Below are positions 1 through 64,000 of a stretch of 64,000 nucleotides of DNA, piece after piece. This DNA is from an uncultured Gammaproteobacteria bacterium. Lineage in GTDB: Bacteria > Patescibacteriota > Patescibacteriia > Magasanikbacterales > GWA2-37-8. Within the stretch, counting starts at the first letter, position 1; each line of letters opens with the position of its first letter. A program made the translations under genes and the position numbers. Under the pieces are notes generated by a model. That model ran no database searches, had not been told where the DNA came from, and saw only the letters and a program-made list of their open reading frames with translations. The stretch spans positions 88,835 to 152,834 of the forward strand of contig CAZINT010000004.1 in NCBI GenBank assembly GCA_964540825.1, given 5' to 3'.

Positions 1-402
1 CATAACTGGTTTTTCGGTGCGAACTGGTTCTGGCTCTTCCATAGCAGCTGTCTTTTCCATCATCGCCACAGCGCCGTTAGCTTCGCCGGAGTAGGCGATC
101 TTCTGGTTGGCCGACAACTCACTCTTAAAATGAGTAATCATGGCACGGAGCACTTCGCGCATGAGGACAAGCTTGTTTTGGAGCGGTTTAACTTGTTCGT
201 TTTCTGCTTCAAAAACAACGGTGTAGAAATAACCGTAGCGAATTTGCTTCACTGGGTAAGCTAAACGGTTTTTACCGAGTACCGTTAATTCAGCTTTTGA
301 GCCAAACTGTTTAACTACTTCAACAATCTCTTGAGATTTCTTTTCAGCCTCTTTTTCGTCCAGAGTACCCGGCAAAATGAGGAGCAACTCGTATTTGTTC
401 AT
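1..402 (-). CDS. rpsF: 30S ribosomal protein S6 (3' end truncated by window start)
   Basis: Reverse-strand translation from ATG at 400-402 reads MNKYELLLILPG...RLAYPVKQIRYGYFYTVVFEA, matching conserved S6 N-terminal region; ORF runs off window at position 1. Confidence 0.7.
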   Translation of the reverse strand, partial: MNKYELLLILPGTLDEKEAEKKSQEIVEVVKQFGSKAELTVLGKNRLAYPVKQIRYGYFYTVVFEAENEQVKPLQNKLVLMREVLRAMITHFKSELSANQKIAYSGEANGAVAMMEKTAAMEEPEPVRTEKPVM

Positions 403-670
403 AACGACTGATTCTAAATAAAGTAAGTAAGGCGTCTCTTTTTTAGCTGGAGCAGAGCCAAAAGAGACAAGCGAAGACATTTGTAGATGGGCGTATCCTA
501 TCAATTTCCCGGGAGAAAGTCAATACACGACGGCAGTGCTTAAAAAATAGCCTATTTTATGCTTAACCAAGCTTTTTTCTGGTTTTACCGAGCCGACACT
601 TCACCCTCCAGCACAAAAGCAGCCAATCAATTAAATTTTACTTCTCTGCTCAGCCAAAATATGCTATAGT

Positions 671-2419
671 ATGTCTATACTCTCTGTTTTTTGTATGCTC
701 ACGCTTACAACCCTTAAGAAAATCATCAAAAAATATGAATTTCCGGTTACTCCGGCAGCGTTGCGCGCTGCTGAAGCTAAGGGCGAAAAGCAAAACAAAA
801 GTTTAGAGGAAATTCTTATTACCGATGGCGTTGTTAATGAAGAAAAATTTTATACCAAAGCGGCTGAATTTTTAAAAGTTCCTTTTATCGGCCTCAAGGG
901 CCGTGAAATTAAAAAAGAAGTTTTAAATCTTATCCCTGGCCCCGTAGCCGGTACGCATCAGGTAGTTGCTTTTGACCGCGATAAAGACGTCCTTAAGGTG
1001 GCCATGGCCGACCCGACCGATATTCAGATTATCGAATTTTTACACCGTAAAGCCGGCCTTACCGTCAAACCGTACCTCACTACCTTTAGCGACCTGAAAG
1101 AAGCTTTGCACCTATACCACACCGAACTCGAAGACGAACTGCGTGTTATTCAAGAAAATGGCGGTGAAGTCGGTAGCAATGATCTTAAAAAATCCGCTGA
1201 GGAACTGCCTGTCGTTAACGTGGTCAACAGCATTCTCGAGCACGCCGTCTACGAAGGGGCATCGGATATTCATATCGAACCCAACGAAAAAGAAATTCCC
1301 GTCCGCTACCGCATTGATGGCATCCTTAAAAATGTCATGACCCTCCCGAAGAACTTGCAAAACGGCGTCATGGCGAGAATTAAAATCCTCGCGAACCTCA
1401 AACTCGATGAACACATGATTCCTCAGGATGGCCGTTTTAAAATTCAAGTTCAAGATGAAAAGCTGGCGTTTCGTGTTTCTATTTTGCCGATTTACGACGG
1501 CGAAAAAGTCGTTATGCGCTTACTCCACGAAGGCACCAAACCGCTTTCGCTTGACCAGCTCGGCTTTCTTGATGAGCAGCGCGCAATTGTCGAGGAGGCA
1601 ATTAAAAAACCGCACGGCATGATCTTGGTAACGGGCCCAACGGGAAGTGGTAAAACGACTACGCTCTATACGGTACTCGGTATTTTAAATCAACCCGGCG
1701 TCAATATTTCAACCGTTGAAGACCCGATCGAATACCGGGTCAATGGCGTTAACCAGAGCCAAGTAAACCCCAAAGTTGGCTTTACGTTTGCAGCGGGCCT
1801 GCGCGCGCTTCTGCGCCAGGACCCAAACATTATTATGGTCGGTGAAATTCGCGACCAAGAAACGGCCGAAATTGCGATTAACGCTGCAATGACTGGCCAC
1901 TTGGTACTCTCGACGCTGCACACAAATGATGCCCCAACTACTTTGCCGCGCCTCATTGATATGGGCATTCCGCCGTTTCTGGTTGCTTACACAGCGAATA
2001 TTATTATTGCTCAGCGTTTGGTGCGTAAAATCTGCACGTTTTGCCGGAAGGAATACCATTTGGAAAAAGAGACCATTACAGAACTCGGCCGCATGTTTGA
2101 TCTCAAGAAAGTTTTCCCCCTCCTCAGTAAGCACGCCAAACTGAGCGCCGCCGAAAAGCATCTAGAAAAAATGACCTTTTACCAGGGTGCGGGCTGCAGG
2201 CGCTGCGGGGACACGGGGTATAAAGGCCGTATGGGTATTTATGAAATTCTTGAAGTCACCGAAGAACTAAGTAAAAAAATTACTGAAAACGCTGATGCCA
2301 ACCAAATTAAAGAATTTGCCAAAAAAACCGGAATGCTGACCATGCTTGAAGATGGACTCATTAAAGCTAAAATGGGCAGCACAACTATTAGTGAAATTTT
2401 ACGTGTAACTAAAGAATAA
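671..2419 (+). CDS. pilB: Type IV pilus assembly ATPase PilB (GspE family)
   Basis: N-terminal GSPII_E_N-like region, Walker A GPTGSGKTTT, Asp/His boxes, C-terminal tetracysteine CxxC...CxxC motif; alternative start at 695. Confidence 0.9.
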   Translation: MSILSVFCMLTLTTLKKIIKKYEFPVTPAALRAAEAKGEKQNKSLEEILITDGVVNEEKFYTKAAEFLKVPFIGLKGREIKKEVLNLIPGPVAGTHQVVAFDRDKDVLKVAMADPTDIQIIEFLHRKAGLTVKPYLTTFSDLKEALHLYHTELEDELRVIQENGGEVGSNDLKKSAEELPVVNVVNSILEHAVYEGASDIHIEPNEKEIPVRYRIDGILKNVMTLPKNLQNGVMARIKILANLKLDEHMIPQDGRFKIQVQDEKLAFRVSILPIYDGEKVVMRLLHEGTKPLSLDQLGFLDEQRAIVEEAIKKPHGMILVTGPTGSGKTTTLYTVLGILNQPGVNISTVEDPIEYRVNGVNQSQVNPKVGFTFAAGLRALLRQDPNIIMVGEIRDQETAEIAINAAMTGHLVLSTLHTNDAPTTLPRLIDMGIPPFLVAYTANIIIAQRLVRKICTFCRKEYHLEKETITELGRMFDLKKVFPLLSKHAKLSAAEKHLEKMTFYQGAGCRRCGDTGYKGRMGIYEILEVTEELSKKITENADANQIKEFAKKTGMLTMLEDGLIKAKMGSTTISEILRVTKE

Positions 2420-2443
2420 CCAAAAAAAGTTACTTAAAAATTT

Positions 2444-3559
2444 ATGGCTCCCACAAAGGAGAAGGAGAAAAAACTATCGCCGTTTGAACAAAAAATGAAC
2501 GACTTTTTAGATCGTCATCTGCTTCATGTTTCTGTGATGCAGAAAATTTTGTTCGTCCACAATTTGGAAATCATGATCAAAGCCGGCCTCTCCATCGTGG
2601 CAGCGCTCAAAATTTTAGCAAGTCAGGTTGATAGCAAAGGACTTCAAAAAATTGTGATCGATATTGGACTGCAGGTTGAGAAAGGCAGACAGCTGAGCGA
2701 AGTACTTAGCGAGTACCCCAAAGTGTTTCCGCCAATTTATGTCAGCATGATCGCTTCCGGCGAGGCTTCGGGCAAAATGGAAGAAGCGCTGGAACAAGTT
2801 ACCACCCAAATGAAAAAAAGTTATGAGCTTACAAGCCGCATTAAAGGCGCGCTTATCTACCCGGCGGTTGTGTTTACCGCCATGGTCGGGATTGGTGTAG
2901 AAATGGTGGTCTTCGTATTGCCCAAAATCATTGTCATGTTCGAAGACTCTAATTCTAAACTGCCCCTCCCCACTCGCATCATGGTCGCACTGGTTACTTT
3001 TATGCAACAAAACGGACTCTACCTCGCGATTGGCCTGGTTCTTTTTGTCATACTGTGCGCCTGGCTTATTCGTATTCCTCCGATTAAAAAACTAGTTCAC
3101 CGCATGAATTTGCACCTGCCTATCGCTGGTAAAATTATTAAAAAAATCAATTTAGCCCGCTTTACGCTTACGCTCTCCTCACTTCTTCAGAGTAGCCTGC
3201 CTATTATTGATTCCATGAAAATTACCGCACTGGTCGAGGGCAATGTTATTTACCGCGCGGCACTGCTCAACGCGGCAGAGCGGCTCAAAAAAGGCCAGAC
3301 CTTATCTGAAATTTTGCTTGATGACCCAAAACTTTTTCCACCAATGGTAACGGGCATGCTGAACGTTGGCGAAGAATCAGGTCAGGTGGAAAAAATGCTG
3401 AGAGAATTAGCTGATTACTACGGCAACGAAGTTGATGTAACCATGAAAAATTTTGCCACCATCATTGAACCAGTTATTATTCTAGTTATGGGTCTCGGGG
3501 TTGCGGGCATGGCCGTATCCGTAATTATGCCGATGTATAGTCTTGCCCAAGGATTCTAA
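2444..3559 (+). CDS. pilC: Type IV pilus platform protein PilC (GspF family)
   Basis: Two T2SS-F repeats, polytopic membrane protein, immediately downstream of pilB. Confidence 0.88.
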   Translation: MAPTKEKEKKLSPFEQKMNDFLDRHLLHVSVMQKILFVHNLEIMIKAGLSIVAALKILASQVDSKGLQKIVIDIGLQVEKGRQLSEVLSEYPKVFPPIYVSMIASGEASGKMEEALEQVTTQMKKSYELTSRIKGALIYPAVVFTAMVGIGVEMVVFVLPKIIVMFEDSNSKLPLPTRIMVALVTFMQQNGLYLAIGLVLFVILCAWLIRIPPIKKLVHRMNLHLPIAGKIIKKINLARFTLTLSSLLQSSLPIIDSMKITALVEGNVIYRAALLNAAERLKKGQTLSEILLDDPKLFPPMVTGMLNVGEESGQVEKMLRELADYYGNEVDVTMKNFATIIEPVIILVMGLGVAGMAVSVIMPMYSLAQGF

Positions 3560-3572
3560 TTTTCGCCGTACA

Positions 3573-4673
3573 ATGTTTTTACACAATCCGATCACAGGTG
3601 CTTTTGGCCTCGATATTGGGGACAGGTCAATCAAACTTGTACAACTGAGCAAACATTTGGTACCGCTTCGGCACGGTTCTTTTGCTATTAAAGAAATTCG
3701 CGAACTGAGCTTGCCTCCCGGATATATTGTTGAAGGCGAAATTCAACAGCCCGAAATGGTGCGCAAAAAATTAAGCTTACTTCTTGGTAAAGAAGGCAGT
3801 TTTCCGGACATTGGCAGCCCTTGGGTTGTGGCTGATTTGCCTGAGCCAAAAACATTTCTAAAACTTATTGAGTTGTCTGTTCCGCCAGCTGAAATAACGA
3901 CGGAAGATGTTTTATTCCAAGCCAAAAAGCATTTGCCCTTCGAGGCTGAGGATACGTACTTTGATTGGCAAGTGGTACACCAGGGCGGGAGGGGTGAACG
4001 AACTAAAGTACTCCTTGGCGCGGTCCAAAAGACTATTGCTGACTCATACACCTATTTACTTGAGAGTCTGCGGCTCAAGCCCTTAGCACTTGAAATTCAG
4101 GCTATTGCCCTCTGCCGATCCATGATCACCGGCACCAAAGATTATGATGGTGAAGCCAGGGCAATTATTGATCTCGGCGCTACGCGCTCAAGCCTTATTG
4201 TGTACGACCAAGATACGCCGCAATTTAGCACCAGCCTTACCTTTTCCAGCGAACTTGTCAGAGATACTATCGCCAAAGGTTTAGGAATTGACCCGGAAGC
4301 TGCCGAAAAACTAAAAAATGAAGTCGGGTTTACCTACGATAAAACTAATCCCAAGTACTTAAAAATTGTTTCAGCGCTTTCAGCAAAGCTGATTGATGAA
4401 ATTAGACAAGGACTCGAATTTTATGCCGATCATTTTGAAAACGCTGATCCAGTTACCCACATTACGCTTTGCGGCGGCCTGGCGCGATTAAAAAATTTAG
4501 AAGCATTATTATCTAAAGAATTCAAGATTGCTGCCGCGCTCGGTCACCCTTGGAAAAATATTTTTAATGCTCCGGTTGAACGGTATGATAACGATGACGG
4601 GCTTACTTTTGCAACCGCTATCGGGCTCGGACTGCGCGCTGCGCGCAACCCGCTTGAGGAATATCGCTTATGA
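3573..4673 (+). CDS. pilM: Type IV pilus assembly protein PilM (actin-like ATPase fold)
   Basis: FGLDIGDRSIKLV N-terminal actin-like motif; start moved to internal Met (3573) just after pilC stop; longest ORF begins 3543. Confidence 0.8.
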   Translation: MFLHNPITGAFGLDIGDRSIKLVQLSKHLVPLRHGSFAIKEIRELSLPPGYIVEGEIQQPEMVRKKLSLLLGKEGSFPDIGSPWVVADLPEPKTFLKLIELSVPPAEITTEDVLFQAKKHLPFEAEDTYFDWQVVHQGGRGERTKVLLGAVQKTIADSYTYLLESLRLKPLALEIQAIALCRSMITGTKDYDGEARAIIDLGATRSSLIVYDQDTPQFSTSLTFSSELVRDTIAKGLGIDPEAAEKLKNEVGFTYDKTNPKYLKIVSALSAKLIDEIRQGLEFYADHFENADPVTHITLCGGLARLKNLEALLSKEFKIAAALGHPWKNIFNAPVERYDNDDGLTFATAIGLGLRAARNPLEEYRL

Positions 4674-5254
4674 ATATCCTTCACCTAAATCTGGTATCAG
4701 TCGAGAAAAGAAATAAACTCGAAAAGCTTATTAAATTTTTATTTACCAAAAACATCTTAGAATTAGTAATGCTTTTTTGTATTCTCATCGCTTTAACTCT
4801 GCTCTGGACATCGCTCACACTTACCGGCGAATTTACCGCTGCGACCCCAGGAGCAAACCAGCGCAGTTCAGAATACAGCGTTTACAGTCAAGACGCAGCC
4901 ACTATTAATACAGCTGTTCGCAATATAAATCTGGCCAGTATGGGCGCGGTAAGTACTACACCCAAGCTGATCGCACTCATCGAACAAATTCCTGGCGATA
5001 TTAAGCTAAGCAGCCTCAATTTTGATCGCAAGGCAAATACGCTGACACTCTCGGGAACTGCTCGAACCCGTGACGCACTGCTTAACTTACAGGAAATCCT
5101 TAAAAAAATCTCTTGGATCGAAAAAAGTTCAGCGCCGCTCTCGCAACTATTCACCGCCTCCGATGTCTCCTTCGAAATTAAATCGACCTTACAGAGTTTT
5201 CCGCCACTTCGCCCTGACGCAGCAGCCGCGGCACCACGGGCTTCCACCGAGTAA
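4670..5254 (+). CDS. pilN: PilN-like bitopic membrane protein
   Basis: ATGA overlap with pilM stop, single N-terminal TM helix then periplasmic domain; position in pilMNO order. Confidence 0.55.
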   Translation: MNILHLNLVSVEKRNKLEKLIKFLFTKNILELVMLFCILIALTLLWTSLTLTGEFTAATPGANQRSSEYSVYSQDAATINTAVRNINLASMGAVSTTPKLIALIEQIPGDIKLSSLNFDRKANTLTLSGTARTRDALLNLQEILKKISWIEKSSAPLSQLFTASDVSFEIKSTLQSFPPLRPDAAAAAPRASTE

Positions 5255-5263
5255 TAAATTTCT

Positions 5264-5806
5264 ATGAAAATTGGCTTGGAAAGAAAAATTTTTATAACTT
5301 TAATACTTTTTGCTCTTGGCATTCTTGTAATTATTATTGCGATTATTATTCCTTCGGCACGAATGCTCCTTACCCTTCGCGATCGCGGAGCGGCAGCGAG
5401 ATTAGACCTTGAACAGCACCATACCGAACCTGTAAACGTCCGCAGTTTAATTCAAGATATCAAAACGCTCCGGATAACTACTAGCCAATACCCTAGCCAC
5501 CTTTTTAAAGCGGGCGACGAATTAAAGCTGATTACTGCGCTTGAGAAAGTTGCCGCTCAAACGGCTGTAAATCAAAAAATTGAGAATTCCAACTTCGACG
5601 CCATCACCAATCAAAAAGCCAGCGTGTCTTTAGCGGTGACCGGTCATTACCAAAATGTACTTCATTATCTAGAATCCGTCGAAAATCTGCCTTATTTTAT
5701 CATTCCGGAACAAATTACTTTTTCACCCCGCGAAGCCGGAGATGCCGCGTCAAAGGATACCGAGGTTTCATTACATTTGGTTTTATCAGTGTATGTTAAC
5801 CCTTAA
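5264..5806 (+). CDS. pilO: PilO-like bitopic membrane protein
   Basis: N-terminal TM helix (ITLILFALGILVIIIAIII), coiled region; gene order after pilN. Confidence 0.5.
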   Translation: MKIGLERKIFITLILFALGILVIIIAIIIPSARMLLTLRDRGAAARLDLEQHHTEPVNVRSLIQDIKTLRITTSQYPSHLFKAGDELKLITALEKVAAQTAVNQKIENSNFDAITNQKASVSLAVTGHYQNVLHYLESVENLPYFIIPEQITFSPREAGDAASKDTEVSLHLVLSVYVNP

Positions 5807-6146
5807 CAAAAATCATCGTCCCGCGAAGTCCCCCTATACAGCCTGGCGAATAGCTAGTATCTTAGTCGTGCTCGCCATGACTCTTGTTACAGTAATTTGT
5901 TTTTACTTTACCTACCGGTTAGCCTTTGGTATCATTGACGATCAAAGCATTATTGCGCAGCTTCAGGCTGAACCGAACATCACTCCCCTTGATACCGTCG
6001 GAGCAGCTAAAGCGTCGGCGGCACTTACAATCAAAGAACAGCCGCCGCTCTATCCCCCTCTCGTTCGCAATATTTTTGTTTATACCAGCTCTAGCCCTTC
6101 TTCGTATGTTCCGCTCCCCGAGTCACTCCCAACCCCACGGCCTTAA
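5793..6146 (+). CDS. Small membrane-anchored protein (PilP-like position), overlaps pilO stop by 14 nt
   Basis: ATG at 5793 gives MLTLNKNH...ILVVLAMTLVTVICFYF TM helix; longer ORF from 5742 would overlap pilO extensively. Confidence 0.35.
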   Translation: MLTLNKNHRPAKSPYTAWRIASILVVLAMTLVTVICFYFTYRLAFGIIDDQSIIAQLQAEPNITPLDTVGAAKASAALTIKEQPPLYPPLVRNIFVYTSSSPSSYVPLPESLPTPRP

Positions 6147-7326
6147 ACGCTGGTGGTTTATTGCCGGACGTACCCCGCTTGTTTCTTTTGCTGAAATTAA
6201 AACTTTATTTAAAAACGGTTCTCATGAAATTACCGGCCCGCTTATTCGCACTACCTGGAGCGAAATTCCTGGCGCTACCCCGGCTGAAGCGATTAAACGT
6301 CTGGGCGGCACGGTTAAATTAGGCGAGGAACTTACGCTCAACGTTTTAGAAAACGATCTTCAAGCAGCAATGCTCACCGAGCTGGAGCGACTTGAAGGTA
6401 AAATCGAATTTGGCATCAGTCTTTACACCGGAGTCGATACTGTACGTCTTGGAACACTCGAGCAGCTTGAACGCTGGGGTAAAGCCTTAAAACAAAAACT
6501 TAAAAAAACTGGAATATCAGTCCGCTACGTTGAAAGCCGAGAACCAGTGCTTTCATCGGTAAGCGTTGAAAAAAACGGTCTTACTAAACGAGGCTTAGAA
6601 TTTTTAGTTTACGAGGAATCGGACGGTTCTTTTTCGCTTGCAAAAACTTTGGCCGTACAGCCATTTGAAGCATTAGGTGCCCGTGATTTTGGCCGCCCCG
6701 GACGCGACGACACGAGCGGCATGCTCCCCCCAAAACTCGCTCTCATGCTGCTTAACTTAACCGGCGCCGAGAAAGACCAAACAGTACTTGATCCATTTTG
6801 CGGATCGGGGACTATAGTGACCGAAGCGATGCTTGTAGGGTTTAAAAAAATTATTGGCGCAGACTTATCTGACAAAGCGGTTGAGGATACCAAAAAAAAC
6901 GTTGCCTGGCAGCAGACTCAAAATTTTTCCTCCTCAGAAGTAAAAATTTTTCAAAGTGATGCGGCTGAACTTGACGGCAAACTTCCCTCCGAATCGATTG
7001 ACGCCATCGCCACCGAACCGTATTTAGGCAAACCACTGCGCGGCGGCGAGACCAAAGCCATGCTTGACACCCAAGTCAAAGACCTTAAACAAATCTACCT
7101 CGCCGCTTTTAAAGCTTTTAGTAAAATTCTTAAACCCGGGGCGGCTGTGGTATTTATTATTCCTTGTTTTAAATACCAAAATACTTGGCTTCGTATCGAC
7201 TGCGCAAAAGAAATAAAAAAATATGGTTTTATTCCATCCCCACTCCTTTCTGACAGCGACTTTGTCTTATATGCCCGGCCCAACCAGCGGGTGGGACGAG
7301 AAATTTGGCGCTTCAAAAAGAATTAG
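6106..7326 (+). CDS. SAM-dependent methyltransferase, UPF0020/THUMP-associated RNA methylase-like
   Basis: Motif I LDPFCGSGTIVTEAMLVG and motif IV-like ATEPYLG; start uncertain (ORF opens at 5926; 6106 avoids overlap with upstream gene). Confidence 0.6.
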   Translation: MFRSPSHSQPHGLKRWWFIAGRTPLVSFAEIKTLFKNGSHEITGPLIRTTWSEIPGATPAEAIKRLGGTVKLGEELTLNVLENDLQAAMLTELERLEGKIEFGISLYTGVDTVRLGTLEQLERWGKALKQKLKKTGISVRYVESREPVLSSVSVEKNGLTKRGLEFLVYEESDGSFSLAKTLAVQPFEALGARDFGRPGRDDTSGMLPPKLALMLLNLTGAEKDQTVLDPFCGSGTIVTEAMLVGFKKIIGADLSDKAVEDTKKNVAWQQTQNFSSSEVKIFQSDAAELDGKLPSESIDAIATEPYLGKPLRGGETKAMLDTQVKDLKQIYLAAFKAFSKILKPGAAVVFIIPCFKYQNTWLRIDCAKEIKKYGFIPSPLLSDSDFVLYARPNQRVGREIWRFKKN

Positions 7327-7375
7327 TATTTTTACTTAGACCTCCCCCTCCTGCTGCCGAGCACGAAACGACTTT

Positions 7376-9133
7376 ATGCCTACACTTATTGAAATAAAAA
7401 ACTTGTCTAAGTCCTACTTCCAGCAACCCCTTTTTTCAGCTGCGTCGCTTGCTGTCAATACCGAACAAAAAATTGGCGTTATTGGTCGCAACGGGGCAGG
7501 AAAATCAACTTTATTTAAAATACTTCTCGGTGAAGAGCAGCCTGACAGCGGTTCGGTCATCATCCATGACCGAACACGCCTCGGCTACATTGAACAACAC
7601 GATGTTATTGATACCACCGAAACGGTGATTGCTTATCTAGAAAAAACAACTCATCAACCCGTCTGGGAGTGCGCCAAAGTGGCCGCAACATTTGATTTTA
7701 CCCCGGCGATGCTTGAGCTGCCGATCCAAACCTTTTCAGGCGGTTACCAGATGCGCATTAAACTTATTGCCCTGCTCCTCAAAGACCCCAATCTCTTTTT
7801 GCTCGACGAACCGACGAATTATCTCGACGTACAAACTCAACTCCTCTTGGAACAAGCGCTGGTTTCATATTCTGGTGCTTTTTTAATCATTTCGCACGAC
7901 CGAGAATTTTTGGAACGCACGTGCGACATGACACTTGAAGTTGAACATGAAAAATTGTTTTTGTACCCCGGGGATGTTGCCGCGTACTTTGACTATAAAC
8001 GCGAGCAGCTCATCATGAAAGAAGCCTACAACAAAAAAATCGATCGCGAACAAAAACATTTACAAAATTTTGTCGATCGTTTTCGCTATAAAGCCAGTAA
8101 AGCGAGCCAGGCACAATCAAAGCTGAAAGCCCTGACCAAATTAAAAAAACTCGATATAGCCGACCCACTGGCACGCGTCAGAATTACTATCCCCGGGATT
8201 GAAGCCAAAAAGGGGGTCGCATTTTCTTGCAATAAACTCAGTATTGGCTATGGTGAAAAAATTGTAGCCAGTAACGCAACGTTTGATATTGACCGAGGCG
8301 CTAAAGTTGCCATTGTAGGCGCCAACGGCCAGGGTAAAACCACTTTTCTTAAGACATTAGTTAACGAACTTCCGGCTCTTAGCGGAACGTTCCGTTGGGG
8401 GCACGGAACGACCAGCGCTTACTATGCCCAGCATGTTGCGAGCCGCTTACCAAACAACGAACTAGTCTGGGATTATTTGCGCACGCACGCCGACAGCACA
8501 CTTCCCGATGAAATGGTTTTGCAAATGGCCGGAAATTTTTTGTTCAGAGAAGCAGCACTCCAAAAAAAGATTGGTGTTCTGAGCGGTGGCGAAAAGGCCC
8601 GTTTGTGCCTGGCCAGCTTATTGCTTACCAAAAGTAATGTGCTTATTTTGGACGAACCAACTAATCATCTTGATTTTGAAACTGTCGAAGCACTTGCTGC
8701 AGCGCTCGCGGATTATGCGGGAACAATTTTTTTCATTAGTCACAACCGCACGTTCGTGAATTCGTTAGCTACACTACTTGTTGAGGTTAAAGATGGCGTG
8801 GTTAGGCGCTACCCAGACTCGTACGAAAATTATATTTATTCATTAGGAACTGATGCGGCGGAAACCCAAACTACACCAAAAACTAGCAAAGACACACCAG
8901 ACAAAGAAGCGGCGAAACAAAAACACGAAGCAATGAAGTTTCTTAAAAAAAGAAGTCAGTCGCTGGAAAAAGAAATGCAGCGGCTAACCAGCGAGCGTGA
9001 CCGCTTACTGGCACGCCAGGCAAAACGGCCTGAAAAGTTTTTAGCTGCTGACTACGAACTCCTCAGCAAAATTATTCACGAACTTGAGTCAACTGAAGAG
9101 GAATGGTTACAAATAGCTGAAAAACAAAATTAA
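7376..9133 (+). CDS. ABC-F family ATPase (tandem ABC domains, EttA/Uup-like translation factor)
   Basis: Two Walker A (GRNGAGKST, GANGQGKTT), two signature motifs (LSGGYQMR, LSGGEKAR), inter-domain linker, charged C-terminal coiled tail. Confidence 0.9.
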   Translation: MPTLIEIKNLSKSYFQQPLFSAASLAVNTEQKIGVIGRNGAGKSTLFKILLGEEQPDSGSVIIHDRTRLGYIEQHDVIDTTETVIAYLEKTTHQPVWECAKVAATFDFTPAMLELPIQTFSGGYQMRIKLIALLLKDPNLFLLDEPTNYLDVQTQLLLEQALVSYSGAFLIISHDREFLERTCDMTLEVEHEKLFLYPGDVAAYFDYKREQLIMKEAYNKKIDREQKHLQNFVDRFRYKASKASQAQSKLKALTKLKKLDIADPLARVRITIPGIEAKKGVAFSCNKLSIGYGEKIVASNATFDIDRGAKVAIVGANGQGKTTFLKTLVNELPALSGTFRWGHGTTSAYYAQHVASRLPNNELVWDYLRTHADSTLPDEMVLQMAGNFLFREAALQKKIGVLSGGEKARLCLASLLLTKSNVLILDEPTNHLDFETVEALAAALADYAGTIFFISHNRTFVNSLATLLVEVKDGVVRRYPDSYENYIYSLGTDAAETQTTPKTSKDTPDKEAAKQKHEAMKFLKKRSQSLEKEMQRLTSERDRLLARQAKRPEKFLAADYELLSKIIHELESTEEEWLQIAEKQN

Positions 9134-9134
9134 A

Positions 9135-9163
9135 AAACCGCTCTATTCAAGAGCGGTTTTTTT
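9135..9163. terminator. Bidirectional rho-independent terminator between convergent ABC-F gene and ychF
   Basis: AAAAACCGCTCT-attcaa-GAGCGGTTTTTTT perfect hairpin with flanking A/T tracts. Confidence 0.7.
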
Positions 9164-10234
9164 CTAGGTCGCGATGTGAAAATAACAAACGTCACCATCC
9201 TTTACCACATATTCTTTTCCTTCGAGCCGAAGCTTGCCGCTTTCTTTTAATTTTCCCCAACCGCCGAGGGTAACAAAATCTTCCCATCCAACCACATCGG
9301 CTTTAATAAAGCCCTTAATAAAATCGGTATGAATAACGCCGGCTGCATAGGGTGCTTTAGTCCCCGTATTCACCGTCCAGGCGCGCGTTTCGGGTTCGCC
9401 CGAAGTGAAGTAGGTAATTAAATTTAAAAGCTGGTAACCTGCCGTAATCAATTTATCTAAACCTGTTTTTTCAATTCCAAGACTATGTAAATATTCTTTT
9501 CCTTCTTCAGGCGAAAGATCGGCAAGTTCCGCCTCCATTCGAGCGCACACTTCAATTTGAGCCACTCCCGGTTCTACTTGAGTTGCAGCACTGCCGCTTT
9601 CGGCCACATTCACCACATACATCATCGGCTTCATGGTGATAAGCTGCAACGTCTTTAGCAGCACACGCTCATCATCAGTATACTCAAGCATACGCGCAGC
9701 TTTATTTTGCTGGAGCTGGTCGTAGACTTTTTGCAAAAGATCAATTTCTGGTTGTAATTCTTTTAGCGCCGTACCTTTGGCACTTTTTTTAGTCGTTTCA
9801 AGCCGCTTGCCCACCACCTGCAGGTCAGCCAAAACAAGTTCCGTATTAATAATCTCAGCGTCTTCAAGCGGATTCACCCGGTTGTGTACGTGGGTGATAT
9901 TATTATCTTCAAAATTACGTACGACATGAGCAATAGCATCAACTTCTCGAATATGTGACAAAAATTTATTACCCAAGCCTTCGCCTTCGCTGGCACCTTT
10001 AACCAAACCAGCAATATCCACAAATTCAATTGTAGTTGGAATTATTTTTTTGGACTGCGAAACGTCGCTTAGCTTTTGCAGGCGAACATCGGGAACTTCA
10101 ACCACCCCAACGTTTGGGTCGATGGTGCAGAAAGGATAATTTTGGACATTGGCCTGTTTCGTCCGGGTCAGAGCATTAAAAAGCGTCGATTTACCCACAT
10201 TAGGCAACCCGACAATACCAATAGAAAACGACAT
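9164..10234 (-). CDS. ychF: Ribosome-binding ATPase YchF (Obg-family GTPase with TGS domain)
   Basis: [24 protein letters not shown]1 motif, C-terminal TGS-type domain. Confidence 0.9.
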
Positions 10235-10349
10235 AGATTCCGAATAAAAGACTAATTAATCTTCCACACTATACCTAAGTACCCCAAATATCGCAAGGGA
10301 AACCATTGACTTCTCTTTCTGGGGTGCTATACTAACGACGTTAAATTTC

Positions 10350-10423
10350 GGGCCTTTAGCTCAGCTGGCTAGAGCGCTTCCATGGCATGGAAGAGGTCAA
10401 GGGTTCAAGTCCCTTAAGGTCCA
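10350..10423 (+). tRNA. tRNA-Ala (anticodon GGC)
   Basis: Cloverleaf folds by hand: acceptor GGGCCTT/AAGGTCC with G3:U70 alanine identity pair, D stem GCTC/GAGC, anticodon loop aTGGCat, T loop TTCAAGT; CCA not encoded. Confidence 0.85.
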
Positions 10424-10425
10424 CA
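10382..10425 (+). repeat. attL: 44-nt 3' half of tRNA-Ala (direct repeat copy 1)
   Basis: atggcatggaagaggtcaagggttcaagtcccttaaggtccaca identical to 19266-19309. Confidence 0.85.
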
Positions 10426-10554
10426 CTTTCGGCTTACGTTAGCCACTCTGTAGAATAAACTTCAAAAATACATTCAGCCCCCGACCCCTTTCGTCCAAAA
10501 TGCGGTCGTCGGCTCATGATACTGCAAGCAGATTTTTGCAGTATTTTTTGTTCT

Positions 10555-11448
10555 ATGAGTATCGAGTTATTATGCCAAAAATTCTGCGAATACCTTTCCT
10601 ATATTCGCGGCTTCGCACCGACCACCATCATCCGCTACAAGATGGTGCTAAAGCTGTATACCAACTTTGCCAAGATTACTACTATAGAGGAAGTAACCGA
10701 CGATAACACCCGTGATTTCTTCTACTTTGGCCGTACCGACCGTCGGTGGGCCTCAAATTCGTTCATCACCTACCACAAAACCCTGGTTGTTTTCTTCCGG
10801 TGGTGCGTAGAGCACCGATATATGGCTAAAAACCCGATGGACGACATCGAGATACCGAAGCTGCATAAGCGGTTGCCGCCGAAACTGACTAAACAGGACT
10901 CGCTGCGGCTACTGGAGGTGGTCTATAACTACCCGTATCACTATAGGTTTGAGCGCTACCGCAACCATGCGATCTTTGCTACCTTCCTTTTCACTGGTAT
11001 AAGGCGTAAGGAGCTAATAAATCTCAAGTTTACCGATGTTGATCTGCAAAACCTATCTATCTTCATCAACCAAGGCAAGGGTGGTAAGGACCGGGTACTG
11101 CCGATTCCCCTTACCCTGGCCGAAAGCCTCCGGCGCTACCTGGAGGAGCGGAAGCGGTTAAAAAAGACGTGTCCGGAATTCTTCGCATCCCTGTTTAAGG
11201 ACCAGGGGTTCACTACCAGTGGCCTCAAACACCTCGTTGACCGCTTCGTACCTGCCTCAAAAATACAGTTCAATATCCATCGGTTGCGGCACACTTTCGC
11301 CACTCTCATGCTGGAGGGCGGATGCGATATTTTCTCCCTATCTAAGCTTATGGGACACAGTGATATTAAGACCACCACCATTTATCTGGCCGCCAGCCCC
11401 GACCATTTAAGGGGGCAGATTATGAAGCATCCATTAAATAATATTTAA
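10555..11448 (+). CDS. Tyrosine-type site-specific integrase/recombinase (island integrase 1)
   Basis: C-terminal catalytic HRLRHTFAT...GH...Y signature (R-H-R-Y family); ORF opens at 10516, 10555 chosen as more typical N-terminus. Confidence 0.85.
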   Translation: MSIELLCQKFCEYLSYIRGFAPTTIIRYKMVLKLYTNFAKITTIEEVTDDNTRDFFYFGRTDRRWASNSFITYHKTLVVFFRWCVEHRYMAKNPMDDIEIPKLHKRLPPKLTKQDSLRLLEVVYNYPYHYRFERYRNHAIFATFLFTGIRRKELINLKFTDVDLQNLSIFINQGKGGKDRVLPIPLTLAESLRRYLEERKRLKKTCPEFFASLFKDQGFTTSGLKHLVDRFVPASKIQFNIHRLRHTFATLMLEGGCDIFSLSKLMGHSDIKTTTIYLAASPDHLRGQIMKHPLNNI

Positions 11449-11506
11449 CTCTATTTGCCAAATTCACCTCTTTGCCTTAGAATAGTTTAAAGTCTGTTTT
11501 CTTTCT

Positions 11507-12247
11507 ATGCCAAAATCCTACAAGCGCAACTACTTATCAAGCGTCATTTTTAGGCTTGATTTTTTTCAAGATATAGCGATAGGAGAACTTCGTGAATATA
11601 GTAAAAAAATTAAATCTATTTTACCAATTCGCGAAGAAAAGGAGGGCGTTTCCGGAATGATTAATCTTGATTTTACAAGTGGTGATGTGAGACAAGCAAG
11701 TAGAAAAATCTCTACATGGCTTTTTTCTAATAAGAATAAAAATAAAAAACTAGAAGTTGGTTTAAACTACATATACTTAGAATATACAAACCACTCATAT
11801 AAAAACTCTTTGGAACTTCTTTCTGATATTAATGCATTAATTTTTCCTTTTCTTGAAAGCTACGAAATTGGCACAGCTCGCAGAGTTGGCTTGAGGTACA
11901 CAAACGAAATAAATTTAAACGAAAAGAACCCTCTCGATTGGAGTAAATATATTAATAAAAAATTAATTGGTGGTTTAGACTTTGGTTCTAAAAAAATAGC
12001 ACGCTCAATGGGTCAGGTTATCTTAAAAGAAGAAAATGGTGATCTTGTTTTTAACTTTGGTATGTGGAACAAAGACTATCCAAATCAAATCTTAAATAAA
12101 GAATTTATTCTTGATTTTGACTGTTATTCAAATCTAGGAATCTCTAGAGATAAAATTATTGAGAGAGTTAAAGAATACAACAATATAATCGAGGGTTTAT
12201 TTGAAGACAGTATAACAGATAACTTTAGAAAAATACTTAATAAATAG
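11507..12247 (+). CDS. Hypothetical protein (island cargo; N-terminus YxxNYLSSVIFRLDF reminiscent of TIGR04255-type conserved hypotheticals)
   Basis: 246-aa ORF, very AT-rich, Lys/Asn-rich; family assignment is memory-based and weak. Confidence 0.45.
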   Translation: MPKSYKRNYLSSVIFRLDFFQDIAIGELREYSKKIKSILPIREEKEGVSGMINLDFTSGDVRQASRKISTWLFSNKNKNKKLEVGLNYIYLEYTNHSYKNSLELLSDINALIFPFLESYEIGTARRVGLRYTNEINLNEKNPLDWSKYINKKLIGGLDFGSKKIARSMGQVILKEENGDLVFNFGMWNKDYPNQILNKEFILDFDCYSNLGISRDKIIERVKEYNNIIEGLFEDSITDNFRKILNK

Positions 12248-12445
12248 CTGCCATGACAACCATAGACAGTGGAACCCTAAAAGCAAGTTACGCGGATTTT
12301 TCTAAATTCAACTCCAGCAGAAGCCCCGTAACAGGAAGCTTTCCTGGGAAAAATCTAGAGAGCACAAAAGACCACAACGCAGACTACAATGTTTTTAAAG
12401 GTTCTTATTCATACCCTATAAAAAGATCACGCTCAGAAAAAATCG

Positions 12446-13063
12446 TTGTGTATGTTCGCAAGCAAGATTAAGTCGCAATATATTAAGCTTAGAAAAAGCA
12501 GATTCTGCCAAGGTGACATACTCAGAGATATCTACATAAGTTTTGGCTCAGATCTGGGAGAATCAGACAAGAAGCAGCTTGAAAGACATTACTTGCCCTA
12601 CTGCATAATAATGACCCAAGATTGCGACCTTAACTCTGACCATGTAGAAAGAATAAAAAATAGGGGCCACGATAAATATTTGCAAGCGATTTTGCTATGC
12701 CCCGCTTATCAAGAAGATTTGTTTTTTGCTGGTACACATATAGAAAACTGGCAAATGCAACAAATGTCTTCAAAACTAAAAGATAGAATAAAAGAAAATA
12801 ATTATTTTGAACGGTACCACCACATTGAGGGCGATCACACATCTGCTATTCCAAATCTTGTAATTGATTTTAAGCATTTTTTTACCGTTCCTCGTGACTT
12901 AATTTATAAAGACCGAAAAAAAATCTATCTTATAACTCTAAATGAACTTTTTAGAGAGAGGTTGTCTCAAAGATTTGCCAACTACCTATCACGGTTTGGC
13001 TTACCAGATTTAAAAATCAGAACAGACAACCAAGCCCTCTCTGTTCCACAGGACTCCCCCTAG
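12446..13063 (+). CDS. Hypothetical protein (island cargo)
   Basis: 205-aa ORF with conserved-looking QGDIL and IIMTQDCDL motifs; upstream 72-aa ORF 12253-12471 overlaps by 26 nt in another frame (possible frameshifted single gene). Confidence 0.4.
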   Translation: MCMFASKIKSQYIKLRKSRFCQGDILRDIYISFGSDLGESDKKQLERHYLPYCIIMTQDCDLNSDHVERIKNRGHDKYLQAILLCPAYQEDLFFAGTHIENWQMQQMSSKLKDRIKENNYFERYHHIEGDHTSAIPNLVIDFKHFFTVPRDLIYKDRKKIYLITLNELFRERLSQRFANYLSRFGLPDLKIRTDNQALSVPQDSP

Positions 13064-13153
13064 AGAAATCCACATGTAAACAAGGGTTTGCCTAATTTAA
13101 GATTTAAAGGCTGTGCAGTCTTAAAATACCTCATTAAGGATGGGGTGTTTTTA

Positions 13154-13996
13154 TTATTGCACTACTGCAAAACGATAGGGAGGAAAGGGCTCTTCCTTGT
13201 TAGGATTTTTTATAATGGCTAGTGATGGGCCAGTCTTTAATAACAAAGAAAGTACGAGCACCTCGTGAGTAAATCCATTTATCTCATTAATTATTCTGTT
13301 TAAAAAAACACTTACTTCCTCTGGAGTAGAGCCATGAATAATATATTGAGGTGTTACCTGCTGCGTTACATGTTGAAAGGTTATATTCGAAACATTTTTT
13401 AAGCCTCCGTGATGTACAGGGGCATCTCTAAGCAATACTATATAAGAAATATATTCAATTCTATCCTCGATAAATTTTATTAAACTAATCGAGTTTAACT
13501 TGTGTCTTTCAGGAAGGTTGTTTTTTAATTGTTCTATTATACCTCGACCGCTCTCTTCCTTTCCGTTTTCCTTATTCTTTTGTTTATTCCAGCCTCTAAA
13601 TTTCAGATCAAATAAGGGATTAAAGGTCTTTGCTAAGGAATCTAGCGCAGCCTTAATTTGCGTTAAAACCGCATCAATTTCGCCATTTAAATCAGGTGAA
13701 TGCAAAGCCTGGTTCGTATTAGTTGGAGCATTTGAACATTTACTTTTAAAATCATTTATAACTTTTTCTTTCTGTAATAAATATTTTCTTCTATGACTAT
13801 TCGCTTTAAATAAAGCGTCGGTCACTCCTCTTACATGGTCAAAATATAAGTCATGTAATTTTTTATCTGCTAGTATAAAATCTCCTACCTGCAAGCCTAT
13901 TATCATACTTAGGGTGTTATCCAAAATTTCTTTGTCTAAAACATCCTGTGGTTCAAATAAGCTGGTTAATACAAAATTTTCAATTGGGTTTTGCAT
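13154..13996 (-). CDS. Hypothetical protein with R-x4-H-H-G-G (HEPN-like) motif
   Basis: 280-aa ORF; LLRDAPVHHGGL near C-terminal third; otherwise no recognisable domain. Confidence 0.45.
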   Translation of the reverse strand: MQNPIENFVLTSLFEPQDVLDKEILDNTLSMIIGLQVGDFILADKKLHDLYFDHVRGVTDALFKANSHRRKYLLQKEKVINDFKSKCSNAPTNTNQALHSPDLNGEIDAVLTQIKAALDSLAKTFNPLFDLKFRGWNKQKNKENGKEESGRGIIEQLKNNLPERHKLNSISLIKFIEDRIEYISYIVLLRDAPVHHGGLKNVSNITFQHVTQQVTPQYIIHGSTPEEVSVFLNRIINEINGFTHEVLVLSLLLKTGPSLAIIKNPNKEEPFPPYRFAVVQ

Positions 13997-14229
13997 AAAA
14001 TTTTAATTGTAGCTGTTGTGTAAATTAACTATTGCTTTCTTCTAGAGCATACAGTATTCTATATTTGCTGCCTATATTAATCAAAATAACCCTTTCACGG
14101 GCGACTGTTTCTATAGCCAATTGTGGCTAGAGATGGACAGTCGCACCTCCACAATTGGAGCCCGTAAGGGTTTTGATTAATGTGGGCAGCAGGTCGGCTG
14201 TCCTTTTTTATTTCAGCCCTTAAATACCT

Positions 14230-15183
14230 ATGTCTATTACAAAACTTAGTACCTGGCGAACTACATTAGGAATTGGTGTTGTTTTATCCCTACTTACTAT
14301 TGTAGGATGCGCGACCACGCCTACGTCCTCCATTGGTACGGATGGAACCTCGACCGCTATAGAGAATGATACCTTGTTGGCTGCAACCACAGCTAAAGTG
14401 GAATCTATAGATACCTCTAAGGATCAAAAACTGTCGGCCACAACGCCCACACAAACAAAAACTACGGATCAGCGAAAACCGACAACAGATACACCTACAA
14501 AACCGACCACTCCTCAGAACGATCTCTACACAGTTACCAAAGTCGTAGATGGCGACACTATCGACGTAACCAAAGATGGAAAAACCCTTCGTGTCCGGTA
14601 TATCGGCATGGATACCCCCGAAACCGTACATCCAAGCAAAGGCGTGCAATGCTTCGGTAAAGACGCTTCCAGCAAGAATAAGGAACTAATACTAGGTAAG
14701 CAGGTACGCCTTGAAAAAGATGTCTCTGAAACTGATCGTTACGGTCGGTTCCTCCGGTATGTCTATCTAGGTGACACTTTCATTAACTTAGAGCTAGTAA
14801 AGCAGGGTTACGCTACTGCCGCCACCTTCCCACCTGACGTTAAACACTCACAGGACTTCGTAGCAGCTGAGCGTGAAGCCAGAGAAGCCAAACGTGGCCT
14901 GTGGGCCTCCTGTAAGTCTACAGAGGCTACCAGCAGCCCTAAAACGACCACCACAAACCAACCAACCGCCTCAAATCCAACTCCGGCACCCACACCTACA
15001 TCTCCCACACCTAATGGCTGCACTATTAAAGGCAATATTAGTACTAGAAAAGAGAAAATTTATCACCTACCAGGGTGTGGCTCCTATACCAAGACTTCGA
15101 TCGACGAGAGTGCCGGAGAGCGTTGGTTCTGTACGGAGCAACAAGCGGTACAGGCGGGGTGGAGAAAAGCGGAAAACTGCTAG
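14230..15183 (+). CDS. Secreted lipoprotein nuclease, staphylococcal-nuclease (SNase/thermonuclease) family with YncB-type C-terminal domain
   Basis: Lipobox LLTIVGC, Thr/Pro-rich linker, SNase motifs [26 protein letters not shown]; C-terminal [23 protein letters not shown]...[21 protein letters not shown] as in Bacillus YncB. Confidence 0.8.
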
Positions 15184-15264
15184 AACACCATAAAATTATA
15201 GAGAAAAACAGGGCAAACACCCTGCTTTTTTCTTATTTAAAACATCTTAAAAGAATCATACTAT

Positions 15265-16557
15265 ATGATATACTCCTATCATATGAATGATCCAATTCGT
15301 CGTAAATTAACCGGGGAACTATCTATAAGCGCTGACTATAAAAATAACGAATCTACAAAATCTGTTGTTTTTCGTCGTTTAGTTGAAAAAAAATTTGTAG
15401 AAAGTATTCCCAGGGAAAAACTAGAGGAAATGATTCGGAACGATCTTAAAAAAGTTTCTATCACACCTGTAAATGGCATATTTAACGCTCACCAGTTATT
15501 TCACTATACTAATTCTGATTTTTTAAAAGATTTTGACTTTGGAAACACCTTGATTCAAGCTCATATACCATATTGCCTTCATTTTCCCAATCATTACGAA
15601 ATAATTGTAGATATTCCTGAAAAAAAACTAGAAGCCCTTGTTATCTTTGAAAAAATCTGGACGAGCCGCGCCCAAACAGAAGACAAAAAGTCAGATACCG
15701 TTGATTTCTTTGCGGAAGACTGCGTAACTTATTTTAAGGATAGTATTATCCAGACCCCTCAAATACCTTTATCCGCTCAAGAGGGGTGGGAGTCTCTTTT
15801 TACAGGAACGAACATAGAAAAAATGAGTGACCAGAACGGCATTTTTCGTTTTACAAGAGTTCTTATCCAGTTTGATACCAATTTTCCGCAAGATATGAAC
15901 CAGGGCGACTACAAATCTTTGTTGCCACGAGTCGAGGAAATAGCACTTACCGCTATTAACCGCGTAATTGATGTATATCGCGAGGTCACAAATGAATTTT
16001 TCATAAGAAGACTTGGAAGTTTAAATATAAATTTAATTTATTTTATTCCTAAGAATGAAGGTTTTTACCTACTTCCTACCAATATTGAAACAGCAAAGAT
16101 TAACCGATCAGGCAAAGAAATTGAAGAAATATCAGCTAAATTAGAGGCGGGACACAAACCAGAAGTTTACAAGTTACTTTTATTTAACGCATATAGTTCT
16201 TTTGAAACAAAGGATTACACATTGGCTATAGTAGAATCATTCCAGTCTCTAGAAATTTTTTTGGAAAATTATTTAGTAAATCTTTTCAAAGTAAAAAATA
16301 TTCATAAAAAAGAATATCGTAAAATCCTCAAAAAAAACTGGAAGACAAAAGATAGATTAACCGAAGTGCTCAAAAATCTTATTGGGGTGTCTCTCGATAA
16401 ACAACTAAATATTTGGCCTAAATGGTGTGCTCGCTACGATCAAACTCGTAACAGAGTAATACACGGAGGCAAAGAACCATCACCGTTAGAAACCAAGGAA
16501 ACACTGGAAATTAACCAGAAAGTTATTGAATGGCTAAACTCAATAACGACTAAATAA
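15265..16557 (+). CDS. Hypothetical 430-aa protein with C-terminal HEPN-like R-N-x3-H motif (candidate abortive-infection/toxin RNase)
   Basis: C-terminal WCARYDQTRNRVIHGGKEP fits the common RNxxxH HEPN signature; large uncharacterised N-terminal region. Confidence 0.45.
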   Translation: MIYSYHMNDPIRRKLTGELSISADYKNNESTKSVVFRRLVEKKFVESIPREKLEEMIRNDLKKVSITPVNGIFNAHQLFHYTNSDFLKDFDFGNTLIQAHIPYCLHFPNHYEIIVDIPEKKLEALVIFEKIWTSRAQTEDKKSDTVDFFAEDCVTYFKDSIIQTPQIPLSAQEGWESLFTGTNIEKMSDQNGIFRFTRVLIQFDTNFPQDMNQGDYKSLLPRVEEIALTAINRVIDVYREVTNEFFIRRLGSLNINLIYFIPKNEGFYLLPTNIETAKINRSGKEIEEISAKLEAGHKPEVYKLLLFNAYSSFETKDYTLAIVESFQSLEIFLENYLVNLFKVKNIHKKEYRKILKKNWKTKDRLTEVLKNLIGVSLDKQLNIWPKWCARYDQTRNRVIHGGKEPSPLETKETLEINQKVIEWLNSITTK

Positions 16558-16571
16558 CATCTTCAAATCAT

Positions 16572-17366
16572 ATGGTTGTAAATAGTCGTAAATTAAAAAA
16601 CGCTATCTCAAATAATATAAAAAATTACTTTGCCAAGGATAAAACGGTTTTTGATAACCTCAATTCCCTATTCAACCTTTTGTTTGACCACCCGGTTTAT
16701 ATTGAACGAGCTAAAAGGGTGCGGGGTATTTTTCTACTTCCAAAAGACACTGGCCTGTTGTCAGGTGAAGAAGCGTTGGTGTGGGAAAACGATAATGGAG
16801 ATAAATTAAAAAAATTGCGTGACGCCGTCACAAAACTCCTAACTGGTTTTGCTATTCCTGAGGCTTTTCGGGACCGTGTTTTTTATTTTACTTATGACTA
16901 TATTATATCTAAAAATAGCATCCTCTCTTTGTTAGTCGAAAATTTTGATAGCCCAAACCAGAAAGATGAGGGATACAAACGTGCCCCCAAACTACTTAGC
17001 TTCCGCACCGTTCACACCTTACCTGACCGTGAATTGAATAAATATTTGTTGGACACCAACGCCTTATACCTTCAAATAGGCCCTGGTATGAACTTAGCAA
17101 CACTGCAAAAAGTCTACACGGAAGTAATTATGAAAAATAAAGAACAGCTTTTACCGCTTGAGGCACCGAGTCCAGAGGAAAAAGCGCGACTGATCTGGCG
17201 CATGCGAATGGAAAAATTTAGACCTAAAAAAATTATTGAAGTTTTGAAGATAAAGTATATTCATGAGCCAATAAAAATCGACCACCACTTCGTCAAAACA
17301 AATACTTACCGCTACACCAAAGCACTTCAGACACTCAAGATGTTTGATCCAAAAAAGTATTTATAA
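16572..17366 (+). CDS. Hypothetical protein (island cargo)
   Basis: 264-aa ORF 14 nt after previous gene, followed by clean terminator. Confidence 0.45.
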   Translation: MVVNSRKLKNAISNNIKNYFAKDKTVFDNLNSLFNLLFDHPVYIERAKRVRGIFLLPKDTGLLSGEEALVWENDNGDKLKKLRDAVTKLLTGFAIPEAFRDRVFYFTYDYIISKNSILSLLVENFDSPNQKDEGYKRAPKLLSFRTVHTLPDRELNKYLLDTNALYLQIGPGMNLATLQKVYTEVIMKNKEQLLPLEAPSPEEKARLIWRMRMEKFRPKKIIEVLKIKYIHEPIKIDHHFVKTNTYRYTKALQTLKMFDPKKYL

Positions 17367-17367
17367 A

Positions 17368-17396
17368 AGAGCTTGCTAAAAAGCTCTTTTTCTTTT
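17368..17396 (+). terminator. Rho-independent terminator
   Basis: AAGAGCTT-gctaaa-AAGCTCTT followed by TTTCTTTT. Confidence 0.65.
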
Positions 17397-17500
17397 AACA
17401 AGTGTGCCAATATTTTTATCGGCTGATTTTTGTTACCCTAGGGTCAGTGTTTGCACGATAGCGACCACAATCTCATGTCCATAATGTCCTAGTTAAAAAT

Positions 17501-17965
17501 ATGCAGCCAAACGAAAAAGAGGACTTTGATTTAAAGTCGCTTGAAATTCAAGAGCGCAGACAAAAGGTCGAACAGTTTCATATTCAAGGCTTTTCTATCC
17601 TGCGGATGGCCCAAGAGTTAAAAGTAAACCCCCGAACCATTGTTCGCGACATTCAGGCGAACCGACAAGAACGGCTCTCTATGCTTGATGGGTACAGTGG
17701 AAGCATAGACTGGCTCCGTAACAGACTTGGTGATCACGTCAGTCTTATGGATAACGCCCGCTACCGCTTACTGCAAATTGCCGAAAACTCTACAGATGAC
17801 ATGGTAAAAGCTAAAGCCTTAAAACTCGCCACAGAGGTCGACAAAGACACTGTCGATACAGTTCTCAAACTTATGTGGTCGTTTAAAGATTTTATGTATG
17901 CTGGACCCTACCTTGCTAGACCTGTCGGCCTTAAAAAAGAGGACGGACTTCAGGAAAAAGCGTAA
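17501..17965 (+). CDS. Small HTH-containing protein (possible excisionase/regulator of the island)
   Basis: FSILRMAQELKVNPRTIVRDI helix-turn-helix-like segment; immediately upstream of second integrase. Confidence 0.45.
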   Translation: MQPNEKEDFDLKSLEIQERRQKVEQFHIQGFSILRMAQELKVNPRTIVRDIQANRQERLSMLDGYSGSIDWLRNRLGDHVSLMDNARYRLLQIAENSTDDMVKAKALKLATEVDKDTVDTVLKLMWSFKDFMYAGPYLARPVGLKKEDGLQEKA

Positions 17966-18132
17966 ATTTTCCCTTTCCTTGAAGCCGCCTTATAAAAACA
18001 TTTCTGAATGTCCGCCAGAGAAAAAGACTGATTACCTATTCTATCTGTACTTACGTGGCATGCAAACCGGCAGCGGACCGGATGTTAGAAGGTTTCTTGC
18101 AGCCACTAATCAATTGCCAGAAAAAAAATCTT

Positions 18133-19083
18133 ATGACTCACAGCCTACAAGAACTGCATAAACAATTTATAAGGGAAAAAGAACTGGTTGATGAGTTTCG
18201 GCCTGCAACTTCAACAAATCATCGGGTAACTCTTGATTTACTATTAAAATTTAATCCTGCTATAACCCTAGCAGATCTAACCTATACTACTATGCTTGAT
18301 TTCTTTCAATTTCTAAAAAAACGCACAAGATTAGTTAGCGGAAGTGCTTCCAAACAAGGAGTTAAAACATCGACCTTAGCCACCCATTACGGAAAGCTGA
18401 ACACCTTTCTTAAGTGGCTTATCGTACACAACCACTTAGCGGAGAATCCTTTAAAGGACATCCCCTACCCCGAACCTGATTATAGTGATCGTCGGGCTTT
18501 AGACGAAAGTGAGTTGGCAAAAATTTTCGGCGCACTAGAGCACGGCATTGCCTACACCGATCTTTTTCGAAAAAAGCGTGACGCTGCTATATTTGCGGTA
18601 CTGCTTGGATGCGGCTTACGAAAAAATGAGCTTGTTAATCTCAGACTTATTGATATCAATCTCGAAAAACGTGAGCTTCGTGTGCGAAAGGAAACTTCTA
18701 AATCGAAAAAAGATCGTCATGTAGGTTTGAATTCAGACGTCACCATGCGTCTTGAAGATTACCTAAAAGCCCGCAGTGAAAAAGGCTACCAAAATGAATA
18801 CTTGTTTGTTTCCACAACTCATGACAATAGGTTTACAGCTAACGGTTTGAAGCACCTGATTCAAAGAGTCATCAGCGCTTCTGGGGTAAAATTTCACCCT
18901 CACCGTTTCCGCCACACCTTTATGTGGAACGCTGTACGTGCCGGAGTGCATATTGTTAAAATTCAACAAATGATGGGACACAAAGATCTACGCATGCTTC
19001 TTACCTATGCTCGTGGTATGCCTGCTAACAGTATGCTTGGTGATATGGAGCGAATACATCAGCAGCACTTCTATAGAAAATAA
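18133..19083 (+). CDS. Tyrosine-type site-specific integrase/recombinase (island integrase 2)
   Basis: HPHRFRHTFMWNAV...GH...LLTYA catalytic signature; ORF opens at 18055, 18133 Met gives typical length. Confidence 0.85.
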   Translation: MTHSLQELHKQFIREKELVDEFRPATSTNHRVTLDLLLKFNPAITLADLTYTTMLDFFQFLKKRTRLVSGSASKQGVKTSTLATHYGKLNTFLKWLIVHNHLAENPLKDIPYPEPDYSDRRALDESELAKIFGALEHGIAYTDLFRKKRDAAIFAVLLGCGLRKNELVNLRLIDINLEKRELRVRKETSKSKKDRHVGLNSDVTMRLEDYLKARSEKGYQNEYLFVSTTHDNRFTANGLKHLIQRVISASGVKFHPHRFRHTFMWNAVRAGVHIVKIQQMMGHKDLRMLLTYARGMPANSMLGDMERIHQQHFYRK

Positions 19084-19265
19084 TTGCTTTTCTGCCATGA
19101 ATTTGATACTTTACAGATACTTTATTCAGCAAAAACTGCACGCATTTCACCGAGTCAGTTTGGGCAGAGAAGCGGTCGCGGGCACTGATGTAAATTCGAG
19201 TAAAATTCTACACTATTTTATCTCAACCAAGCCATGAAACCCATGTATTGGGACCGGTTGAATTG

Positions 19266-19309
19266 ATGGCATGGAAGAGGTCAAGGGTTCAAGTCCCTTA
19301 AGGTCCACA
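19266..19309 (+). repeat. attR: 44-nt copy of tRNA-Ala 3' half (direct repeat copy 2)
   Basis: Exact match to 10382-10425, followed by the tRNA's original terminator. Confidence 0.85.
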
Positions 19310-19335
19310 AAAACGGTATGCATACCGTTTTTTTA
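19310..19335 (+). terminator. Rho-independent terminator (original tRNA-Ala terminator)
   Basis: AAAACGGTATG/CATACCGTTTTTTT perfect hairpin plus U-tract. Confidence 0.75.
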
Positions 19336-19401
19336 TTTTAGTTTATAACTAAACGTAAATTTTAAGCATTAAGGAGAGCTCTATACGGCCGTACCACTTG
19401 T

Positions 19402-19430
19402 TTGACACTACGAATTAAAACTGTCATTAT
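19402..19430 (+). promoter_or_regulatory. Sigma70-type promoter (TTGACA-17-CATTAT) for GC-rich lipoprotein gene
   Basis: TTGACA at 19402-19407, 17-nt spacer, CATTAT at 19425-19430; AAGGAGG RBS at 19464-19470. Confidence 0.5.
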
Positions 19431-19476
19431 CCCAACAGCCTCTCGGCTTTTTTGCCGAAAAATAAGGAGGAACACC

Positions 19477-19923
19477 ATGCGTTCACAGACGAGCTTGTTG
19501 TTGGTCGTCGTGGCACTTCTTGCCTCCGCCTGCACGCCGCAGCTGCAGGTTCGGGACCCCCGCCCGGAGATGAGGTCGGGCACGGTCTTCATGGCTGCAC
19601 AAGCCATGGCCGTGATGCCGATCAAGTTCGTCCCTGCTCCGCTGCCCTCCAAGCCGGGCATGTCCTACGCGTTCGATCTGAATGACGGCTTCGGAGAGCG
19701 CACGCTGCGCTGCCCAGGGAGCTACTCGCTCCGGGTGGCGCTCCGGCGCCTGGACGAAAAGGATGATCGTCAGATCGTCTATCCGCCCACTCGCGACACG
19801 AGAGGGCAAACCTCGATCACGATCGACCCCGTCCGTGCCAAAGGAGTGTATCCGGGAGTGCAGGTCGCCTACCTGGTCGACTGCATGATCCCGCCGCCTC
19901 GCGTGGCGACCCGAACGCCCTAA
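19477..19923 (+). CDS. Putative lipoprotein, strongly GC-rich gene (compositional outlier)
   Basis: AAGGAGG-6nt-ATG; signal/lipobox MRSQTSLLLVVVALLASAC; GC-rich third codon positions unlike neighbours. Confidence 0.55.
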   Translation: MRSQTSLLLVVVALLASACTPQLQVRDPRPEMRSGTVFMAAQAMAVMPIKFVPAPLPSKPGMSYAFDLNDGFGERTLRCPGSYSLRVALRRLDEKDDRQIVYPPTRDTRGQTSITIDPVRAKGVYPGVQVAYLVDCMIPPPRVATRTP

Positions 19924-20008
19924 CACCGCCCCCCCCCTTATTCCGCCATCCCTCGTCCGTTCCTATTCCAGGACGCGGGATGGCGTGTTATCTACTTTTT
20001 TCAAAAAA

Positions 20009-20040
20009 CAAAACATCTTTGCATTTGCAAAGATGTTTTT
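20009..20040. terminator. Bidirectional terminator between GC-rich gene and giant protein gene
   Basis: AAACATCTTTGCA-t-TGCAAAGATGTTT perfect 13-bp palindrome with flanking A/T runs. Confidence 0.6.
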
Positions 20041-20045
20041 ATGTT

Positions 20046-23000
20046 TTATGGCGTGCTGGTTGGCGTCTCACTTTCCTCCGCCACGGACGGCGTTGAGCTT
20101 GCATCACTGGGCGGGGCTCCATCGAGCGCTGCGGTTGAAGAAGCCACCTCGACAACTGGTGTTTCCGCGGGAGAGGCGTCTAGCGTAGTCGTTGAAACGG
20201 TTTCAGGAACAGGATTACTTTTATTTTGATCTCGCCGTTTAGCGACCACAATCCAGTCAAACGTAGCAGTGCCAGCACTACCGTCAATTTCCCTTACCAC
20301 AAAACCTTGAGCTGATTTTTCAGCAACATAGACGCCCTTTGAGCCTGCTGAGGTAAGCGTCACCGTTACTTTAAGCGGCTGAGCCTGGTCAATAATATCC
20401 TGCGTTCCTTGATCGAAGACAATGCGTGCTTCGCCCGCGACAAGTGCGGACGAACTCGAGAAGACAAATTCTGATGTGGGCGACTGAACAGCAAACATAT
20501 CTTGCGTCCCGACCGATGTAGTAAGATGTGTTATAAAATGCCCCTCAGCATCAATAGACCATTTTTTATCTTTCGAAGTAATTGCCGCAACATTCAAAAG
20601 CACATGGCCTTGCAGGTTTAAATCACCGCCTTGATACATTAATTGTCCTTTTGGTGCTTCAACTTTCAAGTCATTACCACCATTTGCAAGATCAATGCCT
20701 TGAGCTGTTGCGAGCTGTTCTAGGTTAGTTTGGAGCGAGGTAATATTTTTGTTTTGTGAGTAGGCCCAACCGGTTCTAATGAGCGCGGGGATTTTTCCTT
20801 CGGTTCCACTGAAGGGGTCAAGCGCAATACCAATCACCCCAACCATCTTTTGGCTGTTATCAAGTGTGGGATCGTATTTCATCGCGTAGCCGGGTTTCGA
20901 CGATGCCACAAGAAGATCTCCGCGATTAATCAAACCATTTTCATTAACTACTTTAACCGGCACACGGCCAACCATAGCAAGCACAGCGGTAGTATCGGTT
21001 TTGCCCCTGCCTACCACGATGGTTGGGTTGGTTGAAATGACACCAGCAACTGCCACATCGTATGCCGCACCGCTGCGGCGATAGGTGTCCGGACTATTTG
21101 GGTCAACAATCATAACATCCCCAGCTTCAGCAATATCGTCAGCAGCTATATCTACACGTTCAGCTAAATCGCCGGGATTAGTCGAGGATCCAAAGGTTGC
21201 GCTCGCACCATAATAATTTCCCACGGTATTAACGTCACCATTAGCTGCTACGGAGAAAACCGGCGTGTCGTGCGCTCGGAGTGAAAACACAATTCGATCA
21301 GGCGTACTGGTTGGCGCAAAATTTGCGGCATTTAAAATAAACGCCCTAGCATTAGCAAAATCGCCCACATTTGAAGTTAAAAGACTACTTGTGGCAAACG
21401 AAATGGTATTGAGCGATGTCGAGAGGAGCGACAAGTTACCGTTGAGTGCAAAGTTATACGGCGTTGTTGAACTGCCGACAATAATATTCTTATTTTCCGT
21501 ATCAATGGTAAGTGTTTGGTTGAGGTTGCTCGTTGCCGCAGCGGACGAATCAATATTTACAAAGGTCGTAATCGTACCGCTGCCATTACCGGTAAAGTTT
21601 TCCATCGCAATACCAATAGTTGGCTGACCTGCCACAGCCTTAACCGCAACACCTGAAATTGACGAAGCGGAAAGTTTGTCCCCAACAGTAATTGGGCCGT
21701 TAAGGCTAGAAACAACTAAAGGCACGCGACCAGCCAAGGCCAGCGAGACCATTTTGGTTCCACTTGCAAAAACCGCGTCCTCCGGCCCCCACTCTGTCAG
21801 CAGCAGACCAGGTTTAGTCGAAACGATACCAATAGCGTGCGGGTGATCTTTAATATCAGCTTTTACTACTCGATTAGGATTATTTTTATCAAGCGCAACA
21901 ACATCACCTGGTTTTAAGGTTGGATCATCTGTCAGATATGATTCAGCTAAATCAAACCCGGAAAGATATGCTTGTTTGGCATAAATTTCTTGAGAATAGA
22001 TCTTATAAAAATACTGCCGTGAGTTACCGAGTGAAGTGCCTGAAAGAGCCGTTGTCGTCCTGCACCCGCCATTATCGAAATCATTGTCTGAGCACCCCTG
22101 CCACATCATCAGGTCTCCGGTGTCTGATTTGTAGTAAAAAGCAGTGAGGACACCGGCACCACTACGAACTAAAGACAGACCCTTGGTGTAATTAAAGGGG
22201 TCTGGCGACCCAAAAGGAAGTTGTGAATTTGTTCCTGAATAACAATTTACGCTGCCGCAGGAATAAATAAAGGGGTCGGTATCTGAATCAGTTATACGCT
22301 TTAAAAATGCAACTGCAGGTATTCCTCTACTGTCTATAGCAATACTTGGCCACGCCCCCTGGCTGCTCGTATGGTTTCCAACGGAAAGTGAGGTCTGTGA
22401 GATATTTGAACAAGCTGCGCTTTGACACGGACCAAAATACACGTTTGCATCTCCGTCATCATAGTAAGCTAAAAAAGGAACGCTTAACCCGCCAGGGCTT
22501 CCGGATTGGAAACCTCCATCAGCTTTGGCCATGCCAAGAGTAATATAACCACCTTCGTTTCCAACGTTATTGTCAATGGTATTGCCAAAAGAAAATGACG
22601 CACAGCGGATTGCTTGACAGTGAATCATCTTGATGGCGTTATTATTATCCTTAAACGCTATAAGTGGTGTGCCGTCTGAGGCGATAACCATTTTGATATA
22701 AGGATCAGTAGCGAGACTGGTTGACAGCGTAGAAGAAGCATCAAAGGCCGAACAATCCTCAGCAGTACAGTGTTTAAAAAGCAGATTATTTTCTGTTGAA
22801 TTTTGGTATGCTACTACCGGCATTCTATCCTGACCAACCGCTACTGCACTATATTTTCCATTATCCGAAAAAGTATCAAGCGTTCGGATACTAGCGGTAC
22901 TACAATCAACACTATAGCATTTCGCTAATTTAAGTTTTTGGTTAGTCGCATCATAATAAGTAAGAATCGGATACCCATCCGCACTGATGACCATAGAGGG

Positions 23001-26000
23001 ATTCTTACCGACATCCCCGGTCGAATCCAGGACTACTTCCGTATGAGAAGAACAGTTTTGAACACTACAGTGCATGACTATAAGATCAGCATTAGTAATG
23101 TCGTAATACGCAACAACCATAAGGTTATCACTGCCAACAACGGCAACTGGATAAGCGCCCACATCGTTTGTGGACACTAAAGTGCTTGAAGTACTTGTTG
23201 CGTTGCCTGCAATAGCGGTTGACGTAACGACACCGCTCAAAGGTACGATATTGCCCGCAATTTGGAGCGTACCGGAGCTAAAGATATTCCCGCTGCTATC
23301 AATATAAAGCCGACCAAGAGCATAAGCAGTGCTTGTATTAACCACAACCGCGGAAGTACGAGTAAATGTAGTTGTTGCCGAAAAAGTATTAAAACCAGTA
23401 AAATTTTGATCAGCTGTCAAAGAGGCTACATTAGCACCTCCGCCACAACCACTGCACGAGCCTACTGTAAGCGTTCCGATATAACCACTCGTTACATTTA
23501 AATTTTGAATGGTTGAACTTGCTGCTGTTGTGGTTGTAAATGTAGACGTTGCACTTACCCCGAGTGTTCCGGCAACATCTAATAAATTTACTGGCGCGCC
23601 AGTACCAATCCCCACATTGCCGCCAAAAATACCCAGCGTGTTTGCTTGGGATATAAAACCTGAAGCACCTCCGAGCCCAAAGCCAATTGAGTTAGTTCCG
23701 CCGCCGGTAATGGTCATATTTGTCCCAAGGGCAATTGAGTTGTTGCCTAGAGCGTGCGCTCCATTACCAAGCGCAATGGACGTGTCACCCCCAGCTTCAC
23801 TGCCAAAACCAGCTGCAAAAGCATTTTGATTCGTTACCGAGTTGCTACCGCCAAATGCAGCGCCATTATTTCCCGAAACGCTATTGCTTGCCCCCACCGC
23901 AATACCACGATCACTAACAATATTATTAAAACCAGCTGCAAAAGCATCACCCCCACTTGCAGTATTCCCCGTACCAAACACAGCCGAAGTATTTCCACTC
24001 GCTTTATTATTAAGGCCAAAAGCAACTGAATAATTTCCGATATTAGCATCGTCCCACTGTGTATTATTAACCGAACCAGCCCGAAACGCCGCTTTGTTTG
24101 GCACCCACATCAAACGAACACCTGCTCCATCATACGGTGTGACACCCGCCTCTCCAAGTGTGCCGATCGCCAAAATCGCCCCGTCTTTTATGGTAAATTT
24201 TGCCACCGGTGTTGAAGTGCCCACGCCAAGGCCACCGGAAAAGGAAGAGGTGGCGCTAAAAATATTTGAACCGGTAAATGTCTGATCAGCCGAGAGTGAT
24301 GCGCCTCCACCAGCCGAACAGCCTGTACACGTTCCAGTGACAACTAAATTGGTAATATTAGCCCGGGTGATCGAACTGCTGGCCATTGTAGTAGTGGTAA
24401 AAGTTGATGTACCCGTTACTGCAAGTGTACCGCCCACTGTCAAAAGTGAACTTGGAGTCAGTGTGCCGATACCAACATTACCGCCCATAATCGCTAACGT
24501 ATTGTTTTGGGAAAGCGTGCGAGAATTTGTATCAAGACCAATACCAACCGAATTATTTCCACTCACCGAAATTCTTGAGCCAAGCGCAATTGCCGAGGTT
24601 CCACCGGCGCTATTATTGGCACCGATCGCCGTAGAACCGGTGCCACCTGCAGAGGTATTGCCTGTACCGATCGCTGCTGCCGAGCTTGCGCCGCTCACCG
24701 TGTTGCTCAAACCAGCTGCAAAACCACCGCCGCCGCCATTAATAGTATTGCTCGTTCCAAAAGCAGCTGAGTAGGTTACTGTGACGTTATTACTGCCACC
24801 AAAAGCAACTGAGCCAGTTTGAGTAACCGTATTGCCGGTTCCACCTGCAAATGCCCTATCACCTGACACCTGATTATTTTCGCCAAAAGCAGCTGAATAA
24901 ACTCCGATATTTGCCGCATCCCACTGCGCCCCATTTATATAGCCCGCTCTAAAGGCGGCTTTGTTCGGAATCCACATAAGCCGCGTACCTGCACCATCAT
25001 ACGGAGTTGTACCTGCCCCGCCAAACGTTCCGACGGCCAAAACCGCTCCTTCACTCACCGTTAGCTTGGCTACTGGTGTTGACGTTCCCACACCAAGCCC
25101 AGCGCTAAACGAAGACGTCGCGCTAAAAACATTGGCACCAGTAAAGGTTTGGCTTGCCGATAACGACGCACCACTCGCTGCACAGCCAGTACACGTACCA
25201 TTTATAACTAAATTGGTAATATTGGCATTCGTAATGGTTGAACTGGCAATAGTCGTAGTTGTAAACGTGGTCGTAGCACTGAATACATTTAGGCCTGTAA
25301 AAGTCTGATTACCTGCTAAATACCCTAGCACGCCTGTGCCCCCAATGCTTGCTAAATTAATACCGCTTACCGTTCCATTAACTACCAAGTTGGAAACATT
25401 TGCATTGGCAATACTTGAACTAGCTATAGTAGTGGTGGCAAACGTCGATGTCGCACTAAAGGTATTGAGGCCAGTAAATGCTTGGGTATTGCCGAGATAT
25501 GCCAAAACACCCGTCCCAAAAATACTTCCGAGAGAAATGCCACTTACCGTACCGTTTACCGTTAAATTAGTGATGTTTGCAGTGCCGATTGTCGAACTGG
25601 CAACTGTTGTTGTGCTAAGTGTTGTAGTAGCGTTAAAAGTGTTTAAACCATTAAATATTCCTGAACCATTAACAACTAAACTATCCGCGGTCAGAGCATT
25701 AATACCGGTAATATTGTTACCTCCAAGCATTAAATTGCCGGCGAGCGTTCCGCCGGCGAGCGGTAAATAGTTACTTGCCGTGATAGAATCAGCCACCATA
25801 GCATCAGTAATACTGTTCGAGGGTAAAGAAACCGACCCATTAACCGTTAAGGCAACAATATTCGCACTATTTATAGTACTGCTAGCAATGGTAGAGGTTG
25901 TAAAAGTAGTCGTAGCATTAAAAACATTGGCCCCAGCAAAAGTTTGTGAATTAGCAAGGTAGGCCAAAACACCGGTACCACCAACACTCCCTAAATTTAG

Positions 26001-26828
26001 GCCGGTCAATGTACCTGTCAAATTTAAATTATTAATCGAAGCATTCACTATAGTAGCGGTGGTAATCGTTGAACTTGCCGCTGTTGTTGTTGTAAAGGTC
26101 GTAGTAGCACTAAACGTATTAGCGCCCGTAAAAGTTTGCGTACCGGCAAGCGACGCGTCACCTGTTCCTGACCCACAGCCCACACAACTACCGGTTACTA
26201 CCAGATTAGTAATATTTGCATTCGTGATCGAAGAACTTGCCGCAGTTGAAGTAGCCAGTGTCACAAAACCGGTACTGGTAACATTGGTGAACCGAAAACC
26301 ACCTTGACTGTCTGACAATGGAATATACACCGAACTTGACGCCGTATTTAAACCGTAGCCATTTAAAAAACCCGCATTAATAGCATAGGGGCTAGCCGTA
26401 ATTTGCTTGCGCGGCGTCAGGACTTCAGCACCTACCACAAGCTGCAGGTATATCCCTGAATTATTTCTAAAAATACCCGGATCAAGCGGGTTCGTACCCG
26501 CCCCGCCTAAATCCACACTAAATATACCGCTTGAGGGCGTAATACTGAGCGCAGCCGGAGTCGCTACTGTACCAGCCGCGGTGTATAACAAATTACCTGC
26601 AGTAGCAGCATCGTAAAGTAAAAACTGAATGTTAAGTGCTGTATCGATTGGTGTATTGGTGCTATCTAAAATTTTGCCTTGGTACGTTACTATTGAGGGT
26701 GGCGCCGCCGGGGCAGCACGTCCAATTTGAGAAAACAAAAAAGCTCCTACAAAAAACAAAAACAAGCCAATGAAGAAGAATTCCCGGCGCACGCGAACGG
26801 AGTGAGTCTCTCTATTTTTTACATTCAT
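20046..26828 (-). CDS. Giant repeat-rich surface protein (2260 aa) with N-terminal signal anchor, beta-helix/tail-fibre-like repeats
   Basis: Single uninterrupted ORF; N-terminal hydrophobic segment FFFIGLFLFFVGAFLF; ~40-aa Thr/Ser-rich repeats (TFTGANxFSATTTF...SSTIxNANITNL), YadA-head-like SxAxG runs, CxxC 'AYYD' repeats, duplicated C-terminal beta domain; paralogous to 26909-32371. Confidence 0.85.
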   Translation of the reverse strand: MNVKNRETHSVRVRREFFFIGLFLFFVGAFLFSQIGRAAPAAPPSIVTYQGKILDSTNTPIDTALNIQFLLYDAATAGNLLYTAAGTVATPAALSITPSSGIFSVDLGGAGTNPLDPGIFRNNSGIYLQLVVGAEVLTPRKQITASPYAINAGFLNGYGLNTASSSVYIPLSDSQGGFRFTNVTSTGFVTLATSTAASSSITNANITNLVVTGSCVGCGSGTGDASLAGTQTFTGANTFSATTTFTTTTAASSTITTATIVNASINNLNLTGTLTGLNLGSVGGTGVLAYLANSQTFAGANVFNATTTFTTSTIASSTINSANIVALTVNGSVSLPSNSITDAMVADSITASNYLPLAGGTLAGNLMLGGNNITGINALTADSLVVNGSGIFNGLNTFNATTTLSTTTVASSTIGTANITNLTVNGTVSGISLGSIFGTGVLAYLGNTQAFTGLNTFSATSTFATTTIASSSIANANVSNLVVNGTVSGINLASIGGTGVLGYLAGNQTFTGLNVFSATTTFTTTTIASSTITNANITNLVINGTCTGCAASGASLSASQTFTGANVFSATSSFSAGLGVGTSTPVAKLTVSEGAVLAVGTFGGAGTTPYDGAGTRLMWIPNKAAFRAGYINGAQWDAANIGVYSAAFGENNQVSGDRAFAGGTGNTVTQTGSVAFGGSNNVTVTYSAAFGTSNTINGGGGGFAAGLSNTVSGASSAAAIGTGNTSAGGTGSTAIGANNSAGGTSAIALGSRISVSGNNSVGIGLDTNSRTLSQNNTLAIMGGNVGIGTLTPSSLLTVGGTLAVTGTSTFTTTTMASSSITRANITNLVVTGTCTGCSAGGGASLSADQTFTGSNIFSATSSFSGGLGVGTSTPVAKFTIKDGAILAIGTLGEAGVTPYDGAGVRLMWVPNKAAFRAGSVNNTQWDDANIGNYSVAFGLNNKASGNTSAVFGTGNTASGGDAFAAGFNNIVSDRGIAVGASNSVSGNNGAAFGGSNSVTNQNAFAAGFGSEAGGDTSIALGNGAHALGNNSIALGTNMTITGGGTNSIGFGLGGASGFISQANTLGIFGGNVGIGTGAPVNLLDVAGTLGVSATSTFTTTTAASSTIQNLNVTSGYIGTLTVGSCSGCGGGANVASLTADQNFTGFNTFSATTTFTRTSAVVVNTSTAYALGRLYIDSSGNIFSSGTLQIAGNIVPLSGVVTSTAIAGNATSTSSTLVSTNDVGAYPVAVVGSDNLMVVAYYDITNADLIVMHCSVQNCSSHTEVVLDSTGDVGKNPSMVISADGYPILTYYDATNQKLKLAKCYSVDCSTASIRTLDTFSDNGKYSAVAVGQDRMPVVAYQNSTENNLLFKHCTAEDCSAFDASSTLSTSLATDPYIKMVIASDGTPLIAFKDNNNAIKMIHCQAIRCASFSFGNTIDNNVGNEGGYITLGMAKADGGFQSGSPGGLSVPFLAYYDDGDANVYFGPCQSAACSNISQTSLSVGNHTSSQGAWPSIAIDSRGIPAVAFLKRITDSDTDPFIYSCGSVNCYSGTNSQLPFGSPDPFNYTKGLSLVRSGAGVLTAFYYKSDTGDLMMWQGCSDNDFDNGGCRTTTALSGTSLGNSRQYFYKIYSQEIYAKQAYLSGFDLAESYLTDDPTLKPGDVVALDKNNPNRVVKADIKDHPHAIGIVSTKPGLLLTEWGPEDAVFASGTKMVSLALAGRVPLVVSSLNGPITVGDKLSASSISGVAVKAVAGQPTIGIAMENFTGNGSGTITTFVNIDSSAAATSNLNQTLTIDTENKNIIVGSSTTPYNFALNGNLSLLSTSLNTISFATSSLLTSNVGDFANARAFILNAANFAPTSTPDRIVFSLRAHDTPVFSVAANGDVNTVGNYYGASATFGSSTNPGDLAERVDIAADDIAEAGDVMIVDPNSPDTYRRSGAAYDVAVAGVISTNPTIVVGRGKTDTTAVLAMVGRVPVKVVNENGLINRGDLLVASSKPGYAMKYDPTLDNSQKMVGVIGIALDPFSGTEGKIPALIRTGWAYSQNKNITSLQTNLEQLATAQGIDLANGGNDLKVEAPKGQLMYQGGDLNLQGHVLLNVAAITSKDKKWSIDAEGHFITHLTTSVGTQDMFAVQSPTSEFVFSSSSALVAGEARIVFDQGTQDIIDQAQPLKVTVTLTSAGSKGVYVAEKSAQGFVVREIDGSAGTATFDWIVVAKRRDQNKSNPVPETVSTTTLDASPAETPVVEVASSTAALDGAPPSDASSTPSVAEESETPTSTP

Positions 26829-26908
26829 ACATAGCTCAAAAATCTGGCTAATTGATTTTTGCCAGTCGAAATGAGCTTAAGGGACTATACCACAAAATTA
26901 AAATTTAC

Positions 26909-29900
26909 TTAAGGGTTTGAAGCGGAAGCATCGGCGGGCGTGCTGCTGGCGGCAACATTTAAAACTGTACTCGTACTTTCAGGGGACGGCCCACTGGTAA
27001 TTTCCGGATTCTGGGTGCTAAAGTTAGCTGAATCCATACTTTCCACCGTACTCGTTACTGCGCCTGAATCTTCGTCGGCATTTTTAGAAAAATCACTCGG
27101 CGCTTCGGGCGCAGGCATTGCTTCTGACGGCGGAGTGATTAAGTTATCAACAGGCGTAGTTGGAACAAGCCAATAATCAAAGGCCACATCTTCTTCTGCG
27201 GGAGTATCCAGCATAATTGTAAATGCACCCGCCTCCTTGTTTGAAACCCACCAAAAATGCTTGGGGTTATTTACGAAGGTGACAAAAATCTTAGTACTGG
27301 TGGTAAATAGACTGTTTTCCACTCGAACACTTGATTCGCCATTATTAATTGTTGCTTGTCCGATAGTTGTTTTGCTTTGATCTGAATTTGGCGTAATAAC
27401 AAGTTGTTTGGTGACAACCTGGTCGGCAGTCAATTTTTTAACACGGGCATTTCCTTGTTCGTCAATTTCCCAAGCATTATTCACGCCCTGAACCCGACCC
27501 ACCGCCAGAAGCGCGCGGCCCCCGAGCGATAAATCTTTAGCCAAAGTAATACGGCCTTCTTCGCTTGTGACGCTCATTGTTTCTACGTTTGCACTAAGAT
27601 TTTCGCTATTAGTGCCGGCCAAACTATCCACCGTTGCCTGTAAATCTGTTAGGGTCTTGGTCTGGCTATAGACCCAGCCGGTGCGGATCAAGGCGGCGAT
27701 TTTGCCTTGTTCTGCAGTAAGCGGATCGAGCGCAATACCAATGATACCAACCACTTTCGAACTTACATCAAGCGTTGGATCATACTTCATGGCGTAACCT
27801 GGGCGCGACGAAGCCACCAGCAAGTCACCACGCTGAATTGAGCCGTTTTCGTTAACCACTTTAACCGGAACACGACCGACCATCGCCAAATTTGCCGTAT
27901 AATCAGTTTTGCCTTTACCTACCACGATTGTTGGATTACTGGAGATTACCCCGGCAACAGCGCTGTCATACGAAGTGCTGCTGCGGCGATAGGTATCCGG
28001 ACTGTTGGGGTCAACAATCATAACATCCCCTGCTTCCGCAGTATCGTCGCTGGCAATATCTACTCTTTCAGCCAAATCCCCCGGGTTCGTTGACGAACCA
28101 AAGGTAGCACTGGCCCCATAGTAATTGCCGACCGTGTTTACGTCGCCGTTTGCAGCAACCGAAAATACCGGCGTATTATTTGAACGCAGTGAGAAAAGAA
28201 TGCGATCAGAGGTGCTTGTCGGCGCAAAATTCGGCGCATTAAGAATAAAGGCCTTGGCATTTTCAAAATCCTGAACATTGGCCGCAAGAAGCGTGGTGGT
28301 CGAGAATGATACTTTTACGATTGACGGATCAACCACAGACAGGTCGCCGTTTAAGACAACTGAATACGGCTCAGTTGATGTGCCAAAGGTAATAGAGTGG
28401 TCTGTGCTATTCACTGTGAGTCCTTGGTAAATATTACCAGATGATCCTGAATCAAGGTTTACAAAAGCCGTGATAACCCCGGTCGTACTACTTACAAAAT
28501 TATCCATTGCAATGGCAACAGTTCTTTTGCCGGTCGCTCGAGCTGCTGTACCTGGCGTATCAGAAAGTTCCAAACGGTCACCTACATGAATGTCACCATG
28601 GCTTGAATTAACCTTTACCGGTACACGTCCGGACAGCGCTACCGGAACATGGAAGCCGCCCGAACTGCTGTTTTTCCATTCTGACAAAAGTAAACCCGGC
28701 TCAGTTGATACAATCCCGATTACTTCATCAGCCGCAACCGCTCGCCGTACATACCCCGGACGCTCCGGATCAAACGCCACAACGTCCCCCGCGCCGAGTG
28801 TTGGGTCGCTCGTAGGGTAATCTTCGGCCACGTCAAACGCTGCAACCTGAAATCTTTTCCCAAGAAACTGATTGGCAAAAACATTATTGAAGTAAGCTCC
28901 TGCACTGCCCAAGTTTTGTCCGCCGCTAACTACCTGCGTGCTTGTAGCAATACAATCAATATCAGCACACCTTAAAAAATTAAGTTTTGAATTCCCGTAA
29001 TATGCCACTATCGGCAAACCATCGGCTCCTATCGCCAAGCTGTTGCCGTAACCTGTAGCCGATGCGCCATCAAGCAGTGTTGATGTGGACCCGTAGTTGC
29101 AGTTCGCTTCACCGCACGTATAGGCAAAGAGCTTAAAAGTGGTAGTCGCCGACTGATATACCGTAATAACACGCCCGTCAACACCAACTTTAATTGAATT
29201 ATAAAAACCCGGAAAAGGTACGTTGGAGTCAACTTCTTGGCCGGCTGCGCTGCCGCTTGTACAGTCTGCAGCGTTACATTTAAAAATAAGAAAACGATTA
29301 AAAAAGCTTTCCCGATAACTTATAACCGGGAAGTTATCGTTTCCGATGGTCATGGAAATAAACCTTCCCGGATCGCCGGTAGTATCCAGTGTAGTAATAA
29401 AAATTTTGCTTGTTACAGTACATGACGGTTCACCACATCTAGCAAAAACAACTGAATCATTTGTTGCGTTATAATAAGCCATTACCGGTCTTCCGTCCGT
29501 TGGAATTGCCAGCGTTACCTGTTGCCCTACATTGGACCCTGAGGTATCAACTCCCGTATCTGTTCGAGTGTTGCATGACAGATCGAGACAATGAATAAAC
29601 CTAACATCCGCATTGGCATCGTCGTAATAAGCAATCGCCGGCAAACCATCCTTGCCGACAGCAAGCGATAAATATGAACCTCCGAAATTTACGAACGAAT
29701 TACCTATACTAACAATATCTCTTGAGGAACAATCTAAGTTTGTACAGTGATAGAAGTTAATTCTCTGCCGAAAAGAATCGTATATAGCAACCGCTGGAAA
29801 ACCGTCTGATCCAACCACGGCTGAGACATCATTACCGCCTGCATCACCACCAAAAAGCGTGTTCTGTGTCGCAATTGTAGCACAAGTAACGTCAGCACAT

Positions 29901-32371
29901 TTTACAAAATTAAAATCCCCACCATCCTTATAAAATACAAGCGGCAACTTATCAGTACCAACTACCAAAGAAATTATTTGCTCACCGGAAAAGCTCATGG
30001 AAGCATCAAGTGTGCGCGTAACAAAAGCTGCGGCCGTATAGGTTGGAATTGTAGTAGGCAAAAGATTACCCGCAAATTGAATCGAACCTGAGGATGAAAT
30101 ATTTCCGTTACTGTCAATATAAAATTTACCCTGGTTACTGCCAGCCGCCTGTCCTAAGACCAAACTACTGCTATCTAAAGTGGAGGTTGTAACACCGTTC
30201 GAAACCACCACTCCGCTTTGGACATTCAAATACCTCCACCTTGTCGACGAGGCACCCAAATCATACAGATTATTGATTGAAGGGACGATATCCCCTGCCA
30301 CTGTAGTTGTTGCCAAAGTTGTAGTCGCAGCAAATGTATTTAAGCCAATAAATGTTTGATCCGCACTTAGCGACGCTCCAGCACCCGCACACCCCGTACA
30401 GTTGGTTACCGTTAAGCTGGTAATTGTCGCCGTGTTGGCAAAAAGCGAGGTGATGTTGCCGCTTTCAATGGTCGAGCTTGCAGCGGTTGTAGTTACAAAC
30501 GTTGAGGTTGCGCTCACACCCAAGGTACCGCTGACCGACAATTTAAACCCCGGATCAACCGTACCGATTCCGACCGATCCACCAAGGATTCCGAGTACAT
30601 TGCTCCGACTAATAGTCCCGCCTGTTCCAAGCCCTATGCCAAACGACCCACTTCCATTTACCACCATGCTTGTACCAAATGCCAGACTATTATTCCCCGC
30701 GACTGCGTTCGACTGACCGGCTGCAAAGCTGTACGATCCGTTGACTGTATTTGATTCGCCAAATGCGCCTGACCAATTTCCTCCAACCGAGTTTCCTTGT
30801 CCATAACCAAATGAATACTGACCGTTAACGGTATTATTAAAGCCGCCAGCAAAAGAGCCTTGATCGCCCGCAGTGTTACCATTGCCAAACGCAGCAGCAA
30901 AATTACCGCTAACCGTATTGCTTCGCCCAAAAGCAAATGCGCCGTTTCCGCCGCTTACTGTATTACCAAAACCACCCGCAAAACCGTAGTCTGCACTGAC
31001 CTGGTTATTAAAACCAAAAGCAGCCGAATTAGTGCCGATATTTGCCGCGTCCCACTGCGCGGCATTCACCGATCCGGCTCTAAACGCACTTTTGTTCGGT
31101 ATCCACATGAGCCGCGTTCCCGCTCCTTCATACGGGGTGCCACCAACAGTTCCAACAGCTAAAATACTTCCATCTTGGATGGTAAGCGCAGCGAGTGGCG
31201 ACGAGGTGGCTATTCCTACGGCGGTTGCAAAAGTGCTGGTAGCAACAAATGAAGCCGGACCACTAACTGCTAAGGTGGAAGAAGCGTTCAAAGCACCTGT
31301 TACTGTAAAAGTGCTTGTTACAGTTGACGAAGCAGCGATAAAACCACCATTTAAAATGGACAAACCAGTGTTAGTAAGAGTTCCGCTCAGGCTGAGGGAA
31401 TTTAGCCCGGTGATATTGTTGCCGCCAAAAGCAACACTTCCGGTCAAAGTGCCGCCAGCAAGGGCCAAATAATTGCTTGCCGTAATCGTGTCTTGAACCA
31501 TTGCGTCTGTAATCGAATTGTTTGGCAAGGTAATCGTACCATTTACTCGTAGGTCGGTAATATTTGCCGTTCCCGCTGTTGAACTAGCGATTGTTGTGGT
31601 GGTAAACGTGGTTGTCGCCGAAAAAGCATTGAGCCCGGTAAAGCTTTGGTTGTTCGCCAAAAATGCTAGCACCCCAGTTCCTGAAATACTCCCAAGCGGC
31701 AGCGTGAGGCCGCTAATGGTCCCGCTCAGATTTAAATCTCTAATATTAGCAGTCGTAATTGTAGTGCTTGCTATAGTTGATGATGAAAAAGTACTGGTTC
31801 CCGAGACAAATATGTTAGTACTGCTGATAGTATTAAATTGAAAATTTCCTTGACTATCCGAAACTGGAATATACGCTGAGCTTGAAACAGTTTTTGCTCC
31901 AAATCCACCAAGATACAAACTGTTTAGGGCATACGGGGCAGCTGTAATTTGCTTACGCGGTGTCAAAACCTCTGCGCCAATAGTTATCTCTAAATACACA
32001 CTTCCGTTATCTCTAAAAATTTCTGTGCTCAGCGGATTTGTCCCCGTATCACCAAAATTAACACTAAATATACCGCTTGAGGGTGTAACACTTATTGCCG
32101 CCGGGGTACCGAGCGTTCCGCCAGCTGTATAGAGCGCATTGCCTGCGGTAGGCGCGTCGTACAAAACAAACGTCATGTTCGTCGCCGTGCTGATTGGCAC
32201 ATTGGCACTACTCAAGAGCTTTCCCTGGTAGGTTATCATTGACGGCGGATTGGCCGCACGAACTGTTGATAAAGCCCACAAAAACGAACTGGCAAAAAAT
32301 AAAAACAGGCCGACGAGAAAAAATATCCGGCTTTTTGAAGCTGAGTCTTTATATTTCTGCAAAACCTCCAT
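26909..32371 (-). CDS. Giant repeat-rich surface protein (1820 aa), tandem paralog of the 2260-aa protein
   Basis: N-terminus and C-terminal ~230 aa about 80-90% identical by eye to the downstream paralog; same repeat classes. Confidence 0.85.
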   Translation of the reverse strand: MEVLQKYKDSASKSRIFFLVGLFLFFASSFLWALSTVRAANPPSMITYQGKLLSSANVPISTATNMTFVLYDAPTAGNALYTAGGTLGTPAAISVTPSSGIFSVNFGDTGTNPLSTEIFRDNGSVYLEITIGAEVLTPRKQITAAPYALNSLYLGGFGAKTVSSSAYIPVSDSQGNFQFNTISSTNIFVSGTSTFSSSTIASTTITTANIRDLNLSGTISGLTLPLGSISGTGVLAFLANNQSFTGLNAFSATTTFTTTTIASSTAGTANITDLRVNGTITLPNNSITDAMVQDTITASNYLALAGGTLTGSVAFGGNNITGLNSLSLSGTLTNTGLSILNGGFIAASSTVTSTFTVTGALNASSTLAVSGPASFVATSTFATAVGIATSSPLAALTIQDGSILAVGTVGGTPYEGAGTRLMWIPNKSAFRAGSVNAAQWDAANIGTNSAAFGFNNQVSADYGFAGGFGNTVSGGNGAFAFGRSNTVSGNFAAAFGNGNTAGDQGSFAGGFNNTVNGQYSFGYGQGNSVGGNWSGAFGESNTVNGSYSFAAGQSNAVAGNNSLAFGTSMVVNGSGSFGIGLGTGGTISRSNVLGILGGSVGIGTVDPGFKLSVSGTLGVSATSTFVTTTAASSTIESGNITSLFANTATITSLTVTNCTGCAGAGASLSADQTFIGLNTFAATTTLATTTVAGDIVPSINNLYDLGASSTRWRYLNVQSGVVVSNGVTTSTLDSSSLVLGQAAGSNQGKFYIDSNGNISSSGSIQFAGNLLPTTIPTYTAAAFVTRTLDASMSFSGEQIISLVVGTDKLPLVFYKDGGDFNFVKCADVTCATIATQNTLFGGDAGGNDVSAVVGSDGFPAVAIYDSFRQRINFYHCTNLDCSSRDIVSIGNSFVNFGGSYLSLAVGKDGLPAIAYYDDANADVRFIHCLDLSCNTRTDTGVDTSGSNVGQQVTLAIPTDGRPVMAYYNATNDSVVFARCGEPSCTVTSKIFITTLDTTGDPGRFISMTIGNDNFPVISYRESFFNRFLIFKCNAADCTSGSAAGQEVDSNVPFPGFYNSIKVGVDGRVITVYQSATTTFKLFAYTCGEANCNYGSTSTLLDGASATGYGNSLAIGADGLPIVAYYGNSKLNFLRCADIDCIATSTQVVSGGQNLGSAGAYFNNVFANQFLGKRFQVAAFDVAEDYPTSDPTLGAGDVVAFDPERPGYVRRAVAADEVIGIVSTEPGLLLSEWKNSSSGGFHVPVALSGRVPVKVNSSHGDIHVGDRLELSDTPGTAARATGKRTVAIAMDNFVSSTTGVITAFVNLDSGSSGNIYQGLTVNSTDHSITFGTSTEPYSVVLNGDLSVVDPSIVKVSFSTTTLLAANVQDFENAKAFILNAPNFAPTSTSDRILFSLRSNNTPVFSVAANGDVNTVGNYYGASATFGSSTNPGDLAERVDIASDDTAEAGDVMIVDPNSPDTYRRSSTSYDSAVAGVISSNPTIVVGKGKTDYTANLAMVGRVPVKVVNENGSIQRGDLLVASSRPGYAMKYDPTLDVSSKVVGIIGIALDPLTAEQGKIAALIRTGWVYSQTKTLTDLQATVDSLAGTNSENLSANVETMSVTSEEGRITLAKDLSLGGRALLAVGRVQGVNNAWEIDEQGNARVKKLTADQVVTKQLVITPNSDQSKTTIGQATINNGESSVRVENSLFTTSTKIFVTFVNNPKHFWWVSNKEAGAFTIMLDTPAEEDVAFDYWLVPTTPVDNLITPPSEAMPAPEAPSDFSKNADEDSGAVTSTVESMDSANFSTQNPEITSGPSPESTSTVLNVAASSTPADASASNP

Positions 32372-32547
32372 AGGCTTGTTTCAAAATAGGCTGTTGTTCA
32401 CCTATTTTTCCTTACTATAAGTATACCACTAATTACAGTAAAATTAAATAAAAATAACTACCGCCTATCCACGCCTCCTGCTTTAAAAAATAACGACCGG
32501 TTATTTAAGCCGGTCGTTATTTTATAAAGTATACGTAGTGCTGCTTT

Positions 32548-35460
32548 TTAACGAGGTTTTTCCTCAGTTGGCGTACTGGCAGCATTTTCGGAATTATTTT
32601 TTTTAACGAGCCCCACATTAGATCCGATTGTTGCCACTTCTGTACCGCTCAGATCAATCACGTTAGTCTTAGCCGGCTGGTATTCCTTGTGGTCGTACGT
32701 GACATAATACCGGTTATCTCCGGCCAAGAAATAATATCGACCTCGGGAGTCAGTTATCTGTGTTGAAACGAGTTTGTTGAACTGTGAACTAAATAAACGT
32801 GCTACAGCCCGAGCAACCGGTGTTCGAGACTTTGCGTCATAGACAATACCCCAGCTCTTTGGTTTTGGCGGCAAAGCCAGGCGCCTAAAGACAAAAAACA
32901 TTACCACGTGCCCCGCCAAAAGCGCTGCAACATACCACTTAGGAGTTATGTAGAGGGAAACTGCTGTAACGGCCAATCCAAACCACGACAGTGCAACTTG
33001 AATTTTTTTACCCATCTTTTCCCAAATCAAACGACGCGGAGTCTTGTTTTCGCCAGTCGGATCAAGCGGAATATTGGCGGTAATAATTGGGTCCTTTTCT
33101 TTAATGACCACTGGCTCACCGTGGTAAATATCTGCCTTTTTACCATCGGTGGCAAAACCGCGCAACAAAACAGATGGAAAAACCATTTTTTCCTTTGAAA
33201 CCTCCAGGCGGTACTTGCCTGGATTAACGGTAAAATAATAGCGGCCGTTCTTGTCGGTGACACGCGACTGAATAACTTTTCCCGTTTCAAAATCAACGAG
33301 ACGTATAATAGCAAGATCTACCGGCAACTTGCTGAGTGAATTATATACCTGGCCCCATCCTTGGCGCTTTTTGCGACCAAGCAATAAAACTGGCTGTAAA
33401 AATAACAGCCGAAGAAGCGGCAGTAAATCAACCCACGAAATTAACGGGGCCGCACTTACCGCGATAATACCGGCGGCAGCAGGAGCAACGACCGTGCCAG
33501 CTGCCTGCTGCACCTGAGGGTTATCGGCTAAATTCTGAAGCACCTTAGTAACAGCTTGCGATTTGGCTGCTAAATTTTGCGCGACATTCTTAATGTTTTC
33601 ACCAAGCGGCTTTTTTAAATCAATAACTTCAGCCAGTGTCGGCGGTATCGTAATAAGCGTTACTGATGGAGCAAAAATGTTATTCGTCACTACTTCAAGC
33701 GGCACGCTATAGTCGTATCGCCCCGCTGCCGAAATTTTGGCATAGTATCGGCCGTTTGGCACAACCCAACCAAACATACCTTGCTCGTTGGCTGTTTGAG
33801 GATTTACTTGGGCATAACGATCAAGAGCAACTGCATCGCCGCTTTCAGACAAGAGTGTAATTTTAGCCCCAGGAACAGGGGCTTTTTTATCGCCCAGGAC
33901 TTGGCCGAAGGGACGGCTATCAAGCGTAAACGCAACGGTATCCACTTGTCCAGCACCATAATCAATCTTCACATAGGCCTGATGTACACCAACATTTGGA
34001 AAAATAAAATCCGTATAATACTTTTTATCTCCTTCATTATATGAAAGAAAGTGTTCATTTGTGCCATCAACAACCACAGCGATTCCGATCGGTTTTTGAC
34101 CCAAAACTGCCGAATTTATAGCGGTTGTAAAAGTAAACCCGGTTATATTCGTGACAGCTCCGCTGAGCAGGGTGAGCTGCACAGTCCGATTGGCTGCCGA
34201 AAATATTAGTGCGTCAGCAGTAATTTTCAAAAAACTTGGTACTGTCGAGGTAGGTACTACCACCGTCGGCTCCTCCGGAGTTGGCAGCGTAGGTGTCGAG
34301 GTTGGCGTCGGCACTTGGCAGCTGCTCGCCAGTGAGCAGACGGTATCAGCGCAGTCTATCAGACCATCAGCATTGTCATCGATTCCATTACTACACATTT
34401 CCTGGCCGACCAGTGCTGGGAGCTCTGCGCTTCCTGAGACGCCTGAGCTAAAATTATTGGATGTATCAAAAGAAAAAAGTGTATAAAAATATTGCACGTT
34501 TGTCGCGAGCCCCGTATCAACAAACAGTTGACCTTTGCCGCTATAAACTTCAAGTCCGTCGGTAATCGATCGGGGTGCGCTGCCAGTTTTACGAATAATT
34601 TTTACCCCCTCAAAATCTGGGGCGACCATCTCGGTTGGATTTTCCCAGCTGAGCACAATTTTTCCATCTGTCGCTATAACTTTAAGATTACTTACGTCAG
34701 GCGGCGGCACTACTTTTTTAAGAGTGGTAAACGTCCCATCGCCACTATTAGTACTGTTACCATTTGCATCGGTCGCAATAACTCTAAAGTGATAGATGGT
34801 GTTCGCTGTCAGACCAACTAAAACAATTTTATGCTTAACAACGGAGCTAGCGTCTGTAGCTAAACTGCCATAGCCAGCCGTTATACCATATTGTACTTGA
34901 CTATCAGAGGCTTCATCTGTATCCCATGTTATTGTGGCAGTAGTTTCACCAGGAACAACCGCTACATTAGTTAGTGCGGGGGGTGTTGTATCGGTTTCTG
35001 ATTTTGTTTTGAAAGAACCGGCCGACTCGGTAGTGTGGTTAGCGGTATCGGTTACACTGATTTTATAAAAATAGAGGGTGTCTGTTGCAAGCCCTGACAA
35101 AGAAACTTGGTATGCGCCCGTAATGCTTCCAGTCATTCCATATGCAGCACTTGTTCCATAGACAAAACTACTCATGCTTATTCCTTTGTCGTCGCTGGCT
35201 GACCAGGTAACACGAGCACTCGTAAAATCAACTGTTGCGTTTACACCCGCGATCACGGGCGGGTTATCCATCTCAGGCGGCGGCGTGTCGGTAGTCCCAC
35301 CACCACCGCCACCTCCGCCGCCGCCGTTATTAGTTTGATTTGGAACCGTCGCTCCAACCGTAATAGCGCCAGACTGAGTTTCAGCAAAAACAACCTGAAC
35401 CATAGCTTGTGAGGCAAGCAGTGCGCAGACCAAAATAAAAACCAAAATTTTACGCCACAT
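32548..35460 (-). CDS. Large surface/membrane protein with fibronectin-III-like repeats, Cys-rich motif, CnaB/carboxypeptidase-regulatory-like domains and C-terminal TM helices
   Basis: Signal peptide, poly-Gly linker, three ~90-aa FN3-like repeats (VTWSASDD..., ITWDTDEASD..., LSWENPTE...), CxxGxDDNxDGxxDCxDxxC motif, GRYYF/GKYRLEV beta-sandwich motifs, two hydrophobic helices near C-terminus. Confidence 0.65.
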   Translation of the reverse strand: MWRKILVFILVCALLASQAMVQVVFAETQSGAITVGATVPNQTNNGGGGGGGGGGTTDTPPPEMDNPPVIAGVNATVDFTSARVTWSASDDKGISMSSFVYGTSAAYGMTGSITGAYQVSLSGLATDTLYFYKISVTDTANHTTESAGSFKTKSETDTTPPALTNVAVVPGETTATITWDTDEASDSQVQYGITAGYGSLATDASSVVKHKIVLVGLTANTIYHFRVIATDANGNSTNSGDGTFTTLKKVVPPPDVSNLKVIATDGKIVLSWENPTEMVAPDFEGVKIIRKTGSAPRSITDGLEVYSGKGQLFVDTGLATNVQYFYTLFSFDTSNNFSSGVSGSAELPALVGQEMCSNGIDDNADGLIDCADTVCSLASSCQVPTPTSTPTLPTPEEPTVVVPTSTVPSFLKITADALIFSAANRTVQLTLLSGAVTNITGFTFTTAINSAVLGQKPIGIAVVVDGTNEHFLSYNEGDKKYYTDFIFPNVGVHQAYVKIDYGAGQVDTVAFTLDSRPFGQVLGDKKAPVPGAKITLLSESGDAVALDRYAQVNPQTANEQGMFGWVVPNGRYYAKISAAGRYDYSVPLEVVTNNIFAPSVTLITIPPTLAEVIDLKKPLGENIKNVAQNLAAKSQAVTKVLQNLADNPQVQQAAGTVVAPAAAGIIAVSAAPLISWVDLLPLLRLLFLQPVLLLGRKKRQGWGQVYNSLSKLPVDLAIIRLVDFETGKVIQSRVTDKNGRYYFTVNPGKYRLEVSKEKMVFPSVLLRGFATDGKKADIYHGEPVVIKEKDPIITANIPLDPTGENKTPRRLIWEKMGKKIQVALSWFGLAVTAVSLYITPKWYVAALLAGHVVMFFVFRRLALPPKPKSWGIVYDAKSRTPVARAVARLFSSQFNKLVSTQITDSRGRYYFLAGDNRYYVTYDHKEYQPAKTNVIDLSGTEVATIGSNVGLVKKNNSENAASTPTEEKPR

Positions 35461-36379
35461 ATTTTTTTACGATGCTTCTTTGGCGAAGACGCCTAATAAA
35501 CCAAGCAATACTAACTAAAATCAGGACTGCAACGGCTAGACTCCAATATGAAAAATACCAAAATGATGTTTCACTGATAGCAACCTGCCCTGTTTTACCA
35601 TACGTAACCTGCACGGACATTTTATAAAGCCCCGGCCAGAAGAGTTTAGCGCATACCGTTCCTTCAACTGCACAAGTGTCTTTTTTAGTTGCTGTTATTT
35701 TTTCAACCACTAAACGCTCTGATTGCGGCAGCACCTGATTACCGAGCGAAATGTCTTTTGCGTCAATTTCTTTTCCACCCAGCGAGCGAACAGTCACCCT
35801 GCCCCGGAGCGGAACTTCTATGGTACCGACATTTTGAATTCGTATTTTGGCATCAAAAGGTTTGGCGCCAAAGACTACAGGGTGCGGCACATCGGCCGAT
35901 ACTGTTACCGACTCCGTTACAACACCAGCCACTTGAATAGACAGGAGGCTGATTAAGCGCGGCGTTAAAACAGCGGTACCTGTCGAATCTGGCCGGGACT
36001 CAACAACCAGCCCTACCCAGTGTGAACCGGGCAACGCTCCACGAGGAACACTTATTTTAAAAGCAGCGGTCGCTTGTTTGCCGGGTGCAAGCACGATAGG
36101 CTCAGGCGCCGGTACCACCCATTTTTCTGCATCATCAAGACCACTGCCAAAAATTGGCTTGCCCGTCGGATCTTGCTGTAAACCAGTTACTAAAAGCTGC
36201 AACCGAACAGTGCTGGCATCATTGTTCGTAACGGTGACTTTTAAATCTTGGGTTGTGCCTGGGTCAATCGTAATAATTCGACGAGCCGGACTGAGCGTCA
36301 ACGCCGCGGCGCTAGAAACGTTTGCAAAAAAAACCACCAACAGCGCCGCCAAAAAAGTTGTACCTAAAAATCGCTTCAT
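35450..36379 (-). CDS. Secreted beta-rich protein with C-terminal membrane anchor (Ig-like/chaperone-like fold suspected)
   Basis: Signal peptide, beta-strand-pattern sequence, C-terminal TM WYFSYWSLAVAVLILVSIAWFIRRLRQR with basic tail; 11-nt overlap with downstream gene. Confidence 0.55.
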   Translation of the reverse strand: MKRFLGTTFLAALLVVFFANVSSAAALTLSPARRIITIDPGTTQDLKVTVTNNDASTVRLQLLVTGLQQDPTGKPIFGSGLDDAEKWVVPAPEPIVLAPGKQATAAFKISVPRGALPGSHWVGLVVESRPDSTGTAVLTPRLISLLSIQVAGVVTESVTVSADVPHPVVFGAKPFDAKIRIQNVGTIEVPLRGRVTVRSLGGKEIDAKDISLGNQVLPQSERLVVEKITATKKDTCAVEGTVCAKLFWPGLYKMSVQVTYGKTGQVAISETSFWYFSYWSLAVAVLILVSIAWFIRRLRQRSIVKKYVA

Positions 36380-36384
36380 ACTAT

Positions 36385-37014
36385 TTAAGGATTACTACTC
36401 GCGCTCAGCGTAATGTTCTGACTATACGTGGCTGCTGCAGAAGCGCTTGAAATTGATGCCTTGAAGGTGAGGGTTGTGGCGCTTCCAGTGATTGCCGATG
36501 CCTTTGTTGCCAGATTGAGCCCGTTCGTTACGGCGACATCAGTCGTAATTAAACGCTCGTTACCCGTGGTGGTTAAACCGTATTCTTCAGATCCGGCCGT
36601 AACCATACCATCTGCTACTGGTGTAAGGCTTGTTCCTGTTACCGCGCCAACTGAAAGAGTGTACCCTGTCGGTACATCGGTTGTTACAGTCGCAACTGTG
36701 GATGCAGTATTTACTGCGGCAGTGCTCAACGTGCCGAGATCGAGCGAAGCGTTTGTAATTGACAGACTGATTTGCCCTGAATCAGTGGTCTGAAAGCCCC
36801 CCATAACCCTATAACTCGTGCTACTCGCTATACCAACAGATACGCCGGAAATGCTGTCCTGGAGACCAAATGAGGTGCTCGTGCTTAAACCGCCACCAAC
36901 CCCAATTGTATCTGAGATAATCTGAAAATTGGTCGACGACATAAATGCCGACGAACGAAGCGGATAGAGCACCAGAACTACCCCGGCGAGAAATAGAAAA
37001 ATCTTAGAATGCAT
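36385..37014 (-). CDS. Small secreted Ser/Thr/Gly-rich protein (possible fibre/pilus-like subunit)
   Basis: Sec signal (cleavage near SSA/F), repetitive S/T-rich low-complexity body. Confidence 0.55.
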   Translation of the reverse strand: MHSKIFLFLAGVVLVLYPLRSSAFMSSTNFQIISDTIGVGGGLSTSTSFGLQDSISGVSVGIASSTSYRVMGGFQTTDSGQISLSITNASLDLGTLSTAAVNTASTVATVTTDVPTGYTLSVGAVTGTSLTPVADGMVTAGSEEYGLTTTGNERLITTDVAVTNGLNLATKASAITGSATTLTFKASISSASAAATYSQNITLSASSNP

Positions 37015-37040
37015 ACACGCGTTCGCTCATGAATAAATCT

Positions 37041-39329
37041 TTATTTAACAAGCGCTTTAATCTTAGCGGCCACGTCTTTATTATCCGGATTCAAATCTTT
37101 AACACGGTAATAGTACTGAAGCGCCACTGTTTTTTGACCTTTGGTCTCATATGCAAGCCCAAGACTGTAAAGCGCATTAGAATAATTGGGCTGCAGGCGC
37201 ACTGCTTCAAGCCATAATTTTTCCGCCTCAGCACGATCGGTTCCTTGATTACGGTTATACAAGAGCCGTCCGTAGTTAAAAATAATTTCAACATTTTGCG
37301 GTGACTGGGCTAGAGCGTCTTTATAGGTTTCAACCGCCTTATCAATTTTTCCCGACTGTTCGTAGGCATTAGCCAGTTGTGTTTGGGCGCCCAAATAGTC
37401 ACTCTTTAAATAGAGCGCGTCATTATATTGTTTAATTGCCTCATCAAAATTACCGCTGAGCGCGTAATTATTTCCTAAGCGCCAGGCGAGCACGGGATTT
37501 GTTGGTTCATGCTTTTCGGCTTCAATCAAAGATTTTATTGCCCATTCGCGCGCCTCGGGAATAAGTGTGGCCGCGTTTTCATACATTGTGGCCAAATTTT
37601 CCCAGGTTGCCACCGAATTTGGTTTAAGGTCACTCGCACGGCGCGCTTCATTAACTGCGCTGGCCATAAAGGTGCTTACCTTGGCAACATCCGGTTTGAA
37701 CGTACGGCTTTCAGCTACTGCTTCAAGTAAATAAATTTGAGCGAGTGCCGTATGATACACTTCCGAATCATCACGCAGTGCCAAAGATTTTTTTATGAGC
37801 GCTTCGGCATCGGCATAGCGTGTGGTTGAAAGTGCTTGGGCATAATACACGTCAGCGACATACAGACGAGCACCCCACACTCCAAAAAGAGCGATGCCAG
37901 CCATGACAACAATCATGATAAATGAGAACGACAAATTATACTCCGGAGTGTTTGCAATCGTCATTCGCTTGGTGGTAGTCAGCCGCGGCTGGATGAACAA
38001 AAGACCCGTTATAGCGAGACCCATCAGTGTCCACCAGAGCCACCATAAAACCGGACCAAAGAAAATGACCGCCGAACCAATAGTTAAGGCAACCCAACCG
38101 ATAACAACCAAAAATGTTTCCCAGTGGACTACGAGGCCGCGAGTTTTTTCAATCATTGCATTAATGCTCGAAACACCGCCTTCAAGACGAATACGAAGCC
38201 ATCCCGATAATGACTGGCCCACAAACGTAACTGCCAAAAATGCTAACACCAGCATAAAGATAATGCCGCCCTCAGCCAATAGTCCAAGCAGTGTAGAAAA
38301 AGGTGAATTGAACCGGATAGTCCAGGCCAATGCATCAGCATTAAAATCACGCGATCTAAATTGCGAAAAATCAGTCGTAAAGGTACCTGGACCGCTCCCA
38401 AGGAATAAATTCTTGGCACCTGAAACAAGTGTTTGAGAAGAAATAATCCACGATGACTTGAAACTCAGAATCGTTTCAATCGGCAATACATATTGAAACG
38501 AACGAGGTGTGTCAAAGAAAATAAAAATTACTACTAATACCAAAACCGCAAACAAAACCGACAGGGCAGATAAACGAGCTTCACGAATAAAGCCAATTCC
38601 TAAAAGGAGCAGTAAAACGAGCGCAGCCAAAAGGACCCACCAAATTAATTTAAAGCTGAGAAGTATTAAACCGATAAATGCGAGTACTGCAGCCACTCCA
38701 TATAAAAGCCCACCAACAACACCAATATTCTTTTTAATAAGCTGTCCAGCAGCCAGAATAAAAATGACCACCAGCCAAATACCAAAGGTTCCATTAAAGC
38801 CTTCGATCGTATTAGAAATTGTTGTGTAGCCCGTTAGCCAATTAAAGATATCTACGTTAAAAGCAGCTTTAAGCACAAAAAGTCCTGACGTTACCGCACC
38901 AATGGCAACCAGCACATTAAAAAGAAGCATCCAGCGGCGTGGGCTCGTAATAACCTGAACGACTAGAAAATAAAATAAGGCCAAGAAGCCCAGGTACAAG
39001 ACACTCAGTCCAAAATAGTCATTGCGACCCAGTAAACTCTCACGCAACATTCCTGAAAAAAGTGCCGATACTAGCGCGCTTACAAACAACCCTACGACCG
39101 GTATATCAAGCGGCGAACGGCGAAAAGAAATTTGTTTGGAAAGCACGGCGCGCGCAGCAATAATGAGGAGACCCGTGAGCACCAGCCCCACCAACAAAAT
39201 TGTTTTGGGCAAAATGTAAAAATTTACCAATCGCGTATCGATCGCGAGCGGCAGTACAACAGCGGTTAGCAAAACGACAAAAAATAAGGCGTATTCTAAC
39301 CACCCCAGAAGGCGATGTTGGCTGACCAT
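37041..39329 (-). CDS. O-antigen ligase (Wzy_C)-family polytopic membrane protein with C-terminal TPR repeats
   Basis: More than 10 predicted TM helices in N-terminal 450 aa followed by multiple TPR units (AYYxLG.../NNYALSGNFDEAIKQY...). Confidence 0.75.
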   Translation of the reverse strand: MVSQHRLLGWLEYALFFVVLLTAVVLPLAIDTRLVNFYILPKTILLVGLVLTGLLIIAARAVLSKQISFRRSPLDIPVVGLFVSALVSALFSGMLRESLLGRNDYFGLSVLYLGFLALFYFLVVQVITSPRRWMLLFNVLVAIGAVTSGLFVLKAAFNVDIFNWLTGYTTISNTIEGFNGTFGIWLVVIFILAAGQLIKKNIGVVGGLLYGVAAVLAFIGLILLSFKLIWWVLLAALVLLLLLGIGFIREARLSALSVLFAVLVLVVIFIFFDTPRSFQYVLPIETILSFKSSWIISSQTLVSGAKNLFLGSGPGTFTTDFSQFRSRDFNADALAWTIRFNSPFSTLLGLLAEGGIIFMLVLAFLAVTFVGQSLSGWLRIRLEGGVSSINAMIEKTRGLVVHWETFLVVIGWVALTIGSAVIFFGPVLWWLWWTLMGLAITGLLFIQPRLTTTKRMTIANTPEYNLSFSFIMIVVMAGIALFGVWGARLYVADVYYAQALSTTRYADAEALIKKSLALRDDSEVYHTALAQIYLLEAVAESRTFKPDVAKVSTFMASAVNEARRASDLKPNSVATWENLATMYENAATLIPEAREWAIKSLIEAEKHEPTNPVLAWRLGNNYALSGNFDEAIKQYNDALYLKSDYLGAQTQLANAYEQSGKIDKAVETYKDALAQSPQNVEIIFNYGRLLYNRNQGTDRAEAEKLWLEAVRLQPNYSNALYSLGLAYETKGQKTVALQYYYRVKDLNPDNKDVAAKIKALVK

Positions 39330-39910
39330 AAGAGCCTATATATAATGAGTAATTTGTTCTTGAGAAAGTATAGCATAGTTTTGTCGACTTTAGAATGTTT
39401 TTTTCACTGGAGCGCGGGTGTATAAAAAATAATAAGAACCTTGTCATGAAGAGCAGAAAAAATTTGACTGTTATCAACTATTTTTATGAAGTTTTTTGTT
39501 CTAACAATACAACCACTGCAAAAGATCAAAAGGTGAAGTGATAACGGCAAAAGTCCACGACCGCCCCACCTATCTCCTTTGTTCTCTACCCCTGCTGCCA
39601 GGCTTATCATGGCGCTTACATATGCTTCGAAGTACCGCGCAAAATTCTCCCTGTCAGATTTTTGGCAGCACACCGTGGCTCTTACTCTTTTCTACTTTTA
39701 AAGTAGTGCTATGTAACTACCTTTGAACCCAGCTAAGCGTAATTTTCTGATTTTCTTCGACTATTAACCTCTGAATATACACTTTATTATTTTTGTCAAT
39801 AATAATATCGCATTATTTAGCTTTAATTTTGTTTATTATTAGCCATATTTTATATTTATTGTCAGAATTATTGACACATATTTGACGGTTCGGTATACTA
39901 CAAAAATACT

Positions 39911-40630
39911 ATGGAACTCGCCTTCGCACTTACCCATTTAGGCCTAACACCCAAACAAGCTGACGTTTACCTGGCTTTGCTTCAGGCAGGCAGTGCGTCG
40001 GTCGCTCAATTGTCAAAACGAGCCGATACGAAACGCCCAACCACTTATTTGATTTTAGAGGAACTGCGTGCCAAGGGACTAGCCACCATTACACCAGGCA
40101 AACGAATTGTCTACACGGCCGAATCTCCAGAACGACTGGCTGAAGAGGAACAGAGAAGAAGCAATCTTTTAAAGGCTAAGATTCCTGAGCTAGCCGCTCT
40201 CTACAACTCCAAAAAGGAGAAACCGAAGATCCGTTACTACGAAGGCGCTGATGCTGTTATCACTCTTTATCGCCAGATATTCAATAGTCCAGAAATCGAT
40301 ATGTTCGGATCCATTATTACTATTGATCCGGCAGTGTTCAAAACTATATGGCCCTGGTTAGAAAAATTCGTTAAAGCCAAAAAACGAATTCGAGATTTAG
40401 TACCCCACGACAACAACTCATTTGAATTTGCTAAAAAACGTAATTCTGAATTTCACCAAATAAAAATTACTCCGCGCGAAGCTGAATTTCCAACCGACAA
40501 TATTATCTTTGATAACAAATTAGCCATTTTTTCTTACAAAGATGTGCCGCTTGCAGTAGTTATCGAAAGCGAGGATGTTGTCAAAACCTACCAATCATTG
40601 TTTAATCTTGTTTGGGCCAGTCTGAAATAA
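39911..40630 (+). CDS. TrmB-like HTH transcriptional regulator
   Basis: N-terminal LGLTPKQADVYLALLQAGSASVAQLSKRADTKRPTTYLILEELRAKGL winged-helix; paralogous architecture to 44241-45020. Confidence 0.65.
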   Translation: MELAFALTHLGLTPKQADVYLALLQAGSASVAQLSKRADTKRPTTYLILEELRAKGLATITPGKRIVYTAESPERLAEEEQRRSNLLKAKIPELAALYNSKKEKPKIRYYEGADAVITLYRQIFNSPEIDMFGSIITIDPAVFKTIWPWLEKFVKAKKRIRDLVPHDNNSFEFAKKRNSEFHQIKITPREAEFPTDNIIFDNKLAIFSYKDVPLAVVIESEDVVKTYQSLFNLVWASLK

Positions 40631-40713
40631 GTGAGTTTGACAAAACACTTTATTTAAAATAAAGTGTTCCACGGGGGAACAAAAAGTTTCCCGTGAAACA
40701 TTTCTAATTTTAT

Positions 40714-41073
40714 ATGCTATCACTTGATTTCATAGCAGGCCTCGTTGCCGGAGAGGGTTCGTTCATGTGGATTAAACAAGGAGGAAACGAAATTCCTGTT
40801 TTTCAGTTAAAAATGCATGCATCTGAGCGCTCTTTATTTGAAATGGTTAAGGAAACTCTGGGCTTAAAGGAAAAGATTTATGAATATAATCATCAAAACC
40901 GTCATTACGTGGTAATTTTGGTACGTAAAAGAACAAGTATTGAAGATACAATTATTCCCAGCTTTGAAAACCGCCTCTACGGGCTTAAAAAAATTCAATT
41001 CGATGAGTGGAAAAATAAATTCTTTGAAAGAAAAACACTCTATAAATATAAAATTAAAAAACGGCTAACTTAA
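40714..41073 (+). CDS. Free-standing single-motif LAGLIDADG homing-endonuclease-like protein
   Basis: LDFIAGLVAGEGSF LAGLIDADG motif near N-terminus, ~119 aa typical of homodimeric I-CreI-type enzymes; own TTGACA promoter. Confidence 0.7.
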   Translation: MLSLDFIAGLVAGEGSFMWIKQGGNEIPVFQLKMHASERSLFEMVKETLGLKEKIYEYNHQNRHYVVILVRKRTSIEDTIIPSFENRLYGLKKIQFDEWKNKFFERKTLYKYKIKKRLT

Positions 41074-41279
41074 GCCGTTATTTTTATTTTTGTATACAAT
41101 AGTGTAGACATTTATCCACTTACTAGCGACTTATACACTGGCTTATCCACAGTTTTGTGCACTTTTACATAAAAATAAAAACACCCCTGATTGTATAGAG
41201 GTGTTTTTAGAAGTGGCCGAGCGCAATCCAAAATATGGAAAGGCTCGGCCGAAAAGGAACGGCGCGAAGGCCGGCGTAG

Positions 41280-41831
41280 CTATGGGAACGTGACGAGGCT
41301 GATGACCTTGTAGCCGTCGAGTGCTTGCCGTCCGCCGCAGGACTCGATCTCGAAGAGGAAGAGGAAGCCGGCGACGATGCCGCCGAGCCTCTCAACGATC
41401 TTGGCCGTTGCCGCGGCTGTACCGCCGGTAGCGAGGCCGTCGTCGACAATAAGGACCCGCTGGCCCACCTCGATTGCGTAGTCTGGCATCTCGATGGCGC
41501 TCGCGCCGTACTCGAGGCCGTACGACTCACGGACGAGCTCGGCGTACTTGCGCACCGGTATCTTGCCGGCCTTGCGCACCATGACAGAACCCTTGCGACC
41601 CCACTGAGAAATGGGCTCGCCGAAGATAAAGCCGCGGGCGTCGATCATGGCGACCAAGTCGAAGCCGATGCCCGCGAGCTCGAGCTGGCGCTGCATCTCG
41701 CGGAAGCAGGTCTCTTTGGCCGCGGGGTTCCGGAGCAGGGGGCTGATGTCACGGAACACGATGCCCGGCTGCGGGAAGTCCGCGATAGGTTCGAGGAACT
41801 GAGACAGGTAGTGAGCTGTTGAGCGGTTCAT
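41280..41831 (-). CDS. apt: Adenine phosphoribosyltransferase (type I PRTase); GC-rich
   Basis: PRPP-binding VLIVDDGLATGGT motif, 183 aa. Confidence 0.85.
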   Translation of the reverse strand: MNRSTAHYLSQFLEPIADFPQPGIVFRDISPLLRNPAAKETCFREMQRQLELAGIGFDLVAMIDARGFIFGEPISQWGRKGSVMVRKAGKIPVRKYAELVRESYGLEYGASAIEMPDYAIEVGQRVLIVDDGLATGGTAAATAKIVERLGGIVAGFLFLFEIESCGGRQALDGYKVISLVTFP

Positions 41832-41847
41832 GGTCGGTGGTCTCCTT

Positions 41848-42915
41848 TTACCGATGATCCGGGGAGCTCCAGGCCTTTATGATGGCGCTGAGGCTGGCGT
41901 CGTTATCGCTGCGCATCGACTGGTAGAGCGCCTCGCTGAGCAGCTCATCGAGCGGCAGCACTGTGAGCCACTCGCTGTTACGAGCACAGTACTCCTGGTC
42001 GCGCGGAATGGACTCGGTGATGAACACCTCGGCGCCGAGCGCCTTGAGCCGTTCCTCAGCAGAACGCGGAAGGGACAATGGATCGCTACCCTTGTCCCGC
42101 GAAGGAGAGAAGACACCGTGAGTTGCCGCGATATATGTCTGGCGAATACCCTGCTGCTTGCCGACGGTGACCGATGCCTGAAGCGACTTGGCAGTGTCGA
42201 TGAGATCATCGATGTAGACCGCATCCTTGCCATCGACCTCGCCTTCACCGGTGAAGTAGGTGATCTCCGCCTCGTTGGCGCGCGGACGTCGCTTGCCAAA
42301 GTTGTAGACCTTCACGGCTCCATCGATCATATCAGCGAAACGTCGCGCACGGGGCAAACCGCCATCGTCGGTCGAGATGACAACGAGGCTACGATAGTTG
42401 CCCGCATACCGCTCGCGAAAGTAGCGAGCGAAGACGAGGGCACCCGGCAGGTTGTCGGCAGGCCTCGAGAAGAAGCCCTGCTCCTGATCGGCGTGGAAGT
42501 CCATCGTCATGACGTTCTTGACGCTGTCACACAGCTCGAGCATGTCGGCCACGTCGCGTGCCGAGATCGGCTCGCGTCCTTCGGCCTTGCGATCCTGCCG
42601 CATGTACGGCAGATAGGGCAGGACGAGGAAAATGCGGTCGACCGAGGCGCGGTGGAGCGCCTTAATGGTCAAGTAGAGTCGCATGAGCTGCTCGTTGGGG
42701 TTCGGATGCAGCTCCCAGAAGAGGTAGACCTCCTGACGACGCACAGTCACCGGGATCATCGGCTTGCCCTCGCCGTTGGCGAAGGCGATGTAGTTGACGG
42801 TCGCCGCACGAATCGGTTCGCCGATCTGACGGAGACGCTCCTGGATACGATGCACGAGCGGGGCCATACCCTCGGAGCACAGAATAAGCCGGGGTGCACT
42901 GATCATCTTTACCAC
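41848..42915 (-). CDS. prs: Ribose-phosphate pyrophosphokinase (PRPP synthetase) with N/C-terminal extensions; GC-rich
   Basis: Collinear Prs motifs: FANGE, LPYLPYMRQDRK, DFHADQEQGFF, KRRPRANEAE, YIDDLIDTAKSL. Confidence 0.8.
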   Translation of the reverse strand: MVKMISAPRLILCSEGMAPLVHRIQERLRQIGEPIRAATVNYIAFANGEGKPMIPVTVRRQEVYLFWELHPNPNEQLMRLYLTIKALHRASVDRIFLVLPYLPYMRQDRKAEGREPISARDVADMLELCDSVKNVMTMDFHADQEQGFFSRPADNLPGALVFARYFRERYAGNYRSLVVISTDDGGLPRARRFADMIDGAVKVYNFGKRRPRANEAEITYFTGEGEVDGKDAVYIDDLIDTAKSLQASVTVGKQQGIRQTYIAATHGVFSPSRDKGSDPLSLPRSAEERLKALGAEVFITESIPRDQEYCARNSEWLTVLPLDELLSEALYQSMRSDNDASLSAIIKAWSSPDHR

Positions 42916-42949
42916 CTATTTCCTTGTTGTTCGTTGCGTTTCAGCAATT

Positions 42950-43459
42950 CTAGAACTGAGCCATGGCCGCAAGTATTGCATCAGCGATGACTCGCTCGCG
43001 CTTGAGGCGGCCTTGGCTGAAGATACTCTGCAAATCCTGGTGATCCGCACCTGGATGGGTCTCACAGTAGATCTTGCCCGCAGTCGTGGTCTTGAAGCCG
43101 CGCTTGCGAGCAATGTGGATCAGGTACGTCGGCACCTGGGTGCCAACCGACCAGACGCGCACTGTCTTGCCGGCCCGGTTACGGATAATGACGCAAGCAA
43201 CATCGTACCAGCGGCGCGCCAGGCACTGTAGACCGCTCTCAATAGCGATCCAGTAGTCAGCCTTGGGGCAGGCCCGAACGATCGCCTTCAGTCGATTACA
43301 TGCGCCGCGCTCGGTCTCAGTCGCACCAACCGGATTATCGCTGACGAGCGATTGAGCCGGGAAGCTGCGAACACTGTCCTTCGGGCAGGCAAGCTTGGCT
43401 GCGGTAATCTTGGGGTGACTCTTGGAAGACACAGCCACAAGAAGCTTTTTTCTTCTCAC
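42950..43459 (-). CDS. Inosine/xanthosine triphosphatase YjjX-like (DUF84, Maf/Ham1 superfamily); GTG start; GC-rich
   Basis: Collinear similarity to E. coli YjjX (VAVSSKSHPKI..., ETERGACNRL, ADYWIAIESGL); AAGGAGAG RBS 4-5 nt upstream of GTG. Confidence 0.6.
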   Translation of the reverse strand: MRRKKLLVAVSSKSHPKITAAKLACPKDSVRSFPAQSLVSDNPVGATETERGACNRLKAIVRACPKADYWIAIESGLQCLARRWYDVACVIIRNRAGKTVRVWSVGTQVPTYLIHIARKRGFKTTTAGKIYCETHPGADHQDLQSIFSQGRLKRERVIADAILAAMAQF

Positions 43460-43475
43460 GGGCTCTCCTTGTTTC

Positions 43476-43530
43476 CGATATGTAGTGCAGCAGAAGCATG
43501 ATCATCAAACTGCCGCTGCACTACATATCG
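43476..43530 (-). promoter_or_regulatory. Perfect 16-bp stem / 23-nt loop hairpin in 5' leader of yjjX-prs-apt operon
   Basis: CGATATGTAGTGCAGC...GCTGCACTACATATCG lies between promoter and RBS. Confidence 0.55.
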
Positions 43531-43591
43531 TTTGGTTGTGAATGAACGGTCAGTAAAACCACGGACTTCAGACAGGCCGGAAAAACAGCCA

Positions 43592-43620
43592 ACTATAGCC
43601 GACAATCTTATGTTTGTCAA
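43592..43620 (-). promoter_or_regulatory. Sigma70-type promoter TTGACA-17-TATAGT driving yjjX-prs-apt
   Basis: Reverse strand reads ttgacaaacataagattgtcggctatagt. Confidence 0.55.
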
Positions 43621-43800
43621 TGCTAAAGCATAGAGTTTTAAAACTCCTGCCTCCAGCATTTTTATTGTCAAAGAGCAGTTTGCGAGCAACTGACGTGCCA
43701 GCGCTCTACCCAGTTCAAAAACCGGGCAGAGAAATGGTCCGGTCGAGCATAGAAACGTCGACCGGAAAAGTTGAAAAGGCACACACAAAGCAAAACCGAA

Positions 43801-44067
43801 CTACCGGTCACCCGACCACGTGCGGTTCACCTTCCGCTTCTTGTCGAGCGCTTCCTTGATCCGGAGCGGCAAGTCCTTCGGCGGCACATCGTTCTTCTTA
43901 CCGCACACGGGGCACAGGAACTCGTACCGAGCTGCCTGGTTATCATAGCGCTCCGGCGCCATAAGATCTGCCTCGTCCACGAGAAGCGTCGCGGCGCAGT
44001 CCTTTTCGTTGCAGACGTACTCGTGACTCCAAGGATTCTTCCAATTGCCTTCTTTGAGGATCTTCAT
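43801..44067 (-). CDS. Small zinc-ribbon protein (CxxC...CPVC); GC-rich
   Basis: GGAGAAG RBS 4 nt before ATG; two Cys pairs. Confidence 0.45.
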   Translation of the reverse strand: MKILKEGNWKNPWSHEYVCNEKDCAATLLVDEADLMAPERYDNQAARYEFLCPVCGKKNDVPPKDLPLRIKEALDKKRKVNRTWSGDR

Positions 44068-44240
44068 GGGTCTTCTCCATTGTGAAAGAGCGGTTCGTCA
44101 GCACTTCGCTAACAAGACAACTCTATGACAACAGCGATTTTATTTATATAATTTTTGGTATATTTTTTGACTAATTAAATAATTTACTTTAAAATAAGGC
44201 AAATATATATAAATATTTACTACGTAAAATTTAGTAGTTT

Positions 44241-45020
44241 ATGTCTTTAATTAAAATTACCGCTCTGCAAAGCAAAGAAATTAATGAGGTACTGGGACGT
44301 TTTGGTTTAAACGATAAGGAGCGCAAGGTCTATCTAAAATTACTCACCTTTAAGCCCACAACACTCACACCACTCGCACGAAGTGCCGGATTACCCGTGA
44401 CTACGGTACAGGCCGTGCTGGGGAGGCTAGTCGATTTTGGTGTTGTCAACGTAACAAAGCGCAAATCTCGTCATGTCTACGAGGCAGCTGAACCTGTTGT
44501 TCTTAAACAAATCATGGAACGTAAAGTTGAAGAAGCGACAGAAATAATTCCCTTTTTAAAATCACTCCAAGGGCAGAGTGAGGGTAAGGCAAAAATTCGT
44601 TTGTACTACCGCGAACGTATGAATGATATTTTTTTGGAAGCACTTGAAGCAAAAAATAAAACACTGTATGAAATTGTGGCCGGTAAAGAAATTCAGGATA
44701 TTTTTGGTGAACGTTTTCACTTTACAAGGCGGCGGGTGGAAAAAAAGATTTTTCTCAAAAGCCTGCGTGTAGAAAGTAGGGAAATAAAAAAATACTCCCG
44801 CCTCAGTCATGTGCGAGAACTGCGTGAAGCTAAATTTTTAGCTCGTGAATTTACTTTTCAGGCCTCGATTTTTTTCTGGGATGATAGCGTTGCTTTTTTT
44901 AGTACCCGCGAAGAAGGCTTGGCCTGGGTTGTTGAAAGCAAAGTTATCCGAAAGATGATTGAACAAATTTTCAATCTCTGCTGGAGTCTGGGGAGACCAA
45001 TGGAAACGGCTCAATCTTAA
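44241..45020 (+). CDS. TrmB-like HTH transcriptional regulator (paralog of 39911-40630)
   Basis: N-terminal winged helix (KVYLKLLTFKPTTLTPLARSAGLPVTTVQAVLGRLVDFGVV) and similar C-terminus (IFNLCWSLG vs LFNLVWASL). Confidence 0.6.
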   Translation: MSLIKITALQSKEINEVLGRFGLNDKERKVYLKLLTFKPTTLTPLARSAGLPVTTVQAVLGRLVDFGVVNVTKRKSRHVYEAAEPVVLKQIMERKVEEATEIIPFLKSLQGQSEGKAKIRLYYRERMNDIFLEALEAKNKTLYEIVAGKEIQDIFGERFHFTRRRVEKKIFLKSLRVESREIKKYSRLSHVRELREAKFLAREFTFQASIFFWDDSVAFFSTREEGLAWVVESKVIRKMIEQIFNLCWSLGRPMETAQS

Positions 45021-45045
45021 AAAAATAAATCTTCCTCAAGAGAAG

Positions 45046-45119
45046 ATTTAAAACTTGGTGGACCTAGGCAGAATCGGACTGCCGCTCCGGCAATGCGAAT
45101 GCCGTGTCATACCACTAGA
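45046..45119 (-). tRNA. tRNA-Ala (anticodon CGC), CCA encoded
   Basis: Reverse strand GGGCCTATGGTCTAGTGGTA...CGGCA-TTCGCAT-TGCCG...GGCAG-TCCGATT-CTGCC-TAGGTCC-A-CCA; G3:U70 pair present. Confidence 0.8.
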
Positions 45120-45139
45120 CCATAGGCCCGTTTTTTCTT

Positions 45140-45166
45140 AAATCTTATTCGTTCAATGCTGTGCCC
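45140..45166. repeat. 27-nt direct repeat copy of tRNA-Arg 3' end plus trailer (second copy 45265-45291)
   Basis: cgttcaatgctgtgcccccgaagggaa occurs twice 125 bp apart. Confidence 0.7.
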
Positions 45167-45276
45167 CCGAAGGGAAATTTCACGCGTCGTTTCACTCCTT
45201 CACGAAAAGGGCTTCCGCCCTCTCGTGTGCTCTCCCGGGCAAAAGTGGGAAACTCCCGTTTCCCAAACCCTTCCCG

Positions 45277-45348
45277 TTCAATGCTGTGCCCCCGAAGGGA
45301 ATTGAACCCCTATCTCACCCTTAGGACGGGTTTGTTCGATCCGTTGAA
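45277..45348 (-). tRNA. tRNA-Arg (anticodon CCT)
   Basis: Reverse strand GCCCCCG-TA-GTTC-AACGGATC-GAAC-A-AACCC-GTCCTAA-GGGTG-AGAT-AGGGG-TTCAATT-CCCTT-CGGGGGC-A; one A:G mismatch at top of anticodon stem. Confidence 0.65.
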
Positions 45349-45557
45349 CTACGGGGGCAACCACTTTTCGGGATAGCTCGTGGGCGTCATGGTAGCGTAA
45401 AATACTTCGTTTGGCAAGCAACTATATTGTCTACTAAAAAAATAAAAATCCCTTTGGTAAGGAATTTTTATGCAACGCTTTACTCTCAACATTAAAGAGA
45501 TACTGTGGAGAGAAGAGCGGCGCCTGGGGGACAGGCGCGCGAGAGAATGGTCAGTGG

Positions 45558-45956
45558 CTACGGTGCGCAGACCTCAGGCGCAAAGGGTCTCGACGACGTA
45601 CGCGACGTCCGGAGCGTCGGGGCGTCGGGGCCCTCGATCTCACGAATGAAGTCGTCACCCCCCAAGTCGAGGGCTGCGGCTGCGGCTGCAACCCTCTCGT
45701 CGTGCTCGAAGAACCAGCACTTGGGGATCGCCGGGAGCGTTCCCATATCGACCACGGTACCCTCCTCCACCGAGTCCACTACGGAGGAAGCAGGCAACGG
45801 TAGGGGCGGGGCCGTGCGGCCCTGGAGACGATCGAGCGCAGCGCTAAACGTCGCCCACGGGACGAGCCCGGTGGGGACGGGCTTGAGCGGAGCGCGGCGC
45901 GGGTAGCCCCGCAGATCATGCAGCGCGAAACAGGGCGGATCAGAAAAGAACGGCAT
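45558..45956 (-). CDS. Hypothetical protein, GC-rich compositional outlier
   Basis: GGAGGG-6nt-ATG; the opposite-strand ORF (45505-45906) shares wobble positions and is low-complexity, so the minus-strand frame is preferred. Confidence 0.4.
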   Translation of the reverse strand: MPFFSDPPCFALHDLRGYPRRAPLKPVPTGLVPWATFSAALDRLQGRTAPPLPLPASSVVDSVEEGTVVDMGTLPAIPKCWFFEHDERVAAAAAALDLGGDDFIREIEGPDAPTLRTSRTSSRPFAPEVCAP

Positions 45957-46219
45957 TGGACACCCTCCAAATAGACGGTTACTTAGCAATTCAAACGATT
46001 TAAACAGCTAATTGACCGCTTATTTGGGGGATCCGTTATTTGAACTTTAAAACAAAAACCGGCCTTTCGTTCCGGCCGGACGCCGCAGCATAGCATATTT
46101 TAAGTCTTTTGTCAAGGGTGTTTTGGGAATATTTGGCTAATATTACTCTTTTTTTCCTTCTTTTGCTTGTCGCCCGGACCGAAACAAGCTACAATGGGGC
46201 TTACTAACTCTCTACATAT

Positions 46220-47314
46220 ATGGAAGCAGCCTCTGTACTTATCGGCATACTTATCATTCTCCTTTTAGCTATCCTTGGATTAGTTTTTGTTTTGTACCGA
46301 AAAATTCAAGCGGGCCAACAACCCAAAGAAGGCGAACAAAACATTTACATCATGCTCCAAAACCAGATTCAAGATTTAGGTCGCCTAGTAGATCAAAAAA
46401 TGAACGACACCAATAGGAACATGAACGAGTCGCAGAAAAACATGCATCAAACCATTCAGACGCAATTTGGGCAGAGCGTCAAAATTATTACCGAGGTTAC
46501 CGAGCGGCTCACCAAGCTGGACGAAACCAACAAACAGGTGATGGGTTTTGCCGACCAATTACAACAGCTGGAAAGTGTGCTGCAAAACCCTAAACAGCGC
46601 GGCATCTTAGGTGAATATTATTTAGAAAATGTTTTAAACAATGTGTTGCCGCCTGGCAGCTACCAGATGCAGTACAAATTTGAAAATGGTGACATTGTCG
46701 ACGCGGCAATTTTTGTGAAAGATAAAATTATTCCGGTTGATTCGAAATTCAGTTTGGAAAATTATAACCGAGCGATTGAAGAAAAAGATCCGGATCGCCG
46801 GGCAGAGCTTGAAGCACTCTTCAAAAATGATTTGAAAAAACGGATTGACGAAACCAGTAAATACATTAAACCCAAGGAAAACACGATGGATTTCGCGTTT
46901 ATGTTTATTCCGGCCGAAGGGATTTATTACGACCTGCTTATTAATAAAGTTGGCGCGCTCAAAGTAAACTCTGCAGCACTTATCGAATATGCCTTCAAAG
47001 AAAAACGCGTCATCATTGTTTCGCCAACATCGTTTCTTGCGTACCTCCAAACCGTCATGCAAGGCCTGCGCGCGCTTAAAATTGAAGAATCGGCCAAAGA
47101 AATTATGGGCCGCGTCGAAGAGTTGGGTCGGCACATTTTGGCGTATGATGATTATTTTAAAAAACTGGGCAATAACCTAGCAACAACTGTGAACTCATAT
47201 AACACTGCCTACAAAGAACTCAACAAGATTGATAAAGACGTGATGAAAATTACCGGCAGCGAGAAAAAAATTGAAACACTGCTTATCGATAAACCAAATA
47301 CGGAATTACTTTAA
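46220..47314 (+). CDS. rmuC: DNA recombination protein RmuC
   Basis: N-terminal TM helix, long coiled-coil, C-terminal RmuC nuclease-like region (FMFIPAEGIYYDLL). Confidence 0.75.
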   Translation: MEAASVLIGILIILLLAILGLVFVLYRKIQAGQQPKEGEQNIYIMLQNQIQDLGRLVDQKMNDTNRNMNESQKNMHQTIQTQFGQSVKIITEVTERLTKLDETNKQVMGFADQLQQLESVLQNPKQRGILGEYYLENVLNNVLPPGSYQMQYKFENGDIVDAAIFVKDKIIPVDSKFSLENYNRAIEEKDPDRRAELEALFKNDLKKRIDETSKYIKPKENTMDFAFMFIPAEGIYYDLLINKVGALKVNSAALIEYAFKEKRVIIVSPTSFLAYLQTVMQGLRALKIEESAKEIMGRVEELGRHILAYDDYFKKLGNNLATTVNSYNTAYKELNKIDKDVMKITGSEKKIETLLIDKPNTELL

Positions 47315-47388
47315 AATAAAGAAGGCTCCCGTGGCGCGCAGGCAATGAGCCGACGAACCGTGGGAACCAGGAATCCGTAAAGAGCTTT

Positions 47389-47844
47389 TCAGCGGAGCGT
47401 GCAGTTGATGTACCGTCCAGGGGTTTGCGGGCTGTAGCTCACGGACAACCCGTTTGCCGCGACACTCCGCGTCAACAGCCAGTGCCGGTAGCGGGGCGGC
47501 AGCGCCTCACCGGTCAGGGTACCCTTCACCATCAGGTAGCAGTTCAGCTCCGGTCCGTCGTAGGTGGGGATGATGTGGACGAAGACGCTGAAGCGCTCCG
47601 GCGGACCATGCATGATTGGCCCAAACTGGTTCCCCGGGAGCGGCCAGCGCAGCTCGCACGCTGACACCCGAGTGCTTCCCGGGACCACCAGGAAGCCAAG
47701 GCGTGCCCGCTCTTTTCCGCATCCGTCATCAGCCTGAGGAAGTGTGAAAGGGAGGCCGTCCGCGAACACCTTCGGCACATCGTTGCCAAGGTAATTCGGT
47801 CCGACGAGCGACAAGGCAACAAGGGCAAGACTTTTGGCCTGCAT
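47389..47844 (-). CDS. Secreted hypothetical protein, GC-rich compositional outlier
   Basis: GGAGAA-4nt-ATG; signal peptide MQAKSLALVALSLVG; longer ORF to 47907 lacks RBS. Confidence 0.45.
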   Translation of the reverse strand: MQAKSLALVALSLVGPNYLGNDVPKVFADGLPFTLPQADDGCGKERARLGFLVVPGSTRVSACELRWPLPGNQFGPIMHGPPERFSVFVHIIPTYDGPELNCYLMVKGTLTGEALPPRYRHWLLTRSVAANGLSVSYSPQTPGRYINCTLR

Positions 47845-47979
47845 CCGATTCTCCAAAACAAGTTGGTGGACGGACAGTATGTACACACAACACATCACTT
47901 TTGTCAACGCCTTGACTTTTCCTTACCTATCAGCTATACTGTGCGTATTCGCTCTCAAATTTAGTCTCTTACTTATACT

Positions 47980-48237
47980 ATGCCTAATAAGCAAAACGCC
48001 AAAAAAGCTTTGCGCCAAAGCCGCAAACATGCCGCTCTCAATAAAGTTCGTAAAGACGCCTTCAAAGATGCAGTTAAAAAAACACTCAAAACGTCTGGCG
48101 ACGAAGCTAAAAAATTAGCTCGCACTGCTCAGCAAGCCCTCGACAAAGCAGCCAAAAATGGTGTTATCAAAAAGAACACAGCTGCCCGCAAACTTTCTCG
48201 CCTCATGAAGAAAGTGAACGCGATGGCGAAGAAATAA
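47980..48237 (+). CDS. rpsT: 30S ribosomal protein S20
   Basis: 85-aa Lys/Ala-rich helical protein, MPNKQNAKKALRQSRKHAALNKVRKDAFKDAVKK typical S20; TTGACT-17-TATACT promoter upstream. Confidence 0.85.
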   Translation: MPNKQNAKKALRQSRKHAALNKVRKDAFKDAVKKTLKTSGDEAKKLARTAQQALDKAAKNGVIKKNTAARKLSRLMKKVNAMAKK

Positions 48238-48268
48238 GATTTCTGCTAAAATAGATCCTGAACGCATC

Positions 48269-49171
48269 GTGTGTTCAGGATTTTTTATTATGAACCAAAA
48301 GGAAGAAAATTTTTTTGAAAAGCTTGTAGCTCGAAAAATAACTTCTCGAGTAGTTGTTAAAGACTGGGCGGTCACACAAATTAACCGTGTCCTCGGTGAG
48401 CTTCGTGTCGAGCTTTTTAATCTATCATTTGATCCTCAACCTTTTCTTGAACCCGACTTTTCTCCAGACACCATTCCGCAAGGTGAGTGCGTTTCGTTCG
48501 CTCAAAACTTCGCCTTGTCAGAAAATGCAAGCCGCAAAGAAATTCGAGAGACTAATCGTAAAATTTTAGGCATTTTTACCACGCCTTTTTTTACTGAAAT
48601 GAGCAGCCAGAACACTAAGACTGTACTGGTTGAAAACAAAGACGGTTCACTCGAACATGTGGGCATACCCGAAGAAGAAAACAATTTTTTTGAACGAATT
48701 TTTCCACCCACCACATACCCCAATCTGTATCAGGATCTAGAAAAAGGGACGGCCAATATTCTTCAGGTGCTTTCAGAGCGTTTTCCGGAAACTGTAGGGC
48801 GGGTCATAGAGCATGCCAAATCTGAAGCTTTGTTTGAAAAAATTAATGATCTGTTAAAGACTACGTTTGAAGATACTATTGCCAGCATCAAACGAGGAAA
48901 ACGCTTTTTAGAAAAAACTAAAACCACCGCCTTGCGCGATATTAGCGAAGAGGAGCAGACTGCCGAACTAAAAAGTCAGGCGGAGTTACTTCTTAACGCT
49001 ATTTCGCACGATTTAGAAACAGCTATCTACCGCAAGACAGAAGAAATCGGTCGATCAGAAAAAGAGTTTGAAAAATTTTTTGAGCGAACGATCAGCAATG
49101 GACATCGCGAACACTTAGTAGAAAAACATTTCGCGACAAGCGAACACCGCCTGCTTAGCTGGCGGCAATAA
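48269..49171 (+). CDS. Hypothetical protein
   Basis: 300-aa acidic ORF, no recognisable motif. Confidence 0.45.
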   Translation: MCSGFFIMNQKEENFFEKLVARKITSRVVVKDWAVTQINRVLGELRVELFNLSFDPQPFLEPDFSPDTIPQGECVSFAQNFALSENASRKEIRETNRKILGIFTTPFFTEMSSQNTKTVLVENKDGSLEHVGIPEEENNFFERIFPPTTYPNLYQDLEKGTANILQVLSERFPETVGRVIEHAKSEALFEKINDLLKTTFEDTIASIKRGKRFLEKTKTTALRDISEEEQTAELKSQAELLLNAISHDLETAIYRKTEEIGRSEKEFEKFFERTISNGHREHLVEKHFATSEHRLLSWRQ

Positions 49172-50117
49172 ACCGATCAACCAATATTCCTTGATCTGCA
49201 AAACCAGTTTTCATTCCAAGGTCGATCTGCATAAGTTCGCGGTACCGGGCTTCAAGCTCGGCAAGTGAAAAACGCCTGGCAACTCCGGCGCTTTTTTTGA
49301 CTACAAATGGAGACAGGCCGAGCAGCTTGGCGATCGTGTCGGGCGAAGGATTATTTTCGCGCTCTTGGCAGTCTTTGATCTCAAGTAAAATTTTAAATTG
49401 GCGCACGAGCATATTAAAAATAAAACCTTCTTCTTGGCCCTCGGCGCGCTGCGCCATAAGAAGGAGAAATGCTTTTTTGGTATTACCTTCAGCAACCGCA
49501 TCGATCGCATTAAAAATCGTTTCCGATCCTTTTTGGTCTAAAAATAAAGCGACGTCCGGCTGCTCTATACGAATACCGTTTTTGTAAGCAACTAACTGAT
49601 TAAGGAGCGAATGTAAAAGCCACATTTCACCGCCGATATTTTGAGCCAGATAGCCGGCTGCAGCCGGAGAAATACTGCCGCTGCGTTTTTTACATTCTTG
49701 ATCGATAAAAGCCTGGAGTTTACTTCCGACAAGCAGCGGAAATTCTTGAACATATTTTTCCTTTTGCAAAAGCGCCTGTAACTCTTTAACTTCTTTTACT
49801 TTACTGAGGGGTTCTGCTTGCCAAAAGAGCACGGCGGTTGAATCCGGAATTTTTTGAGCTTTGATACGCTCAATGATTACGGCGAGCAGGGTTTTGTCAG
49901 AACTTGATAGAATGTTGTTAATAAGCACCATGCGGCGTTCGGCCAAAAAAGGGGCGGCCAAAAGCCCGTCCATAATTTTTCCTAAAGATTCTTTGGCGCC
50001 ATCAAGCTCGGCCACATTGTAACCGGCCGGATCGCGCGCTTTTTTAAATTTTTCGATCTGTTCTACGGCGTAAGCACGACTGCGAAACGTATCTTCGCCG
50101 TACACGTAAATAATCAT
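49155..50117 (-). CDS. holA: DNA polymerase III delta subunit
   Basis: MIIYVYGEDTFRS... N-terminal delta fold signature, ~320 aa. Confidence 0.7.
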   Translation of the reverse strand: MIIYVYGEDTFRSRAYAVEQIEKFKKARDPAGYNVAELDGAKESLGKIMDGLLAAPFLAERRMVLINNILSSSDKTLLAVIIERIKAQKIPDSTAVLFWQAEPLSKVKEVKELQALLQKEKYVQEFPLLVGSKLQAFIDQECKKRSGSISPAAAGYLAQNIGGEMWLLHSLLNQLVAYKNGIRIEQPDVALFLDQKGSETIFNAIDAVAEGNTKKAFLLLMAQRAEGQEEGFIFNMLVRQFKILLEIKDCQERENNPSPDTIAKLLGLSPFVVKKSAGVARRFSLAELEARYRELMQIDLGMKTGFADQGILVDRFIAAS

Positions 50118-50302
50118 ACTTTTTTACTCTTTGAAGGCATGGTTAAAAACTATCATATACCCAGATACCATGGAAGGCAATGGTTAAAAATACTTACGAG
50201 CGGTGCTCAGCGTTATTTTTTATGCATTCGTGCTATTTTTAAAATTTAACAATTATACCCAGTGTGCTATACTTCGCTTACTTTTAGTATTGGCATCTTT
50301 CT

Positions 50303-51535
50303 ATGGAACAACCAGCCTGGCAAACAGACATTTTAATACTCGGAGCAGGAATTGGTGGTTATGAAACCTTTCGCACCCTCGCCAAGCTGCTCAAAAGAAG
50401 CGGCCTACCACAAAAAATTACCATTGTTGACCACAACAACTATTTTACCTTCACACCAATGCTTCATGAAGTGGCTTCGGGCTCAATTGAACCAAGTCAT
50501 TGCACTATTCCACTCAGAGCACTAACGTACGGAACGCCGCACACATTTCTTAAAACGCGAGTGCTTGAGGTCAGGCCGGCTGAAAAAACAGTTATAACTG
50601 AAAATGGCCCTATCACGTACGGTTACGTTGTTATCGCTTTAGGTAGCGGCGTTAATTACTTTAATACTCCAGGGGCAGCTGATTATACCTATACAGTACG
50701 CACCCTGCCTGCAGCCATAGAGCTGCACAAAGATCTTATTGCTGCTTTTGAAGCGGCAAACGGGCCGCTGACGCTCACTGTTATCGGCGGAGGATATACC
50801 GGCATTGAAACAGCGGGGCAACTGCAATACCTTATTAAACACGACCTTATCAAGCTCTACCCAAAACAACAGACAACCCTCCGTGTTATCGAAGCCGGGC
50901 CGACCATTCTAAGTATTCTGCCGGAAAAAGTTCAAACTCGAATAAAACGCCATCTGATTAGAAGCGGCATAGAATTGTCGGAAGGGCGTCCGGTAAAAAC
51001 AGTTTCAGAAACTGCTCTTACCCTGAGTGACGGACAAGAGTTCGCGAGCGATTTTACCATCTGGTGTGCCGGCATAAAAAATCAGGCGGACGCGTATATT
51101 AACGCACCCTACCAAGAAAACGGCCGGGTGCTCGTAGATGAATTTTTACAATCCCCGGTCGATCCAACGCTGTATGCAGTCGGTGATATTGCCCGCTTCT
51201 GCAATCAGGGTAGCACCCTACCTGCCCCGCAACTTGGCGAAGCGGCCCACAAAGAAGGCGGTTATGTTGCAAAACATATTATAGCGAGCATTCAAAAGAA
51301 AAAAATTAAACCCTTCTCATTCACTTCTCGCGGAATGCTTATTCCGGTCGGAGATTGGTATGGGGTCATGGTCTCGGGCTCGTTGATTCTTTTTGGGCCA
51401 ATTGCCTGGTGGATACGACGTACAGCGTACCTTTTATTTATGCCCGGTTTTCTCCGAAAACTCAAAATCGTCGTTGATTGGACCTTGCATGCATTAAGTT
51501 TTCGCTATATAATCGACATTGAAAGTAAAAAATAA
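50303..51535 (+). CDS. ndh: Type II NADH dehydrogenase (NDH-2), FAD-dependent pyridine nucleotide-disulfide oxidoreductase
   Basis: ILGAGIGG dinucleotide fold at N-terminus, second GGGYTGIE Rossmann motif, C-terminal membrane-anchoring helix. Confidence 0.8.
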   Translation: MEQPAWQTDILILGAGIGGYETFRTLAKLLKRSGLPQKITIVDHNNYFTFTPMLHEVASGSIEPSHCTIPLRALTYGTPHTFLKTRVLEVRPAEKTVITENGPITYGYVVIALGSGVNYFNTPGAADYTYTVRTLPAAIELHKDLIAAFEAANGPLTLTVIGGGYTGIETAGQLQYLIKHDLIKLYPKQQTTLRVIEAGPTILSILPEKVQTRIKRHLIRSGIELSEGRPVKTVSETALTLSDGQEFASDFTIWCAGIKNQADAYINAPYQENGRVLVDEFLQSPVDPTLYAVGDIARFCNQGSTLPAPQLGEAAHKEGGYVAKHIIASIQKKKIKPFSFTSRGMLIPVGDWYGVMVSGSLILFGPIAWWIRRTAYLLFMPGFLRKLKIVVDWTLHALSFRYIIDIESKK

Positions 51536-51559
51536 CGTATTTATTTTTAATCTATTGGT

Positions 51560-52123
51560 ATGACGTGTTCACATGCTTCAAAGTGTTGCCCTGCTATGGC
51601 CCCTATCGGACTTCTCGCCCTGCGCGTTGCTGTAGCCGCCGTATTTGTCTACATGGGCTACAACAAATTGTTTGTTAACACGGGCATGACCATACAAATG
51701 TTTAACGGCCTTGGTTTCCCGGCCCCATCTTTTTGGGCATACTTGATTGGCCTCGCTGAACTAGTCGGTGGACTCATGGTACTTTTGGGTGTGTTTACAC
51801 GTATTGCTGCCGGCTGGCTCGCAATCATTATGGTAGTCGCGCTCCTTGCCGTACATGTTAAGGGACCCTATATGGCTGCCCTCTTGCCAATCATGATGCT
51901 CGGCGCATCGCTTGCACTCGCTGGTGTTGGGGCTGGACGATATCGCTTGGTACAAATGGAATGCCCATGCCCTAAATGCCGCGCCGCCTGTAAAGACGGC
52001 TGCGCTGACGGAAAGTGTGGTGACAAGATGGACGGCGCAATGATGCGCGGCTGCTGCGGACCGGACGGCAAATGCAAATGCGGCGACACGATGACGCAAA
52101 AGGATGAGGGAATGAAAAAATAA
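51560..52123 (+). CDS. DoxX-family membrane protein with Cys-rich C-terminal tail
   Basis: Four TM helices typical of DoxX, then CPCPKCRAACKDGCADGKCGDKMDGAMMRGCCGPDGKCKCGD. Confidence 0.7.
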   Translation: MTCSHASKCCPAMAPIGLLALRVAVAAVFVYMGYNKLFVNTGMTIQMFNGLGFPAPSFWAYLIGLAELVGGLMVLLGVFTRIAAGWLAIIMVVALLAVHVKGPYMAALLPIMMLGASLALAGVGAGRYRLVQMECPCPKCRAACKDGCADGKCGDKMDGAMMRGCCGPDGKCKCGDTMTQKDEGMKK

Positions 52124-52127
52124 ACTA

Positions 52128-52160
52128 AACGCAAAAAACCACCGAGCGTCGGTGGTTTTT
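52128..52160 (+). terminator. Rho-independent terminator
   Basis: AAAAAACCACCGAGCGTCGGTGGTTTTTTT. Confidence 0.7.
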
Positions 52161-52178
52161 TTATTACGAATATATATA

Positions 52179-53246
52179 TTATTTTTTAATAGCGCTTTGA
52201 CCCTCCGCCTGCGCTCGTCGAATCATCGCTTCAACTTCGGGCGCTGCATTCACAAACGGTATCTCCACATCGGGATGAAAATTTTTGTACACCCGGAAAA
52301 TTTCATCAGCAAAACCCTGGCCGATAAATTCGACACGGTTGAAATCAAGGACAATGCGTTTGAACTCATCAAGACCAGCCAAAAGCCTTCGCGCTTGTGA
52401 GCGCGAGACAAAACTGTCTTCCATTGTGTAAAGCTCAACCTTAATTTCCGTTTTATCAAAGCGCTGTTCGCTGTTGGTAAACTGATTAAAGACGTCTTGA
52501 ATCTTCTTTTGACTTGTCAGATTAATCAAAAAACCAACCAAGGTACCCATGCGTTGACGATGCGGCTTAATAAAAAAATCAGGAATTGTATTGTCTACCA
52601 ACACTTCGGTCTTACTGCTGATAATCCAAAACTTATCGGCCATTTTGGAGGTGAAAAAAATACCCTGGCCCGAGTGCGTCGCTGGCATCGTGGTTTGTTT
52701 ACCTTTAAAAATATCCTGGGCCGCTTCGATATCACTCGCCAGGTTTCGTTTTTGCCGAACATTGTGAAAAATACCGATACCGTGATCAACAATTTCAAAT
52801 GAAAAAGTTTCTTTATTCGCGCGGACTTCAATTTCGATTCGAGGTGATTCAGAATGTTCAATGGCATTATTAAGCATTTCTGTAAATCCGTGTTCGACAA
52901 TTCGGGCCACATCTTTAGCAAGATGTGCGCCTTGAAAGAATGAAGAGTTTTTGAGTTCGGCAAAGAGAGCCGACTCGCTAAGGTTGGTATTTTCAAGGCG
53001 ACGGCGCCACGCCGCTTCACCCGGGAGAGCTATCCGCCCAACTTGTTCAAAGGGGACATAGCGCACATTGTTGGTTTGCCCCACACGAGCAATTTTTTGG
53101 CCTGTAATAAGCCTGTTTAGCACAACAACCACCGACTGTTTTGACAGTCCGGTTAAAGCGCTCACTTCCTTTGCCTGTATTGAGCCTTTTTCGGTAATTT
53201 GATCTAAAATACGGGTTTCGAGATTCATACACCTATATACTACCAA
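52179..53246 (-). CDS. HTH + GHKL-type ATPase (anti-sigma-factor-kinase-like) + STAS-like/DUF4325 C-terminal domain protein
   Basis: N-terminal HTH (SALTGLSKQSVVVVLNRLI), HATPase_c motifs (EMLNNAIEHS, IVDHGIGIF), C-terminal STAS-like region. Confidence 0.55.
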   Translation of the reverse strand: MVVYRCMNLETRILDQITEKGSIQAKEVSALTGLSKQSVVVVLNRLITGQKIARVGQTNNVRYVPFEQVGRIALPGEAAWRRRLENTNLSESALFAELKNSSFFQGAHLAKDVARIVEHGFTEMLNNAIEHSESPRIEIEVRANKETFSFEIVDHGIGIFHNVRQKRNLASDIEAAQDIFKGKQTTMPATHSGQGIFFTSKMADKFWIISSKTEVLVDNTIPDFFIKPHRQRMGTLVGFLINLTSQKKIQDVFNQFTNSEQRFDKTEIKVELYTMEDSFVSRSQARRLLAGLDEFKRIVLDFNRVEFIGQGFADEIFRVYKNFHPDVEIPFVNAAPEVEAMIRRAQAEGQSAIKK

Positions 53247-53332
53247 AATTTAACTAACTTGTCAAGATATAAATTAACTTGTCAAGCTACTTGTCAAGTA
53301 AACAAACAAGAAAAAACCGCTTATTGTAGCGG

Positions 53333-56038
53333 TTATTTTTCCATTTCACCCCAGTTTTGCCCGGTCTTAAGGTCAGCGCGCACCGGAACTTTGAGTTTAA
53401 CAACGTTTTCGAGTGTTTCTTTGAGTAATTGTCCGACTTCTTTTTCCAAACCCTTTTTAACCTCGACAACCAATTCGTCGTGTACTTGGAGGATCATTTT
53501 CACATCACTCCCATATTTTGAAGTATGAAGCTTTTTATGCACCTCGATCATTCCCATTTTCATAAGATCAGCTGCCGTTCCCTGCACCGGGTGGTTCACG
53601 GCCATACGTTCACCGGCCGCGCGCAGCTGATGGTTTTTGCTGGCCAGTTCCGGAATATAGCGGCGGCGACCAAAGAGTGTTTCAGAGTAGCCTTCTTTGG
53701 TGGCAAATTCAACTGTGCGGTCCAAATATTTTTTCACCCCGCTAAATTGTTCAAAATATTTTTCAATAAATTCTTTGGCTTGCCAATACGGAATGCCGGC
53801 GCGCCACGATAGGCCGTGCGTGCCCATACCATACAGCACACCGAAGTTTACTTCTTTGGCTGCGTAACGCATTTCTTTGGTAACATTTTCCAAAGAAACA
53901 TTATTAATGGCAGCCGCTGTAGCCTGGTGAATATCGAGGCCCTCGGAAAAAATTTCAATCATGCGCTTGTCTTCAGCGAGCGACGCCACAATGCGCAGTT
54001 CAATCTGGGAATAGTCAGCGCTAAGTAAAACATTTCCTTTTTCTGCTACAAAGGCAGTGCGCACTTCGCGCCCCAGTTCGGTGCGTACCGGAATATTTTG
54101 CAAATTCGGATCAGTGCTTGAGAGCCGGCCAGTTGCAGCAACGGTTTGGTTGTAGGTGGTGTGAATTCGACGTGTCGTCGGATTCACCAAAGTTGGCAAC
54201 ACATCAATATAGGTATTTTGCAATTTACTGAGTTCACGGAATTCCGAAATTTCATCAATGATGGGGTGAAGTCCGCGCAGCTTCTCGAGTTCTTCGGCCG
54301 ACGTCGATAAACCGGTTTTGCCTTTTTTAATTCCTTCTGCTGGAATGTTCATTTTTTCAAACAGCACTTCGCGGAGTTGAATAGGGGAGGCAATATTAAA
54401 TTCTTCGCCGCTCTGGTCATAGATTTTCTTGGTACACACGGCGAGCGCTTTCACTGTTTTTCGGGAAAGCTCAATGAGACGTTCGGGGTCAACCGCTACA
54501 CCGTTCAATTCCATTTCCGCGAGTACACTACTGAGCGGTATTTCAATTTTTTCCATGAGCCCATAATCGTCAATCGCTTTCAATTCACGCGACAATTCAG
54601 GCACGGTTTCACTCAGTAAAAATAATTCATGCGCAAGTGTCTTGGTATCAACACCAAACAAACTTTCTTGGCCGCTGCCGGCCAAGAGCTCTTTCCCAAG
54701 AACCTTCAGGACCACGCTTGCCGGATCGTGTGCGCGACTGCCCGGGTGAAGCAGGTACGACGCGATCATGACATCGAATAATTTATTTTTAATTTCAATG
54801 CTGTGAATGGCGGCAATTTTTAGCAGCTGTTTAAGATCATGTCCGTTTAGCGTCAATTGGGGGTTTGCAAAAACCACTTGAATATTTTTAAAAAGATTTT
54901 TGGGAACAAAATAACCATGGTGGTCAACAACAAACAACGCTCCGACAAACGTGCTTGCAAAAAAATCTTTGCCCATTACGACCAGACGGGCGGCAAAACT
55001 TCCTTTCTCCGTTATATGTTCAACTAAAGTTTTTACTTCTGCCGCCGAAACTACCTCAGCATACTCAAGCGTTTTGGTTTGTTTTGCCCGTGCCACTATA
55101 GGCGACGGTGAAGATTTTTTTTCTTCAGTTACCGCCGGATTACCTGCAAAGTCTGGCAGGCGTTTAAGAAGCGAAATAAATTCAAATTTTTGAAACAGGG
55201 CGATTATTTTTTCTTTATCAAACGGTTTAATGCTGCAGTCGGTTACTGAAAAATCTAGTTTTGGAACAGAACAATCAATCGTAGCTAGATAATAACTCAT
55301 TTCGGCGCTCTCGCGTCCTTCTGTTAATTTTTTCAGGATTCCTGGTTTAAAATCCGTGTGGATCGCGGAAGTGGGTTTGGCCAGCTCTTGATAAATTTCT
55401 TTAATGCCGCCGATTTTTTGAATGAGTTCGGTCGCAGTTTTTTCACCAATCCCGGGAACACCTGGAATATTATCCGACGTGTCACCGCGCAGAGCCTTGT
55501 AATCGACAATCATCTCTGGACCAAAGCCGTAACGCGAGCGAACTTCGGCCGGATCATACACCACAATATCATTAAGGCCTTTTCGGAGCGTGTAGATCTT
55601 GACGTGGTCATTCACGAGCTGGAGCGTATCCATATCACCCGACACAACATATACTTCTGGTTTTTCTTTAGAAGCGATTGCTTCTTTGGCAAGCGTACCA
55701 ATAACATCATCGGCTTCAAATCCTTTTTTTTCAAAAATAGGTATTCCAAACACTTCAACGATCTGGTGCACGAGCGGAATTTGATCATACAGATCTTGAT
55801 CAGCTTTTACGCGCGTGGCTTTATATTTTTCAAACTTTTCGTGACGAAAGGTTCCGCCGGCCATATCAAAAGTTACGGCCAAGTATTCAGGCTTAAGATC
55901 TTTCCAGACCTTGAGCAGCATGGAAACAAAACCATAGACCGCGTTTACCAAAACACCATCTTTGGTAGTAAGCGGAGGAATGGCGTGATACGCGCGGTGA
56001 ACTATGGCGTTACCGTCGATAATGACAAATTTTGACAT
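53333..56038 (-). CDS. polA: DNA polymerase I
   Basis: 5'-3' exonuclease domain (MSKFVIIDGNAIVHRAYHA), 3'-5' exo-like domain, C-terminal family-A polymerase motifs (DYSQIELR, QVHDELV). Confidence 0.95.
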   Translation of the reverse strand: MSKFVIIDGNAIVHRAYHAIPPLTTKDGVLVNAVYGFVSMLLKVWKDLKPEYLAVTFDMAGGTFRHEKFEKYKATRVKADQDLYDQIPLVHQIVEVFGIPIFEKKGFEADDVIGTLAKEAIASKEKPEVYVVSGDMDTLQLVNDHVKIYTLRKGLNDIVVYDPAEVRSRYGFGPEMIVDYKALRGDTSDNIPGVPGIGEKTATELIQKIGGIKEIYQELAKPTSAIHTDFKPGILKKLTEGRESAEMSYYLATIDCSVPKLDFSVTDCSIKPFDKEKIIALFQKFEFISLLKRLPDFAGNPAVTEEKKSSPSPIVARAKQTKTLEYAEVVSAAEVKTLVEHITEKGSFAARLVVMGKDFFASTFVGALFVVDHHGYFVPKNLFKNIQVVFANPQLTLNGHDLKQLLKIAAIHSIEIKNKLFDVMIASYLLHPGSRAHDPASVVLKVLGKELLAGSGQESLFGVDTKTLAHELFLLSETVPELSRELKAIDDYGLMEKIEIPLSSVLAEMELNGVAVDPERLIELSRKTVKALAVCTKKIYDQSGEEFNIASPIQLREVLFEKMNIPAEGIKKGKTGLSTSAEELEKLRGLHPIIDEISEFRELSKLQNTYIDVLPTLVNPTTRRIHTTYNQTVAATGRLSSTDPNLQNIPVRTELGREVRTAFVAEKGNVLLSADYSQIELRIVASLAEDKRMIEIFSEGLDIHQATAAAINNVSLENVTKEMRYAAKEVNFGVLYGMGTHGLSWRAGIPYWQAKEFIEKYFEQFSGVKKYLDRTVEFATKEGYSETLFGRRRYIPELASKNHQLRAAGERMAVNHPVQGTAADLMKMGMIEVHKKLHTSKYGSDVKMILQVHDELVVEVKKGLEKEVGQLLKETLENVVKLKVPVRADLKTGQNWGEMEK

Positions 56039-56064
56039 GGGGCGATTGTAGCAAAGTAAGAACT

Positions 56065-56117
56065 AAGCAGCGTAGGCAGAACAAATTTTTAAACTACTTG
56101 TTCTGCCTACGCTGCTT
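56065..56117. repeat. Perfect 20-bp inverted repeat with 13-nt loop in divergent polA / tRNA-Cys intergenic region
   Basis: AAGCAGCGTAGGCAGAACAA-atttttaaactac-TTGTTCTGCCTACGCTGCTT. Confidence 0.8.
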
Positions 56118-56209
56118 AATCTGCCTAAAACTTATTTCTTTATACCATACCCGGCCCTTGAAATGAAGTATGGCCTATGGTATCCTAAGTGCGTCTTTCT
56201 TATCCCCAG

Positions 56210-56284
56210 GGCCTGGTAGCCAAGTAGTAAGGCAGGAGTCTGCAAAACTCTTATGCGCGGGTGCGATTCCCGCCCAGGCCTCCA
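56210..56284 (+). tRNA. tRNA-Cys (anticodon GCA), CCA encoded
   Basis: GGCCTGG/CCAGGCC acceptor, anticodon loop CTGCAAA, T arm GCGGG-TGCGATT-CCCGC, discriminator T. Confidence 0.85.
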
Positions 56285-56313
56285 CACGGAGCACAAACAA
56301 ACGTTTGTGCTTT

Positions 56314-57633
56314 TTATTTTACATACCCCAGCGGGTTGACCCGTACCCCACCAACGATAACTTCAAAGTGCAGGTGAATACCGGTGATACCGCGCACATT
56401 ACCGGTGTTGCCCATAAGCGCAATGGTTTGACCCTGCTCAACACGCTCGCCTACGGAGACAAGCAGTTTGGAAGAATGTCCATAAAGGGTCTTAATACCA
56501 CCGCCATGATCAATGATGATTTCACAGCCATAGCCGCTATTCCAGCCACACTGAGACTTTTCAACCGTACCGCCCTTCGCGGCATAGGTTGGGGTAGCAA
56601 ACGGACCAGCAATATCAATAGCGTGATGAGTATACCCAAAGTATTGCGTAATAAGGTGGGCGCCCGACGGCCAAACAAACCCTGAAGCACCAGCGGACTG
56701 ACGGGACGATGGGGGAACAGCCACCTTGCCGATTGTTCCGGTTGTGCGGGGCACTTTTGCAACCACCTGGGATTCTGGTTTGACACCATCAGGAACCATA
56801 ATCAATTCACCAGCCTTAAGGTCGGTTCCATCGGCTTTTAGCTTGTTAAAACCAACGATATCTTCTTCTTTGGCTTGGTAGAGACTAGCGATCTTTTTAA
56901 GTGTGTCACCGCGTTTTACGGCGTGCATTACACCAGTTGTCGGCGGAATTTTAAGCGAGTCACCGGGGCGGATAACCGACCTAACGCCCAAATTATTTTG
57001 CCAAAGAATGGTTGCAACGCTTACACCAAAGTCATAAGCGATGCTGCTCAGCGAATCACCGGATTCAACAACATACGTTTCAACTTCACTACGGCGACCA
57101 CCCAGTGCTACGCCCGGCATGATAGCGGGTTTAGACAGTGCCGTGCCACCAGCCATAATGGCTGCAAAATCCTGATTTGGAACAAACGCTGTACCCATGC
57201 TCGGCAAAATCTCACCGTTTACTACCCCCTCACGCCACGAACTATTGGACGGATTGTATATAATGGCGTCAGCATTTTCTTCTTCAACACCTAAAATTTC
57301 TTCGGGGGCGGTCAGCGCAAAAGCAATAGCCTTTTGTCCTGGCAAAAAAAGGTCTTTTTGAGCATAGAGTTTAGTTTGGGGAAATGCGATAAAAAATAGT
57401 ACAGCTAAGCCAAAAATTTGGAGCAGCGTACGCTTAAGCAGCAGTGCTCGCACGCGATTAAGGCCGCTTTTTTTAAGAAAATAGGCAACTTTATACCTAA
57501 TAAAGAGTACGCTGCGCCCAATTACACCCACAAATCTGCCTAAAACAAAAGAAAATCCGGTACCAAGCCACCAGAAAAAGCGCTTAACAAAGATAAGAAT
57601 GCGTAGCGTGCGAAGCCACAAACCGTATTTCAT
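56314..57633 (-). CDS. M23 family metallopeptidase with LysM domains (peptidoglycan DD-endopeptidase-like)
   Basis: N-terminal TM, two LysM repeats (GDSLSSIAYDFGVS..., GDTLKKIASLYQAK...), C-terminal HxxxD...HLHFE M23 motifs. Confidence 0.85.
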   Translation of the reverse strand: MKYGLWLRTLRILIFVKRFFWWLGTGFSFVLGRFVGVIGRSVLFIRYKVAYFLKKSGLNRVRALLLKRTLLQIFGLAVLFFIAFPQTKLYAQKDLFLPGQKAIAFALTAPEEILGVEEENADAIIYNPSNSSWREGVVNGEILPSMGTAFVPNQDFAAIMAGGTALSKPAIMPGVALGGRRSEVETYVVESGDSLSSIAYDFGVSVATILWQNNLGVRSVIRPGDSLKIPPTTGVMHAVKRGDTLKKIASLYQAKEEDIVGFNKLKADGTDLKAGELIMVPDGVKPESQVVAKVPRTTGTIGKVAVPPSSRQSAGASGFVWPSGAHLITQYFGYTHHAIDIAGPFATPTYAAKGGTVEKSQCGWNSGYGCEIIIDHGGGIKTLYGHSSKLLVSVGERVEQGQTIALMGNTGNVRGITGIHLHFEVIVGGVRVNPLGYVK

Positions 57634-57717
57634 AGTTTTGCTTGACTATTTGAAGAGTTTACCATAGTATAGGGGGCAAATCAATCTATTTTTAAGCTTT
57701 TAATCTTAAGTAATGCT

Positions 57718-59709
57718 ATGCTCATTATCGTTTTGGGAGCAATTGTTCCCGCGGCTCTTGCCATTCTGTACGGTCTTATTCTCATTCGCTGGGTTCTCGG
57801 CCAACCGGCCGGCGATGAACGGATGCAAATGATTGCGCGGGCAATTCAAACCGGCGCAAAAGCCTATCTTCTGCGTCAATACAAAACGATTGGTTTGGTA
57901 GCAATTTTCATCTTCTTAGCCCTTGGGCTTGGTATTGACTGGGTAACCGCCTTTGGCTTCGTGGTCGGTGCGGGTTTTTCATGCTTAGCCGGCTATGTTG
58001 GCATGACTATCTCGGTTAAGGCTAACGTTCGCACAGCCGAAGCTGCTAAAACAGGTTTTAAAGAAGCGATGACCCTCGCTGTTCGCGGCGGTTCGATTAC
58101 CGGTCTTTTGGTAGCCGGTCTTGGGCTCCTCGGTGTAGCTGGTTTTTATTTGGTAACCGGGGGCGATCTTTCCGCACTGATCGGTCTTGGTTTTGGCGGC
58201 AGTTTAGTTTCGGTCTTTGCCCGTATCGGTGGCGGCATCTTCACTAAAGCCGCCGATGTTGGAGCAGACTTGGTAGGCAAAGTAGAAAAAGGAATTCCCG
58301 AAGACGACCCACGCAACCCAGCAGTTATTGCCGATAACGTTGGCGATAACGTTGGCGACTGCGCTGGCATGGCCGCTGATCTTTTTGAAACATACGCCAT
58401 CACAACTATTGCCGCAATGCTTCTGGCCAGCCTTTTATTCCCTGGCAACACCAAAGTTATTGTTTTTCCTCTCATGCTTGGCGGCGCTTCAATCATCGCT
58501 TCAATCATCGGCACGTTCTGCATTCGCCTTGGTAAAAACATGAACGTAATGAACGCCTTGTACAAAGGCCTTATCGCTGCCGGTGTTCTTTCGCTCGCCG
58601 CTTTTTATCCTATTACTAACTGGCTCCTTGCTGATCTCGCCGGTCACTCTGTCTTGCGTTTGTTTGGCACCGCTGTTATCGGTCTTGCACTCACCATTGC
58701 AATGGTTTTTGTTACTGATTATTACACCTCTACCGAATACTCCCCGGTACAGCATATTGCCAAAGCAAGCACGACCGGACATGGCACCAACATTATTGCT
58801 GGGCTTGCCGTTTCCATGAAATCAACCGCCGTTCCGGTACTTCTTATCCTTGCTGCCATGCTTGGATCGTTTTGGCTCGCCGGACTCTTTGGGGTTGCGA
58901 TCGCAGCGGTGAGCATGCTTTCCATGACCGGTATTGTGGTCACCATTGATGCCTACGGCCCAATCACTGACAACGCCGGCGGTATCGCTGAAATGGCTGA
59001 ACTTTCTGATAGCGTTCGCGCCATCACCGACCCCTTGGACGCGGTTGGCAACACCACCAAGGCGGTTACTAAGGGCTATGCTATTGCTGCCGCTGGTTTG
59101 TCGTCACTCGTTCTGTTTGCCGACTTCACGCACAAACTTCCTGAATCCACAATCTTCTTGATTAATGATCCTAAAGTATTGGTGGGCCTCTTTATTGGCG
59201 GCCTCTTGCCTTACCTCTTCGGCTCATTCCTCATGGAGTCAGTTGGAACGGTTGCCGGCCAAGTGGTGGAAGAAGTTCGTCGTCAATTCAAAGAAATTCC
59301 GGGTATCATGGAAGGAACCGGCAAGCCAGATTATGCTAAAGCCGCTGACATCGTTACCAAAGGTGCGCTTCGCCAAATGATTGTTCCCGCCCTTCTCCCC
59401 GTTGCCGCCCCGATTGCCGTCGGATTCCTTCTTGGTATTCCAGCACTCGGCGGCCTTCTCGTCGGCACAATCGTTACCGGTATTTTCCTCGCTATTTCCA
59501 TGACCACCGGTGGCGCCGCTTGGGATAATGCTAAGAAATTTATTGAAAAAGGAAACTACGGCGGCAAAGGATCGTTTGCCCACCAGGCTGCAGTTACGGG
59601 CGATACGGTTGGCGACCCGTACAAAGATACTGCCGGCCCTTCCATTAATCCAATGATTAAAGTGGCCAACATCGTGGCGCTTCTTATCGTCGGACTTCTC
59701 CTCAAATAA
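57718..59709 (+). CDS. hppA: Membrane-bound H+/Na+-translocating pyrophosphatase
   Basis: [36 protein letters not shown] signature motifs, about 16 TM helices. Confidence 0.95.
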
Positions 59710-59766
59710 TTGCTTCCTTCTCAAAAAGAGCGCTTACCCGGCGCTTTTTTTGTTTTGTTATAAGGA

Positions 59767-59795
59767 TTGACACAGACATGGTTTTGTGCTATATT
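59767..59795 (+). promoter_or_regulatory. Sigma70-type promoter TTGACA-17-TATATT upstream of GC-rich ORF
   Basis: Exact -35 hexamer, 17-nt spacer, TATATT -10. Confidence 0.5.
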
Positions 59796-59891
59796 CTGAC
59801 GTTGCCCTAGCAAACATGTGGCGAAATCTGCCCGCGTCTACGGTACACACCTTAGGCGTGGACAGATTTTAACAGCACAAGAGGTGCCCCA

Positions 59892-60281
59892 ATGGATTTG
59901 CCCGACATCGTCTTGCCTCCGCCGCCGAGCAGAACTCCGCTCGAAGAAGCCGAGCACCAACTCGCTGAAGCTGAGGGTCATGCGCGCAGAATCGCCGCCC
60001 TGCAGGAGAAGAGCGGCCGGCGTATGCGCGAAGCCTTGACCGGCTTCGAAGTCCAGCGCGACGAGGCCGCGCTCGAAATCGCCTGTTGCGCCAACGGCGC
60101 GCTGTCGTTCGCCGCCCTGCACAAGCGCCAGGCCTTCCAGCAGGCCATGAGCGCCCTGACCCAGGCTCAAGCCGAAGCAATAAGCCTTGCCGAGCAGCTG
60201 CTCACGGCGGAAACGCTTGCCATGAAGGCACGCGCGAACGTCGAGCTTTTCCGCCAGCTCAAGCTCGAGCGAGCCGCCTAA
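59892..60281 (+). CDS. Hypothetical coiled-coil protein, GC-rich compositional outlier
   Basis: 129-aa Ala/Glu/Leu/Arg-rich helical ORF; antisense ORFs in same block share wobble positions and are rejected. Confidence 0.4.
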   Translation: MDLPDIVLPPPPSRTPLEEAEHQLAEAEGHARRIAALQEKSGRRMREALTGFEVQRDEAALEIACCANGALSFAALHKRQAFQQAMSALTQAQAEAISLAEQLLTAETLAMKARANVELFRQLKLERAA

Positions 60282-60368
60282 CACGCCACCACTCGCACCT
60301 CCCCCCTCGGAGCTCTGCGTCTTTGTCACTAACACAGATTAGTTGTAAAGACGCTCCGGGGCGGGCAC

Positions 60369-60399
60369 AAAACAACCCTGCAAAAGCAGGGTTGTTTTA
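60369..60399 (+). terminator. Rho-independent terminator
   Basis: AACAACCCTGC-aaaa-GCAGGGTTGTTTT. Confidence 0.65.
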
Positions 60400-60460
60400 G
60401 TCTGTTTTCGTTGACACCAAAGGCTTTTGCTGCTATGTTTGCTCCATCAAGGAGCACATT

Positions 60461-60754
60461 ATGAAAAGCGAGACGTCCTCCATGAAGGGGTTGAAGAAAA
60501 AAATTCGAAAAATTTTTCCTGGAGCATCATGCTTTGAAACAGAAAAAGGCAAAAACCGAATCCAGTTCCGAGCGTTAACAACACAACTAGGTGCTGACAT
60601 GGTCTGGTTCTTCCACCTCAGCCAGCTCGCCACACTCCTCGGTACCAGCCGACTGTACGTTACGTGTGTCGCTGACACCGAGTACGAGGCCGTACCGCAG
60701 TTCCACGTCGTCATTGTTGCCGAGCGCGTCACCAACCCCGCGCTTCAGGCGTAG
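60461..60754 (+). CDS. Hypothetical small protein (AT-rich 5' half, GC-rich 3' half)
   Basis: TTGACA-17-TATGTT promoter at 60411-60439, AAGGAG RBS 6 nt before ATG; competing TTG-start ORF on the opposite strand is rejected. Confidence 0.35.
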   Translation: MKSETSSMKGLKKKIRKIFPGASCFETEKGKNRIQFRALTTQLGADMVWFFHLSQLATLLGTSRLYVTCVADTEYEAVPQFHVVIVAERVTNPALQA

Positions 60755-60905
60755 CCCTGCCGCGACGCCGATCACCTGATCCTCGTCGCGCCCTACCAAA
60801 AACACCTCAGCAAAAACTGGGGTGTTTTTGTATTGGTCACCATTTGACAAATCCCTTATTTTTCAATAAAATAGGCCGTATTCTTACTTACTCTTTTTAC
60901 TGAAT

Positions 60906-62186
60906 ATGTCCTACGAAATCAAAAAAACTGACAAATCGACCGCTGAGCTGACTATTACCGTTCAACCTGCTGATTACAAAAAAAACATGGAGGCAGCCGC
61001 CATCCGTATATCGGAGCGCGCCGCCATCAAAGGCTTCCGCCCGGGTAAAGCACCATATGACCTGGTAAAACAGGAAATGGGTGAAATCCGCATTCTTGAA
61101 GAAGCCATGCAGTCAATTGTGGAAAGCAACTTTTTTAAAGCTGTCTCTGAAGAAAAACTCGACACACTAGGGATGCCCCAAATTAGTTTACAAAAATTTG
61201 CTCCAGGCAATGAGCTCGTCTTTACCGCAACCGTTGCTTTACTTCCAAAAGTTACTATACCCGACCTCTCAACGATCAAAGTCGAGGGTAAGCCCGTAAA
61301 AGTTGACAAAAAGCAAGTTGACGAAACAATGGAAAATCTCCGCCGCATGCAGGGCAAAGAAGTTATTAAGGCAGGCGCAGCGACCAAAGAAGACAAGGTT
61401 GTGGTCAACATGGACATGTTCATCGACAAAGTCCCGATGGAAGGCGGCCAAGCCCCCAACCACCAGGTATACCTCAGCGAGCCGCATTACATTCCAGGCT
61501 TTGCCGAAGAGCTGGTAGGACTCAAAAAAGACGACACCAAAGAATTTACACTTAAATTTCCTAAGGAGCACTACCAAAAACAATTTGCCGGCAAAGATGT
61601 TGATTTTAAAATTAAAGTAAACGAAGTCTACGAACTCAGCTACCCTGAACTTAATGATGAGTTTGCCAAAGCGCTCGGCCAAAAAAGTTTGGAAGCAATG
61701 GTTGAGCTTCTGACCGCCAACCTCACTCGAGAAGGCGAACGTAAAGAAGAGGAACGGTTTGAAATAGCGCTTCTCGAGCAATTGATTGAAAAAAGTAGTT
61801 TTGAAGTAATTCCTGATGTTTTGATTGACGCAGAAAAAAACAAGATGTTCTACGAACTCAAACACAATCTTGACGAACAAGGTATTCCAGTCGAAAAATA
61901 TTTGGCTGACATGAAGAAAACTGAAGCAGAAATCTTGGCCGACTTTACCGCCCAGGCAGATAAGCGTGCCAAAGCCGCTCTTATCTCGCGCCAAATCGCC
62001 CTTCAAAACAATATTAAAGTTGAAAAGGAAGAACTCGAAAAAGAACTTACTGCTATCCGCGCAGCATATCCAAACAATCCTCAGGTAGAAGAAAATCTCA
62101 AACGTCAGGAAGTTATTCAAACCATTGCAACTACCCTGCAGAATAAAAAAGTGATACAGTGGGTGAAGGAACAAATTAAAAAATAG
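60906..62186 (+). CDS. tig: Trigger factor
   Basis: N-terminal ribosome-binding domain with GFRPGKAP motif, PPIase-like middle, C-terminal arm; 426 aa. Confidence 0.9.
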   Translation: MSYEIKKTDKSTAELTITVQPADYKKNMEAAAIRISERAAIKGFRPGKAPYDLVKQEMGEIRILEEAMQSIVESNFFKAVSEEKLDTLGMPQISLQKFAPGNELVFTATVALLPKVTIPDLSTIKVEGKPVKVDKKQVDETMENLRRMQGKEVIKAGAATKEDKVVVNMDMFIDKVPMEGGQAPNHQVYLSEPHYIPGFAEELVGLKKDDTKEFTLKFPKEHYQKQFAGKDVDFKIKVNEVYELSYPELNDEFAKALGQKSLEAMVELLTANLTREGERKEEERFEIALLEQLIEKSSFEVIPDVLIDAEKNKMFYELKHNLDEQGIPVEKYLADMKKTEAEILADFTAQADKRAKAALISRQIALQNNIKVEKEELEKELTAIRAAYPNNPQVEENLKRQEVIQTIATTLQNKKVIQWVKEQIKK

Positions 62187-62197
62187 CCCTACTTTAA

Positions 62198-62230
62198 AAA
62201 CCAGCCCGATAGAAGGGTTGGTTTTTTAAG
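62198..62230 (+). terminator. Rho-independent terminator after tig
   Basis: AAAAACCAGCCC-gatagaa-GGGTTGGTTTTTT. Confidence 0.65.
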
Positions 62231-62276
62231 CAGCGTATGATAGCTTAGTACCTATAAACTATTATAAATTAAACCT

Positions 62277-63107
62277 ATGCTCTTCGGTGCTCATGTTTCC
62301 ATAGCCGGCGGACTGCCTAACGCCCCACTGAACGCGGCCAAAATTGGCTGCGAGGTTTTTCAGATGTTCAGCCGATCCCCGCAGGGCGGCTGGATTGCAC
62401 CCTTGGACGAAAAAATTGCTGCAGAATTCAAAGCGAATTGCAAAAAAGCCGGACAAAAAGAGTGGTATATTCATACCCCGTATTTTATTAACTTTGCATC
62501 AACCAATAATCGCATCCGGTTTGGTTCAAGCGCCGTTATTCGTCAAGAACTGGAGCGTGGGTCTATGCTTGGCGCAACGTACGTGATGACCCACCTCGGC
62601 AGCTATAGCGGCATGGGCGAAGAAAAAGGTTTTGAAGCGCTTATTGAGGGCCTCGAAAAAACACTCAAAGGATATACAGGTGAAACACAACTACTCTTAG
62701 AGAATTCTGCTGGCGCTGGCGCAGTAATTGGTGACACATTCGAAGAATTAGCCGAAATCGTGCACCACCCTAAACTCAAAAAATATAATCTCGGCATTTG
62801 TTACGATACCCAGCACGCTTTTGCCAGCGGGTATGATGTACGCACCCCGGCAGCAGCAAAGGCTACACTTAAAAAATTTGATGATACAGTAGGATTAGAT
62901 CGCTTCAAAATGTCCCACTGCAACGACTCAAAAATTGAATTTGGCGGCAAAAAAGACCGGCACGAACATATTGGCGAAGGAAATATTGGTTTAGAGGGAT
63001 TTAAAAATTTATTTTCCAATAAAAAAATTGCTAAGGTAAATTTTATCGCCGAAACTGAACACGACAAAATTGTCGAGGATTTAAAACTCTTAAAAAGCCT
63101 TCGTTAA
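62277..63107 (+). CDS. nfo: Endonuclease IV (AP endonuclease family 2)
   Basis: HTPYFINFAS, THLGSY, LLLENSAG, CYDTQHAF motifs of the Nfo TIM-barrel family. Confidence 0.85.
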   Translation: MLFGAHVSIAGGLPNAPLNAAKIGCEVFQMFSRSPQGGWIAPLDEKIAAEFKANCKKAGQKEWYIHTPYFINFASTNNRIRFGSSAVIRQELERGSMLGATYVMTHLGSYSGMGEEKGFEALIEGLEKTLKGYTGETQLLLENSAGAGAVIGDTFEELAEIVHHPKLKKYNLGICYDTQHAFASGYDVRTPAAAKATLKKFDDTVGLDRFKMSHCNDSKIEFGGKKDRHEHIGEGNIGLEGFKNLFSNKKIAKVNFIAETEHDKIVEDLKLLKSLR

Positions 63108-63123
63108 GCACAAAAACAAAAGT

Positions 63124-63348
63124 ATGTTGCTACGACTTCGAGTATTACCACGCTCAAGCAAAAACGAAGTGGTAGGGGAGGCAGGGAATAAAGTACTTAC
63201 AATTAAAGTGCGTGCTGCCCCAACTGATGGAAAAGCGAACGAAGCTGTGCTTGAGGTACTCGCCAGCCACCTCAAGGTACCAAAAAATAAATTACGCTTG
63301 GTTCGAGGTCACAAAAGTAAAAATAAAATAGTTGAGATTTTAGACTAA
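63124..63348 (+). CDS. yggU: YggU/DUF167 family protein
   Basis: 74-aa ORF LRLRVLPRSSKNEVVGE...LKVRAAPTDGKAN typical DUF167. Confidence 0.65.
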   Translation: MLLRLRVLPRSSKNEVVGEAGNKVLTIKVRAAPTDGKANEAVLEVLASHLKVPKNKLRLVRGHKSKNKIVEILD

Positions 63349-63357
63349 CCTTAAACA

Positions 63358-63383
63358 AAAAACAGCCTTTGGGCTGTCTTTTT
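63358..63383. terminator. Bidirectional terminator between yggU and yidD
   Basis: AACAGCC-tttg-GGCTGT followed by CTTTTTT. Confidence 0.6.
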
Positions 63384-63664
63384 TATGGCAAGTCCATTCC
63401 GCCTTTAGTCCACGGGTGACAGCGAATAATGCGCCAAAGCGCCGGCGGAAATCCTAAAAAAATTCCTTTTTTTTCAATTTTTTTATAGGCATAGACGCTA
63501 CACGACGGATAAAAAGGACAAAAACCGTGCGGAAAACGATTTTTTAAGAGTCCGTGGTCGGGCGAAAATGTAACCTGATACAGTCTGATGCACGCCAAAA
63601 AAACCTGGCGAGGCAACAAAAATAATGAGGCTATGATAGTTTTATTTTTTGGCTGAAGTTTCAT
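63383..63664 (-). CDS. yidD: Membrane protein insertion efficiency factor YidD
   Basis: CIRLYQVTFSP...CPFYPSCSVYAYKKI signature. Confidence 0.85.
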   Translation of the reverse strand: MKLQPKNKTIIASLFLLPRQVFLACIRLYQVTFSPDHGLLKNRFPHGFCPFYPSCSVYAYKKIEKKGIFLGFPPALWRIIRCHPWTKGGMDLP

Positions 63665-63695
63665 AAAAACAAGCGGAAGAAAACGGCTTGGGCAG

Positions 63696-63995
63696 CTATA
63701 TTTTACAGACGCCGGAGCGTTTTAAGAGCATAGTGAGATCGGCGGATACGGCATCGTACTCTTTATTAAGAGCGTCTTTGCGAGCAACAACAAGTACAAA
63801 AAAACCTGGTTGTGGCACACCATTTTTAAAAGCAAGACGAACTATTTCACGCAGCTGCCGACGCAGCCGGTTGCGCACCACTGCCTTTTTAGAAATTTTT
63901 AAACCCACTGCAAAGGCTAACTTAAGCTGTTTTTTAAAACTTTCCGGATCTTCTTTAGCAGGAAAAAGTGCGCTATTTTTTTCTAAATTAAGCAC
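63696..63995 (-). CDS. rnpA: RNase P protein component (possibly 5'-truncated by window end)
   Basis: Basic RNR motif region VVRNRLRRQLREIVR; located upstream of yidD as in the conserved rpmH-rnpA-yidD-yidC arrangement. Confidence 0.7.
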   Translation of the reverse strand: MLNLEKNSALFPAKEDPESFKKQLKLAFAVGLKISKKAVVRNRLRRQLREIVRLAFKNGVPQPGFFVLVVARKDALNKEYDAVSADLTMLLKRSGVCKI

Positions 63996-64000
63996 TTTAA

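Follow-up and report, generated by a model that had tools for sequence, protein, structure and literature searches.

Two ancient tandem paralogues of Patescibacteria probably encode Sec-exported modular fibres on a phage tail fibre or tailspike plan

The C-terminal domain of phi29 gp12 is needed for folding and trimer assembly and is afterwards cleaved off (PMC3357383, PMC4690869). Each chain of K1F carries a β-propeller, and the mature trimeric fibre depends on an intramolecular chaperone for its assembly (PMC4690869, PMC3357383). The body of the gp12 chaperone is β-stranded, whereas that of the S74 type is elongated (PMC4690869). Endosialidase-type tailspikes and T5 pb1 combine a conserved N-terminal attachment region, a variable receptor-binding domain, and a conserved C-terminal chaperone, a logic shared by the proteins described here. 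Little has been learned so far about how ultrasmall Patescibacteria recognise their partners and stay attached to them; in Southlakia epibionticum, the one species studied genetically across its genome, several predicted surface adhesins proved essential by Tn-seq and are still uncharacterised (PMC10633639, PMC11665869).

The window (the whole analysed stretch of 64,000 nucleotides) contains two adjacent genes on the minus strand, the strand of all features located below. Gene A, the downstream or A-type paralogue (20046..26828), encodes a protein of 2260 residues, and gene B, the upstream or B-type paralogue (26909..32371), one of 1820 residues. Both ORFs are uninterrupted and lie where an earlier note on this DNA had placed them. 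We consider it probable that A and B are ancient paralogues encoding Sec-exported modular fibres of Patescibacteria, built like phage tail fibres and tailspikes.

Very large genes full of repeats are known to be prone to misassembly, and the earlier note had warned that the duplication could be an assembly artefact or the ORFs really interrupted. We found no support for either. The proteins share 40% identity over 1450 residues in the overall alignment and thus differ by 60%. The independent Logan assembly of SRR11567520 contains a 2260-residue ORF identical to gene A, preceded by a gene with an 1820-residue product that runs off the end of the locus, and the tandem pair also occurs in two further MAGs (L003 and L004). 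As far as assemblies can show, an artefact is already refuted, and we give it next to no probability.

The nearest relatives of A and B come from MAGs of Paceibacteria, Magasanikbacteria, and other Patescibacteria; these relatives, the leader, and the modules agree with the earlier description of large adhesin-like modular surface proteins, here secreted ones of a Patescibacteria/CPR organism. About 90 cluster representatives, mostly 800–5000 residues long, match the d2 domain (see below) at E ≤ 1e-30, and most of them consist of a leader and ITYQGKLL module, a variable middle, and d2 followed by ∼250 residues. The giant relatives surfaced only in exhaustive searching, in which the gp12-type domain matched 14,748 clusters at 50% identity; all matches listed by word-indexed homologue searches were shorter than ∼760 residues, and the N-terminal module retrieved only two short proteins by that route. 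Whole-protein scans of Pfam, NCBIfam, and PHROGs gave almost nothing besides YadA_head and two PHROGs, and fragment scans with the N-terminal module, the Thr/Ser stalk, the linker, and the propellers gave no significant family. For annotation, a module map can take the place of "hypothetical protein". Its predicted order is leader, N-terminal module, Thr/Ser stalk with YadA-like β-rolls, propeller, domains d1 and d2, and a region of helix, sandwich, and tail.

Residues 1–42 of A (26703..26828) read as a Sec-type leader with a basic n-region, ∼20 hydrophobic residues, and the sequence GRA/AP. Members of the fibre family carry an A-x-A motif immediately on the N-terminal side of the PPxIxYQGKLL module. 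The A leader is probably a cleaved signal peptide, with APAAPPSIVTYQGK as the predicted cleavage product; an uncleaved anchor is also conceivable from the sequence. The following module (ITYQGKIL...LYDA.TAGN; residues 43–175, 26304..26702) was delimited by A/B and orthologue identity. It is 66% identical between A and B and 74–89% identical to the orthologues, and the closest family members mostly have it, so that leader and ITYQGK(I/L)L module are both present as first noticed. The module has no Pfam or PDB match, and a PDB sequence search with the N-terminal 523 residues returned nothing. We propose a cell-proximal docking role for it on the basis of its conservation. No LPXTG motif or C-terminal transmembrane segment was seen in the fibre proteins, which could therefore be released rather than cell-bound.

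Repeat analysis places the Thr/Ser-rich stalk of A at residues 176–565 (25134..26303), with an LPLAGGTLAG motif at residue 357 and CxGC at residues 215 and 546. Of the ∼40-residue Thr/Ser-rich repeats described before, the composition holds and the period does not, as it amounts to 177 nt (59 residues) where the repeats are tandem. Two YadA-head-like β-roll blocks follow at residues 566–1090 (23559..25133), assigned by Pfam, PDB matches, and repeat families D3, D6, and D10. They represent an internal duplication of 867 nt with 71% nucleotide identity; the A orthologue of L004 has a single block, as does B (residues 376–610, 30542..31246, assigned by PDB matches). The YadA-head/tail-fibre-like runs of the earlier note are real: Pfam YadA_head (PF05658) scores 27 bits in A (cutoff 25, E 5.7e-6), and the PDB sequence matches of A and B are the heads of CbpF, UspA1, YadA, and BpaC, the β-roll of B matching CbpF at 1.2e-5 together with heads of trimeric autotransporter adhesins. 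A neck at residues 1091–1215 of A (23184..23558), recognised in A/B and orthologue alignments, joins stalk and propeller.

The SxAFG/NxxSG repeats of the left-handed β-roll are thus common to A, B, and the heads of YadA, UspA1, BpaC, and Fusobacterium CbpF, and the role proposed for A and B is that of a fibrous adhesin, as in trimeric autotransporters. In contrast to these, neither protein has a YadA_anchor β-barrel in Pfam or NCBIfam scans, and both end in a β-sandwich and a low-complexity tail. The bacterium itself presumably has no outer membrane to hold such an anchor. The proteins would be exported via the Sec leader at their N-terminus, and the gp12-like domains, in place of a C-terminal membrane anchor, would bring about trimerisation.

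The neck of A leads into a seven-bladed β-propeller with seven C-x4-C repeats (residues 1216–1600, 22029..23183), and B has the same arrangement at residues 791–1150 (28922..30001). Structure prediction shows the seven-bladed fold, and the repeats follow the consensus TTVDxxGxVGxxTSIAIGxDGLPVISYxDxTNxxLKVAxCxNxxC. About eight CxxC repeats of ∼45 residues had been reported; the cysteine repeats are confirmed, whereas number and spacing are revised to seven C-x4-C per protein with a period of ∼50 residues. Seven blades with C-x4-C in each also set these propellers apart from those of endosialidase-type tailspikes. A propeller fragment scan gave no Pfam family. The nearest structural neighbours include CylK, Vgb lyase, and polysaccharide lyases, and also lectins. 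PLL (Photorhabdus), BP39L (Burkholderia), and CylK share the seven-bladed fold but not the repeat consensus, their binding-site residues could not be transferred, and the sequence identity of the propeller to these and other structural neighbours is 5–12%.

Since both enzymes and lectins are among the neighbours, the propeller could serve either binding or catalysis. We propose that it is a ligand-binding head. The same fibres might instead be tailspike-like depolymerases whose propeller or C-terminal sandwich cuts or modifies a polysaccharide of the host surface or the cell wall. Endosialidase and other depolymerase tailspikes offer the analogy, the C-terminal sandwich of B gives sub-threshold Pfam hints of K1-lyase_C and Phage_depo_C, and gp12 itself reportedly digests teichoic acid (work ascribed to Xiang et al., 2009). 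However, identity to all those enzymes is just 5–12%, Pfam and NCBIfam gave no catalytic family, active-site residues could not be mapped, and the lectins PLL and BP39L and integrin propellers score as well as the enzymes. We therefore regard depolymerase activity as unlikely, at roughly a chance in five. Binding also accords with the rate pattern: identity is 26–44% in the propeller, 83–95% in d2, and 64–94% in the stalk, which is typical of receptor-binding fibres.

Two related domains, d1 and d2, follow the propeller. In A, d1 (residues 1620–1760, 21549..21971) starts with FDLAE at residue 1626 and was assigned by PHROG, Pfam, and motif (phrog_22593; Pfam XM1_gp53_minor_capsid, E 9e-4). A linker or short stalk (residues 1761–1880, 21189..21548), seen in A/B, orthologue, and family alignments, leads to d2 (residues 1881–2025, 20754..21188), the most conserved module, with GDLAE at residue 1887. 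In B, d1 (residues 1174–1310, 28442..28852) has FDVAE at residue 1180 and matches phrog_19602 (tail fiber), and d2 (residues 1426–1570, 27662..28096), placed by A/B alignment and motif, has GDLAE at residue 1432. The duplicated C-terminal β-domain of the earlier note is thereby recovered as a duplication, with a length of ∼135–145 residues in place of ∼100; the copies are ∼30% identical.

The best PDB sequence matches of the family profile are structures of phi29 gp12 (6qz9 and 3gqh), at a weak E of 0.3–0.5. A fold search with d2 returned the fold of the C-terminal D4 domain of gp12 and not the S74 type, and the Pfam scan of A and B gave no S74 domain (PF13884). A and B thereby differ in chaperone type from endosialidases and pb1, which have Peptidase_S74. 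The D-x-A-E motif aligns with Asp-692-Phe-Ala-Glu-695 of gp12, and the chain in 3gqh starts at that aspartate; the motif in d1 and d2 is thereby aligned with the point in gp12 D4 (PDB codes 3GQH, 3GQK, and 3SUC) at which the cleaved fragment begins. Among 32 sequences, Ala and Glu are invariant and Asp is kept in at least 90%, and of 191 domain instances, 185 have the motif where it is expected. Pfam PF11962 (Peptidase_G2) matched neither A and B nor isolated d1 or d2, even at E ≤ 10, whereas the intermediate homologues P0019, P0023, and P0024 pass it at 26–27 bits (cutoff 25) in an overlapping region. Given the weak profile match and the missing PF11962 match, homology to gp12 rests mainly on fold, motif, and intermediates. 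In the d1 segment the AF2 model has a pLDDT below 50, probably owing to a poor alignment, and we therefore take the d1 fold from its homology to d2. With these points combined, d1 and d2 are probably homologous to the C-terminal autochaperone of gp12 (MEROPS/Pfam Peptidase_G2), a judgement we make jointly with that on the fibres as a whole.

A BFVD fold search found the same fold in many uncultured Caudovirales proteins, including ones named "Preneck appendage protein", Mtd-N-containing and collagen-repeat proteins, and a "Tail protein". A tblastn search of d2 against GenBank phages gave just weak partial matches, to PA5oct-like jumbo phages. The BFVD search was far more informative on phage relatives than tblastn. 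The gp12-type domain is therefore very widespread while being poorly covered by domain libraries, and A and B present it in an internal tandem form in cellular proteins.

Like gp12 D4, d2 is conserved beyond all other parts of a variable fibre, and both gp12 D4 and d1/d2 come after a β-structured passenger that is trimeric in gp12 and would be so in A and B. The cleavage site of gp12 we take to lie between Ser-691 and Asp-692, with Asp-692 and Glu-695 as the catalytic residues listed in MEROPS. Xiang et al. are said to have described these residues in 2009, together with an ATP-dependent release of the chaperone. In contrast to gp12, A and B are cellular Sec-exported proteins with two tandem copies, neither of which is C-terminal, followed by helix, β-sandwich, and low-complexity tail; the PF11962 model does not detect these copies, and their cleavage and any ATP-dependent release are putative. 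More distant homologues mostly end with the gp12-type domain. Since d1 and d2 are both internal, with 230–290 residues after d2, they fit poorly to a simple model of a C-terminal chaperone that is cut off. By analogy with the C-terminal domain of the P22 tailspike, an uncleaved trimerisation domain, they could be permanent trimerisation domains.

Downstream of d2, A has a helix and C-terminal β-sandwich (residues 2026–2195, 20244..20753; AF2 secondary structure, kept across the family) and a low-complexity tail rich in Ser, Thr, Pro, and Glu (residues 2196–2260, 20049..20243), 27–33% identical to the orthologues. The C-terminal ∼230 residues of the two proteins had been described as about 85–90% identical. 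In fact, the conserved block is internal (residues ∼1811–2030 of A and ∼1356–1575 of B), and the ∼230–245 residues after it are just 17–35% identical between A and B.

At the DNA level the block was said to be ∼80% identical; we measured 74% over 605 nt (A 20761–21362, B 27669–28270), with a third-codon identity of 0.40 and dN of 0.12–0.14. Synonymous sites are saturated, so that no NG86 dS could be obtained. Saturated dS together with low dN indicates that the 85–95% protein identity of the block reflects purifying selection on an assembly domain. Moreover, A and B each have one-to-one orthologues in the two other tandem loci (A: L003_dn 77%, L004_dn 58%; B: L003_up 66%, L004_up 55%), against 40% between A and B. 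The comparison shows an ancient conserved paralogue pair, and the recent duplication or gene conversion proposed earlier does not hold.

These data also bear on the suggestion that A and B exchange segments by recombination or gene conversion as a system of phase or antigenic variation. Tandem paralogues on the same strand with a strongly conserved internal block, a tyrosine recombinase gene ∼1 kb from the 3′ end of gene A, and a module copy number that differs between orthologues would all suit such a system. However, A and B share no exact match longer than 23 nt, their best DNA block has 74% identity, each gene keeps its own orthologue in two other genomes, and the integrase is part of an island of low GC that was inserted. 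There are no simple sequence repeats inside either fibre gene, no tandem DNA repeats were found, and a scan for inverted repeats gave no convincing ones that would connect A with B, border promoters or segments of the genes, or tie the adjacent integrase to the fibre genes. The scanned part of the window's ORFs contains no reverse transcriptase of a diversity-generating retroelement (DGR). Because all these signatures are negative, we reject phase variation, to which we assign only a very small residual probability.

The neighbours of the pair in the window are housekeeping, pilus, and membrane-protein genes. Immediately upstream lies a gene for a 970-residue protein (32548..35460; Pfam) with a signal peptide, fn3, CarboxypepD_reg, and multiple transmembrane segments. 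In L001, L002, L004, L006, and L007 the fibre gene is likewise immediately preceded by a homologue of this gene, so that the protein is a conserved neighbour and a candidate membrane platform or partner. The order of 970-residue membrane protein, fibre, YchF, ABC-F, and pilM/C/B and its position are kept in L004, L006, and L007, the distance from fibre pair to YchF being ∼2.7 kb in L004 versus ∼9.8 kb in the window.

Nearly all modules have phage counterparts, and less than 10 kb from the 3′ end of gene A there are two tyrosine integrases and a tRNA-Ala, as might be expected if the fibre genes belonged to a prophage, a tailocin, or another phage-derived particle. Yet both proteins have Sec-type leaders, genes for capsid, portal, terminase, tail tube, or baseplate were not detected among the scanned ORFs, and the GC content of the fibre genes equals that of the surrounding chromosome, whereas that of the integrase island is lower. 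A prophage origin, rejected on the conserved chromosomal synteny, is in our estimation very improbable.

For cellular fibres, the modules suggest the following mechanism. The N-terminal module would attach the fibre to the cell surface, for which the co-conserved 970-residue membrane protein is a possible mount. After export, the gp12-like domains would nucleate and register three chains, and stalk and head would fold as a trimer; the analogies with gp12, trimeric decoration proteins, and the YadA-like β-roll lead us to infer this trimeric state. The gp12-like domains may then cut themselves off at D-x-A-E, exposing the disulfide-containing propeller, a putative variable ligand-binding head, as the distal tip. 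With docking and assembly modules shared and propellers and C-terminal sandwiches very different, the paralogues would bind different ligands. Gene structure, the age of the duplication, folds, motif conservation, and rate pattern are shown here; trimerisation, cleavage, a place on the cell surface, and adhesion are proposals, and host attachment is a reasonable one. Surface proteins are predicted to mediate attachment in cultivated Saccharibacteria too, and the type IV pilus genes that belong to this biology occur near the fibre pair in the window. Saccharibacteria are, however, a different class of Patescibacteria, and their adhesins have genetic evidence of essentiality, whereas A and B are known from sequence and models. 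The locus brings forward a concrete candidate family that is widespread and legible in its design, with docking and assembly ends that are conserved, a propeller head that evolves fast, and a sharply defined D-x-A-E motif open to mutation.

A wider and more tentative idea, which we hold possible but would not favour, is that Patescibacteria adopted the building set of phage tail fibres for their own surface. Such a set would comprise fixed N-terminal docking, a middle or head that can be exchanged freely (propellers, YadA-like rolls, LVIVD-like repeats), and a fixed C-terminal assembly cassette, in which one or two gp12-type domains bearing a D-x-A-E self-cleavage site precede helix and β-sandwich. 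The fibres would mount on the conserved fn3/CarboxypepD_reg platform of 970 residues and set partner-cell specificity as receptor-binding proteins set phage host range. If so, a single cell would gain two specificities from the A/B pair, and the tandem internal gp12-like domains would imply that maturation takes two steps or retains the cap, a course not described for phage fibres.

B and A are separated by 80 nt, which contain TGGTATAGT, an extended −10-like element (26884..26892), and no terminator-like site. A promoter-like site upstream of B (32414..32442) contains TGGTATACT; both elements are consensus matches. An inverted-repeat scan places a terminator with a 13-bp hairpin and a T-run after gene A (20010..20039) and the terminator of the upstream 970-residue gene, a 20-bp hairpin, at 32481..32529. 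The latter hairpin sets the 970-residue gene apart from the fibre pair.

The two giant fibre genes lie in tandem on the minus strand, separated by 80 nt, and each is an uninterrupted ORF: the upstream gene B (26909–32371) encodes 1820 amino acids, and the downstream gene A (20046–26828) encodes 2260. An earlier note on this DNA had placed them at exactly these coordinates, and the feature that it described is real, well defined, and for the most part correctly drawn. The proteins share 40% identity across 1450 residues (BLASTP). Both begin, as proposed, with a hydrophobic leader followed by a conserved ITYQGK(I/L)L module. The leaders end in GRA/AP in A and VRA/AN in B (the slash marks the presumed cut point), and an A-x-A motif directly precedes PPxIxYQGKLL in many family members, a position that favors a cleaved signal peptide as judged from sequence.

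The repeat classes proposed for the body of the proteins are present, with two corrections. The Thr/Ser-rich repeats have a period of 177 nt (59 residues) where they are tandem, and the cysteine-containing repeats number seven C-x4-C units per protein with a period of ∼50 residues, not about eight of 45. The YadA-head-like SxAFG/NxVSG runs were recognized by Pfam YadA_head in A (27 bits; cutoff, 25) and matched the heads of CbpF, UspA1, YadA, and BpaC in a PDB sequence search with both A and B. Gene A owes its extra length mainly to a YadA-like block that was duplicated within the gene (867 nt) and whose two copies are now 71% identical at the nucleotide level; the A orthologue of the related locus L004 has one copy. 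C-x-G-C pairs occur at module junctions (residues 215, 546, 834, and 1125 of A and residue 658 of B) and recur just ahead of the GASLSA(D/S)QTFTG junction, which precedes most stalk/β-roll modules; speculatively, they could form inter-chain disulfide rings that fix the register of a trimer.

Close to the C terminus, each protein carries the expected duplicated β-domain, with the motifs GDV(V/M)..D...VAGV(I/V)ST.P...A(L/M).GRVPVKV..ENG.I..GDLL..S..PG.AMK. The first copy (d1) spans residues ∼1620–1760 of A (starting with FDLAE) and ∼1174–1310 of B (FDVAE), and the second (d2) spans residues ∼1881–2025 of A and ∼1426–1570 of B (both GDLAE). The best PDB sequence match of a 32-sequence domain profile is gp12, the appendage protein of phage phi29, at a weak E value of 0.3–0.5. 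The alignment puts the D-x-A-E motif onto D692-F-A-E695 of gp12, the autocleavage site, and the crystallized cleaved gp12 fragment (3GQH) starts at exactly this aspartate. Within the 32 sequences, alanine and glutamate of the motif are invariant, and aspartate is at least 90% conserved; of 191 domain instances from the best 142 representatives, 185 have D-x-[AS]-E where it is expected. Three intermediate homologues (P0019, P0023, and P0024) pass the gathering score of PF11962 (Peptidase_G2, IMC autoproteolytic cleavage domain), overlapping the first half of the domain, and the window's own copies give no PF11962 match. A Foldseek search against predicted viral structures found the fold to be common to many uncultured Caudovirales proteins, including some named “Preneck appendage protein,” Mtd N-terminal-domain proteins, collagen-repeat proteins, and a “Tail protein.”

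In gp12, Asp-692 and Glu-695 are presumably catalytic, and release of the C-terminal domain needs ATP. This domain has a β-stranded body and acts as an intramolecular chaperone, without which the chains aggregate, and it is removed by cleavage after folding (PMC3357383, PMC4690869). By analogy, the gp12-type domains of A and B would register and chaperone a fibre trimer, and self-cleavage at D-x-A-E may then expose the variable C-x4-C repeat region as the ligand-binding tip at the far end. Structurally, A and B differ from gp12 mainly in that the domains occur in tandem inside the chain and are followed by a conserved C-terminal extension. A real alternative to cleavage is that one or both copies stay in place as permanent, uncleaved trimerization domains, like that of the P22 tailspike (PMC3357383). 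In the predicted model, the region following d2 consists of a helix and a β-sandwich with a sub-threshold likeness to phage depolymerase C-terminal domains, and both proteins finish with a low-complexity tail rich in Ser, Thr, Pro, and Glu. Among the matches listed for more distant homologues, the domain is mostly found at the extreme C terminus of unrelated architectures, such as a papain-like protease with a lectin or glycine-rich domains.

The seven C-x4-C repeats model as a seven-bladed β-propeller, with pLDDT >90 for most of the region. Its nearest solved neighbors are virginiamycin B lyase, polysaccharide lyases, YncE, and integrin α propellers, all at 5–12% sequence identity, and the repeat family is widespread, unannotated, and sometimes fused to collagen repeats. 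A module-by-module comparison identified the propeller as the fastest-evolving folded part (identity of 0.39 for A and L004, 0.39 for B and L004, 0.44 for B and L003, and 0.26 for A and B). In these comparisons, d2 has changed least (0.83–0.95), with the YadA-like blocks at 0.64–0.94 and the N-terminal module at 0.66–0.89; the C-terminal sandwich is 0.24 identical between paralogues and 0.54–0.90 between orthologues. Such conserved ends, putatively for attachment and assembly, around a variable recognition part are the signature of phage receptor-binding proteins. The best-supported reading is that A and B form two Sec-exported surface fibres, probably trimeric and built like phage fibres, which would act in adhesion rather than as enzymes and would present two specificities on common docking and assembly modules. 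The analysis shows the gene structure, how old and how conserved the duplication is, the d2 and propeller folds, conservation of the motif, the pattern of rates, and the synteny; trimerization, cleavage, anchoring at the surface, and adhesion are inferred.

Large adhesin-like proteins are expected in CPR bacteria, and the abstract of the 2009 gp12 paper reportedly suggested already that bacterial adhesins mature by a gp12-like route, so that the finding will come as no great surprise to specialists. The proteins are best read as phage-type, chaperone-terminated fibres put to use on the cell surface of Patescibacteria, and the family offers a tangible, broadly distributed candidate for the recognition of partner cells that lends itself to experiments.

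The high identity proposed for the C-terminal ∼230 residues of A and B applies to an internal block instead (residues ∼1811–2030 of A and ∼1356–1575 of B; 85–95% amino acid identity), whereas the ∼230–245 residues that follow are only 17–35% identical. Its DNA is similar as well, at 74% over 605 nt and not the suggested ∼80%. An assembly artefact is contradicted by an independent Logan assembly of SRR11567520, which has an identical 2260-residue ORF preceded by a gene with an 1820-residue product that runs off the end of the locus; both proteins are also found on one 185.7-kb contig in a public collection. In a scan for relatives with one genome per species, the tandem pair was recovered from the close relatives L003 and L004, where the downstream genes are orthologues of A (77 and 58% identity, respectively) and the upstream genes orthologues of B (66 and 55%). 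All comparisons of A-type with B-type proteins give ∼40%, and orthology is one to one, so the duplication is older than the split of the three lineages. Farther off, L006 (a Magasanikbacteria MAG) and L007 each carry just one fibre gene, in the corresponding place on the chromosome. In the conserved block, the codons agree at only ∼40–50% of the identical residues; third codon positions have an identity of 0.40, dS has reached saturation, and dN is 0.12–0.14. The high protein identity therefore reflects purifying selection and not gene conversion, and neither the conversion nor the recent duplication suggested earlier is supported.

The suggestion of a phase-variable system likewise finds no support, since searches for repeats, SSRs, inverted repeats, and reverse transcriptases yielded no switching device. 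The longest exact match between A and B is 23 nt, and direct repeats are all 60–80% identical. There are no SSRs inside either gene, no tandem DNA repeats (TRF), no credible inverted repeats joining A and B or either gene to the neighboring integrase, and no reverse transcriptase among the subset of window ORFs scanned. A C9 homopolymer (G9 on the minus strand) at 19929–19937, outside both fibre genes and just past the hairpin terminating gene A (20010–20039), lies at the end of two overlapping unannotated ORFs (19402–19923, plus strand; 19483–19926, minus strand). The interval between YchF and gene A holds an extra ∼9 kb with a tRNA-Ala, two integrases, and low-GC genes, and YchF lies only ∼2.7 kb from the fibre pair in L004; the integrase therefore belongs to the cargo of the island rather than serving the fibre locus as a recombinase. 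This probable integrated island (10350–19083) comprises the tRNA-Ala (10350–10424), a tyrosine integrase (10516–11448), the low-GC genes (12–18 kb; GC 0.34–0.42), among them those for an SNase-like nuclease (14230–15183) and an HTH/sigma-like protein (17501–17965), and the second integrase (18055–19083); it adjoins the fibre locus.

The window is chromosomal, and its genes include pilB, pilC, pilM, and those for an ABC-F protein, YchF, PolA, and a membrane pyrophosphatase. On the minus strand, a set of envelope genes reading in the same direction (32548–39329) comes before the fibre pair: a multi-TM protein with a weak, sub-threshold Wzy_C (O-antigen-ligase-like) match and C-terminal TPRs (37041–39329), two small proteins (a 209-residue ORF and a 309-residue Ig-like protein), and a 970-residue protein with signal peptide, fn3, CarboxypepD_reg, and multi-TM regions (32548–35460). 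A strong hairpin (32481–32529) separates the last gene from B, and a TGGTATA(G/C)T element precedes each fibre gene. In L001, L002, L004, L006, and L007, the gene just upstream of the fibre gene encodes a homologue of the 970-residue protein, and the fibres would be anchored at the surface, possibly through this protein. In the window, the 970-residue protein has a run of 11 glycines behind its signal peptide and, at residues 353–381, a sub-threshold match to the NCBIfam “acidic double-disulfide repeat” (30.1 bits; cutoff, 41). The Wzy_C/TPR protein beside Ser/Thr-rich fibres raises the idea of putative O-glycosylation; TPR-protein homologues come after the fibre genes in L009 and L012. The other flank in L004, L006, and L007 carries YchF, a methyltransferase, and pilus genes, and among these three an ABC-F homologue is found in L004 only. 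Type IV pilus genes (PilB-like ATPase, PilC/GspF-like platform, and PilM) lie at 671–4673 of the window, and the pilus-to-fibre distance is within ∼15 kb there and ∼4–10 kb in L004, L006, and L007. Elsewhere, a GC-rich patch at 41830–43460 (GC 0.574 versus ∼0.45 in other parts) gave no Rfam family and, for its plus-strand ORF, no Pfam match; it holds long overlapping ORFs (41830–42990, plus strand; 41848–42915, minus strand).

With a threshold of E ≤ 1e-3, an exhaustive HMMER search with d2 returned 14,748 clusters (defined at 50% identity), of which 92 reached E ≤ 1e-30. Most of the best 95 matches are proteins of 800–5000 residues that share one frame: a leader and ITYQGKLL module, a variable middle (as many as 13 YadA-like matches, propellers in only a few cases, or repeats of other kinds), and a C-terminal part of linker, d2, and then ∼250 residues, with one or two gp12-like domains. 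In L001 (6355–11828), gene calling breaks the fibre region into a row of short genes, and L002 (2343–11728) has almost no plus-strand gene calls ahead of a 575-residue fragment; these patterns suggest that the giant gene is frameshifted in the assemblies or has become a pseudogene. L003, L004, and L007 are deposited as “uncultured Gammaproteobacteria bacterium,” but the genes they carry, like every other relative, indicate Patescibacteria, and the title looks like a placeholder or misassignment.

Follow-up and report, generated by a model that had tools for sequence, protein, structure and literature searches.

Two giant fibre proteins of a patescibacterial genome carry a predicted seven-bladed β-propeller with paired cysteines, a candidate recognition head

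Two adjacent giant ORFs, A and B, occupy the minus strand of the window, i.e., the whole stretch of 64,000 nucleotides analysed here (Table 1). Judged by its sequence, the genome belongs to the Patescibacteria (CPR); the YchF protein of the window has its closest named relatives in Candidatus Magasanikbacteria and Patescibacteria (70-73% identity), and type IV pilus genes lie inside the window. From the N- to the C-terminus, A comprises a signal or transmembrane anchor, a “TYQG” domain, Thr-rich fibre modules closed by CxxC and two regions of YadA-head-like left-handed β-rolls, followed by a tandem repeat array (the predicted propeller), two “DLAE...GRVPVKV” modules and a Ser/Thr/Pro-rich tail. 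The order of modules is the same in B, which has one β-roll head region only. The N-terminal segment of A reads as a signal peptide or membrane anchor and would thus place the protein outside the cytoplasm. Among 225 propeller-family proteins from other phyla, 19 also have the “TYQG” domain N-terminally. The β-rolls of A match the YadA_head model PF05658 (27 bits, cutoff 25) and, among PDB sequences, CbpF (E=2.5e-7), UspA1, BpaC and YadA, a sequence relationship that suggests a trimeric fibre bearing the propeller. Pfam and NCBIfam scans of the whole of A and B revealed no C-terminal β-barrel translocator, and therefore the two proteins do not appear to be classical trimeric autotransporter adhesins (TAAs).

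Table 1. Coordinates of the features of A and B within the window.
Feature	Position (nt)	Strand	Remark
Giant ORF A, 2260 aa	20046..26828	-	
N-terminal hydrophobic segment of A, FFFIGLFLFFVGAFLFSQIGR	26718..26780	-	read from sequence
“xTYQGxL...LYD” N-terminal domain of A	26349..26696	-	
True CxxC motifs of A	26175-26186, 25182-25193, 24318-24329, 23445..23456 (“SCSGC”)	-	aa 215, 546, 834, 1125
Two YadA-head-like β-roll regions of A	23484..25151	-	~aa 560-820, 850-1115
Predicted propeller of A	22059-23195	-	aa 1212-1590
Propeller of A, blades 1-4	23049-23195, 22899-23048, 22749-22898, 22599-22748	-	each closed by C-x4-C
Propeller of A, blades 5-7	22407-22598, 22239-22406, 22059-22238	-	blades 5 and 6 C-x4-C; blade 7 C-x9-C
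C-x9-C ring “CSDNDFDNGGC” closing A blade 7	22062..22094	-	A aa 1579-1589
Giant ORF B, 1820 aa	26909..32371	-	paralogue of A
N-terminal hydrophobic segment of B	32264-32326	-	equivalent to that of A
“xTYQGxL...LYD” N-terminal domain of B	31892-32248	-	
True CxxC motif of B	30389-30400	-	aa 658
Predicted propeller of B	28949-30022	-	aa 784-1141
Propeller of B, blades 1-4	29879-30022, 29726-29878, 29570-29725, 29417-29569	-	each closed by C-x4-C
Propeller of B, blades 5-7	29258-29416, 29096-29257, 28949-29095	-	each closed by C-x4-C

Reading of the sequence recovers the tandem repeat in both giant ORFs, as an earlier note on this DNA had proposed, and the array of A falls within the interval given there (21950-23200). 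Seven units were counted in each protein instead of about eight, and the period is close to 50 amino acids rather than 45 (units of 48-64 amino acids, mostly 50-51). Each unit starts with strand A (“TxD”), a loop “sxGdvG” and strand B, continues through the hairpin “xDGxP” into strand C, which ends in “YYD”, and is completed by the turn “xTNx”, strand D (“LKvAx”) and a C-x4-C ring. Only about one in two units of A and B retains unbroken the “AYYD” motif after which the repeat had been named. The cysteine pattern written out at the time fits 13 of the 14 units (C-x4-C; unit 7 of A has C-x9-C), but the label “CxxC” was misplaced: true CxxC motifs (“TG[ST]CxGC”) sit in a different, N-terminal repeat, and the five found belong to the fibre modules and not to the propeller. 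The C-x9-C ring of A blade 7 recurs with the same sequence in the orthologue of A and is similar to a DxDxDG calcium loop, from which we can infer, at most, a possible role in calcium binding.

By the sequence comparisons made, the array in A and B is well above chance level. A blade HMM built from proteins of other organisms only recovers both proteins (A, E=6e-42; B, E=2e-65; Z = 1e6), and detects seven blades in B and six of the seven in A. An HMM of the 14 units, run against the six-frame translation of the window, found nothing beyond the two arrays (next best E=0.5).

A β-propeller and a β-sandwich had both been considered for the repeat, with AlphaFold modelling proposed as a check. The AF2 models are confident (pLDDT 85.6 and pTM 0.87 for A; pLDDT 89.8 and pTM 0.90 for B, with 28 strands, i.e., 7 x 4) and predict a closed seven-bladed β-propeller for both arrays, in which one repeat of ~50 amino acids forms one four-stranded blade; the sandwich gained no support. 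In Foldseek searches of the PDB, the A model finds its best matches in the seven-bladed lectins PLL, PHL and PLL2-5 (E ~1e-11, TMt up to 0.78), and the first 21 matches of the B model are all PLL/PHL (E ~1e-14, TMt 0.74-0.80). A second tier consists of the CV39L lectin, a rhamnose-glucuronate lyase (7esn), the glycoside hydrolase BT3686 and sialidases, all of which are carbohydrate-active propellers. In BFVD, the matches of the propeller include phage fibre-like proteins.

β-Propellers serve many functions, and several of these structural neighbours are enzymes. The A/B propellers might accordingly be polysaccharide lyases, glycosidases or sialidase-like enzymes, delivered by the fibre against an envelope polysaccharide of the host, much as depolymerases are commonly borne by phage tail spikes. 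Yet, the lyase, BT3686 and the sialidases come after the lectins, whose matches are better in E-value by ~4 orders of magnitude for B and ~3 for A.

The sequence family bears on the same question. Over the repeat arrays, Pfam-A, NCBIfam and PHROGs gave no matching model and PDB sequences no matching chain, in keeping with the earlier failure to assign the repeat to a named family. A family profile search retrieved ~25,000 protein clusters (at 50% identity) across phyla; on this profile evidence the A/B propellers are divergent members of a very large family without a curated name. The repeat is thus particular neither to A and B nor to CPR. The earlier note would have withdrawn its proposal of an undescribed family upon a confident match to an established one that left nothing distinctive; such a match exists at the level of the fold (PLL/PHL), but not at the level of sequence families. 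Blade counts among 225 family proteins peak at 7 (76 proteins), 14 (52), 21 (7) and 28 (2), and many members, e.g., P0006 and P0010, contain near-identical blades. The family consists of extracellular-type proteins with PKD, Big_5, SLH, CWB2, dockerin, fn3, T9SS sorting or collagen partner domains, and the blade type occurs in proteins of up to 7,000 amino acids. The smaller homologues inspected end in the propeller, which follows a collagen-like or “TYQG” N-terminal region, and in many homologues it is the sole large domain apart from an anchor or stalk.

The only curated family touched by relatives of A and B is Pfam BNR_4 (PF15892), which comprises PL25 ulvan lyases with a seven-bladed fold (PMC13193363) and hence speaks for an enzyme. 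Among better-conserved members of the family, 15 of 40 graze it and reach its threshold, with a best E of 7e-14, and it also matches Cys-free relatives (P0066, 52 bits); these matches cover a single blade at model positions 200-270, or are summed from sub-threshold pieces. A and B themselves do not match BNR_4 at E<=1 (gathering threshold 27.3 bits) and stay below the threshold of every enzyme family. Moreover, the positions conserved across blades are scaffold residues (G, D, P, Y, C), and near-identical blades in multiples of seven suit repeated binding sites rather than a single asymmetric active site. We therefore regard an enzymatic function as unlikely. No WD40, Kelch, NHL, PQQ, FG-GAP/VCBS, RCC1, PD40, YVTN or other curated propeller model matches A or B at E<=1, and the same models applied to seven well-conserved homologues gave only one sub-threshold match, to PD40.

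The cysteines of the family come in pairs. Among 2,016 family blades, 1,409 contain two Cys and 580 none, while just 27 have a single one. Every Cys of A (22) and of B (16; 38 in total) is locally paired, and the Cys pairs of the units are retained in the orthologues at locus L002 (14/14). The Cys that closes the last strand and the one in the linker to the next blade would form a short-range disulfide that staples the blade-to-blade connection, and one such disulfide per connection is the most likely chemistry in A and B. Blades free of Cys, with “GW” in place of the ring, occur elsewhere in the family and also alongside paired ones in a single protein, and therefore the pair would be a dispensable staple and not an active site.

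As an alternative to disulfides, the Cys pairs could hold structural Zn or Fe, either per blade or per pair of neighbouring blades. The two Cys of a blade are strictly coupled, ~33% of the family blades have a His before the first Cys, and an anoxic habitat, which would disfavour extracellular disulfides, is presumed for many CPR bacteria. However, a blade of 50 amino acids offers two thiol ligands, the pairs are ~50 residues apart, and the family blade profile contains neither a conserved third or fourth ligand nor a conserved His or other candidate. The preceding His is missing from most A and B blades, in which no four-ligand Zn knuckle or ribbon site was found (two Cys per blade, no conserved His or further Cys). 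The Cys-free “GW” blades, the extracellular setting of the whole family and the local pairing of every Cys in the 2260- and 1820-amino acid proteins, as expected for exported disulfide proteins, likewise argue against a metal, and we consider metal binding very improbable. The earlier proposal of a Cys pair or a metal site as stabilizer hence survives in its first part: the pair looks stabilizing, and a metal is less likely than a disulfide.

The propeller stands out by its divergence. Identity between A and B falls from 45-95% in the flanks to 12-35% in the propeller; for B and its L002 orthologue the values are 67-93% and 44%, respectively. A is 80% identical to its own L002 orthologue in the propeller and 88-93% in the domains that follow. 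Despite this divergence the DGxP hairpin and all Cys pairs are retained, and in these alignments the propeller is the fastest-diverging folded module between paralogues as well as orthologues, with its scaffold kept. Since synonymous sites are saturated between the orthologues (pS 0.63-0.83), relaxed constraint, rather than diversifying selection, could explain the fast divergence.

We favour, with a probability of roughly 0.6, the explanation that the fibres resemble trimeric adhesins and carry the propeller as a disulfide-stapled recognition head, probably for glycans. Borne by two paralogous, N-terminally anchored fibres with YadA-like heads and Thr-rich modules, the propeller would recognize a ligand. 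This ligand is probably a glycan on the surface of a partner or host cell, and its binding would be multivalent, through the kind of repeated sites that propeller lectins use. The divergence of the propeller among paralogues and orthologues would then set the binding specificity. In this reading, the propellers of A and B would probably bind glycans and help to attach the cell to a host.

The position of the propeller within the chain is also compatible with a different role, namely a fibre hub without external ligand (a spacer, oligomerization knob or folding nucleus), or a domain that binds protein instead of glycan. The propeller is located about two thirds along the A and B chains and not at the tip; ~670 residues follow, including the module of highest conservation (A aa 1821-2020). 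Propellers commonly act as platforms for protein-protein interactions, and PfCyRPA, a sialidase-fold propeller with a disulfide per blade, works purely via protein contacts (PMC5349852). A pure spacer, however, is not expected to diverge fastest among the folded modules while its scaffold is kept, nor would it be the sole large domain besides anchor or stalk, as the propeller is in many homologues; and the nearest solved neighbours all handle carbohydrates. A hub or protein binder thus appears improbable, though worth bearing in mind, and the glycan-binding recognition head remains the preferred reading. More tentatively, and with considerable doubt, this reading might extend to the entire C-x4-C family of at least 25,000 clusters across bacterial phyla, which would then constitute disulfide-stapled multivalent lectin or adhesin heads, with divergent copies on the paralogous giant fibres of CPR episymbionts setting host specificity.

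To our knowledge, the recognition of and attachment to partner cells by CPR/Patescibacteria are largely unknown. The adjacent giant fibres A and B combine shared, conserved stalk and C-terminal modules with strongly diverged propellers. Receptor-binding heads that can be exchanged for one another would be expected to be laid out in this way, which makes the two propellers concrete candidates for binding. If a family of stapled adhesin heads indeed exists, it would give direct access, from sequence, to the range of hosts open to attachment by an uncultured Patescibacteria lineage. The blade type has neither a Pfam or NCBIfam model nor a solved structure, and a curated model would annotate many “hypothetical” surface proteins. 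Finally, the seven-fold blade carries its own disulfide staple and has Cys-free sisters in nature, and the two can be compared to learn how propellers are stabilized and amplified.

Among known systems, the “bangle” lectins PLL/PHL of Photorhabdus (5C9L, 5MXE, 6RG2, 6T96, 8Q81-8Q83) are the most similar in fold: they, too, comprise seven four-stranded blades of ~50 amino acids, and are superposable on the A/B models with TM 0.72-0.80 (Foldseek, normalised to the target). Binding of fucose or O-methylated sugars is a trait of these lectins. PLL/PHL are secreted bacterial proteins, the repetitive blades of which give up to seven sugar sites in pockets between adjacent blades, where Trp stacking and CH-π contacts hold the ligand (PMC6943638). 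These Trp pockets are without counterpart here, given two Trp in the A propeller, none in B and no conserved Trp in the family blade profile. The disulfides of PLL/PHL join subunits (PMC6943638), whereas the proposed A/B disulfides staple each blade, and PLLs are free-standing lectins of ~40 kDa, whereas the A/B propellers are domains of giant fibres. In the structural alignments, no more than 12-18% of the residues are identical to PLL, and searches of all PDB sequences with phmmer, the domain profile and the blade profile at E<=10 returned no PLL/PHL chain; the lectin analogy therefore draws on fold and context.

The BNR_4 enzymes differ from the A/B family by asymmetric blades, a catalytic cleft with His/Tyr/Arg and the lack of C-x4-C. 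In the family blade profile, the scaffold Tyr apart, no group of His, Tyr or Arg residues recurs from blade to blade. Sialidases are six-bladed. Sialidase-type propellers with an Asp-box (BNR), which are among the second-tier fold neighbours, resemble A and B in a recurrent Asp/Gly hairpin per blade, but by motif order and model strands the conserved A/B hairpin is the “xDGxP” between strands B and C and not between strands 3 and 4, and a regex search for the Asp-box SxDxGxTW, even when relaxed, found none in A or B. By its description, the A/B family can be likened to “Cluster 16”, a candidate adhesive domain from the predicted fibrillar adhesins of Monzon et al. 2022 (PMC9210967). This propeller-like domain overlaps with BNR_4 in jackhmmer searches, is found on stalked surface proteins, has thousands of homologues in UniProt and MGnify and was proposed to be adhesive, its function being left ambiguous by the authors (PMC9210967).

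PfCyRPA of Plasmodium is a non-enzymatic propeller used by the parasite in host-cell invasion, in which one local disulfide stabilizes each of five blades (PMC5349852). It is six-bladed, eukaryotic and non-repetitive, bears no sequence similarity to A and B and has its disulfides within the blades, whereas the C-x4-C ring of A and B lies at the blade end. Of the published propellers found, it nevertheless comes closest to an arrangement with one disulfide per blade.

The repeat regions of the two giant proteins A and B each comprise seven tandem units, predicted to close into a seven-bladed β-propeller. A listing of all cysteines in A and B revealed a regular series of C-x4-C pairs approximately 50-56 residues apart, which start at aa 1254, 1304, 1354, 1404, 1468 and 1524 in A, followed by a C-x9-C pair at 1579, and at aa 825, 876, 928, 979, 1032, 1086 and 1135 in B. 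Cut at these pairs, each protein yields seven units of 48-64 aa that align in the order hydrophobic stretch, G, xDG, P, (V/I)(A/S)YY(D/N), xTN, L and C-x4-C. Tandem units of this pattern had been claimed for both proteins in an earlier note, and the alignment bears this out; the number of units is seven rather than about eight, the period about 50 rather than 45 aa, and the repeat carries C-x4-C instead of CxxC. Genuine CxxC motifs are confined to a separate repeat of N-terminal fibre modules and were rejected as the motif of the propeller repeat.

Features of the giant genes and of the surrounding DNA (positions in the window, in nucleotides)
Feature	Position	Strand	Remark
Type IV pilus genes	671-4673		
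tRNA-Ala	10350-10424		directly before tyrosine integrase
Tyrosine integrase	10516-11448		
Low-GC stretch	12-18 kb		GC 0.34-0.42
SNase-like nuclease	14230-15183		within low-GC stretch
Second integrase	18055-19083		
Giant ORF A	20046-26828	minus	2260 aa, adjoins B
Array of A	22059-23195	minus	inside the interval given in the earlier note
True CxxC motifs of A, NLVVTG[ST]C[VT]GC	26175-26186, 25182-25193, 24318-24329, 23445-23456	minus	end each Thr-rich fibre module
N-terminal xTYQGxL...LYD domain of A	26349-26696	minus	after signal/anchor segment
Giant ORF B	26909-32371	minus	1820 aa, adjoins A
Array of B	28949-30022	minus	
True CxxC motif of B, NLVVTG[ST]C[VT]GC	30389-30400	minus	ends Thr-rich fibre module
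N-terminal xTYQGxL...LYD domain of B	31892-32248	minus	after signal/anchor segment

A hidden Markov model (HMM) of the 14 units found no further match in a six-frame translation of the window. Since this model was made from the units and its recovery of them is circular, an independent blade HMM was built exclusively from homologues of other organisms; with the database size nominally set to 1e6 sequences, it recognized A at E=6e-42 (six of seven blades resolved) and B at E=2e-65 (seven blades resolved). A relative's contig, L002 (CAZECR010000007.1, 146-11210), carries an orthologous B-A gene pair in the same order as in the window, and the encoded proteins share 77% identity with A and 66% with B and retain 14 of 14 Cys pairs. 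In A, blade 7 is closed by a C-x9-C ring, CSDNDFDNGGC (aa 1579-1589, window 22062-22094), reminiscent of a DxDxDG calcium loop; this ring and the entire last blade are 100% conserved in the L002 orthologue. Judged by YchF, whose nearest named relatives (70-73% identity) are from Candidatus Magasanikbacteria and Patescibacteria, the genome of the window is Patescibacteria-like, and the “uncultured Gammaproteobacteria” label of the L002 contig, derived from a metagenome-assembled genome, is therefore doubtful.

AlphaFold2 models, calculated from an alignment of 50 homologues, are all-β for A aa 1197-1603 (pLDDT 85.6, pTM 0.87) and for B aa 775-1150 (pLDDT 89.8, pTM 0.90), the latter with exactly 28 strands, i.e., four per repeat. 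Blade counts in 225 family proteins show maxima at 7 (76 proteins), 14 (52), 21 (7) and 28 (2); these multiples of seven are evidence, separate from the models, that the ring closes at seven blades. Of the two folds previously proposed, propeller or β-sandwich array, models and blade counts thus favour the former, and the latter was rejected.

The two Cys columns of the family profile are 98% and 100% Cys. When blades were collected with a truncated HMM that ends before the first Cys, thus avoiding selection for Cys, 1,409 of 2,016 blades contained two Cys (1,367 of them as C-x4-C), 580 contained none and only 27 contained one, a strong both-or-none coupling. Cys-free blades adjoin Cys blades within the same proteins, which indicates that the pair is a dispensable staple rather than a catalytic or ligand site. 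Moreover, the Cys of A (22/22) and B (16/16) all form local pairs, with the nearest partner 3-10 residues away throughout, be it in the propeller or in the CxxC motifs, and the partner domains seen in the family are all extracellular (PKD, Big_5, SLH, CWB2, DUF11, dockerin, fn3, LamG, T9SS sorting domain and collagen). A metal site, the second option raised for the Cys pairs, is unlikely in light of these features: no third or fourth ligand is conserved in the family blades, and only 33% of them, and a minority of the window blades, have a His preceding the first Cys. Both-or-none occurrence, local pairing, extracellular partners and the lack of an additional metal ligand favour instead one stabilising disulfide per blade, which would form a six-residue ring where the last strand meets the linker that leads into the following blade.

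Scans of Pfam, NCBIfam and PHROGs returned no match to the repeat region of A or B, and among 7, then 40 homologues scanned, this region was without matches above noise except for Pfam BNR_4 (PF15892). The latter, a family of seven-bladed PL25 ulvan lyases (PMC13193363), was grazed by 15 of the 40 well-conserved members via one blade's worth of the model. DUF1936, SpdB and FliC_SP, which recur in precomputed lists, were rejected, as they represent summed matches to a motif of ~14 residues without a single stretch that passes. PDB sequences were searched at three levels, single protein, domain profile and blade profile, and only chance matches (aminotransferase, LolA, glyoxalase) resulted. A word-indexed search retrieved 76 relatives with E-values down to 1e-100 and 25-36% identity from Anaerolineales, Actinobacteria, Ilumatobacter and metagenomes, and a profile run exhaustively against 1.84 billion cluster representatives returned 25,134 proteins at E<=1e-3, of which 8,734 reach E<=1e-30; the largest comprise up to 7,237 aa. 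With respect to Pfam-A, NCBIfam, PHROGs and PDB sequences, the curated resources searched, the suggestion that the repeat family is undescribed holds, and the lineage is absent from all of them; the repeat itself is far from rare. The blades of the window are divergent versions of the 50-residue family consensus, and sister forms include C-x3-C and Cys-free (...LKYAxxxGxW) blades. A candidate adhesive domain overlapping BNR_4, “cluster 16” of a fibrillar-adhesin screen (PMC9210967), may correspond to the present family.

Genome loci of family members belong to Anaerolineae, Chitinophagales/Flavipsychrobacter and Terriglobia, and no conserved gene neighbourhood was seen in five loci from other phyla (L003-L007). 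A phage origin was rejected, as the viral relatives comprise only the Cys-free form, on three IMG/VR contigs, one beside virion genes. These “W-type” relatives (ISYYDxTNxNLKYAxNxSGxW) are located at L009 5896-7059, L010 5740-7014 and L008 5776-8763, and the L009 gene has genes for two virion proteins, one structural and one internal, as neighbours.

At the N-terminus of both giant proteins lies a hydrophobic segment (anchor or signal), followed by the “TYQG” domain, which lacks a Pfam model and also occurs at the N-terminus of 19 of the 225 propeller-family proteins, in other phyla; hence, the two unnamed domains travel together. Next come Thr-rich fibre modules closed by CxxC motifs. In a trimeric fibre, these motifs could be staples within one chain, or sites on the three-fold axis that link chains or bind metal. 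The modules are followed by homologues of trimeric autotransporter adhesin heads, which pass the Pfam YadA_head threshold and match PDB chains of CbpF, UspA1, BpaC and YadA. The propeller is succeeded by two copies per protein of a “DLAERVDIA...GDVMIVD...GRVPVKVV” unit, the first of which (A aa 1599-1723; B aa 1147-1260) has weak PHROG matches, including a tail-fibre family in B. Taken together, these domains argue for a surface fibre or adhesin architecture.

Upstream of B, on the same minus strand (32548-39329), lie genes that look like one cluster. They encode a 762-aa TPR protein, two proteins (209 and 309 aa) in which no domain is clear, and a 970-aa protein that combines fn3, PhoD_N-like and CarboxypepD_reg domains with a sub-threshold match to an “acidic double-disulfide repeat”. 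On the other side, the region 10350-19923 probably consists of one or two integrated elements that border on the cluster of giant genes. A GC spike (41848-43459; 0.574 versus ~0.45) covers minus-strand genes for PRPP synthetase and a DUF84 NTPase, and a long ORF on the plus strand (41830-42990) probably represents a shadow ORF.

A and B share 12-35% identity in the propeller, 45-52% just before and 40-50% after it. The B propeller is 44% identical to its L002 orthologue (flanks 67-93%), and that of A 80% (domains after the propeller 88-93%); synonymous sites were saturated between the orthologues in the dN/dS comparison. Neither the Cys pairs nor the DGxP hairpin is lost among orthologues or paralogues. 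The most conserved module of A and B (A aa 1821-2020, 20769-21368; B 27669-28270), which includes the DLAERVDIA...GRVPVKVV unit, is 75-95% identical in protein and 74% in DNA. Recent gene conversion behind this near-identical C-terminal module was ruled out, given 74% DNA versus 78-95% protein identity, a disparity that points to strong purifying selection.

A fixed scaffold with diverging surfaces on a conserved stalk is the pattern shown by a binding head that determines specificity. Together with the fold neighbours, which all handle carbohydrates, and the many near-identical blades across the family, which suggest multivalency, this pattern makes multivalent glycan binding the best-supported reading: the propeller would bind a surface glycan on the target cell. 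The propeller might also be an enzyme (lyase, glycosidase or sialidase-like), as the fold neighbours of second rank and the link to BNR_4 would allow, yet the blade symmetry of the family and the restriction of conserved residues to the scaffold speak against it. A purely structural or protein-binding role is likewise possible, and would suit the mid-chain position of the propeller in A and B.

The propeller does not represent a new category. The most fitting description is that of a divergent CPR representative within a very large lineage of propellers, marked by a C-x4-C staple on each blade; the value of the propeller would lie in an annotation gap and a candidate host-recognition module of CPR fibres. 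Asp-boxes do not occur in A or B, and the propeller lies near, but outside, BNR_4, which neither protein matches in the Pfam scan. Of the features that define the PLL lectins, seven-bladed Photorhabdus proteins, two were tested, detectable sequence homology and Trp-lined pockets, and the propellers of A and B display neither. A published precedent for a disulfide-stabilised, non-enzymatic propeller is PfCyRPA, where one local disulfide stabilises each of five of the six blades (PMC5349852). In its proposed working, the propeller of A and B comes closest to a PLL-type propeller lectin.

Follow-up and report, generated by a model that had tools for sequence, protein, structure and literature searches.

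The single-domain LAGLIDADG endonuclease I-ShaI is a homodimeric enzyme from rRNA insertions in bacteria of the Candidate Phyla Radiation (PMC11270868). The LAGLIDADG protein considered here, encoded in a 64-kb stretch of Patescibacteria DNA (the window), resembles I-ShaI and I-CreI in having a single LAGLIDADG_1 domain that shares their core fold and a glutamate at the metal-binding position, in its expected homodimeric state and in the presence of a palindromic site of about 20 bp nearby, and it shares its bacterial group with I-ShaI. It differs from both enzymes in its length (119 versus about 165-180 amino acids) and in being encoded outside an intron or rRNA gene. Furthermore, its family is orthologous and syntenic across many species and lacks the catalytic residue in about 40 % of members, yet is still under purifying selection, and the palindromes lie intact beside the window gene and are not split by it. 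The closest relatives by both sequence and fold belong to the I-OnuI family, which gives the best PDB matches, namely endonuclease 4efj in a profile search against PDB sequences (E=4e-19) and I-OnuI by Foldseek (E=5e-9; 27-32 % identity). The GEGSF and G-x-K motifs are held in common, but the I-OnuI-family enzymes are two-domain monomers of about 300 amino acids, found in fungal mitochondrial introns and with asymmetric cut sites.

LAGLIDADG and other homing-endonuclease-type proteins may also serve functions other than cleavage. WhiA (DUF199) is a LAGLIDADG protein domesticated as a transcription regulator, which controls its own gene (PMC3384342); like the window family, it is a host-retained LAGLIDADG scaffold without catalytic residues. 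No Pfam match to WhiA or to an HTH family was obtained for the window protein, which, unlike WhiA, is a bare single domain, such that the conserved beta-sheet itself would have to bind DNA. I-TevI represses its own gene, with no cutting, by binding to an operator that overlaps the promoter of this gene (PMC3384342), and would be a parallel for the autoregulation proposed below. I-TevI is, however, a GIY-YIG enzyme of a phage intron, while the present family has the LAGLIDADG fold, is chromosomal and includes many members that cannot cut. In the LAGLIDADG maturases, including the bI3 maturase and I-AniI, the catalytic acidic residue is lost or dispensable and the protein is kept for a second function (PMC3384342), but these are encoded inside the intron whose splicing they help. 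The two regulators flanking the window gene share the N-terminal winged helix (PF01978) of TrmB/TrmBL proteins, and one, TrmB2, is likewise divergent from an operon under its probable control. They depart from the TrmB/TrmBL pattern in that the C-terminal halves of both match no Pfam model, including any sugar-binding model, in that the associated genes concern PRPP and purine salvage instead of sugar metabolism, and in that they come from two distinct Patescibacteria subfamilies.

Layout of the locus

The locus comprises, in order, TrmB1, the LAGLIDADG open reading frame (ORF), a GC-rich block (~41200-44100), TrmB2, tRNA-Ala(CGC) and tRNA-Arg(CCU). The two TrmB-like genes, the LAGLIDADG gene with its promoter and the 2.9-kb GC-rich block described in an earlier note on this DNA are all located where that note placed them. 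The two tRNA genes immediately past TrmB2 and the minus-strand genes, which are the real genes of the GC-rich block, had been missed. The features are as follows:

39911-40630, plus strand: TrmB1, TrmB-family winged-helix regulator, 239 aa (PF01978, E=4e-14)
40637-40665, plus strand: sigma-70-type promoter of the LAGLIDADG gene, TTGACA-17-TAAAGT
40665-40681: palindrome P1, TGTTCC-ACGGG-GGAACA (TGTT-N9-AACA), whose first base is the final one of the -10 box
40685-40700: palindrome P2, AGTTTC-CCGT-GAAACA, ending 13 nt before the ATG; also in orthologs
40714-41073, plus strand: single-domain LAGLIDADG ORF, 119 aa (PF00961, E=6e-9)
41060-41079, plus strand: terminator hairpin, overlapping the LAGLIDADG stop codon
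41091-41151, plus strand: conserved non-coding element CNE2, with palindrome TGTATACAATAGTGTAGACA (41091-41110), then three DnaA-box-like repeats, TTATCCACT at 41112, TTATACACT at 41131 and TTATCCACA at 41143
41176-41209, minus strand: AT-rich terminator at the end of the operon and left edge of the GC-rich block
41280-41831, minus strand: adenine/purine phosphoribosyltransferase-like (APRT) gene, 183 aa (PF00156, E=1.7e-5, just under the gathering score)
41848-42915, minus strand: ribose-phosphate pyrophosphokinase (PRPP synthetase; PF13793, E=2e-26, with PF14572 and PF00156)
42950-43459, minus strand: NTPase_I-T (inosine/xanthosine triphosphatase family), 169 aa (PF01931, E=2e-21)
43476-43620, minus strand: internal promoter (43620-43592) and leader with a 27-nt-arm hairpin (43476-43530), before the NTPase gene
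43801-44067, minus strand: 88-aa Zn-ribbon protein (p88), first operon gene, with homologs beside TrmB genes
44068-44240: AT-rich divergent control region between operon and TrmB2, with inverted repeat 44141-44155/44201-44215
44241-45020, plus strand: TrmB2, TrmB-family regulator, 259 aa (PF01978, E=1.5e-13)
45056-45129, minus strand: tRNA-Ala(CGC) (Rfam), which accompanies the LAGLIDADG gene at most related loci
45286-45358, minus strand: tRNA-Arg(CCU) (Rfam)

An assembly artefact can be rejected: the arrangement is present in two independent read sets (SRR11567520, 100 % identity; SRR12901024, 98.5 %), and a GC-rich block occurs at the same place in two other species. The gene content between the LAGLIDADG gene and tRNA-Ala differs in every relative, and the locus may be seen as a slot of variable content in a Patescibacteria chromosome, bounded by the core genes TPR762 at one end and tRNA-Ala(CGC), tRNA-Arg(CCU) and RmuC at the other. 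The slot would hold three unrelated things, and the explanation we favour, at a probability of roughly 55 %, is that of a resident autoregulatory LAGLIDADG unit, an independent module of TrmB2 and purine-salvage genes, and an inserted TrmB1.

The LAGLIDADG gene and its palindromes

The LAGLIDADG gene has been described as free-standing, with a single motif and its own promoter, and this holds: a promoter is recognisable at 40637-40665, and no intron, intein or rRNA host was found, with Rfam returning only two tRNAs over 39.3-48.3 kb, even at E<=1. TTGACA-17-TATAAT-like promoters occupy the same position in orthologous loci, including the group B alignment. Orthologs are encoded at about seventy related Patescibacteria loci, of which 49 are metagenomic and the others come from 19 species-representative genomes. 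The tRNA-Ala(CGC)/tRNA-Arg(CCU) pair almost invariably lies close by, in three different gene orders, and TPR762 adjoins the gene at eighteen loci. LAGLIDADG and TPR762 distances are correlated (Mantel r=0.46; 0/5000 permutations reach this value) and viral contigs yielded no member of the family. By these comparisons the LAGLIDADG gene is an old resident of the locus, although its weak correlation with host divergence (Spearman 0.15, p=0.07) counts against the favoured explanation.

Purifying selection is evident in all measurable pairs (dN/dS 0.05-0.21), including Cys-type pairs (0.08), a Gln-type pair (0.17) and Ala- or Asn-type compared with Glu-type genes (about 0.2). The LAGLIDADG motif of the window protein, DFIAGLVAGEGSF, carries E14 at the catalytic position. 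In the family the catalytic position is occupied by A, G, C, Q, N, T, K or I in 9/20 species, and is likewise non-Glu in 10/44 database proteins and 23/46 metagenome loci. Loss of the catalytic acidic residue, which the earlier note had named as a test, is therefore not observed in the window copy but extends to roughly 40 % of the family. Of the two origins that the note had offered, relocation from an rRNA intron finds no support, with orthologs at the same position in about seventy loci, and domestication is the better, considering the conserved synteny, the low dN/dS and the frequent loss of the catalytic glutamate in orthologs. Residues W19, Q22, F30, Q31, K33, Y58 and Y65 of the beta-sheet are invariant or nearly so across the family, which argues for one conserved nucleic-acid target.

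Candidate targets are the palindromes beside the gene. The P1 element is found at the same position in most orthologous loci, while P2 has the family consensus TGTTTCACGTGAAACA (TGTT-N8-AACA) and is the only match of this type with <=1 mismatch in the window. A third palindrome (P3) follows the stop codon in many relatives, but not in the window copy. In a first set of loci, 37/61 TGTT-N8/9-AACA matches fall within 130 bp of the ORF ends, a zone representing 1.9 % of 296 kb, and such palindromes are present in 44/49 loci of a second set. The upstream palindromes keep a constant position, from the -10 box to the ATG, and are equally persistent in lineages with intact and with dead catalytic sites. 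Their length and symmetry would fit the site of a LAGLIDADG homodimer. Downstream, the strict CNE2 palindrome pattern follows the ORF in 9/13 loci of the window type (group A) examined within the first set, a count which leaves out L003 with its degenerate copy, and occurs in 27 metagenomic loci.

Besides the ORF of 119 aa, the LAGLIDADG unit comprises a promoter, two tandem palindromes between -10 box and ATG, a terminator and, further downstream, a conserved element carrying DnaA-box-like repeats. The beta-sheet saddle of the homodimer would bind the 16-20-bp palindromes, and the protein, bound to the transcription start region, would repress its own gene. The selected activity would be sequence-specific binding, with cleavage optional and lost in about 40 % of lineages, although the window copy, with E14 retained, could still cut. 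An autoregulator acting on TGTT-N8/9-AACA palindromes, with optional nuclease activity, is in our assessment the best reading of the gene. Against it, a rigid homodimer should not suit N8 and N9 spacings equally, and autoregulation alone does not explain why the host retains the gene.

Other readings of the LAGLIDADG gene

It is possible, but rather unlikely, that the gene is still a selfish, free-standing homing endonuclease in a cycle of gain, decay and loss. Glu-type copies would then cut the perfect TGTTTCACGTGAAACA palindrome in gene-less genomes, these would acquire the gene through repair, and non-Glu copies would be decaying. All the expected stages do occur at one orthologous site, namely intact Glu-type copies, intact dead-site copies, truncated copies (L068 and L074), a remnant (L078) and an ORF-less site (L077). 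L077 and L078 represent the two species closest to the window, and have kept TrmB1, the operon and TrmB2 but lost the LAGLIDADG gene by deletion: L078 retains an internal-deletion remnant between two palindromes and L077 one perfect 18-bp palindrome. Both lack the promoter and P1 of the window copy, and both retain CNE2 and a hairpin homologous to the window terminator (41060-41079), located there downstream of P3. The gene is thus dispensable, which also fits a decaying selfish element, and 17/130 positions differ inside the ORF between the window and the L024 strain beside a 2-kb tract without differences, which points to allele exchange. However, the dead-site clades are old, with synonymous sites saturated, yet are still strongly constrained (dN/dS 0.08-0.17), and synteny and partial host co-divergence point to mostly vertical descent. 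Perfect palindromes are furthermore found right beside Glu-type genes in L009, L010 and L034, so that an enzyme targeting them for cleavage would cut its own chromosome. Lastly, both flanks of the single L077 palindrome are those of the downstream palindrome, consistent with an ordinary microhomology deletion.

It is improbable that the protein is a maturase-like factor binding RNA in trans, serving for instance the ORF-less group I introns of rRNA genes, a kind of intron common in these bacteria. LAGLIDADG maturases likewise can lose the catalytic residue and stay under purifying selection (PMC3384342), single-domain LAGLIDADG genes in rRNA introns are widespread in this bacterial group (PMC11270868), and the fold matches that of I-AniI, both endonuclease and maturase (Foldseek E=4.5e-8). 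However, no intron or rRNA gene is present in the window or any fetched locus, conservation peaks on the DNA-binding face, the beta-sheet, the DNA palindromes linked to the gene would go unexplained, and gene loss in L077 and L078 would demand intron loss too.

The palindromes might alternatively form RNA hairpins in a leader or terminator, or be sites of another factor, unrelated to the LAGLIDADG protein, which appears comparably improbable. In the window (z=-4.6) and L009 (z=-4.2) the leader fold exceeds shuffled controls in stability, the N8/N9 spacing would come naturally from hairpin loops of 4 or 5 nt, and the palindromes were kept in L077 and L078 after ORF loss. Nevertheless, the predicted fold varies among orthologs, with weak ones in L012 (z=-1.4) and L006 (z=-2.3), the arm sequence itself is conserved beyond pairing, and a recurrent A-A mismatch (TGTTAC...GAAACA) lies mid-stem of the upstream palindrome in many lineages. 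Across about 300 kb, the full TGTTTCACGTGAAACA-type palindrome occurs only beside the gene or its remnant, and away from the gene flanks all TGTT-N8/9-AACA matches are loose ones.

The TrmB regulators and the purine-salvage operon

TrmB1 and TrmB2 share only 26 % identity and fall into different subfamilies, each with its own orthologs elsewhere, and are thus no split duplicate. TrmB1 is present in L077 (87 % identity) and L078 (69 %), but does not separate TPR762 from the LAGLIDADG gene in L002, L005, L006, L009-L011, L021 and L025, and was inserted between the two only in the sublineage of the window, L077 and L078; relatives outside it have neither TrmB gene at the locus. TrmB2 has more than 120 homologs at 54-93 % identity, including those of L077 (93 %), L078 (87 %) and L026 (72 %), the last in the same divergent arrangement, and is likely the local regulator of the divergent operon.

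The operon encodes, in order, the Zn-ribbon protein, the ITPase/XTPase-type NTPase, PRPP synthetase and APRT. GC content is 0.58-0.65 and GC3 0.68-0.84 in the block, compared with a GC content of 0.455 in the window; the coding part of the operon is GC-rich, the TrmB2 gene is not. The TrmB2 module would serve PRPP supply and purine salvage or house-cleaning, presumably under TrmB2 control. Homologs of p88 adjoin TrmB genes in L027 (41 %), L077 (69 %), L078 (77 %) and L080 (46 %), with a 73-aa CxxC protein in its place in L026, and p88 can be regarded from this neighbourhood as a conserved partner of TrmB2-type regulators. The PRPP synthetase, whose real start is probably the ATG giving 352 aa, is 63 % identical to that of L026 and only 31-33 % to those of the nearest species, L077 and L078. 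The APRT-like protein (gene GC 0.64, GC3 0.84) shares 79 % identity with its L078 homolog and 43 % with that of L027. On the favoured explanation, operon genes are exchanged repeatedly for distant homologs through recombination.

The module occurs independently of the LAGLIDADG gene. In L026, TrmB, a small Zn-ribbon ORF, NTPase, PRPP synthetase and a phosphoribosyltransferase lie among unrelated flanking genes, while L027 combines TrmB, a p88 homolog, PRPP synthetase, a phosphoribosyltransferase and NUDIX. The earlier proposal that the endonuclease mobilised or captured the GC-rich DNA next to it, with the TrmB genes as halves of a split duplicated locus, draws on physical adjacency and the varying content of the slot only, and is very improbable, being already contradicted by the block and TrmB2 without the LAGLIDADG gene in L026 (at another locus), L077 and L078 (at the same locus), by many loci of more distant relatives with the gene here and without the block, by the divergence of the two TrmB genes, and by the fact that a tRNA-gene 3' end, a classical insertion point, also adjoins the slot.

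Upstream of the NTPase gene, the internal promoter and leader hairpin suggest that a 110-aa ORF (43456-43788) may be spurious. It has no Pfam match and no match in L026, L027 or L078, but cannot be dismissed because of a tblastn match in L077 (52 % identity over 113 aa; E=4e-26). A different long hairpin takes the place of the leader hairpin in L026. By eye, the 44068-44240 sequence resembles the intergenic region between TrmB and the small ORF of L026.

The LAGLIDADG gene and its family

The layout recognised in the earlier note, with two TrmB-like genes, a free-standing LAGLIDADG gene with a promoter of its own and a GC-rich block, was borne out by Pfam, Rfam and GC content.

Features of the locus (window coordinates; strand where assigned)
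39911-40630, TrmB1, TrmB winged-helix domain (PF01978, E=4e-14, above gathering score)
40637-40665, plus strand, promoter of the LAGLIDADG gene, TTGACA-17-TAAAGT
40665-40681, palindrome P1, N9 spacing, starting at the -10 box
40685-40700, palindrome P2, N8 spacing, consensus TGTTTCACGTGAAACA, 3-4 bp after P1
40714-41073, plus strand, LAGLIDADG ORF, 119 aa (LAGLIDADG_1, PF00961, E=6e-9)
41060-41079, plus strand, terminator of the LAGLIDADG gene
41091-41110, CNE2 palindrome TGTATACAATAGTGTAGACA, downstream of the LAGLIDADG ORF
41112-41151, three DnaA-box-like repeats, directly after the CNE2 palindrome
41280-41831, minus strand, APRT-like phosphoribosyltransferase
41848-42915, minus strand, PRPP synthetase
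42950-43459, minus strand, NTPase_I-T (ITPase/XTPase family)
43801-44067, minus strand, 88-aa Zn-ribbon protein (p88)
44241-45020, TrmB2, TrmB winged-helix domain (PF01978, E=1.5e-13, above gathering score)
45056-45129, tRNA-Ala(CGC) (Rfam)
45286-45358, tRNA-Arg(CCU) (Rfam)

LAGLIDADG_1 and LAGLIDADG_3 were the sole families reported by Pfam for the 119 aa protein, and its structural model (pLDDT 93.7; 33 homologs used) has the canonical core fold with the elements in the expected order. Foldseek superposes the model on enzymes of the I-OnuI family (E=5e-9), while a profile of the family, compared against PDB sequences, matched the LAGLIDADG endonuclease 4efj (E=4e-19), so that Pfam, model, Foldseek and PDB profile all place the protein within the LAGLIDADG homing endonuclease fold. 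Unlike WhiA/DUF199 proteins, it comprises one domain without a helix-turn-helix (Pfam, model). Rfam searches of the whole window at gathering thresholds, and of 39.3-48.3 kb at E<=1, returned tRNAs only, with no intron or rRNA host for the gene, which has its own promoter and terminator and is thus not a maturase encoded in its own group I intron. To date, accounts of LAGLIDADG genes from Candidate Phyla Radiation bacteria have presented them as cargo carried by rRNA insertions (PMC11270868). The present family is a separate one, of which we did not find a description in the searchable literature. An assembly chimera as the source of the GC-rich block was ruled out, as the window arrangement was assembled from two other read sets (100% and 98.5% identity) and the same junctions occur in these and in two other species.

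A protein search with the LAGLIDADG protein yielded 46 homologs of ~120 aa, scans located nineteen loci in species-representative genomes and forty-nine in metagenomes, and an exhaustive profile search returned fourteen clusters at E<=1e-30. The top match of the latter, P0167 (231 aa), contains two tandem family matches and represents a natural two-domain version. Two main gene orders recur, and a third also occurs. In group A, to which the window belongs, the order is surface proteins, p309, p209, the core gene TPR762, LAGLIDADG, a variable stretch, tRNA-Ala(CGC), tRNA-Arg(CCU), RmuC and holA. In group B, bactofilin, tRNA-Arg, phosphoribosyltransferase, tRNA-Ala and ROK kinase genes precede the LAGLIDADG gene, and glycosyltransferases, a THUMP methyltransferase and then S6/SSB/S18 follow it. 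In the third order both tRNA genes lie 3' of the LAGLIDADG gene on the same strand.

The observations that bear on a selfish distribution fall on two sides. On the one, the gene is absent from the two closest species and truncated copies exist. On the other, synteny is kept across about seventy loci, the adjacent palindromes are intact, and pairwise divergence of the LAGLIDADG protein follows that of TPR762 (Mantel r=0.46, reached by 0/5000 permutations, with a weak rank correlation of 0.15). Furthermore, the family is absent from viral contigs (2.9 million searched; one weak 30% match), on which ground carriage by phages or mobile elements was rejected. One viral contig with a chance match to the CNE2 palindrome lacks tRNA genes and encodes no homolog of twenty-one queried window proteins, among them the LAGLIDADG protein. 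The LAGLIDADG gene has long resided at its locus, and descent of the family appears to be mostly vertical.

Palindromes and other non-coding motifs

The flanks of the LAGLIDADG ORFs carry palindromes of the form TGTT-N8/9-AACA. Among the first twenty-four sequences, 37/61 matches lie <=130 bp from the ORF ends, a zone making up 1.9% of 296 kb, and palindromes are present in 44/49 loci of a second set. The end of P2 is usually <= ~25 nt from the ATG (range 2-32 nt across loci), and many group A loci have a third palindrome, P3, starting 2-3 bp past the stop codon. P3 is absent from the window copy, where the ORF extends into the hairpin. In group B the layout is unchanged and the inner bases of the palindromes are different. 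The size and symmetry of the palindromes fit a LAGLIDADG homodimer and their location fits a repressor; they look like binding sites of the LAGLIDADG protein, and are its candidate operators. Alternatively, they may be RNA hairpins unrelated to this protein. Folding of the leader RNA varies among orthologs, from pronounced (z=-4.6 and -4.2) to slight (z=-1.4), the predicted structures differ, and an A-A mismatch recurs in the stem of the upstream palindrome, all of which favours a predicted DNA operator over an RNA element. TrmB2 was dropped as a candidate binder, since no motif similar to the palindromes was seen when the control region between TrmB2 and the operon was read by eye.

The CNE2 palindrome and the three DnaA-box-like repeats behind it form another conserved element, and one of these repeats is the only perfect TTATCCACA in the window. 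A replication origin at this element (41091-41151) was rejected on GC skew and gene content; cumulative skew declines steadily across the window without a switch here, and neither dnaA nor dnaN was found among the thirty window ORFs scanned with Pfam (all but some eight at 12.4-20 kb and a few past 59.8 kb).

Further motifs occur at related loci. In L029 and L030 the downstream palindrome TGTATACACTAGTGTATACA is present twice, with one copy on each side of tRNA-Ala(CGC) (offsets from the LAGLIDADG ORF, +64 and +367), so that its association may be with the tRNA genes no less than with the LAGLIDADG gene. In group B (L008, L012-L015, L017-L020), an 11-bp inverted repeat, TTTTACGACRC ... GYGTCGTAAAA, encloses the LAGLIDADG unit in 9/9 loci, with one arm ~150 bp before the ORF and the other 60-130 bp after it; the unit inside consists of a DnaA-box-like AAAAGTTATCCAC, promoter, P1, P2, ORF and terminator. 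In L016, a direct repeat of ~45-55 bp containing the palindrome pair lies on both sides of the LAGLIDADG ORF (~2350-2400 and 2855-2900).

Catalytic residue, selection and gene loss

The LAGLIDADG motif of the window copy is DFIAGLVAGEGSF. In the alignment with 4efj, its E14 falls on the Glu of the conserved GEGSF/AEGSF motif of each domain, a residue which we take to be the metal-binding, catalytic Glu of I-OnuI-family enzymes. This position is occupied by A, G, C, Q, N, T, K or I in 9/20 species, 10/44 database proteins and 23/46 metagenome loci, and the non-acidic substitutions fall in several separate clades. Loss of the acidic residue, which the earlier note had named as a refutation, is thus found in many family members, whereas the window copy retains it. 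The dN/dS ratio is low wherever it is measurable, including in lineages with a dead site: 0.05 between the window and L024, a locus from another sample, 0.08 for Cys-type lineages (synonymous sites saturated), 0.17 for Gln-type lineages and ~0.2 for Ala- or Asn-type against Glu-type. Furthermore, W19, Q22, F30, Q31, K33, Y58 and Y65, which are DNA-contacting beta-sheet residues of the fold, are invariant or nearly so. Low dN/dS despite loss of the catalytic residue, together with conservation of the beta-sheet, argues that a function independent of cleavage is maintained. On these substitution patterns, something other than cleavage appears to be under selection in the family, whose members seem to share one nucleic-acid target.

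Autoregulatory binding of the LAGLIDADG protein to DNA would be the most likely mechanism, at roughly even odds. The main alternative is that the homing cycle is still active, in which case P1, P2 and a perfect palindrome in L077 would be the candidate cleavage targets of the window protein. The two closest species are L077 (TPR762 91% and TrmB2 93% identical to the window) and L078 (74% and 87%). Both have TrmB1, a GC-rich operon, TrmB2, the tRNA genes and RmuC and neither has a LAGLIDADG ORF. The remnant in L078 consists of P2, ~70 bp of leader together with the last codons, P3, the hairpin and the downstream element. In L077 a single perfect palindrome is left, together with the hairpin and downstream element. 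The promoter and P1 of the window are missing from both. The single palindrome of L077 raised the idea of gene excision by cutting and rejoining at two flanking palindromes. Against this, the sequence to either side of that palindrome is of the P3-type, downstream kind, and ACTAA microhomology repeats mark the end of the deletion. Ordinary deletion is the simpler reading, and the loss in L077 looks like one. Gene loss in these two species shows that the LAGLIDADG gene is dispensable and the locus dynamic, which keeps a selfish-element reading alive. Set against active homing is the purifying selection on lineages without the acidic residue. A maturase-like role is a further alternative, with which loss of that residue could be reconciled; the gene lies outside any intron detected by Rfam.

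Binding and cutting may also be combined in a transitional family at one orthologous locus. Glu-type members would still cut the perfect TGTTTCACGTGAAACA in genomes without the gene. Dead-site members, and likewise the imperfect or N9 palindromes at the promoter, would have a role in binding alone, either in autorepression or in shielding the site from active relatives. We consider this version rather unlikely. If true, it would provide the first bacterial regulator with a bare LAGLIDADG homodimer saddle, without an added helix-turn-helix, as operator-binding module, as well as a natural series of homing-endonuclease domestication. The family comprises a very small, free-standing chromosomal protein, inherited with its neighbours under purifying selection and accompanied by a fixed set of non-coding motifs. 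Should this protein bind the flanking palindromes, it would be a minimal natural model for the conversion of a meganuclease scaffold into a DNA-binding regulator, with relevance to homing-endonuclease evolution and meganuclease engineering.

The salvage module and the variable slot

The GC content is 0.58-0.65 at about 41200-44100, compared with 0.455 for the window, and the real genes of this block lie on the minus strand. The operon diverges from TrmB2 across an AT-rich control region. Similar divergent layouts recur at other loci. In L026, which has no LAGLIDADG gene, a TrmB protein (72% identity to TrmB2) faces a small Zn-ribbon ORF, NTPase, PRPP synthetase (63%) and phosphoribosyltransferase. 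Its module is flanked by unrelated genes, mraZ/rsmH on one side and uvrD on the other, and its control region resembles that of the window by eye. The L027 locus has a TrmB gene opposite genes for a p88 homolog, PRPP synthetase, phosphoribosyltransferase and NUDIX, and in L080 a TrmB2-type gene is paired with a p88 homolog alone. This recurrent layout indicates that TrmB2 belongs to the operon, giving a unit of ~41165-45020, and on gene content the GC-rich block is a predicted regulated PRPP/purine-salvage module. The host organisms are generally held to rely on salvage.

Public gene calls on an identical contig (L001 10612-12277, corresponding to window 41325-42990) are plus-strand, domain-free ORFs of 165 and 386 aa, which miss the minus-strand APRT and PRPP synthetase genes. 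Public assemblies also include a putative 110-aa ORF (43456-43788), for which Pfam gave no hit and L026, L027 and L078 no match; its translation matches L077 (52% identity over 113 aa, E=4e-26). The same region has a minus-strand promoter (43620-43592) and a hairpin (43476-43530, 27-nt arms) before the NTPase gene, while L026 has a different long hairpin in the equivalent position. The region may be an uncharacterised leader element.

The regulator and control region have host composition and the enzymes a GC3 of 0.68-0.84, a contrast seen, more weakly, in the AT-rich L026 genome. GC-rich PRPP synthetase and phosphoribosyltransferase genes (GC3 0.63-0.84) thus occur in two AT-rich genomes (window 41280-43459; L026 8001-9560), next to regulators that are not GC-rich, and GC climbs along the operon. 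Repeated import from GC-rich donors and GC-biased repair at a recombination hotspot are both possible explanations. The enzymes are mosaic: the PRPP synthetase of the window shares 63% identity with its L026 counterpart and just 31-33% with those from L077 and L078, and the APRT is 79% identical to its L078 homolog, with no match in L077. The nearest named PRPP synthetase match is from Kaiserbacteria (42% identity). A GC-rich Patescibacteria-like source is suggested as donor, a similar module being present in L027 (GC 0.55). Between the window and L024 there are 0 differences over 2020 bp (41005-43024; LAGLIDADG 3' end, APRT, PRPP synthetase and NTPase end), while the flanks of this tract differ by 2-13%. 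For example, 130 bp of the LAGLIDADG ORF (40761-40890) contain 17 differences, and 267 bp of the NTPase gene contain 18. This mosaic pattern points to very recent recombination or a sweep of the segment with APRT and PRPP synthetase, and recombination is clearly frequent at this block. In practical terms, lineages exchange the genes of this salvage module, for which public annotation is partly on the wrong strand.

Both TrmB proteins have the N-terminal winged-helix domain of the TrmB family; no Pfam family, and hence no C-terminal sugar-binding effector domain, was found from residue ~90 to the end of either. The earlier note had taken the two for a duplicated regulator locus split by insertions, and had linked the endonuclease to the GC-rich block. 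Neither idea held. TrmB1 and TrmB2 share 26% identity and belong to two subfamilies, each with closer orthologs in other genomes (the TrmB2-type Patescibacteria family alone has > 120 hits at 54-93% identity). Both genes are present only in the window, L077 and L078, they are adjacent in no relative, and more distant relatives that share the core neighbourhood carry neither one, so that a recently duplicated pair is excluded. TrmB1 is a separate insertion, and the block and TrmB2 form one salvage module. That the LAGLIDADG gene adjoins the GC-rich block is coincidental, both lying in a variable slot beside tRNA genes.

A third TrmB-family gene (248 aa, 30% identity to TrmB1) lies between TrmB1 and the operon in L078 (4483-5229). 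The similar short sequences TATTAGCCA.ATATT and TTTTGTCA occur, in direct and inverted orientation, at 39834-39864 and 46094-46145, upstream of TrmB1 and of rmuC; they could be a shared operator, or chance. An integrase-mediated island at a tRNA gene was rejected, as 39.3-46.3 kb contains no integrase and the only tRNA-derived repeat, at tRNA-Arg, does not bracket the block. This 43-bp direct repeat (45134-45176 and 45259-45301; 84% identity, 125 bp apart), the second copy of which comprises the last 16 nt of tRNA-Arg(CCU) and 27 nt downstream, resembles the trace left by a small integration event at the 3' end of the tRNA gene. GC-rich islets lie on either side of rmuC, at 45558-45989 (GC 0.66) and 47389-47907 (GC 0.61), and each contains one minus-strand ORF (143 aa in the first, 172 aa in the second) for which neither Pfam nor the related loci gave a match. 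In L078, too, rmuC is followed by GC-rich islets. Elsewhere in the window, a tyrosine recombinase/integrase gene (10516-11448) directly follows tRNA-Ala(GGC) (10350-10424) and precedes an AT-rich stretch (GC 0.34-0.39 over most of 11-17 kb), and 10350-17400 may be an integrated element.
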